From: a virus
Taxonomy: Duplodnaviria; Caudoviricetes
Strand: one strand, 5' to 3'
IMG/VR virus record: IMGVR_UViG_3300037313_002006
Coordinates: 1-25,458 of that record
Length of the DNA: 25,458 bases
Shown here: in pieces, positions 1 through 25,458 of the stretch
Numbering within the stretch: the stretch's first letter is position 1
How the letters are laid out: the number at the start of each line of letters is the position of its first letter
The notes under the pieces: generated by a model
Database searches by the model: none
Told to the model about the DNA's origin: nothing
What the model saw: only the letters and a program-made list of their open reading frames with translations
Made by a program: the position numbers and the translations under genes

Positions 1-306
1 CACTGCCCCAATGGAGGGCTGCGCGACAAGGCGACGGCGGGTCAGCTGAAGGCCATGGGCGTGCTCGCTGGCGTCTGGGACCTTGGGTTCATCTGGCCCA
101 ACGGCCAGATCTCCTGGCTGGAGCTGAAGGTCGGCAAGAACGGCCTCGAAGACGATCAGATCACCTTCGGCGAGCGCGTCCGCGCCAATCACTGCGCCAC
201 GGCTATGGCGTGGACCATCGAGGAAGCGGTGGCGATCATCGAGCGCTGGTGCGACGCGTTCGGCCTCAAGCTCCGCGCCCGCCTCGCCGGGAGGGCCGCG
301 GCATGA
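1..306 (+). CDS. VRR-NUC domain nuclease (5'-truncated by window edge)
   Basis: Frame open from base 1: HCPNGGLRDKATAGQLKAMGVLAGVWDL...WLELKVGKNGLEDDQ, the PNGG / GV..G..DL / ELK / Q pattern of phage VRR-NUC proteins. Confidence 0.8.
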   Translation, partial: HCPNGGLRDKATAGQLKAMGVLAGVWDLGFIWPNGQISWLELKVGKNGLEDDQITFGERVRANHCATAMAWTIEEAVAIIERWCDAFGLKLRARLAGRAAA

Positions 307-665
307 TGGGCCTGACCCGCCAGCAGGCGCGCGCCCTCGACTTCGTCAGGCGCTACGCCAACGAGCATGGGTTCTCACCCTCGTTCCAGGAGGTGGCCGC
401 CGGCGTCGGCCTGGCCAGCAAGGGCGGGGCCAAGCGGCTGCTCGACCATCTCAGGGACCGCGGTTTCATCTCCTTCGCCCCGCGCCAGGCCCGCTCCATC
501 CAACTCATCGAGCGACCCGCGGCGGGCGCCGATCTGAGCCGGCGCACCGACGGCGAGCTCAAGGCCCTGATCGATGCGGCGCGCGCGGAGCTGCGCCGGC
601 GGCACGGGGTCCATGAGCGAGGCGCGGCGGCCGAAACCAATGGCATGGGCTGGGGGGCGTCATGA
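303..665 (+). CDS. LexA-type winged-helix DNA-binding protein lacking the peptidase domain
   Basis: ATG at 303 overlaps the upstream TGA. LTRQQARALDFVRRY..EHGFSPSFQEVAAGVGLASKGGAKRLLDHLRDRGFI...PRQARSI matches the LexA N-terminal domain. No S24 autopeptidase follows. Confidence 0.8.
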   Translation: MMGLTRQQARALDFVRRYANEHGFSPSFQEVAAGVGLASKGGAKRLLDHLRDRGFISFAPRQARSIQLIERPAAGADLSRRTDGELKALIDAARAELRRRHGVHERGAAAETNGMGWGAS

Positions 666-1213
666 GCGGTTGGACCGACGAGCGGGTCGAACTCCTGAAG
701 AAGCTCTGGCAGGACGGACTTTCCGCCAGCCAGATCGCCAAGCAGATCGGCGGAGTGAGCCGCAACGCGGTGATCGGGAAGTTGCACCGCGTGGGGCTCT
801 CGGGCCGCGCGACCCCGTCAAAACCGCAGCGGACCGTGTTCAAGGCCCCCCGCCCGGCGCCAGCCCCGAGGCCGGCTGCCGCAGCGAAGCCCGAACGCCC
901 CGTGAAGCCGGATCGGCCCATGAAGCTGAGCGGCGAGGCCTGGTCGGTCGGCGTGATCGCTGCGCAGCCCAAGCCCCCGACGCCGATCCGGCACGAGGAG
1001 GAGGGCCCCGGAACGGCGACGGTGCTGACGCTCGGCGTCCACATGTGCCGCTGGCCCATCGGCGACCCGCAGGATGACGGCTTCACGCTGTGCGGCCGGC
1101 GCAAGGCGGATGGCGCCTCGTACTGCGTCGCCCATGGGCAGCTCGCCCACCGGCCGCGGCAAGCCAAGCACTCCGCCGGAGAACTGGCTCGCAGCCTGAG
1201 GCGCTACCTTTGA
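662..1213 (+). CDS. gcrA: GcrA cell-cycle regulator homologue
   Basis: N-terminus WTDERVELLKKLWQDGLSASQIAKQIGGVSRNAVIGKLHRVGLSGR, Pro/Ala linker, C-terminus GTATVLTLGVHMCRWPIGDP...FTLCGR...YCVAH...ELARSLRRYL. Both GcrA domains are present. Confidence 0.93.
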   Translation: MSGWTDERVELLKKLWQDGLSASQIAKQIGGVSRNAVIGKLHRVGLSGRATPSKPQRTVFKAPRPAPAPRPAAAAKPERPVKPDRPMKLSGEAWSVGVIAAQPKPPTPIRHEEEGPGTATVLTLGVHMCRWPIGDPQDDGFTLCGRRKADGASYCVAHGQLAHRPRQAKHSAGELARSLRRYL

Positions 1214-3309
1214 CCGCCGCGGCCGCCACTCCGGACTATGACGGCCTGGTCGCACAGGCCTTTGAAGGGGCGCGCCTGGCCTGCGGCGCGTCGCTCTCGG
1301 ACGCGTATCCGGACTATCCAGCTCGGGTACGGGTGCTGGCCGGCGCAGCGCTGTTCCGCGGCGGCTGGTTCCCGGCCAAGCGCGCGGCCCGCGACTGCCG
1401 CGTGGGGGACCAGTCGCGGCTCTCGCCCAGCCAGGTCACCCGTTGCGGCGTGACCGACGAAGATGTCGCGGCGGTGATCACGTTCCTCCGCAGCGGCGTC
1501 CCGCCGGCCGCCACACCTGACCCGCGGCCCGGCTCCAACGAGGAGCGGGCGTCGGCGGCCAACGAGACGCGGCTGCCGGAGGCGATACGCCTGTACGTGG
1601 AGGAGGGGCTGTCGCTGGAGGAGACCGGCGCGCGTCTCGTCCCGCCGCTCAGCGGCAGCCGTGTCCATGCCCTGCTCCACGACGCCGGCGTGACGATCCG
1701 TCCCCGTGGCACCCAGGCGAAGCAGCACAGGGACGGGCGCAGCCGCAACGCGCCCCAGCACGCCAATGCGCCCAAGCGCATGGCGGTGGCGCGGCATGGG
1801 GCGGCCGACATCGAGCCGGGGCGCGTGGTCGACCTGGCCGCGGCGCACCCCGCCGTCGTCGAGGGCCGCAGCCTGTTCGGGCCGAAGATGGTGGTCGGCG
1901 CCCATGAGAGCGCGCGTCTTCTCGTCTCGGGCCACAACAACACCAAGCTCGGCAAGCAGGTGCTGAAGGGCGACCGCGCCGGCTGGCCCATCTTCCACCT
2001 CACGCTGGAGGAGCGCGCGACCTGCCCCCGCAGCTGCCCCGTGTGGGCGGGATGCATGGGCAACGCCATGCCTTTCGCCCGGCGCCACCGCGCCGACGCG
2101 GCGCTGCTGCAGGCCCTGCGCGGCGAGATCGCGGCCATGGAGACGCGGTACCCCGACGGCTTCCTCGTCCGGCTCCACACCCTCGGCGACTTCTTTTCCG
2201 TCGGCTACGTCCTGTTCTGGGCCGAGATGCTGGCGGCGCACCCCGCGCTTCACGTCTTCGGCTACACCGCGCGCCGCGCCGACGACGAGGATGCCGAGAG
2301 CCGCAAGATCGCCGAGGCGATCGCCATCCTGACCCAGCATCGCTGGAACCGCTTCGCCATCCGCACCAGCCACGCCGAACCTGGTCCGCAGCGATCCGTC
2401 GTCGTCATGGCCGACCCCGGCCGGCCCGACCTGATCATGTGCCCAGCCCAGGCAAAGGCGACCGAGGCCTGCGCCACCTGTGGTCTCTGCTGGGCGGAGA
2501 CACCGCGCGACAAGGCGATCGGGTTTCTGAAGCACGGCATGAAGCGGCGCGCGCGCCGCATGGCCTCGGCCGCAGCCCCGCCGCCGCTGCACGTCCCACC
2601 GGAATTCGACGAGCCGCAACTCCCCGACGCACCCCTGCCGCCTCCGACCGACGCGCCCGTGCCGGTCGTGACGGCCGAGGTCCTGGAAGAACCCGGGGGC
2701 ATCTCGGCCGTGGAGCCGCAGAGCCGGCCCCTGACGCAGCTGCAGACCAGGACCCTGGCCGAACTGCAGCGCCGCGCCGACCCTGACGGCCTGCTCGTCT
2801 TCCGCGTGACCGACGTCATGGCGATCGTCGGCATGGACCGCTTCACGTGGCGAGCGGCGAAGGATGGGCTCGTGACGCGGGGCCTTGTCGTGCCGGCCCA
2901 TGTCAGCCGGGGCCCGGGCCCGACGGTCTTCCGGGTCGCCATGCCGGGACATCAGGGGTCGGTGGCGGAGGTCTCGGATGCCGCCATAGCCGCCGCCCTC
3001 GGCCGCGCCGATCTGCCGCCCCACGTCACGCCCCCCGTCGTGCCGGCCGACGGCGTCGCGCCCCGCCCCGCGGGTCCGTCGAGCTACGACACGGCCCACC
3101 CCCGTCCGGCGCCCGCACCAGCGCCGAAGAAGGCGCCGCCGCGACGGAGCGATGATCGCATGGTCCGCATGAAGCCGGTCAACGCCCGGATCGTGCGCTG
3201 GAGCCGCCAGCAGATCGCGTTCTTCGACGCCCCGGTCGAGCTGCTCGCCGACTGCTTCGAGGTCGACGCCGCAGATCTCCACCTCGCCCTGGCAAAGGCG
3301 GCCCCATGA
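1210..3309 (+). CDS. Multidomain protein with central GP88-like (radical-SAM-like Fe-S) domain and flanking HTH-like modules
   Basis: TTG at 1210 overlaps the gcrA stop (start inferred). NNTKLGK, TCPRSCPVWAGC, VRLHTLGDF, FGYT and CPAQ...CATCGLC motifs. HTH-like LYVEEGLSLEETGARL...VHALLHDAGVTIRPRG. Confidence 0.65.
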   Translation: MTAAAATPDYDGLVAQAFEGARLACGASLSDAYPDYPARVRVLAGAALFRGGWFPAKRAARDCRVGDQSRLSPSQVTRCGVTDEDVAAVITFLRSGVPPAATPDPRPGSNEERASAANETRLPEAIRLYVEEGLSLEETGARLVPPLSGSRVHALLHDAGVTIRPRGTQAKQHRDGRSRNAPQHANAPKRMAVARHGAADIEPGRVVDLAAAHPAVVEGRSLFGPKMVVGAHESARLLVSGHNNTKLGKQVLKGDRAGWPIFHLTLEERATCPRSCPVWAGCMGNAMPFARRHRADAALLQALRGEIAAMETRYPDGFLVRLHTLGDFFSVGYVLFWAEMLAAHPALHVFGYTARRADDEDAESRKIAEAIAILTQHRWNRFAIRTSHAEPGPQRSVVVMADPGRPDLIMCPAQAKATEACATCGLCWAETPRDKAIGFLKHGMKRRARRMASAAAPPPLHVPPEFDEPQLPDAPLPPPTDAPVPVVTAEVLEEPGGISAVEPQSRPLTQLQTRTLAELQRRADPDGLLVFRVTDVMAIVGMDRFTWRAAKDGLVTRGLVVPAHVSRGPGPTVFRVAMPGHQGSVAEVSDAAIAAALGRADLPPHVTPPVVPADGVAPRPAGPSSYDTAHPRPAPAPAPKKAPPRRSDDRMVRMKPVNARIVRWSRQQIAFFDAPVELLADCFEVDAADLHLALAKAAP

Positions 3310-3506
3310 GACAGGCCTTTGAAACCATCAAGCCGGAAGACATCGTCCGCCAGCTGGTCGCCAAGGTCGAGGTCCTGACCGTGGACCTGGTCGAGACGCG
3401 GGCGCTGAACGCCGACCTCCACGAACAGCTCGACCGGGCCAACGCCGCGGCGGTGCGCATGGCGCGCCGCGTGCGGCTGCCGGCGGCGCAGCGGCGGGCG
3501 GCATGA
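3306..3506 (+). CDS. Hypothetical small coiled-coil protein
   Basis: 66 aa, ATGA-coupled at both ends. Confidence 0.65.
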   Translation: MRQAFETIKPEDIVRQLVAKVEVLTVDLVETRALNADLHEQLDRANAAAVRMARRVRLPAAQRRAA

Positions 3507-3787
3507 ACGCGCCTCTCGCCACGCCGGCACTGCCGGACATCCTGGAAGCCGCGGACGCGGCGCAACGGGCCGACCTGGGCTGGGACGTACCGGTCGAGGT
3601 GGCGCTCTTCTGCACCTCCTCCGCCTTCAAGGCCGTGGTCAGGGGTCGCTACGGCCGCGGCCACTTCCCGAAATGCACGGCCCGGGTGTTCGCCCGCGGC
3701 GGGCGGTTCTTCGCCATCATCTACTTCCCCGGCCACACCGACCTTCTGCTGCCCCTGGACTGCCACACCCTGGAGAACCGCAAGTGA
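3503..3787 (+). CDS. Hypothetical phage protein
   Basis: 94 aa, ATGA overlap upstream and GTGA overlap downstream. Confidence 0.65.
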   Translation: MNAPLATPALPDILEAADAAQRADLGWDVPVEVALFCTSSAFKAVVRGRYGRGHFPKCTARVFARGGRFFAIIYFPGHTDLLLPLDCHTLENRK

Positions 3788-4116
3788 GCCGTCCCTGGGA
3801 CCCCGAAGAGATCGCCTGGGCGCGCGAGTGCTTCCACGCCGGGGACAGCTTCGAGGAGATCGCCGAGGCGGCAGAGCGCGCGGTGGACGAGGTGCGCGCC
3901 GTCCTGGGCTCGGGACACAGCATCGCGCCGCGCCAGCGGGAGGTGCTCAGCCTCTACACCTCCGGCTGCACCTTCGACGCCATCGCGCGCGAGCTCGGCT
4001 ACCGTGGGCCGAACGCCCGGAAGGTGCCGGCGACGGTCATAACCGGGCTGCGTCGCAGGGGCATTCCGATCCCGCTTCGCGCCGCGACGCATCCGCAGGC
4101 GAGGCCGGGGTCATGA
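3784..4116 (+). CDS. Tandem HTH DNA-binding protein
   Basis: GTG at 3784 overlaps the upstream stop. Two HTH-like units: WDPEEIAWARECFHAGDSFEEIAEA and RQREVLSLYTSGCTFDAIARELG. Confidence 0.65.
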   Translation: MSRPWDPEEIAWARECFHAGDSFEEIAEAAERAVDEVRAVLGSGHSIAPRQREVLSLYTSGCTFDAIARELGYRGPNARKVPATVITGLRRRGIPIPLRAATHPQARPGS

Positions 4117-4289
4117 CGCGCCGACAGGCATCACGCCCCGTCCATGATCGCAAGAAGGGCGGCCCCGACGTCCACCGCTGCGCCGAGCCGCTCTGCCCCG
4201 CCGACGGCACATGCGGCATCGGCTCGACCTGGTGGTGCGTCAGGCACGTGCCGACGGGGTTCTTCCCCCATGAGCGGGGGATGGCATGA
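4113..4289 (+). CDS. Small Cys/His (putative Zn-binding) protein
   Basis: 58 aa, coupled at both ends, HRCAEPLC...WWCVRH. Confidence 0.55.
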   Translation: MTRRQASRPVHDRKKGGPDVHRCAEPLCPADGTCGIGSTWWCVRHVPTGFFPHERGMA

Positions 4290-5509
4290 GCCGGGCGCAG
4301 TCGTCGCTGTTTGAAGGCTATCGAATGCCCGTGGGCGAGGCGGCCGAGGTCACGCTCGCGTCGCTGCGTTCATACGGGCCGAGCCATGAGCACTGGGCGC
4401 TCGCCTGGTCGGGCGGCAAGGACTCTACCGCGACCCTGACGCTGGTGGTGCACTTCATCCAGAGCGGGCAGCTGGAGGCGCCCCGGACGCTCACCGTCTT
4501 CATCTCGGACACACGCCTGGAGCTTCCGCCGCTATGGGTCGCCGCGCTGCTGATCATGGCGCGCTTGCGGGAGCTCGGGGTCCGCGTCGAGGTAGTCTGC
4601 GCCCCGATGGACGACCGGTACCTGGTCTACCTGCTGGGCCGCGGCGTGCCCCCGCCCAGCAATACGTTCAGGTGGTGCACGCCGCAGATCAAGGTCGAGC
4701 CCATGTCCGCGGCCATCGAGGCGCGGCTGTCGGAGATCGACGGCAACGTCCTGATGATCACCGGCGTGCGCCAGGGCGAGAGCGCGGTCCGCGACCAGCG
4801 CATCTCGCTCGCCTGCGCCAAGGACGGCGGCGAGTGTGGACAGGGCTGGTACCAGTCCGTGCTGCCGAATTCGAAGGGCGTCCGCGGCCGGATCGCGACC
4901 CTGGCCCCGCTGCTGCACTGGCGCGTGTGTCACGTCTGGGACTGGCTGAAGGTCTACGCCCCCATGGCCGAGTACGGCGCCTGGCCGACCCAGATGCTGG
5001 CCGACGCGTACGGCGGGGACGAGGCCGAGGAGCTCGACGCGCGCACCGGCTGCATGGGCTGCCCGCTCGCCAGCCGCGACCGGGCCCTGGAGAACATCGT
5101 GCGCATGCCGGGCTGGGGCCACCTCGCGCCGCTGCTGCGGGTCAAGCCGATCTACCGCGCCCTGCGCCTGCCGAAGCATCGGTTGAAGAAGACCGGCCTG
5201 AACGCCGACGGCTCGGTCGCCACGGCCAAGAACAAGCAGCGCATGGGGCCGTTGACGTTCGCCGCCAGGCTCTGGGCGCTGGGCGAGCTGCTCGCGATCC
5301 AGGCCGAGGTGAACGCGGCGGCCGCGCGCCTCGGCCGGCCGGGCGTCGACTTCCTCAACACCGCAGAGGAGGCGCGGATCAGGGAGTTGATCGCGGCCGG
5401 TACCTGGCCGGACGGATGGGCAGGCGATGAGCCCGTCGCCGACACGCCGATGGACATCGTGCACCCCGACGGCGCGATCCAACCGCTGCTGATTGGCGCG
5501 CTGTCATGA
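4286..5509 (+). CDS. PAPS-reductase family PP-loop protein, DndC-like
   Basis: PP-loop WSGGKDST, DTRLE, GRGVPPPSNTFRWCTPQIKVEP, GVRQGESAVR, RTGCMGCPL, and a DndC-like tail GPLTFAARLWALGELLAIQ. Confidence 0.82.
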   Translation: MSRAQSSLFEGYRMPVGEAAEVTLASLRSYGPSHEHWALAWSGGKDSTATLTLVVHFIQSGQLEAPRTLTVFISDTRLELPPLWVAALLIMARLRELGVRVEVVCAPMDDRYLVYLLGRGVPPPSNTFRWCTPQIKVEPMSAAIEARLSEIDGNVLMITGVRQGESAVRDQRISLACAKDGGECGQGWYQSVLPNSKGVRGRIATLAPLLHWRVCHVWDWLKVYAPMAEYGAWPTQMLADAYGGDEAEELDARTGCMGCPLASRDRALENIVRMPGWGHLAPLLRVKPIYRALRLPKHRLKKTGLNADGSVATAKNKQRMGPLTFAARLWALGELLAIQAEVNAAAARLGRPGVDFLNTAEEARIRELIAAGTWPDGWAGDEPVADTPMDIVHPDGAIQPLLIGALS

Positions 5510-6027
5510 CGCGGAAGCTTATCGCCATCCCGGTCAGCCTGCGCGAGGCCAACGCCTTGGTGGAGAACTTCCATCGACATTCGAGGCCGGTGCGTGGTCA
5601 CCAGCTGGCCGTCGCCTGCTCCGACGGTGAGGAGATGGCCGGCTGCGCCATCCTCGGGCGCCCAGTGGCTCGGGAACTGCAGGACGGCGTTACAGCGGAG
5701 ATCCTGCGCAGCGTCGTGCTTCCGGCGTTCCAGGCCGATGGCCCCAAAGGCCGGCTGCGCCATCCTCGGGCGCCCAGTGGCTCGGTCGCCCGCTCGGTGA
5801 ACTCCTTCCTGGAGGCCTCGCTTTGGCGGGCCTACAGGGCGCTCGGCGGCCGGCGGCTAGTCACGTACACCCTGGTCGGCGAGAGCGGCGCGAGCCAACT
5901 TGGCGCTGGCTTCCGGGTCGTCGCCGAGGTTCAGGCGCGCGAAGGCGAGGGTTGGCTCAACCGGCCTGGCCGCGATTGGCAACCCGTCTATGGACAGGAC
6001 AAGCTCCGGTGGGAGCGCGCGGCATGA
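5506..6027 (+). CDS. XF1762-family / Mom-like GNAT-fold protein
   Basis: PVSLREANALVENFHRH, GCAILGRPVAR.LQDG, RALGGRRLVTYTL..ESGAS..GAGF, KLRWE. Confidence 0.7.
   Translation: MTRKLIAIPVSLREANALVENFHRHSRPVRGHQLAVACSDGEEMAGCAILGRPVARELQDGVTAEILRSVVLPAFQADGPKGRLRHPRAPSGSVARSVNSFLEASLWRAYRALGGRRLVTYTLVGESGASQLGAGFRVVAEVQAREGEGWLNRPGRDWQPVYGQDKLRWERAA
5637..5785 (+). repeat. Perfect 37-bp direct repeat (5637-5673 and 5749-5785)
   Basis: GGCCGGCTGCGCCATCCTCGGGCGCCCAGTGGCTCGG occurs twice, 112 bp apart. Confidence 0.95.
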
Positions 6028-7112
6028 CGGTCCGCATTCTCACCGGCGACGCGCTGGAGCAGCTGCGCTCTCTCGACGACGACAGCGTCGACATGGTGTG
6101 CACCTCGCCGCCGTACTACGCTCTGCGCTCCTACCTGCCGGACGGCCACGCCGATAAGGCGCGAGAGATCGGGCTGGAGGAATCGCCGGCCGAGTTCGTC
6201 GAGCGCCTGGTCGCCGTCTTCCGAGAAGTCCGCCGGGTTCTGAAGCGCTCGGGCACGCTGTGGCTGAACCTGGGCGACAGCTACGCCGGATCCTGGGGTG
6301 CCCAGGGCAAGCGGGTCACGCCGGGCGAGATTTCGCGCAACTCCATCGTGAACCACCCAAAGCGGGGAAGGCAGACCGGCGCCATCCGTGAGGCAGGCCT
6401 CAAGCCGAAGGACATGATCGGCATTCCCTGGCGCGTGGCCTTTGCTCTTCAGGCCGACGGCTGGTGGCTGCGACAAGACATCATCTGGCACAAGCCGAAC
6501 CCGCTGCCCGAGAGCATCAGAGACCGATGCACCAAGGCGCACGAGTATGTCTTCCTGTTCTCGAAGGCTCGGCGCTACCACTTCGACGCTGATGCGATCA
6601 GCGAGCCGTGCAGTCCGGGCACCCACGCGCGGGTCGCTCAGAACGTTGCCGAGCAGATCGGGTCGAGCCGCACGCACGGCGGCCAAAAAACGATGAAGGC
6701 TGTGGTGAAGGCGCCGAAGACGGCGGCCAACGCGAAGGGGTCGCGGAACAACGAGAGCTTCAACAATGCGACTGCAGGGCTGGTGGTCGACCGGCGCAAC
6801 AAGCGGTCCGTCTGGACTATCGGTACGGAGCCATTCCCCGAGGCGCACTTCGCCACGTTCCCGCCGGCGCTAGTCGAGCCCTGCATTCTCGCCGGCTGCC
6901 CAAGTGGGGGTGTGGTGCTCGATCCGTTCGGCGGCGCCGGGACTACCGGCCTGGTCGCGTCGCGCCTGGGCCGCAGCGCCATCCTCATCGAGCTGAACCC
7001 GGAGTACGCGACCTTGGCTGACCGCCGCCTGCGCGCCGGACTCGCCCAGGTCGAGGGACCGCCGGCCGCTGCGCCCGACGGGCTGCCGCTCTTTGGCGGG
7101 GTCGCTGCATGA
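6024..7112 (+). CDS. Orphan DNA methyltransferase, N4-cytosine/N6-adenine, beta-class motif order
   Basis: ATG at 6024 is coupled. Catalytic TSPPYY precedes SAM-binding VLDPFGGAGTT; also IIWHK.NP.PES...RCTKAHEY and HFATFP. Confidence 0.92.
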   Translation: MTVRILTGDALEQLRSLDDDSVDMVCTSPPYYALRSYLPDGHADKAREIGLEESPAEFVERLVAVFREVRRVLKRSGTLWLNLGDSYAGSWGAQGKRVTPGEISRNSIVNHPKRGRQTGAIREAGLKPKDMIGIPWRVAFALQADGWWLRQDIIWHKPNPLPESIRDRCTKAHEYVFLFSKARRYHFDADAISEPCSPGTHARVAQNVAEQIGSSRTHGGQKTMKAVVKAPKTAANAKGSRNNESFNNATAGLVVDRRNKRSVWTIGTEPFPEAHFATFPPALVEPCILAGCPSGGVVLDPFGGAGTTGLVASRLGRSAILIELNPEYATLADRRLRAGLAQVEGPPAAAPDGLPLFGGVAA

Positions 7113-7288
7113 GGTGCGTGTTCACAGTCCCTCACGGCGCCGAGATCGAGTTCGGCATCAGCGGCGCGATTACGATCCGCCACCCAAGGTACGCCACGGT
7201 CCGCCTCCGCGCGAAGCTGCCCGGCGCCTTCAAGTGGCGACTGTCGGCGATCACGACCAAGGGCCAGACGCTGGAGCTGCGCCGATGA
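7109..7288 (+). CDS. Hypothetical 59-aa protein (not in ORF track)
   Basis: MRCVFTVPHGAEIEFGISGAITIRHPRYATVRLRAKLPGAFKWRLSAITTKGQTLELRR fills the gap exactly, with ATGA overlaps at both ends. Confidence 0.65.
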   Translation: MRCVFTVPHGAEIEFGISGAITIRHPRYATVRLRAKLPGAFKWRLSAITTKGQTLELRR

Positions 7289-7932
7289 TCGCGTACGCCA
7301 GCCGCACCGGGACGCGCCGAAACCTCGACGCCATGCGCGCGGTCAACACCGCTCTCGGATTCGATTTCTGGCGCCTCCTCGTCTCGCGCGCCGGCGTGTG
7401 GCGGACCGAGGGCTTCCGCTACTGCCTCGACAACGGCGCGTGGTCTGATTTCCAGGCTGGCGGCGCCTTCGACGATGAGGCCTTCGACGGTCTCCTGGAG
7501 CGGCTGGGGGGGGGCGCCGACTGGGTCGTGCTGCCCGACATAGTCGCCGGCGGCCGCACCTCGCTCGACTTGTCGCTGCGTTGGATGAACCGGGCCATGG
7601 CCATGTGTGACCTGGTCCTCATTGCTGTGCAGGACGGCATGGACCCTGCAGACCTCGCGCCGTACGTCGGCCCGCGGGTGGGCATCTTCCTCGGCGGCTC
7701 CACCGACTGGAAGCTGGCCCGGATGGCGCTTTGGGGTGCGGCCTGCGCCGACTGGGGCTGCTGGTACCACGTCGCGCGTGTGAACACGGCTCGCCGCTTC
7801 CGCATGGCGCATGACGCCGGCGCAACCTCCATCGACGGTTCCAGCGCGACGCGGTTCGCGAAGACCCTGCCGCTGCTGGAGGCCGCGCGCCGTCAGCCTT
7901 CGCTGCTCTCCCCGCGGAGGAGGGCGGCATGA
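7285..7932 (+). CDS. Minimal tRNA-guanine-transglycosylase-like (DpdA-like) TIM-barrel protein
   Basis: LDNGAW (TGT DSGG-like Asp), VLPDIV, AVQDG, FLGGS, YHVARVN and SIDGSS (second catalytic Asp position) occur in TGT order. Confidence 0.62.
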   Translation: MIAYASRTGTRRNLDAMRAVNTALGFDFWRLLVSRAGVWRTEGFRYCLDNGAWSDFQAGGAFDDEAFDGLLERLGGGADWVVLPDIVAGGRTSLDLSLRWMNRAMAMCDLVLIAVQDGMDPADLAPYVGPRVGIFLGGSTDWKLARMALWGAACADWGCWYHVARVNTARRFRMAHDAGATSIDGSSATRFAKTLPLLEAARRQPSLLSPRRRAA

Positions 7933-8627
7933 CAGCATCCGTCGCCGAGGCGCGCATCCGCGCCAAGACCGAACGCCAGATGCGGATGTACTGGCCCACC
8001 GGGCGCATCGTGCACGAGCTGCAGTGCGGCCAGGGCGAGCATCGCCTGGACCTGGCCTGCATCACCGAGGACCGCCTCGTCCTCGCCGAGATCAAGTCGG
8101 AGCGCGACGTGCTGAAGCGGGCGGAGAAGCAGCTCGGCAAGGCGCTGACCGTCGCCTCCGAGGTCTGGCTCGTGGTCGCCGAGGAGCACGTGGAGCCGGT
8201 GAAGACGGCGGGCCGGCACTGGCGCCGGCATGCCCAGCTGTGGGACGACGCCGAGGCGCGCGACGAGGGCCGGTTCTTCTACGGCGTGAAGCTGTGGACC
8301 GAGCCGAGCAAGGAGCCGTCGGGCTATCTCGTCTCGACGTTCAACGGGCGCGAAGGCGCATCGGGCCAGTTCGAGACGACACCCTCGCCCCACGCCCTGT
8401 TCGACCTGCTGTGGGCCGAGGAGATGCGGGCCGCTATCGGCGCCTTCTTCGGCGGCGCCACGCTCCCCGGCGCCGAGAAGGGCCTCAGCCGATGGCAGAT
8501 GACCCGGATCGCGGTGGAGCACATGAGCGGCCGCGAAATCCGCCGGGCGGTCTGCCGCGGCCTGCGCGCGCGCCAGTTCGCGAGAGCCGACGCGCCGATC
8601 CCGTGGGAGGTGGCCGATGCGGCGTAA
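7929..8627 (+). CDS. PD-(D/E)xK nuclease-fold protein (MmcB/sce7726-like)
   Basis: HEL...RLDLACI....LVLAEIKSERD.LKR..KQ motif. Confidence 0.65.
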   Translation: MTASVAEARIRAKTERQMRMYWPTGRIVHELQCGQGEHRLDLACITEDRLVLAEIKSERDVLKRAEKQLGKALTVASEVWLVVAEEHVEPVKTAGRHWRRHAQLWDDAEARDEGRFFYGVKLWTEPSKEPSGYLVSTFNGREGASGQFETTPSPHALFDLLWAEEMRAAIGAFFGGATLPGAEKGLSRWQMTRIAVEHMSGREIRRAVCRGLRARQFARADAPIPWEVADAA

Positions 8628-9027
8628 CTTCGGCGGTGACCCGTGCTGCGTCCCGAACTGCTACCGGAGAGCCAAGAAAGAAGTGCCGTTCTGCGAGCGG
8701 TGCTGGTCTTGCCTCACCGACGAGGAGCGCGCCGGCGTCCAGATCGCCACGCACGCGCCGTTCTATCGGGGCGTCATCTACCTCGACGCATCGGATATCG
8801 AGACGCTGCTCCCGTACACCGGCGGCAGGCCGGCGGTCGTGCCGACTGGGCTGTGGAGCTTCGGGGATGAAGGCCGCGACCGCGCCGCGGCCCGATACGG
8901 CGAGGCGTGGCTCGGCGACGTCCTGAGCGAGTTCGAGGCGCGCACCACCCGCGAAGCCGTGGCTCAGGCCGTCGCCCAGCGCCGCCGGGCCGGCAACGAG
9001 ATCATCACCGATGGAGAGGCGGCGTAG
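8617..9027 (+). CDS. Hypothetical protein with N-terminal Cys cluster
   Basis: GGAGG upstream; CCVPNC...FCERCWSCL. Confidence 0.6.
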   Translation: MRRNFGGDPCCVPNCYRRAKKEVPFCERCWSCLTDEERAGVQIATHAPFYRGVIYLDASDIETLLPYTGGRPAVVPTGLWSFGDEGRDRAAARYGEAWLGDVLSEFEARTTREAVAQAVAQRRRAGNEIITDGEAA

Positions 9028-9028
9028 C

Positions 9029-10597
9029 ATGAGAGCCCTCGTCCCGGCCCTGGACCTGCGCCCGCCCCCCGAAAACGCCGAGGTCGGGCGCCTGCCGGCG
9101 AACGTCGAGGCGGAGCAGGCCCTGCTTGGCGTCCTCCTCTACGACAACGCCGCCTACGAGCGCCTCGGCGACTACCTGAGGCCGCAGCACTTCTACGAGC
9201 CGTTCCATCAGCGCCTGTTCGAGAAGATCGAGGCCACGCTGCGCAAGGGCCAGTTGGCCGATCCCATCCTGATGATGGAGGCCTTCCCCAACGACCCGGG
9301 CTTCGAGGGGCTGGGCGGGGTACGCTACCTCGCCGACCTGATCGACCGGGCCCCGCCCATCTCCAACGCGCCCGACTACGCGCGCGAAGTCTACGACCTG
9401 GCCATCCGTCGCAACCTGATCACCATCTCGGCCGACATCGCCCGCGGCGCCCGGCTGAACGAGGACGACCTGAGCGGCCGTGAGCAGGTCGAAGCGGCTG
9501 AGTCGGCGCTCTATGGCCTGGTCGAGACCGGCGCGACGAGCGAGGGCCTGACGCCCTTCGCCGAGGCCCTGCGCGAAGCCGTCGAGATGGCCGCCGAGGC
9601 CCATCAACGGGACGGAGGCCTCGCCGGGCTCTCCACCGGCCTCCTGGATCTCGACCACAAGATCGGCGGCATGCACCGGTCGGACCTGATGATCCTCGCC
9701 GCGCGCCCCTCAATGGGGAAGACGTCGCTCGCCTGCAACATCGCTTTCGATGTCGCCCGCAGCTACGCCTGGGAGCCGCAGCCCGACGGGTCGCACAAGA
9801 CCATCCGCGGCGGGCGGGTGGCGTTCTTCTCCCTGGAGATGTCGCGCGCACAGCTCGCCATGCGCCTCCTGGCCGAAGCGAGCGGCATCAGCAGCGACCG
9901 CCTGCGCAAGGGCGAGCTGCGGCCTGACGAGTTCGGCAGGGTGCGCGACGCGGCCCTCGAGATCGAAGAGGCGCCGCTCTACATCGACGCCACGGGGGGC
10001 CTGACCCTCGCCAAGCTCTGTGCCCGGGCCCGCCGGATGAAACGCCGCCACGGCCTCGACCTCGTCATTGTCGACTACCTGCAGCTCGTCACGCTCGGGC
10101 TGACCGCCTCGCGTCCGGAGAACCGCGTCCAGGAGGTCTCGGCGATCACCGTGGGCCTGAAGGCGCTGGCCAAGGAACTGAACGTCCCGGTCTTGGCGCT
10201 CTCCCAGCTCAGCCGGCAGGTCGAGAACCGCGAGGACAAGAAGCCCCAGCTGGCGGACCTGCGGGAGTCGGGCTCGATCGAGCAGGACGCGGACATGGTC
10301 ATGTTCCTGTACCGCGAGGCCTACTACCTCAGCCGGCTCGAGCCGCGCGAGGACACGGCGGAGCACGCCAACTGGCGCGACAAGATGGATACGTGCCGCG
10401 GCCTGGCGGACCTCATCATCGGCAAGCAGCGCCATGGCCCCATCGGCACCGTGAAGCTGTCATTCAACGAGGCGCTGACCAAGTTCGGCAACCTGGCGCG
10501 AGACGGCTTCGGCGACCGGGGCGCCCGCGCCGCGCCGCTCTTCGACCCGAGCCAGCCGCGCTACAGCGCCGCGGAGGTTGAGGATGCTGGCGCATGA
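9029..10597 (+). CDS. dnaB: Replicative DNA helicase DnaB
   Basis: PANVEAEQALLG, Walker A ARPSMGKT, FSLEMS, Walker B IVDYLQL, LSQLSRQVE.REDKKPQLADLRESGSIEQDAD, KQRHGPIG. Confidence 0.97.
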   Translation: MRALVPALDLRPPPENAEVGRLPANVEAEQALLGVLLYDNAAYERLGDYLRPQHFYEPFHQRLFEKIEATLRKGQLADPILMMEAFPNDPGFEGLGGVRYLADLIDRAPPISNAPDYAREVYDLAIRRNLITISADIARGARLNEDDLSGREQVEAAESALYGLVETGATSEGLTPFAEALREAVEMAAEAHQRDGGLAGLSTGLLDLDHKIGGMHRSDLMILAARPSMGKTSLACNIAFDVARSYAWEPQPDGSHKTIRGGRVAFFSLEMSRAQLAMRLLAEASGISSDRLRKGELRPDEFGRVRDAALEIEEAPLYIDATGGLTLAKLCARARRMKRRHGLDLVIVDYLQLVTLGLTASRPENRVQEVSAITVGLKALAKELNVPVLALSQLSRQVENREDKKPQLADLRESGSIEQDADMVMFLYREAYYLSRLEPREDTAEHANWRDKMDTCRGLADLIIGKQRHGPIGTVKLSFNEALTKFGNLARDGFGDRGARAAPLFDPSQPRYSAAEVEDAGA

Positions 10598-10613
10598 TCC
10601 GAGAGGCCGACCA

Positions 10614-11726
10614 GTGACTGCGCCGCTTACCCCGCCCGACTGCGACCTGACCGACTTCCAGCGGATGATGATCGACATCCCCCGGCTGCGCGGATCTGGA
10701 TTCGACGCGATCATGAACGACAGCGCCTGGCGCGCTGGCTTCAACCTGTGGCTCACCTCCTGGCACCAGGTCCCGGCAGCATCCCTGCCGGACAACGACG
10801 TCGAGCTGACCAAGGCGGCCGGCCTTGGCCGGGACATCCGGACGTGGCGCAAGGTGAAGGACGAGGCGCTGCGCGGCTGGACCCTTTGCGATGATGGCCG
10901 GCTCTACCATGAGACCGTCGCGGAGTTCGCGCTCGAGGCATGGTTGGAGAAGCTCGCCCAGCGCCTGTCGAGCGGCGCCGGCAACGCCAAGCGCTGGAAA
11001 GTCGAGTTCGATCCGCGCCCCATCGAGGCCGAGATCGATCGCACGGCCAGCCTCCTTACGGCGTTGAACCCGAAGTCGAAGGCGCTTGAGAAGCTGGAGC
11101 GGCGACGCGCGAAAAGCGCCTCCGACCCCGATGTCGGCGGGAATGCCGACGGGACAGAAAAGACATCCCGTCGGGACGCCCCAAATGTCCCGTCGGGATC
11201 GCAAGAGAAAGGGACAGGGAAAGGGAATCTAGAAGAACCCCCCATCCCCCCTGCCGGGGGGCAAGCGACCAGTGCGGCGTTCGAGAAGGCCTGGTCGCTG
11301 TGGCATGCCGACCGACCCGGAAACCGCGGCAAGGGGCCGGCCTGGGGCGAGTGGCCAGGGGCGGCGACCGACGCCGGCGGCGAGGACCGGCTGCTGGCCG
11401 TCGTCGGGGAGCACATGGCCCGGCTGGCGAAGGCGCCGCGGGAGACCGCCAAGGCATTCCACCGCTGGCTGCGCGACCGCGGCTTCGAGGCCTATCTGGC
11501 GACGGCTCCGGCCAAGACGGCGAGATGGCTCGGCCCGGCAGAGGTCTGGACGCTCGTCACCGCAGTGCGCAGCGAGGCCTACGCCCGCACCTGGCTCGCC
11601 GACTGCACCTGGACCGACATTCCCCGCGCCATCGTCGGCGGCCCGACCTGCATCGCCCGGCTGCGGGGCGACCTGGGCGCCGAGTTCGCCAACCGCGGAA
11701 TCCAGCTCTTGGAGCGCGCCGCATGA
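10614..11726 (+). CDS. DUF1376/YdaU-type phage replication initiator
   Basis: GTG at 10614 after GAGG (alternative ATG at 10584). PLTPPDCDLTDF, LWLTSWHQVPAASLPDND, GW..CDDGRLYH..VAE.ALEAW; low-complexity linker carries iterons. Confidence 0.8.
   Translation: MTAPLTPPDCDLTDFQRMMIDIPRLRGSGFDAIMNDSAWRAGFNLWLTSWHQVPAASLPDNDVELTKAAGLGRDIRTWRKVKDEALRGWTLCDDGRLYHETVAEFALEAWLEKLAQRLSSGAGNAKRWKVEFDPRPIEAEIDRTASLLTALNPKSKALEKLERRRAKSASDPDVGGNADGTEKTSRRDAPNVPSGSQEKGTGKGNLEEPPIPPAGGQATSAAFEKAWSLWHADRPGNRGKGPAWGEWPGAATDAGGEDRLLAVVGEHMARLAKAPRETAKAFHRWLRDRGFEAYLATAPAKTARWLGPAEVWTLVTAVRSEAYARTWLADCTWTDIPRAIVGGPTCIARLRGDLGAEFANRGIQLLERAA
11144..11237. other. Putative phage replication origin (iterons plus purine-rich tract) within the initiator gene
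   Basis: TCCCGTCGGGA at 11166 and 11188, and inverted near-copy TGCCGACGGGA at 11144, exactly 22 bp apart. Followed by GCAAGAGAAAGGGACAGGGAAAGGGAATCTAGAAGAA. Confidence 0.7.
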
Positions 11727-12931
11727 ACCTCGCCGCCCTCATCGAAAACCAGGTCTTCGCCGGCGTGGCGGGCGCCGCCATCGTCTCGGCCGCGCTCTTC
11801 CAGTTGCGCGCCGTGCCGCAGCACCTGCTGAACCTCGCCAAGTCGCAGTTCACCGCGACCCTGACGGTCTACTCGGAGCAGGAGGCGTTCCGGAAGATCG
11901 AGCTCTGGCTGGGCCAGCACCCATCGACCCAGTCGTCGCGGCGCCTTGCCCTGGTGGAGACGTGGGACCAGCTCGCCGCGGAGACGCAGCTGCAGTTGAC
12001 GGCCGGCGAAGGGCCGCACCTGCTGTGGGAAGCCGGCCGGCCCATCCTGGCGAACAAGTCGACGCCGGAGCCGGCCGGCGGCGGGAGCGGGTTCGGGCCG
12101 CGGCGCCAGACGATCACCCTGACCACGCTGGGCCGAGATCGCTCGCTGCTGGTGCGGATCCTGGCCGAGGCCAGGTCGGTCCAGGACCGCGACGTGGTGC
12201 CGGTGCATCTCTGGTCGGGCGGGGGCTATTCGCTGATCGAGCGCCGGCCGCGGCGGGCCCTCGAAACCGTGTACCTCGCCCCAGGCCTCCGCGAGCGCAT
12301 CGTCGCCGATGCTGAGCGCTTCGTGGCGCGGCGGGCCTGGTATGTCGAGCGGGGCATTCCGCACCGCCGCGGCTACCTGTTCGAGGGGCCGCCAGGCACG
12401 GGCAAGTCGACCATGGCCCTGGCCCTGGCCGGCGCGCTTCGCCGCCCGATCCACATCGTCAACCCGGCCACGGTCAGCGACGACAACGAGCTGCAGACCG
12501 CGATCAACCAGGCCGGTTCCGGCGTCGTGCTGATCGAGGACATCGACGCCGTGGACCGCAGCCAGAAGCGGGTGTCGACACCACTCGCCCGCTCCGTCTC
12601 GCCCGGCGCGGCTAGCGACACGGCCGACAAGACCCAGACCGGCATCACGACGTCCGGGCTGCTCAACGCCATTGACGGGGTCGCGGCGCGTGACGGCCGG
12701 ATCCTGATCATCACGTCCAACCACCCCGACCGGCTCGACCCGGCCCTGATCCGGCCCGGCCGTGTAGACCTGCGCTGCCACTTCGGCCCGGCCGGCGAGG
12801 GGGAGGTCGCCGCCATGTTCCGCCGGTTCTGGCCCGACGAAGACCCCGCCGGCTTCCTCGCCGAGGTGGGGCCCGAACTGCCGCTGACTCAGGCCGAGCT
12901 TCAGAATCGCCTCCTGGCCAGGGCGGCATGA
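11723..12931 (+). CDS. BCS1-family AAA+ ATPase (N-terminal TM helix, BCS1_N domain, AAA domain)
   Basis: ENQVFAGVAGAAIVSAALFQL; GEGPHLLW; TITLTTLGRDR..L..IL.EAR; RRALETVYL.PGL.ERIV.D..RF.....WY.ERGIPHRRGYLFEGPPGTGKS; VLIEDID; SGLLNAIDGV; TSNHPDRLDPALIRPGRVD. Confidence 0.88.
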   Translation: MNLAALIENQVFAGVAGAAIVSAALFQLRAVPQHLLNLAKSQFTATLTVYSEQEAFRKIELWLGQHPSTQSSRRLALVETWDQLAAETQLQLTAGEGPHLLWEAGRPILANKSTPEPAGGGSGFGPRRQTITLTTLGRDRSLLVRILAEARSVQDRDVVPVHLWSGGGYSLIERRPRRALETVYLAPGLRERIVADAERFVARRAWYVERGIPHRRGYLFEGPPGTGKSTMALALAGALRRPIHIVNPATVSDDNELQTAINQAGSGVVLIEDIDAVDRSQKRVSTPLARSVSPGAASDTADKTQTGITTSGLLNAIDGVAARDGRILIITSNHPDRLDPALIRPGRVDLRCHFGPAGEGEVAAMFRRFWPDEDPAGFLAEVGPELPLTQAELQNRLLARAA

Positions 12932-12955
12932 TCCAGACGTCCAGGGGGAGCCCCA

Positions 12956-13180
12956 GTGTCCAAGCGTAGATCCGCCCTCAGTCTCGCCCAGGCCGACGCC
13001 GCGGCGTGCCGCCAGCTGGTCGTCGCGCTTGCCGAGGCCGACGAGGCGATGCGCCACCACGACGGCGCGATGGCCGGCGCCGAGTGGGACGCCAAGGTCG
13101 AGGCGTTCCGCGCCGCCTACAACCGGCTGCTGAAGGCCGCCACCACCTATCGCAAGCCCATGGAGACGACCGGTGCCTGA
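12956..13180 (+). CDS. Hypothetical helical protein
   Basis: GTG start after AGGGGGAG, 74 aa, overlaps the next gene. Confidence 0.6.
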   Translation: MSKRRSALSLAQADAAACRQLVVALAEADEAMRHHDGAMAGAEWDAKVEAFRAAYNRLLKAATTYRKPMETTGA

Positions 13181-14396
13181 GACCCGCGTAAAACCCCGGG
13201 CCAAGGCCCAGCCACGCCAGCCCAAGCCGCCCGGCCTGGTCCTGCTGGGCGGCGCGCCCCTGGTCCTGCCGCAGGGCCGCGTCACGGCCGCCGCCTGGCC
13301 CGAGTTCGCCGCGGCGATCGCGCTCGAGCCCGAACCCGCCATCCTCCCGGCGTGGATCGAGCGGCTGGAGCGCCGCATGGGCGTGAAGGACCAGCACCGC
13401 GCCGCCATCGAGCGCCGCGCCTTCACCGCGGCCGAGGGCAGCGAGGCCAAGCGCCGGCGCCTGCTGGAGCAGTCGATCCGCGCGTCCCAGATCTCTGCGC
13501 CGCTGCGCGATCCGGCCTTCGTGGCGCGGATCGGCAAGGTGCAGGCCAAGTTGGCCGCGGCGCGCGCCGAGTTGGCCGATCCGCCGGGGCTGTCGGACAA
13601 GCAGCGGCGCAAGGCGGCGAAGGTGGCGCAGCAGCGCATCACCGACCTGACCGCCGAGCTGGCCAAGATCAGCCGGGAGGAGGCCGACCAGGACAAGCTC
13701 TACGGCGACGCCAAGGAGACGATCCTGCTCGCCGCCGAGCGGGGCGATGACGTGACGGCCTACCAGGCCCAGACCGCCGACTTCCTGCGGGACGCCTATG
13801 GAGCCCGCGTCATGGAGCGGGTGAAGCTGGGCGGCCAATGGGTCGACCGGCCCGTCATGGCCTACAGCTCCGGCCTGCGGGCCAGGAAGCTGACCGGCAT
13901 CGAGCACGCCAAGGACGCCGGGTACCTGGGGGCGTCGTGGCGAGACGCCGAGCGGCTGCACGCCATCGGGGTCGACTACCGCATGGCCTACGAGATCGTC
14001 GAAGGCGCGGCCAGCGGTGAGGGGGAGGGCGGCGGCTGCGCCGGGCCCAAGGCGCCGCAGCCACGCGTCCAGGAGGCGGGCGAGAAGCTCGCCGACTTCC
14101 GCCGCGAACTTAGTCCGCGCCAGCGCAGGGTGCTCGACCTGGTCTGCGGCGAGGACATGCGCCTGCGGGAATGCGCGCGCGCCATGGCGGCCCATGCCGA
14201 GACCACCCAGAAGGCGCTGTGCGACGGGCTGAACCGGGCCGCGGCGAGCCGCGCCGAAGCCATCGAAGAGCGCCGCGCCGCCGCTGATCCGCTGAATCGG
14301 CTGGCGGCCGCCGTCGTCAAGATCATGGGCGACGGGAAGAGAGCAACGCCCAGCGGCCGCGCAACATCGAGCATCTTCAATGGAGACCCACCATGA
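13173..14396 (+). CDS. Putative late-gene transcriptional regulator (DUF6456/Q-position, C-terminal sigma-region-4-like HTH)
   Basis: LSPRQRRVLDLVCGEDMRLRECARAM HTH and long coiled-coil N-terminus. Last gene of the early operon before the packaging genes. Confidence 0.6.
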   Translation: MPETRVKPRAKAQPRQPKPPGLVLLGGAPLVLPQGRVTAAAWPEFAAAIALEPEPAILPAWIERLERRMGVKDQHRAAIERRAFTAAEGSEAKRRRLLEQSIRASQISAPLRDPAFVARIGKVQAKLAAARAELADPPGLSDKQRRKAAKVAQQRITDLTAELAKISREEADQDKLYGDAKETILLAAERGDDVTAYQAQTADFLRDAYGARVMERVKLGGQWVDRPVMAYSSGLRARKLTGIEHAKDAGYLGASWRDAERLHAIGVDYRMAYEIVEGAASGEGEGGGCAGPKAPQPRVQEAGEKLADFRRELSPRQRRVLDLVCGEDMRLRECARAMAAHAETTQKALCDGLNRAAASRAEAIEERRAAADPLNRLAAAVVKIMGDGKRATPSGRATSSIFNGDPP

Positions 14397-14460
14397 CACT
14401 GGAGTGTTTCGCCATCCTCAAGCAGGCGAGTTGGCGCGCCACAAGTGTGGAGGGCAACCG

Positions 14461-14985
14461 ATGAGCAGAACCATCGATCAGGTTCCAAATGGCAGTATCG
14501 CCAGGATCGAAGGGCAAATGTATTTGAGCACGTCGGGTGTGGCGACCTACTTTGGTTGGAGCATCGACGAAGTCTACGCACGGCGAAAGCTTGGCCTGGG
14601 GCCAACCCCAATCAAGATCGGACACGGGAATTGGTATCCCTACCAGGAGACGGAGGACTGGCGCGGTCAGTGGTTTGAGGGGGGCGTGGCCGAGTGCCCG
14701 CAAGCTGATGCAGGAGAAGCATCTCGGGCGACAGCGGCACCAGTCGTGCTACCGCCCAGATCGGAAGCGGCGCTTCGGCTGGAGGGGGAGCTTCGCCAAG
14801 CAATCATCACAGACGGTGCTAAGCATCGAGAGTTTCTCTTCCTGTGCATGGAGAAGGTGGTTCTCCTAGAGTTGGACGCGGCGCGCGCCAACGCGGTGAC
14901 CGGCCTGTCGGCCGAGGTTCACAAGAGCATGAAGCAGTCGACGGATATGCTTCGCGACTTGGGCCTGCTGGCCGATGGCGCGTAA
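14461..14985 (+). CDS. AlpA/excisionase-like HTH protein with C-terminal helical extension
   Basis: GGAGG upstream of ATG 14461; YLSTSGVATYFGWSIDEVYARRKLGLGPTPIKIG...WY....EDW. Confidence 0.62.
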   Translation: MSRTIDQVPNGSIARIEGQMYLSTSGVATYFGWSIDEVYARRKLGLGPTPIKIGHGNWYPYQETEDWRGQWFEGGVAECPQADAGEASRATAAPVVLPPRSEAALRLEGELRQAIITDGAKHREFLFLCMEKVVLLELDAARANAVTGLSAEVHKSMKQSTDMLRDLGLLADGA

Positions 14986-15619
14986 TTATCGGAAGCGAGC
15001 ATATGAGCTGGGCCTCCCAAGTCCCGTGGCTATGCGAGCCGCGGACAGTCGATGGCCGCACCTGGCCGGGCGCAGGAACCACTCCTACGCCGACTACTAC
15101 AGGGACGTCGCAAAGCGATGGCTCCGATGCTGGCTGGGACCCACCACGATCATTGATCCCGTCGGCGATCTGATGATCCCTCCCACCTTCAGCATAGCGC
15201 GCAAGCGTCTGTTGCTGAGGGGCGGGGGCGGAGAGATTGGGTTTGCGGCCGGGCCTGCCGAAAGCGTGGTGGCGATGGCATTCTATGATCGGGATCTCGG
15301 GCTCGGACTGGCGCACTATCACGCGTCCACGCATCGAGCGCTCGAGAAAGGAGAGCGCGATTTCGATCAAGCTTGGCGGCTTGAATCGTACGGAGGCGTG
15401 CTGCCGATGGGCATCTGGGCGCGCGGGCATCTTTTTGTCTACAACCCGCTGGGGCTGAGCGCCGGAGCGCTTCACGCCCTGCGCCAACTCGCGCGCGAAG
15501 TCAGGGATGGCGCGGAAATAGCCGCTCACATTGGTTCCGAGATGGCGCCGACGCGGCCACTGCCGCCGTTCGTATCCCTGGCGACCGGCCGCGCTGAAGT
15601 CGCCTTTCGGCCCGTGTAA
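14975..15619 (+). CDS. Hypothetical protein (accessory, atypical codon usage)
   Basis: 214-aa ORF overlapping the upstream stop; no recognisable motif. Confidence 0.5.
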   Translation: MARNYRKRAYELGLPSPVAMRAADSRWPHLAGRRNHSYADYYRDVAKRWLRCWLGPTTIIDPVGDLMIPPTFSIARKRLLLRGGGGEIGFAAGPAESVVAMAFYDRDLGLGLAHYHASTHRALEKGERDFDQAWRLESYGGVLPMGIWARGHLFVYNPLGLSAGALHALRQLAREVRDGAEIAAHIGSEMAPTRPLPPFVSLATGRAEVAFRPV

Positions 15620-15769
15620 GGGCGGGGCCGTCGGTTGCTCATACGAGATGAAGCCAGGCGAGACGCCGCGTCACACCCTGATGCGGATGCAGCGGGAGCG
15701 CCGGTTCAGGTGACCGCCACGACCTGGCCGGCCGCGATCTTCAACACGGCGAAAGAGGAATGATCTTAC

Positions 15770-16012
15770 CTAAGCCTTCGTCGCCGGCACGCCGCCCGGA
15801 GGCAGCGCCCCGGCCAGCATCATCGTCACCGCAACCGCGATCGGCCCCGGCACGCCGCCGGTGCGGTGCTTCTCGTAGTGGCGGATGCTTTCACCCGGAT
15901 CGCTCGGGCTTAGCTGCAGGGCCCGACCCAACTCGGAGGCGTGGATGGGTCGCGGGAGACCCCATAGCTGGCCGAGCTTGACCCGGGCCTTGCGAAGCTC
16001 GTCACCCGTCAT
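15770..16012 (-). CDS. Small XRE/Cro-like HTH protein
   Basis: MTGDELRKARVKLG...SELGRALQLS......IRHYEK....VPGPIAVAV; the only convincing minus-strand gene. Confidence 0.72.
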   Translation of the reverse strand: MTGDELRKARVKLGQLWGLPRPIHASELGRALQLSPSDPGESIRHYEKHRTGGVPGPIAVAVTMMLAGALPPGGVPATKA

Positions 16013-16198
16013 CACAACATCTCGCGTTGATTGGCGCTGACAGCACCATATACGCTGAGAAAATTCAGGGATTACCCGCCACCCTCGCGCGTGCGCGCGG
16101 AAAGCCCCTTTTCGACCTGACGGTTTTTGCGCATCAAACGTGCAGATGCGATTCGTGCGCCTGAGGCGAACGAAGCGGCCAAGGCCACCCAAACAGCC

Positions 16199-16226
16199 CT
16201 GACGCCGCGTGTCGTGACGCCACAAT
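16199..16226 (+). promoter_or_regulatory. Candidate sigma70 promoter CTGACG-N16-CACAAT
   Basis: The -10-like hexamer ends 7 nt before ATG 16234, which lacks a Shine-Dalgarno. Consistent with a leaderless transcript. Confidence 0.35.
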
Positions 16227-16233
16227 CGGCGAC

Positions 16234-16332
16234 ATGAGCAAACGCACCTTCCTGAATGAATTCGCGATCGCCATCCTCGGTTTCGCGTTCGATCTGCTCC
16301 TGCTGTGGATCGCGCACCGGATAGGTTGGTGA
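16234..16332 (+). CDS. 32-aa single-TM hydrophobic peptide (not in ORF track)
   Basis: MSKRTFLNEFAIAILGFAFDLLLLWIAHRIGW: basic N-terminus plus a hydrophobic helix. Confidence 0.5.
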   Translation: MSKRTFLNEFAIAILGFAFDLLLLWIAHRIGW

Positions 16333-16604
16333 CCGCCCACCGTTCGCCCCACCACCAGCGCTTCCCCAGCAAGCACGGCAGGCCGCGGCGCGTCAGCGCT
16401 GGCCAGTTCGATTCCCCGAAGCTGACTGGAAGTGTGCGGGCGAAACCCAGTCCCTCGGCGATCACCCGGACAATGGGCCGCCTCGGAAACCAGCCCGGAT
16501 GATCCGCCGGGCAGAGGGCAGAAGGACGCCAGGCGCGGCTGATAGCGCCCGGTCGGCTGGAAGGCCGGCGCCAACTGCGAACCGCCGAAACCTCGAGAGG
16601 CCCC

Positions 16605-16757
16605 ATGATCCTGTTCGAACGCCGCCCCGGCTGCGTCCGCGTCGGCTGGCCCGCCTTCCTTGGCTACGCGCGCGCCGGCTCCATAGCGGTGCTCAACATC
16701 CTCGGGCTGCAGTTCGTCCGCGTTGGCGCCTGCTCGGCTATCATCCTCGGCTCATGA
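16605..16757 (+). CDS. Hypothetical 50-aa hydrophobic protein (not in ORF track)
   Basis: GAGAGG RBS; MILFERRPGCVRVGWPAFLGYARAGSIAVLNILGLQFVRVGACSAIILGS; ATGA-coupled to terS. Confidence 0.55.
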   Translation: MILFERRPGCVRVGWPAFLGYARAGSIAVLNILGLQFVRVGACSAIILGS

Positions 16758-17209
16758 GCGAGCCCCGTGGAGAAGGCGCGGGGAAGCGCCGGCCCAAGGA
16801 CGGCGATCTCGAACCGATCCTCGAACTGATCTGGGAAGGACGGAGCCTCCGCTCCGCCTGCGCAGAGCTCGGCCTTCACGTGCCGTCGACGAGCGATTGG
16901 CTCCATGAGGACGAGGGCCGCCGCGAACAGTACGGGCGCGCGCGCGAAGGTCGAGCAGAGTACCTTCAGGAGGACTCGTTGACCGTGAACCGGGCCGCAG
17001 CGCTGGGGATCATGGTCGGCGACAACTCGGTCGATGCTTCGGGGGCGAAGGGCTACCTGGAGGCGGTGAAGTTCGCCATCGGCCGCATGGCGCCGAAGAC
17101 CATCCCGCCGACCCGCATCGATCTGACGAGCCGGACGCGGCAGATGACCGACGAGGAGATCGCGGCAGAGATCGCGGCGCTGGAGGGCGCGGCTCCGGGC
17201 GGAGACTGA
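16754..17209 (+). CDS. terS: Terminase small subunit (Sf6-like)
   Basis: ILELIWEGRSLRSACAELG...DWL.ED...REQY.RARE..AE...K....RMAPK; directly upstream of terL. Confidence 0.85.
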   Translation: MSEPRGEGAGKRRPKDGDLEPILELIWEGRSLRSACAELGLHVPSTSDWLHEDEGRREQYGRAREGRAEYLQEDSLTVNRAAALGIMVGDNSVDASGAKGYLEAVKFAIGRMAPKTIPPTRIDLTSRTRQMTDEEIAAEIAALEGAAPGGD

Positions 17210-17215
17210 CCTCCC

Positions 17216-18802
17216 GTGAATGCGATGGTGCGCCTGGCCAATGGCCGGCAGCTGCCCCGCGACCGGGCAGAGGCTTACCTCGAGCTTCTGCGCGAGCAGC
17301 ATCGCCGGCGCGAGGCGAAGCGGCTGGAGACCGAGCGCGAGGCGATCCTCGCCAAGTGCGCCACGCTCCACGGCTTCATAGAGGAATTCTGGTACGTCCT
17401 CGAGCCAGCGGTGCCGTTCGTCACCGGCTGGGCGATCCGCGCCATGTGCGACCACCTGGAGGCGGTCCACAACGGCTGGATCCAGAACCTTCTGATCACG
17501 GTCCCGCCCGGCACGATGAAGTCGCTGCTGGTCTCGGTCTTCTTCCAGGCGTGGGAGTGGGGACCGAAGGGCCGACCCGACCTGCGCTACCTCGCCACTT
17601 CGTTCTCCGAGGAGAACGTGACGCGGGACTCGAACAAGGTCCGCAAGCTCCTGGAGAGCGAAAAGTACCGCGCCCTATGGGGCGACGAGGTCAAACCGGG
17701 CCAGCGCTGGGGCGTCTACAACTTCGAGAACACCAAGGGTGGCAACCGCGACTGCCGCCCCTTCGGCTCACTAACCGGCGGCCGCGGCGACCGGGTGCTG
17801 ATCGACGACCCGCACTCGGTGAAGATGGCGGAGAGCGATACCCAGCGCGCCGAGACCGTGAAGCAGTACCGCGAAGGCGCCACCGACCGCCTGAACGACA
17901 TCACCAAGTCGGCCACCATCGTCATCATGCAGCGGCTGCACCGCAAGGACGTGGCGGGCGAGATCATCGACCTCGACGTCGGCTTCGTGCACCTGAACCT
18001 GCCGATGGAGTTCGAGCCCAAGCGGCGCTGCGTGACGGTGCTGCGGCCGGCCAACGATGGCAACCCGGCCATCCTGTTCCAGGATCCGCGGCAGGCCGAC
18101 GGCGAGCTGCTCTTCCCAGAGCGATTCCCGGCCGCCGAGGTGGCGCGGCTCAAGAAGCTCAAGGGCTCGTACGCCTGGGCGGGCCAGTACCAGCAGCGCC
18201 CCGCCCCGCGCGACGGCGGCATGTTCAAGCGCTCCGACTTTGCGCCGATCCGCGCCCTGCCGGCGGGGGCCAGGTTCTGCCGGGGCTGGGACTTCGCCGC
18301 GACCGAAGGCGCAGGCGACTTCACCGCCGGCGTGAAAATCGCGGCGGTGCCGGACGGCCGCTACGTCATCGTCAACGTGGTGCGCGGCCAGTGGGGACCG
18401 GGCAACGTGGCCAAGAACCTGCTGCAGACCACCGCGCTGGACGGGGTCGACTGCCGCGTCCGCATCCCCCAGGACCCGGCCGCCGCCGGCAAGACCGACG
18501 CTCAGGCCAAGATCAAGCTGCTGTCCGGCTACAGCGTCCGCGCCAAGCCGGTGAGCGGCGACAAGGAGCAGCGGGCCGACCCGTTCGCGACGCAAGTCGA
18601 GGCCGGGAACGTCTGGATCCTGGTCACGGGCGAGGCGGCAAGGGATGCGTGGATCGAGCCGTTCCTCGAGGAGATCGAGGAGTTCCCCGGCTCCGCCCAC
18701 GACGACCAGGTCGATGCGGTGGCCGACGCCTTCAACGAGCTCGCCCTGGGTCCCGGGCCCGCCACAGCCCTCTTCGGGCGCTACGTAGGGAGGACGAGCT
18801 GA
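17216..18802 (+). CDS. terL: Terminase large subunit
   Basis: Walker A VPPGTMKS, TGGRGD, Walker B VLIDDPH, IMQRLH, YQQRP, nuclease GWDFA...DFTA...HDDQVDA. Confidence 0.95.
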   Translation: MNAMVRLANGRQLPRDRAEAYLELLREQHRRREAKRLETEREAILAKCATLHGFIEEFWYVLEPAVPFVTGWAIRAMCDHLEAVHNGWIQNLLITVPPGTMKSLLVSVFFQAWEWGPKGRPDLRYLATSFSEENVTRDSNKVRKLLESEKYRALWGDEVKPGQRWGVYNFENTKGGNRDCRPFGSLTGGRGDRVLIDDPHSVKMAESDTQRAETVKQYREGATDRLNDITKSATIVIMQRLHRKDVAGEIIDLDVGFVHLNLPMEFEPKRRCVTVLRPANDGNPAILFQDPRQADGELLFPERFPAAEVARLKKLKGSYAWAGQYQQRPAPRDGGMFKRSDFAPIRALPAGARFCRGWDFAATEGAGDFTAGVKIAAVPDGRYVIVNVVRGQWGPGNVAKNLLQTTALDGVDCRVRIPQDPAAAGKTDAQAKIKLLSGYSVRAKPVSGDKEQRADPFATQVEAGNVWILVTGEAARDAWIEPFLEEIEEFPGSAHDDQVDAVADAFNELALGPGPATALFGRYVGRTS

Positions 18803-20397
18803 TGGCCACGGCCGCGACCGCCAGCCCGGACACCCCCAGCGCCGACTACGAGGCGATGCGGCCCTACTGGACCCTCGTCGACAACCTCCTGGGCGGCGCG
18901 GAGGCGATGCGCGCCGCGGGCTGGACCCCGACGTGGCGCGCCGCCACGACGACGAGCGCCAGCTCCAGCGCCAAGCGGGTCGCGGTGGGCGAGAACCCCT
19001 ACCTGCCGCGCTTCCCCGAGGAGGAGGTGACCGACTACCGCTATCGTGTCGCCAACGCGCCCTTCACGAACATCTTCGGCGACATCCTGGCCAACCTGGC
19101 GGCCAAGCCCTTCGCCGAGGAGGTCCAGCTCCAGGACGGCGCCCCGGACCAGTTCTCGGTCCTGGTCGACGACATCGACGGCCGCGGCAACAACCTGCAC
19201 AAGTTCGCCGGCGAGACCTTCTACGCCGGGGCCGGCTACGCCATCGACTGGATCTTCGTCGAGTACTCCAAGGCGCGGCCCCGGACCGATGGCGCGCCGC
19301 TCACCCAGGCCGACGAGCGGGCGCAGGGTCTGCGGCCCTACTGGGTCCACATCGCCGCCACCGACATGCTCGCGGTCTATTCCGAGAAGGTGCGCGGCAA
19401 GGAGATCTTCACCCACGCCCGGTGGCGCGAGTGCGTCACGCGCCGCAGCGGCTTCGCCGAAGTGACGATGGAGCGGATCCGGGTGCTGGACCGTGAGCCC
19501 ATCCTCGACGACTTCGGCCGGGTCATCGACTACCGGCCCGCCACCTTCACCGTCTACGAGCGCCAGGCGAAGACCGGCAGGGTGGGCCGCTCCAGCGGAA
19601 CGCAATGGGCCGTGGTCGACGAAGGCGACATCACCATCGGCGAGATCGCCCTCGTCCCCTTCATCACGGGCAAGCGCCAGGGCTCGTCGTGGCGCTTCGT
19701 GCCGGTGCTGCGCGACGCGGCGCACACCCAGGTGGAGCACTTCCAGGCCGAGGCGGGGCTGAAGTCGATCAAGGAGTTGACCGCCTTCCCCATGCTCGCC
19801 GGCAACGGGGTGCAGCCGGCGCTCGAGAACGGCGTGCCGGTTCCGGTGCCGATCGGGCCGCGCGCCGTGGTCTACGCCCCGCCGACCGGCGCCGACAACG
19901 GCAGCCACGGCGAGTGGACGTTCCTCGAGCCGACGGCGGAGAGCCTGAGGTTCCTGTCGTCCGAGGTGGACCGGATCGAGAAGCAGCTGCGCGAGCTCGG
20001 CCGCCAGCCGCTCACCGCCCAGACCGGCAACCTCACCGTCGTCACCACCGCCTTCGCCGCGCAGAAAGGCAACTCCGCCGTCCAGCAGTGGGCGCTGAAC
20101 CTCAAGGACGCGCTGGAGCAGGCGCTGAAGCTCACGGCGAAGTGGCTGAACGTCGCGGTCGAGCCCGAGGTGCGGGTCTTCACCGATTTCGCCCTCGAGA
20201 TCGGCGACGACAAGGGCCCGCCGACGCTCACCGAGGCGCGCAAGAACGGCGACCTGTCGCGGCGCACGTACTGGAGCGAGCTGCAGCGGCGCAACATCCT
20301 GTCGGCCGACTTCGACGCCGACGCCGAGGAAGCGGCGCTCATCGAGGAGGCGCCGGACGAGGACGACGCCCAAGACATCGAGGACGCTGCCGCCTGA
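18802..20397 (+). CDS. Portal protein (DUF4055-type)
   Basis: ATG 18802 overlaps the terL stop. LLGGAEAMRAAG..YLPRFPEE...Y..R, DDIDGRGNNL, RPYWVH, acidic C-terminus; position after terL. Confidence 0.88.
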   Translation: MATAATASPDTPSADYEAMRPYWTLVDNLLGGAEAMRAAGWTPTWRAATTTSASSSAKRVAVGENPYLPRFPEEEVTDYRYRVANAPFTNIFGDILANLAAKPFAEEVQLQDGAPDQFSVLVDDIDGRGNNLHKFAGETFYAGAGYAIDWIFVEYSKARPRTDGAPLTQADERAQGLRPYWVHIAATDMLAVYSEKVRGKEIFTHARWRECVTRRSGFAEVTMERIRVLDREPILDDFGRVIDYRPATFTVYERQAKTGRVGRSSGTQWAVVDEGDITIGEIALVPFITGKRQGSSWRFVPVLRDAAHTQVEHFQAEAGLKSIKELTAFPMLAGNGVQPALENGVPVPVPIGPRAVVYAPPTGADNGSHGEWTFLEPTAESLRFLSSEVDRIEKQLRELGRQPLTAQTGNLTVVTTAFAAQKGNSAVQQWALNLKDALEQALKLTAKWLNVAVEPEVRVFTDFALEIGDDKGPPTLTEARKNGDLSRRTYWSELQRRNILSADFDADAEEAALIEEAPDEDDAQDIEDAAA

Positions 20398-20987
20398 TGC
20401 CGAAGCCCGCGAAGGCCAAGCCGGCGCGCAAGGCCGTCCCGGTGTTCTTCGTGGAGGCCACCGGCGAGGGCGTGGTCTGGAACACCTACAGCTGCGGCTG
20501 CGGCCGACGCGCCAAGGTCCGCGTGGGACGGTTCGCGGAGGCGGATCGCCCTGAGGGGCACTGGGGAACCGTCATTCCCTGCCCCGACTGCGGCGGGATC
20601 GCGCGCATGTCGTCGCAGGCCTGGGACACGATCTGGCGTCACTCCGGCGGCGCCGAGATCAACCCCGACGGCGGCAACCTGCCCGCAGGCGCGTGCTACG
20701 CCATGGCGCCGGACCGCATGTGGCGCGCCGGCCCAGATGGCCGCGAGCTCGTCGTGGTGCTGCCGGATGGCGTCCACTGGCACATCGACAGCCGCGCCTC
20801 GAACTGCAAGCTGCCGGATCACGAGGCGCACTACTGCTGGGCCAGGACGGGCCGGCCCGAGGACGGGACGCTCGACGTCCGCAAGGGCGATCCGCGCGAC
20901 GCCGGCGGCGGCTCGATCCGGACGGGGCGTTATCACGGCCACCTCAGGAACGGCCAGCTGGTCCCCTGCGGCGACAGCCAGACCTGA
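20397..20987 (+). CDS. Cys/His-rich metal-binding protein, C-terminus DUF6527-like
   Basis: CGCG...CPDCG ribbon, then WHIDSRASNC...HYCW.RTG...GSI....YHGHLRNG.L. Confidence 0.6.
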   Translation: MPKPAKAKPARKAVPVFFVEATGEGVVWNTYSCGCGRRAKVRVGRFAEADRPEGHWGTVIPCPDCGGIARMSSQAWDTIWRHSGGAEINPDGGNLPAGACYAMAPDRMWRAGPDGRELVVVLPDGVHWHIDSRASNCKLPDHEAHYCWARTGRPEDGTLDVRKGDPRDAGGGSIRTGRYHGHLRNGQLVPCGDSQT

Positions 20988-21009
20988 TCATTTTGCCGAG
21001 GTCGGGAAC

Positions 21010-21576
21010 ATGACCACCGCCCTCGTCCTGGGCGGCGCGGACTGCGTCTGGAGGGACGTCGAAGCGGCGCTGGCTCTCGGGGAGTATCAGGCCGTCGTCA
21101 CGTGCAACGATGTCACCGCGCTCTGGCCCGGCCCGATCGATGCGGCGGTATCGCTGCACGCGGAGACGTGGCCCGTATGGCTGCAGCAGCGCGCCCGCAA
21201 CGGCTTCCCCGCGCCGGCCCAGGTGGTCGGCCATGACGCCTTCAAGAAAAGCTCGACGCGCCGCGGCGGCGAGGGGGTCACGACCTGGTCGCCCCAGATG
21301 CTGCCGGGCGAGACGGAATCGGGATCCTCCGGCCTGTTCGCCGCCAAGTTCGCCCTGGTCGACCTGGGCCACGACCGCGCCGTGCTGTGCGGCGTGCCCA
21401 TGACGGCCGAGGCGCGCCACTTCTTCGACAAGCGCTCCTGGGGCGGCGCCGCGGGCCACCGGCGCGGCTGGCGCCAGGCCGAGGCCGCGATCCAGGGGCG
21501 GCTCAAGTCAATGTCGGGTTGGACCAAGGCGCTCCTCGGAGCCCCCAGCCCCGAATGGATCGCCGGCGGCAGCTGA
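21010..21576 (+). CDS. Maf/DUF115-like (sialyltransferase-like Rossmann) putative glycosyltransferase
   Basis: ALVLGGA, VVTCND, SLH, GSSGLFAAKFALVDLGHDRAVLCGVPM, HFF follow the Maf/CstII-like motif order. Confidence 0.6.
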   Translation: MTTALVLGGADCVWRDVEAALALGEYQAVVTCNDVTALWPGPIDAAVSLHAETWPVWLQQRARNGFPAPAQVVGHDAFKKSSTRRGGEGVTTWSPQMLPGETESGSSGLFAAKFALVDLGHDRAVLCGVPMTAEARHFFDKRSWGGAAGHRRGWRQAEAAIQGRLKSMSGWTKALLGAPSPEWIAGGS

Positions 21577-21619
21577 CGGTCACGAGTTCCGGCCATCCGG
21601 CCGGTAGCCGTGCGGGGTA

Positions 21620-21685
21620 GGGCGAGACGCCCGCCGCCGGCCCAGCGCGAGGCGTGACGCCTCACAGAGCGGGGCGAGACGCCCC
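21620..21685 (+). repeat. Three GGCG(A/T)GACGCC palindromic hairpin repeats upstream of the scaffold gene
   Basis: GGGCG-AGA-CGCCC at 21620-21632, GAGGCG-TGA-CGCCTC at 21649-21663, GGGGCG-AGA-CGCCCC at 21671-21685. Confidence 0.85.
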
Positions 21686-21697
21686 AGAAGGTCCGAC

Positions 21698-22516
21698 ATG
21701 AAGCTGAAGACCATCACCGTCCAGGTGGACGGCAAGGAAGTGACCGTGGCCGCCCTCGATGACAAGGGCCTGCCGATCTACGTCCACGACGACGGCAAGG
21801 AGTTCGGCCACGACGCGCCGGCCGCCAACGCCCGCATCGCGGCGCTGAATGCCGAGAGCGCCGAGCGGCGCACCAAGCTGACCGAGGCCGAGGCCAAGCT
21901 GAAGGGCTTCGAGGGCATCGAGGACGCCGAGGCGGCGAAGAAGGCCCTGGAAACCCTGGCCAACATCGACGCGGGCAAGCTGCTCGAGGCCGGCAAGGTC
22001 GAGGAGATCAAGAAGGCGGCGCGGGACGCCGCCGAGGCCCAGATGGCGGACGCGGCGAAGAAGTCGCAGACGCGCATCGCCGAGCTGGAAGGCCAGGTCA
22101 CGGGGCTGAACGCGACGCTCGACAACGAGGTGATCGGCGGCTCGTTCGGGCGGTCCAAGTTCATCGCGGAAAAGTCGGCCATTCCCGCCGACTTCGTGCA
22201 GGCCCGCTTCGGGACCGCCTTCAAGCGCGAGGAAGGCAAGATCGTCGGGTACTACCCCAGCGGCGAGAAGATCTTCTCGCGCTCGAAGATGGGCGAGCTG
22301 GCCGACTTCGACGAGGCGATCGAGCTGCTGATCGATCAACACCCGGACAAGGCGAACATCCTGAAGGGCGACGGCCACTCGGGCGGCGGCGCCGACCACG
22401 GCGACAAGAGCAAGCCGGGCTTCGGCCAACCCGGCAAAGGCAACATGGGCGGGTCACGGGAAGAGCGCGTCGCGGCGATCAAGTCCCGTATCCCTGCGAA
22501 TTTGGGCCAGGCCTAG
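21698..22516 (+). CDS. Capsid scaffolding protein (DUF6651-like)
   Basis: MKLK...GLPIYVHDDGKE...I..LNAES..RR, long coiled coil, FG.AFK.EEGKIV.Y, GELADFDEAIE.L...P.K..ILKG...SGGG; directly before the capsid gene. Confidence 0.85.
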   Translation: MKLKTITVQVDGKEVTVAALDDKGLPIYVHDDGKEFGHDAPAANARIAALNAESAERRTKLTEAEAKLKGFEGIEDAEAAKKALETLANIDAGKLLEAGKVEEIKKAARDAAEAQMADAAKKSQTRIAELEGQVTGLNATLDNEVIGGSFGRSKFIAEKSAIPADFVQARFGTAFKREEGKIVGYYPSGEKIFSRSKMGELADFDEAIELLIDQHPDKANILKGDGHSGGGADHGDKSKPGFGQPGKGNMGGSREERVAAIKSRIPANLGQA

Positions 22517-22612
22517 GCCACCCAAAGCTGGGTTCTCGAACGAGATCCAGCGTCCCGGCGGCGCGTCACGCCGGGCTCCTAGAGAACCCCAAGCAACCCA
22601 AGGAGTAAGACC

Positions 22613-23605
22613 ATGGGCCTCGACCTGATGCATGTCTTCAACGACTACGTGATGCCCGCCACCATCGAAACGCTGGACCAGATGGTGGACAAGTTCAACG
22701 AAGCCTCGGGCGGCGCGATCCGCCTGACCACGGCTGGCTACGACGGCGACTTCTTCCATGAGTCGTTCTACGCCGGCCTGCACTCGGCGCGCCGCCGCGT
22801 CGACCGCTACGGCTCCAACAGCGCCGTGGCGACCACCGACCTCAGCCAGAACAAGGAAACGCGGGTGAAGATCGCCGGCGGCTTCGGCCCCGTGCTGTTC
22901 GAGCCCTCGCAGCTCACCTGGCTGGAAAAGAGCCCGGCCGAGGCCATCGAGGTGATCTCGCGCAACTTCGCCGAGGCGCTCCTGGCCGACCAGCTCAACA
23001 CCGGCATCATGGCGGCGGTTGCGGCGATCGAGAACAACACCGACGCCGTCTACGACGCCTCGACGGCGGTGAGCCCGCCCGGCGGCATCAACTACAAGAC
23101 CATCAACAAGAGCCACGCCAAGTTCGGCGACCACTCCGGCACCATCGTGGCCGAGGTGATGACCGGCGGCCTGATGCACAAGCTCATCGGGCAGAACCTG
23201 TCGAACGCCGAACGGCTCTTCGTCGCGCAGAACGTCCGCGTCATCGACATCCTCGGCCGCATCGTGGTCGTGACCGATGCGCCGGCGCTCTACGAGGACA
23301 ACTCCCCCGGCAACGACATGGAGAAGGTCCTCGGCCTCACCGACTCCGGCGTCGTGATCTCCGATGGCGGTGACGTGATCACCAACATCGATACGAAGAA
23401 CGGCAAGGAGCGGATCGAGACCACCTTCCAGGCCGACTACAGCTTCACGCTGGGCCTGAAGGGCTACGCCTGGGACACCACCTCGGGCGGCAAGTCTCCC
23501 ACCGACGCCGAGCTTGCCACCGGTTCCAACTGGGACCAGGTCGCGACCTCCGTGAAACACACGGCAGGCGTGCTCGCGATCGGCGACGCCACCGTCGACG
23601 AATAG
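22613..23605 (+). CDS. Major capsid protein
   Basis: AAGGAG RBS, 330 aa, FNEASGGAI.L, LGLKGYAWD..SGGKSPTDAELATGSNW...TAGV; position after scaffold. Confidence 0.9.
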   Translation: MGLDLMHVFNDYVMPATIETLDQMVDKFNEASGGAIRLTTAGYDGDFFHESFYAGLHSARRRVDRYGSNSAVATTDLSQNKETRVKIAGGFGPVLFEPSQLTWLEKSPAEAIEVISRNFAEALLADQLNTGIMAAVAAIENNTDAVYDASTAVSPPGGINYKTINKSHAKFGDHSGTIVAEVMTGGLMHKLIGQNLSNAERLFVAQNVRVIDILGRIVVVTDAPALYEDNSPGNDMEKVLGLTDSGVVISDGGDVITNIDTKNGKERIETTFQADYSFTLGLKGYAWDTTSGGKSPTDAELATGSNWDQVATSVKHTAGVLAIGDATVDE

Positions 23606-23625
23606 TCGCCGACGGAAACCACTGC

Positions 23626-23657
23626 GGGCCGGGGCGCGCCACACGCCGCCCCGGCTC
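23626..23657 (+). terminator. Strong GC hairpin after the capsid gene (attenuator or mRNA-stabilising stem; weak U-tract)
   Basis: GGGCCGGGGCG (23626-23636) pairs with CGCCCCGGCTC (23647-23657); followed only by CACTTC. Confidence 0.45.
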
Positions 23658-23676
23658 CACTTCAAGGAACTGCTGA

Positions 23677-24324
23677 ATGTCTCGACCGATCGAGCTTGTC
23701 TACTCGACCCAGCGGAACGGCTTCGTAGAGGGCCGCGCCTACGCCAACCCGCGCTTCTACTCCACGCCGCGGTCGAACATCAGCAAGGTCTACCTCGTGG
23801 GCCAGTCGTGCCCCAACGGCCAGAAGATCCGCGCCGACTACGAGGCGCAGGGCGTGAAGGTCGAGGTCGTGGACGCCGCTGGCGTCACCATGGCCGCCGC
23901 GCCGAAGCGCCAGGCCGCCGCCGCCGCGCCGGCCCACTTCACTGGCCTGCCCGAGGACACCCGCGGCAGCGTCTTCATCCCGGAGGCCTGGGAAGACCTT
24001 CCCTGGACGCCGAAGCCGGACGAGGACCTGTCGCTGCGCGCCCTGGCGGCGATGGTCAGCGACACCCCGATCATCAACAAGGCCCAGGCCAAGGCCGCCA
24101 TCATCGCCGAGCTGGAGCGCCGCAAGGCGACAGCGGACGTGCCTGGATCGGACGAGACGCGGCCGGACGGGGCTGATGCCGGCGACCAGGCGTCCGGCGC
24201 CACGACTGACAGCGAGACCCTCCCGCCGGTGGCGGACGCCGAAGGCCCGACCGAGGCCGAAGGCGCGCCCGCCGAGGGCGACGCCGCCGGCAACGCCGAG
24301 GGCGAGACGGGCGACCAGGCTTAG
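23677..24324 (+). CDS. Post-capsid head-associated protein with HeH/LEM-like segment and acidic disordered tail
   Basis: AAGGA RBS; YANPRFY N-domain; WEDLPW...LRALA.......NKAQA.AAI..ELERR; Asp/Glu/Ala/Pro tail. Confidence 0.7.
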   Translation: MSRPIELVYSTQRNGFVEGRAYANPRFYSTPRSNISKVYLVGQSCPNGQKIRADYEAQGVKVEVVDAAGVTMAAAPKRQAAAAAPAHFTGLPEDTRGSVFIPEAWEDLPWTPKPDEDLSLRALAAMVSDTPIINKAQAKAAIIAELERRKATADVPGSDETRPDGADAGDQASGATTDSETLPPVADAEGPTEAEGAPAEGDAAGNAEGETGDQA

Positions 24325-24335
24325 TCCCAGTCGAG

Positions 24336-25458
24336 ATGCAGAGCCGCCCCGAGATCCTCGGCGAGACCGAGACGCTGGCCATCGCCGCGTCCGGCCGCTC
24401 CCTCGCCCGCGTCGGCGAAGGCGAGCTGAAGCTGGCGATCTCGGGGCGGAACCTGAAGAGCCAGGTGTTCCACCCCCGGCTCGCCGCCGAGATCAAGGCG
24501 GTGCTGACGCAGCCCGGCCCGGCGCTGGCCTGCCTGCCGCGCAACCACAAGGGCATGCCCAACGAGCCCTTCTGGCGCGCGTTCGAGGCGCCAAAGTTCG
24601 CGAAGTACTACAGCCAGCCGCAGTACGGCTCGGCCTTCGTCAGCCGGCCCGACATGGTCAACGCCATCGACCGGCCCGACTACTGGGCCATGGTCCGCAG
24701 CCTGTGGCGCGACCGCGACGTGGTCCTGGCCAGCCACGGCCTGAAGGCGCTTCCCATGCCCGAAGCGGCGTCGGTGCGCCTGGTGAAATGCGCCCCTGTC
24801 GGGGCCTATCGGGACATCGACACCATCGCCGAGGAGATCGGCAAGCCCGCCGGGCCGGTCTTCCTGGCTCTGGGCGCCACCGCCACGGTCCTGGCGGCGC
24901 GCCTCGCCAGGCGCGGCGTCTGGGCGCTCGACGTGGGCCACCTGGGTCACTTCCTGCCGCACGAGGGGCAATACGCCGTGGATCGCGACGACCTGATCTC
25001 GCCCGGCTACGTCGAGCAGAACCGCCAGCTGCACGCCCGGCCCGAGGGCTACGGCGGCTCGGGCAAGAAGTCGGCCCAGACCGTCATGGACTTCGCGGCG
25101 GAGGTGAAGCCGGACTGGATCCTCGACTACGGCTGCGGCCAGGGGACGCTGAAGACGGCGATGGTCGCGGCCGGCTACCGCGGCTCGATCCACGAGTACG
25201 ACCCCGCCATCAAGGGCAAGGCCCTGCTGCCGAAGCCGGCCGACCTGGTGGTGTCCACCGATGTGCTGGAGCACATCGAGCCGGAGAAGCTCGGCGCCGT
25301 GGTCGACCACATCTTCGGCCTGGCCAAGAAGGCGGTGTTCCTGCTGATCGCGACCCGGGCGGCGAATAAAGTGCTGCCGGATAAGCGGAACGCACATTTG
25401 ATCGTAAAACCGGCGGAGTGGTGGGAAGAAGCTGTAAGCAATCGCGGCTTCACCGTAG
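24336..25458 (+). CDS. GT-D-fold (DUF1792-like) glycosyltransferase fused to class I SAM methyltransferase; 3'-truncated by window edge, not in ORF track
   Basis: Open from ATG 24336 to the end. N-domain: ETL....GRSLARVGEGE, YGSAFVSRP, LWRDRDVV, LALGATATVLAARL...ALDVGH. C-domain: ILDYGCGQG, YDPA, DLVVSTDVLEHIEP, RNAHLIV...WW. Confidence 0.82.
   Translation, partial: MQSRPEILGETETLAIAASGRSLARVGEGELKLAISGRNLKSQVFHPRLAAEIKAVLTQPGPALACLPRNHKGMPNEPFWRAFEAPKFAKYYSQPQYGSAFVSRPDMVNAIDRPDYWAMVRSLWRDRDVVLASHGLKALPMPEAASVRLVKCAPVGAYRDIDTIAEEIGKPAGPVFLALGATATVLAARLARRGVWALDVGHLGHFLPHEGQYAVDRDDLISPGYVEQNRQLHARPEGYGGSGKKSAQTVMDFAAEVKPDWILDYGCGQGTLKTAMVAAGYRGSIHEYDPAIKGKALLPKPADLVVSTDVLEHIEPEKLGAVVDHIFGLAKKAVFLLIATRAANKVLPDKRNAHLIVKPAEWWEEAVSNRGFTV

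Follow-up and report, generated by a model that had tools for sequence, protein, structure and literature searches.

Gene calling combined with Pfam and PHROG searches gave, on the plus strand of the window (the whole stretch of DNA analysed, 25,458 nucleotides, from a phage whose host is probably a Caulobacter-like bacterium), the gene order TerS, TerL, portal, a 196-aa gene, MAF1, scaffold, capsid, f16 and a fusion of a GT-D glycosyltransferase with a methyltransferase, GT-D+MT (Table 1). An earlier note on this DNA had described two sugar-transferase-type genes amid the head genes, and both are real, MAF1 by fold and GT-D+MT by Pfam, PDB and Foldseek. The position given there for MAF1, between portal and scaffold, holds, except that the 196-aa gene also separates it from the portal. 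GC3 values of 0.92 for MAF1 and 0.93 for GT-D+MT fall inside the range of their neighbours (0.92–0.97), indicating that neither is a recent foreign insert. A scan of the plus strand from position 14400 to the window end found no terminator pattern.

Table 1. Genes and predicted sites in the late region of the window.
Feature	Position	Strand	Basis or remark
TerS	16754-17209	+	
TerL	17225-18802	+	
Portal protein	18802..20397	+	phrog_145 E 6e-93; start per gene caller
196-aa Cys/His-rich protein, no Pfam or PHROG match	20397..20987	+	start overlaps portal stop
MAF1, single-Rossmann CstII/Maf fold, predicted CMP-ulosonic-acid (Kdo or nonulosonate) transferase	21010..21576	+	structure match
Head scaffolding protein	21698..22516	+	phrog_206 E 2.5e-17, DUF6651
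Gp13-like major capsid protein, candidate glycan acceptor	22613..23605	+	PF20036 E 6e-124
Capsid Ser154-Pro155, variable loop 1, predicted O-glycosylation site	23072..23077	+	loop-1 Ser-Pro counts
Capsid Ser231-Pro232, variable loop 2, predicted O-glycosylation site	23303..23308	+	loop-2 Ser-Pro counts
f16, small post-capsid protein, candidate tether or acceptor	23677..24324	+	phrog_2101, HeH/LEM-like lead
GT-D glycosyltransferase (aa 1-205) + class I SAM methyltransferase (aa ~215-392) fusion	24336..25458	+	incomplete at window end

The 196-aa gene has three homologues besides itself, none in viral contigs, and matches neither Pfam nor PHROG; it was rejected as a regular cassette member because it is too rare. 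The portal frame reads on into that of MAF1 for 612 nt without a stop, the longest such run (the next is 164 codons; estimated chance 0.006). Read-through from portal to MAF1 was nevertheless not adopted: the shadow frame seems non-coding, the stretch holds a real gene in a different frame, and a ribosome-binding site precedes MAF1 itself.

MAF1 is a 188-aa protein that begins at an ATG behind this site. Neither the protein nor its profile matched Pfam, PHROG or PDB sequences, no GT family was found by sequence, and none of 120 MAF1 alignment members matched MptE/Maf (PF01973) in Pfam at E up to 1; the assignment was therefore made from structure alone. The AF2 model (pLDDT 96.7) matched CstII (E 5e-4) and Maf 5mu5 (E 4e-3) in Foldseek. 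VIA Z scores were 12.5 for CstII (rmsd 3.4 over 172 aligned residues), 10.7 for Maf 5mu5 (rmsd 3.9 over 174), 10.6 for SteA and 10.1 for HPPK; CstII and CstI were the top-ranked structural matches, with 172–180 residues aligned, and HPPK, TPK and SteA spanned Z 8.5–10.6. Like CstII/CstI (GT42) and Maf, MAF1 combines a single-Rossmann catalytic fold with an N-terminal Gly motif and Asn, Ser-Gly and G-x-x motifs. It differs from them in its small size, in an identity of 11–13%, and in a Pro at the position of the Asp in the G-x-D motif of CstII-like enzymes; unlike Maf (~500–650 aa), it also lacks N- and C-terminal flanking domains and aligns to residues 272–514 of 632. N33, H50, S107, G128, P130 and H137 are invariant in all 120 homologues, and H150 is His in 98 and Tyr in 14, as read from the sequence alignment rather than a residue-level superposition on CstII. 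The catalytic His base of CstII-type GT42 enzymes is H188.

The structure searches returned all three folds named in the earlier note (Maf, CstII and DUF1792), with the non-GT folds HPPK and SteA near the Maf score for MAF1. The label "Maf/DUF115-like" fits the Rossmann fold, but CstII and CstI rank higher, and both PF01973 and the flanking domains are absent. The association of both folds with protein acceptors proved too strong, because the glycan-acting CstII and CstI outrank Maf and the non-transferases HPPK and SteA follow close behind.

The GT-D and SAM-methyltransferase fusion reported downstream of the capsid gene, after f16, was confirmed, with PF08759 (E 5e-16; 59.5 bits against a cut-off of 27) and PF13489 (E 4e-8) both above cut-off. 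The full-length protein, read from the 83.5 kb contig, has 392 aa, of which the window copy is 18 short; its family comprises ~460 homologues, mostly viral. The GT-D domain matched PDB 5v4a by sequence (E 1e-18) and 4pfx in Foldseek (E 2e-12). It resembles the DUF1792/GT-D of streptococcal GalT1 (PDB 4pfx, 4phr, 5v4a) in sequence and fold over aa 17–204 and keeps the motifs R-x-G-[DE]-G-E, S/T-R-P and D-x-G-H. It departs from GalT1 in its phage context, in the methyltransferase that follows the alignment end at residue 204, and in its metal-binding motif, E28-G-E30 (ExE) for DxE, where 118 homologues have D in 86 cases and E in 32. Motif I (D-x-G-x-G) and acidic motif II of the methyltransferase are present, with D264, G266, G268 and D289 invariant in 118 homologues. 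The DUF1792 enzyme reportedly extends a sugar already present on Fap1, indicating a chain-extending rather than protein-initiating role. A frameshift from f16 into GT-D was rejected here, since the -1 frame stays open over just 126 nt and holds no strict slippery site.

MAF1 and GT-D+MT belong to two modular glycan cassettes that recur amid head and neck genes in phages unrelated to one another. MAF1 has ~460 homologues, mostly viral; among 46 non-redundant copies with 3 kb flanks, 35 were flanked on each side, within 6 kb, by structural genes of the same strand, and 20 lay between portal and scaffold. Same-strand structural genes flanked 23 of 28 GT-D+MT fusions on both sides, and other glycan genes were present for all 28. 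The two modules are seldom together: among the loci examined, only L120 and the window carry both. Six MAF1/GT-D+MT protein pairs come from contigs of equal size. MAF1 and GT-D+MT are two separable modules.

Cassette partners include GT8-like, GT2 and GT9-like genes and acetyl- and methyltransferases, and many carriers are proviruses. MAF1 is usually accompanied by acetyltransferase and GT8-like genes, neither of which stands beside the window copy. It often occurs alone, without cassette partners, which suggests that it is able to act without a phage-made glycan. GTs are its constant company where partners occur, and direct GT8-like+MAF1 fusions exist. Fusions of MAF1 to post-capsid domains also occur, and their arrangement varies (L067, L051, L050, L054-61, L039, L049 and Pkon1 p38). 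The second cassette contains Maf-like genes too, and these are linked to the post-capsid ORF: at 21 of 21 loci the sister family MAF3 occupies the -1 frame of that ORF, with a predicted -1 frameshift, and an in-frame slippery heptamer was present at 19 of the 21, whereas control genes had 0.25 per kb.

MAF3 (phrog_4603) matches PF01973 (E 0.002) and, by profile, CstII (E 0.09), both weakly; its profile match to MAF1 is 96%, with a profile identity of 16%. A MAF3 profile search of 25 records, run without a positive control, gave no match. Members of this family are P1 PmgO/PmgQ, D3 orf7 and PAJU2 ORF010, which, like MAF1, adjoin GTs in morphogenesis regions but, with that identity, form a separate family. 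P1 pmgO/P/Q are non-essential, and the pmgN-O-P-ppp-Q genes have an annotated C1 operator upstream, which argues against lysogenic expression.

The co-occurrence of a capsid Ser-Pro loop with MAF1 is new here. Ser-Pro was present in loop 1 or 2 of 22 of 23 MAF1-positive capsids compared with 3 of 29 MAF1-negative capsids of related phages (loop 1, 14/23 versus 0/29; loop 2, 21/23 versus 3/29). The window capsid, for which 8xb6 is the nearest solved structure, carries the motif twice, at S154 and S231, and general knowledge of the HK97 fold suggests that the loops face outward. In a well-supported clade of 10 rows, all five MAF1-positive and none of the five MAF1-negative rows carried the motif. 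Tail tubes behaved similarly, with Ser within the last 6 residues in 16 of 19 cases with MAF1 versus 3 of 11 without.

Among the exceptions, L323 has MAF1 and no Ser-Pro; L288 and L309 have Ser-Pro and no enzyme detected; and L302, with Ser-Pro and no MAF1, shows a weak Capsule_synth match (E 0.003) and a methyltransferase directly after the capsid gene. A group of the L272 type, with a different Maf-looking gene (judged by eye), has Thr-Gly loops instead of Ser-Pro. The motif was first noticed in MAF1-selected loci; of six MAF1-positive rows selected by capsid, three were reused contigs and three were new (L287, L289, L294), all with Ser-Pro. After tree correction the Ser-Pro/MAF1 link is not significant: of four independent pairs on strong branches, two to three agree and none oppose (p 0.25). 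MAF1-positive hosts are Alphaproteobacteria in 11 of 12 cases, and the 8 MAF1-negative isolates all carry Gammaproteobacteria names; because the two sets differ in host group, host lineage could drive the motif.

Taken together, MAF1 and GT-D+MT likely O-glycosylate the phage's own virion proteins late in infection, most likely at the capsid Ser-Pro loops (S154, S231) and the Ser-rich tail-tube ends. The earlier note's proposal of virion glycosylation gains support from the conserved placement amid structural genes, the post-capsid fusions, the Ser-Pro loops that track MAF1 and the scarcity of DNA-hydroxylation genes; weaker are the argument from protein-acceptor folds, the suggested donor and the idea that the two genes build one glycan. 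Nothing points to the flagellin Pse/Leg pool, and the sister family also occurs in P1 (E. coli) and D3, a range that CMP-Kdo, which is general in Gram-negative hosts, fits equally. CMP-Kdo therefore appears at least as likely a donor for MAF1.

MAF1 would draw on the host's supply of a CMP-activated ulosonic acid and transfer this to Ser or to a first sugar, the GT-D domain would add a sugar from an NDP-sugar to the growing chain, and the fused methyltransferase would O-methylate or cap it. GT-D+MT may work with further cassette genes (the methyltransferase f17, MAF3 as a second Maf-like protein, GT2 and GT8-like), which, judging from L095 and L120, probably lie past the window end. The post-capsid protein may carry the enzyme to the prohead or itself be the acceptor. 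Candidate benefits are shielding, stability and less non-productive adsorption; by analogy with P1 pmgO/P/Q, the cassette is probably dispensable in the laboratory.

The strongest alternative, although an unlikely one, is that the enzymes alter glycans at the host surface (LPS core, EPS, or a glycosylated pilus or flagellum) in lytic growth or in the lysogen, which would block rival phages or the re-adsorption of released virions to debris. The nearest folds, CstII and WaaZ, work on LOS/LPS, the partner genes (GT8-like, GT2, GT9-like, acetyl- and methyltransferases) are of kinds that commonly make surface polysaccharides, and both the frequency of proviruses among carriers and the non-essential P1 genes agree with it. 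However, the genes are co-oriented in late structural operons with no terminator pattern detected, fusions and frameshifts bind the enzymes to the post-capsid protein, the P1 genes have a C1 operator, and this explanation would not predict the capsid Ser-Pro link.

Somewhat less likely again, the modules may be independent, with MAF1 acting on a virion protein and the GT-D+MT cassette making a different product (one attached to another acceptor, or a glycan that is free or lipid-linked); the roles could also be swapped. The rarity of shared loci, the usual MAF1 partners missing from the window and a Ser-Pro comparison that bears on MAF1 only all favour this. Yet L095, whose GT-D cassette follows f16 as in the window, has Ser-Pro in both loops, and the equal-sized contigs behind the six protein pairs and the link of the second cassette's Maf-like genes to the post-capsid ORF also argue against it.

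It is improbable that the phage instead glycosylates its DNA near packaging as an anti-restriction measure, with recruitment through a HeH-type post-capsid protein. HeH/LEM domains can bind nucleic acid, f16 gave a HeH/LEM lead (a weak Atlas match), and the window holds a Mom-like gene, a DNA methylase and a PAPS reductase. Phage GT clusters able to place Kdo and heptose on 5hmC have been described, but the DNA GTs covered in that account have GT-A or GT-B folds (bioRxiv 2023.12.21.572611). Known DNA glycosylation systems require a base hydroxylated via TET-like or thymidylate-synthase-like enzymes (PMC13326640); Tet_JBP was found in 0 of 48 cassette-bearing records, in a search without a positive control and with the window covering 25 of ~83 kb, and thymidylate-synthase homologues in 3 of 48. 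Finally, it is highly improbable that MAF1 is a pyrophosphokinase-like or non-catalytic nucleotide-binding morphogenesis factor, perhaps a virion component: the HPPK, TPK and SteA scores, the missing sequence match to any GT family and the annotation of PAJU2 ORF010 as "structural protein" are outweighed by the first rank of CstII/CstI, the profile link to MAF3 with its weak CstII match, and the GTs that accompany MAF1 or are fused to it.

Virion O-glycosylation has precedents. Within the literature found, phage virion glycosylation is documented for mycobacteriophages only, where capsid and tail tube are glycosylated and tandem GTs occur with an O-methyltransferase (PMC11600133, PMC12619734). 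Mycobacteriophages (Che8, cluster O) share with the window phage-encoded GTs and, in cluster O, an O-methyltransferase (PMC11256854, PMC12619734, PMC11600133, PMC10877033). Their glycans are reported at capsid and tail-tube C-termini, whereas the sites predicted here are internal capsid loops, and the GTs of the F1 phage Maravista lie near the 3' genome end rather than amid head genes. The predicted window system further differs in its Gram-negative (alphaproteobacterial) host, its CstII/Maf-fold and GT-D enzymes and their tie to a post-capsid protein. The chlorovirus PBCV-1 protein A064R, also a viral GT-methyltransferase fusion, is described as extending and O-methylating a capsid glycan (PMC9614988); it belongs to a eukaryotic giant virus, acts on an N-glycan and has other GT folds, making it a functional analogy only. 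We found no published account of phages with Gram-negative hosts that glycosylate their virions by GT-D or Maf-fold enzymes, although the survey or supplements of Freeman et al. 2023 may list such genes.

More tentatively, tailed phages of Gram-negative bacteria might commonly encode protein O-glycosylation systems: a minimal enzyme of the CstII/Maf fold, brought to the prohead through post-capsid fusion or programmed -1 frameshift, would attach an ulosonic acid (perhaps Kdo) to a co-evolving capsid Ser-Pro sequon, and swappable GT-D/GT2/GT8-like/acetyl-/methyltransferase cassettes would diversify the coat like O-antigen. This is possible rather than probable; if true, it would provide a function for P1 pmgO/Q and reveal very small protein-acting ulosonate transferases. 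The cassettes are present in hundreds of contigs from phages of several morphotypes, so capsid glycosylation may be a common trait of phages that infect Gram-negative bacteria in soil and water. The association with Ser-Pro points to specific capsid residues, and Paracoccus phage Pkon1, an inducible isolate, carries both the motif and a lone MAF1 fusion (p38).

The window is a complete virus record of 25,458 bp, and its right third is occupied by a head operon in the order TerS, TerL, portal, an unassigned 196-aa protein, MAF1 (a 188-aa CstII/Maf-fold protein), scaffold, Gp13-like capsid, the small post-capsid protein f16 and GT-D+MT, a GT-D glycosyltransferase–methyltransferase fusion cut by the contig end. 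The full-length fusion has 392 aa, with an identical copy on an 83.5 kb contig. The observation of an earlier note that two glycosyltransferase-type genes lie among the head genes was confirmed, by sequence and fold for GT-D and by fold for MAF1.

Coordinates of features in the window and in comparison loci (L numbers)
Source	Position	Feature
Window	303-3309	LexA-like repressor, GcrA homologue, 699-aa GP88/DUF7227 protein
Window	4325-7112	Consecutive PAPS-reductase-like, Mom-like and N6/N4 DNA methylase genes; possible separate DNA-modification module
Window	11723-12931	BCS1-type AAA ATPase (BCS1_N + AAA, phrog_7485), surrounded by replication genes
Window	20397-20987	Cys/His-rich 196-aa protein, only 3 homologues, one of them on a contig equal in length to that of a MAF1 homologue; possible zinc binder
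Window	20398-21009	Portal TGA plus 612 stop-free nt (longest such run in window) under the 196-aa gene, separating portal from MAF1, which has the same frame; probably chance
Window	21010-21576	MAF1
Window	23677-24324	f16
Window	24336-end	GT-D+MT
L051	approx. 5000-9900	Capsid gene in opposite orientation to terminase, portal and scaffold genes; inversion or misassembly
L264	8835-13388	CcrColossus gp126-131: MAF3, GT8-like, GT9-like and methyltransferase genes, with tail genes on one side and lysis genes on the other
L265	7780-8349	PAJU2 ORF010: MAF3 member annotated 'structural protein', as is the record's capsid gene
L272 (relatives L269, L273-L276, L280)	10991-12237	Methyltransferase and member of a third family, Maf-like by eye and without Pfam match, just after capsid; Thr-Gly-rich capsid loops replace Ser-Pro
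L302	11177-12501	Putative glycosyltransferase, Capsule_synth-like by a weak match (E 0.003), and methyltransferase immediately 3' of Ser-Pro capsid

Both sequence (PF08759, E 5e-16; PDB 5v4a, E 1e-18) and fold (Foldseek to 4pfx, E 2e-12; model pLDDT 96.8) securely identify the GT-D domain, which is followed by a class I methyltransferase at the C-terminus. The enzyme is a GT-D family member with an altered motif: ExE replaces DxE in its subclade (32/118 homologues). MAF1 had no family match in Pfam or PHROGs. Its model (pLDDT 96.7) had CstII as the top Foldseek match (E 5e-4), with Maf 5mu5 at E 4e-3, and VIA Z scores ranked CstII (12.5) above CstI (12.1), Maf (10.7), SteA (10.6) and HPPK (10.1). 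In the ESM Atlas, viral clusters came first, followed by WaaZ, MptE-like and GT29 (TM 0.67-0.71). The description of MAF1 as Maf-like stands for the fold, but CstII ranks higher, and neither sequence nor architecture makes it a member of Maf or of GT42. Profile comparison linked it at 96% to MAF3 (phrog_4603, including P1 PmgO), a second phage family. Transferases with this fold take CMP-ulosonic acids as donors, so the MAF1 donor would belong to that class.

Homologues numbered 460 for MAF1 and at least 463 for GT-D+MT among the best 8000 candidates scored. Loci were collected via both proteins, genes were called by a custom script and clustered, and 84 cluster representatives were named with Pfam and PHROGs. 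Two cassette types emerged. Type I, in SPP1-like siphophages, combines an acetyltransferase or FkbM methyltransferase with GT8-like and MAF1 genes; type II, mostly in HK97-like phages, lies between capsid and adaptor genes and comprises MAF3, GT-D+MT, the methyltransferase f17, MAF3, GT2 and GT8-like genes. The window has MAF1 at its most frequent position and the beginning of a type II cassette, for which f17, MAF3, GT2 and GT8-like genes are predicted beyond 25458. A third type occurs at podophage-like loci L149-L169, where the capsid and adaptor genes flank genes for a TPR protein, a methyltransferase, a GT8-like protein and a radical SAM protein.

The 109 sampled MAF1 copies reduced to 81 at 90% identity and, after 35 with short flanks were left out, to 46; structural genes lay on both sides in 35/46, with the portal–scaffold slot occupied in 20/46, and 13/46 lacked a separate glycan gene within 6 kb (one a GT fusion). 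For GT-D+MT (60 copies, 53 distinct, 25 left out), 23 of 28 were flanked by structural genes and 0/28 stood alone. The labels behind these counts were built from profiles of the same loci and therefore missed unknown families. MAF1 is an accessory gene, because among 50,697 phage records only Paracoccus phage Pkon1 carried it, compared with 444 carrying the window-type capsid family. In Pkon1 (MK291442) the MAF1 fusion p38 follows the capsid gene immediately, and the capsid has Ser-Pro in loop 2; the accessible portion of the Pkon1 paper mentions neither p38 nor virion proteomics. The Caulobacter jumbo phages with MAF3 genes (L264, CcrColossus) are cultivable.

Several fusion architectures join MAF1 to small post-capsid domains: f16-MAF1 (L067), MAF1-HeH-like (L050, L051, L054-61), GT8-like-MAF1-tail (L039, L049) and p38 of Pkon1. 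MAF3 gene calls were N-truncated. At all 21 distinct loci (L093-L122, L146; first MAF3 gene), the MAF3 frame is -1 relative to the overlapping post-capsid ORF, and at 19/21 an X XXY YYZ heptamer (GGGAAAA or CCCAAAA in most) lies in frame 54-135 nt upstream of the first motif (background in control genes, 23 in 90,520 nt). A distant alternative start codon occurs in 5/21. A programmed -1 frameshift is thus predicted to join the post-capsid protein to the Maf-like enzyme in HK97-like phages; the window contains no such slippery site.

Ser-Pro in two variable capsid loops was first noticed in an alignment from 21 enzyme-bearing loci. Capsids were then gathered by capsid similarity alone. The 79 non-redundant rows fell to 77 after removal of two very divergent ones: 23 were MAF1-positive (only 3 new to this test) and 29, comprising 8 isolates and 21 long-flank rows, served as negatives. 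The remaining 25 were left uncounted, 14 for short flanks (Ser-Pro in 1) and 11 for carrying other glycan genes (Ser-Pro in 2). Whole-record searches of the 21 viral negatives found no MAF1, while two positive controls matched. Ser-Pro occurred in 22/23 positives and 3/29 negatives (uncorrected Fisher p 2e-10); most negatives have Gly-Thr-Pro or Asp-Pro, and one Ser-Pro negative (L302) carries a different putative glycosyltransferase and methyltransferase. A quick loop-free tree implied at least 10 changes of each trait, and tree correction left only 4 independent pairs with strong branches, of which 2-3 agreed with the link and none contradicted it (p 0.25), with host group a confounder. Ser within the last six tail-tube residues followed the same comparison (16/19 vs 3/11; the window's own tail tube lies beyond the contig). 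These Ser signals are a strong lead, not proof, that capsid and tail tube are glycan acceptors.

On balance, the cassettes probably perform virion O-glycosylation. The earlier proposal of virion glycosylation, possibly from a host pseudaminic/legionaminic acid pool, is supported in part: late-operon position, fusions and the capsid Ser-Pro lead favour glycosylation of the virion, and the fold of MAF1 suggests the class of the donor, not a particular sugar. The proposed system would resemble mycobacteriophage virion glycosylation and the PBCV-1 A064R GT-methyltransferase fusion, as far as the accessible parts of those sources describe them. A literature search, with some key papers outside its reach, found no report of this system.

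Action on the host surface is possible, LPS being the substrate of CstII and WaaZ, but unlikely: the late-operon position, the enzyme fusions and an annotated C1 operator upstream of P1 pmgN-Q argue against it. Tabulated data for P1 list pmgO, P and Q as non-essential. That MAF1 and GT-D+MT are independent modules is somewhat less probable still. Glycosylation of phage DNA is very unlikely: known systems, as the accessible sources describe them, need hydroxylated-base enzymes, and among 48 related records Tet_JBP was found in none (search without positive control) and a thymidylate synthase family in 3. A non-glycosyltransferase role for MAF1 is slightly less likely again.

The GcrA gene in the window and the hosts of MAF1 relatives (alphaproteobacterial at 11/12 genome loci, the best two Phenylobacterium) together point to a Caulobacteraceae-like host.
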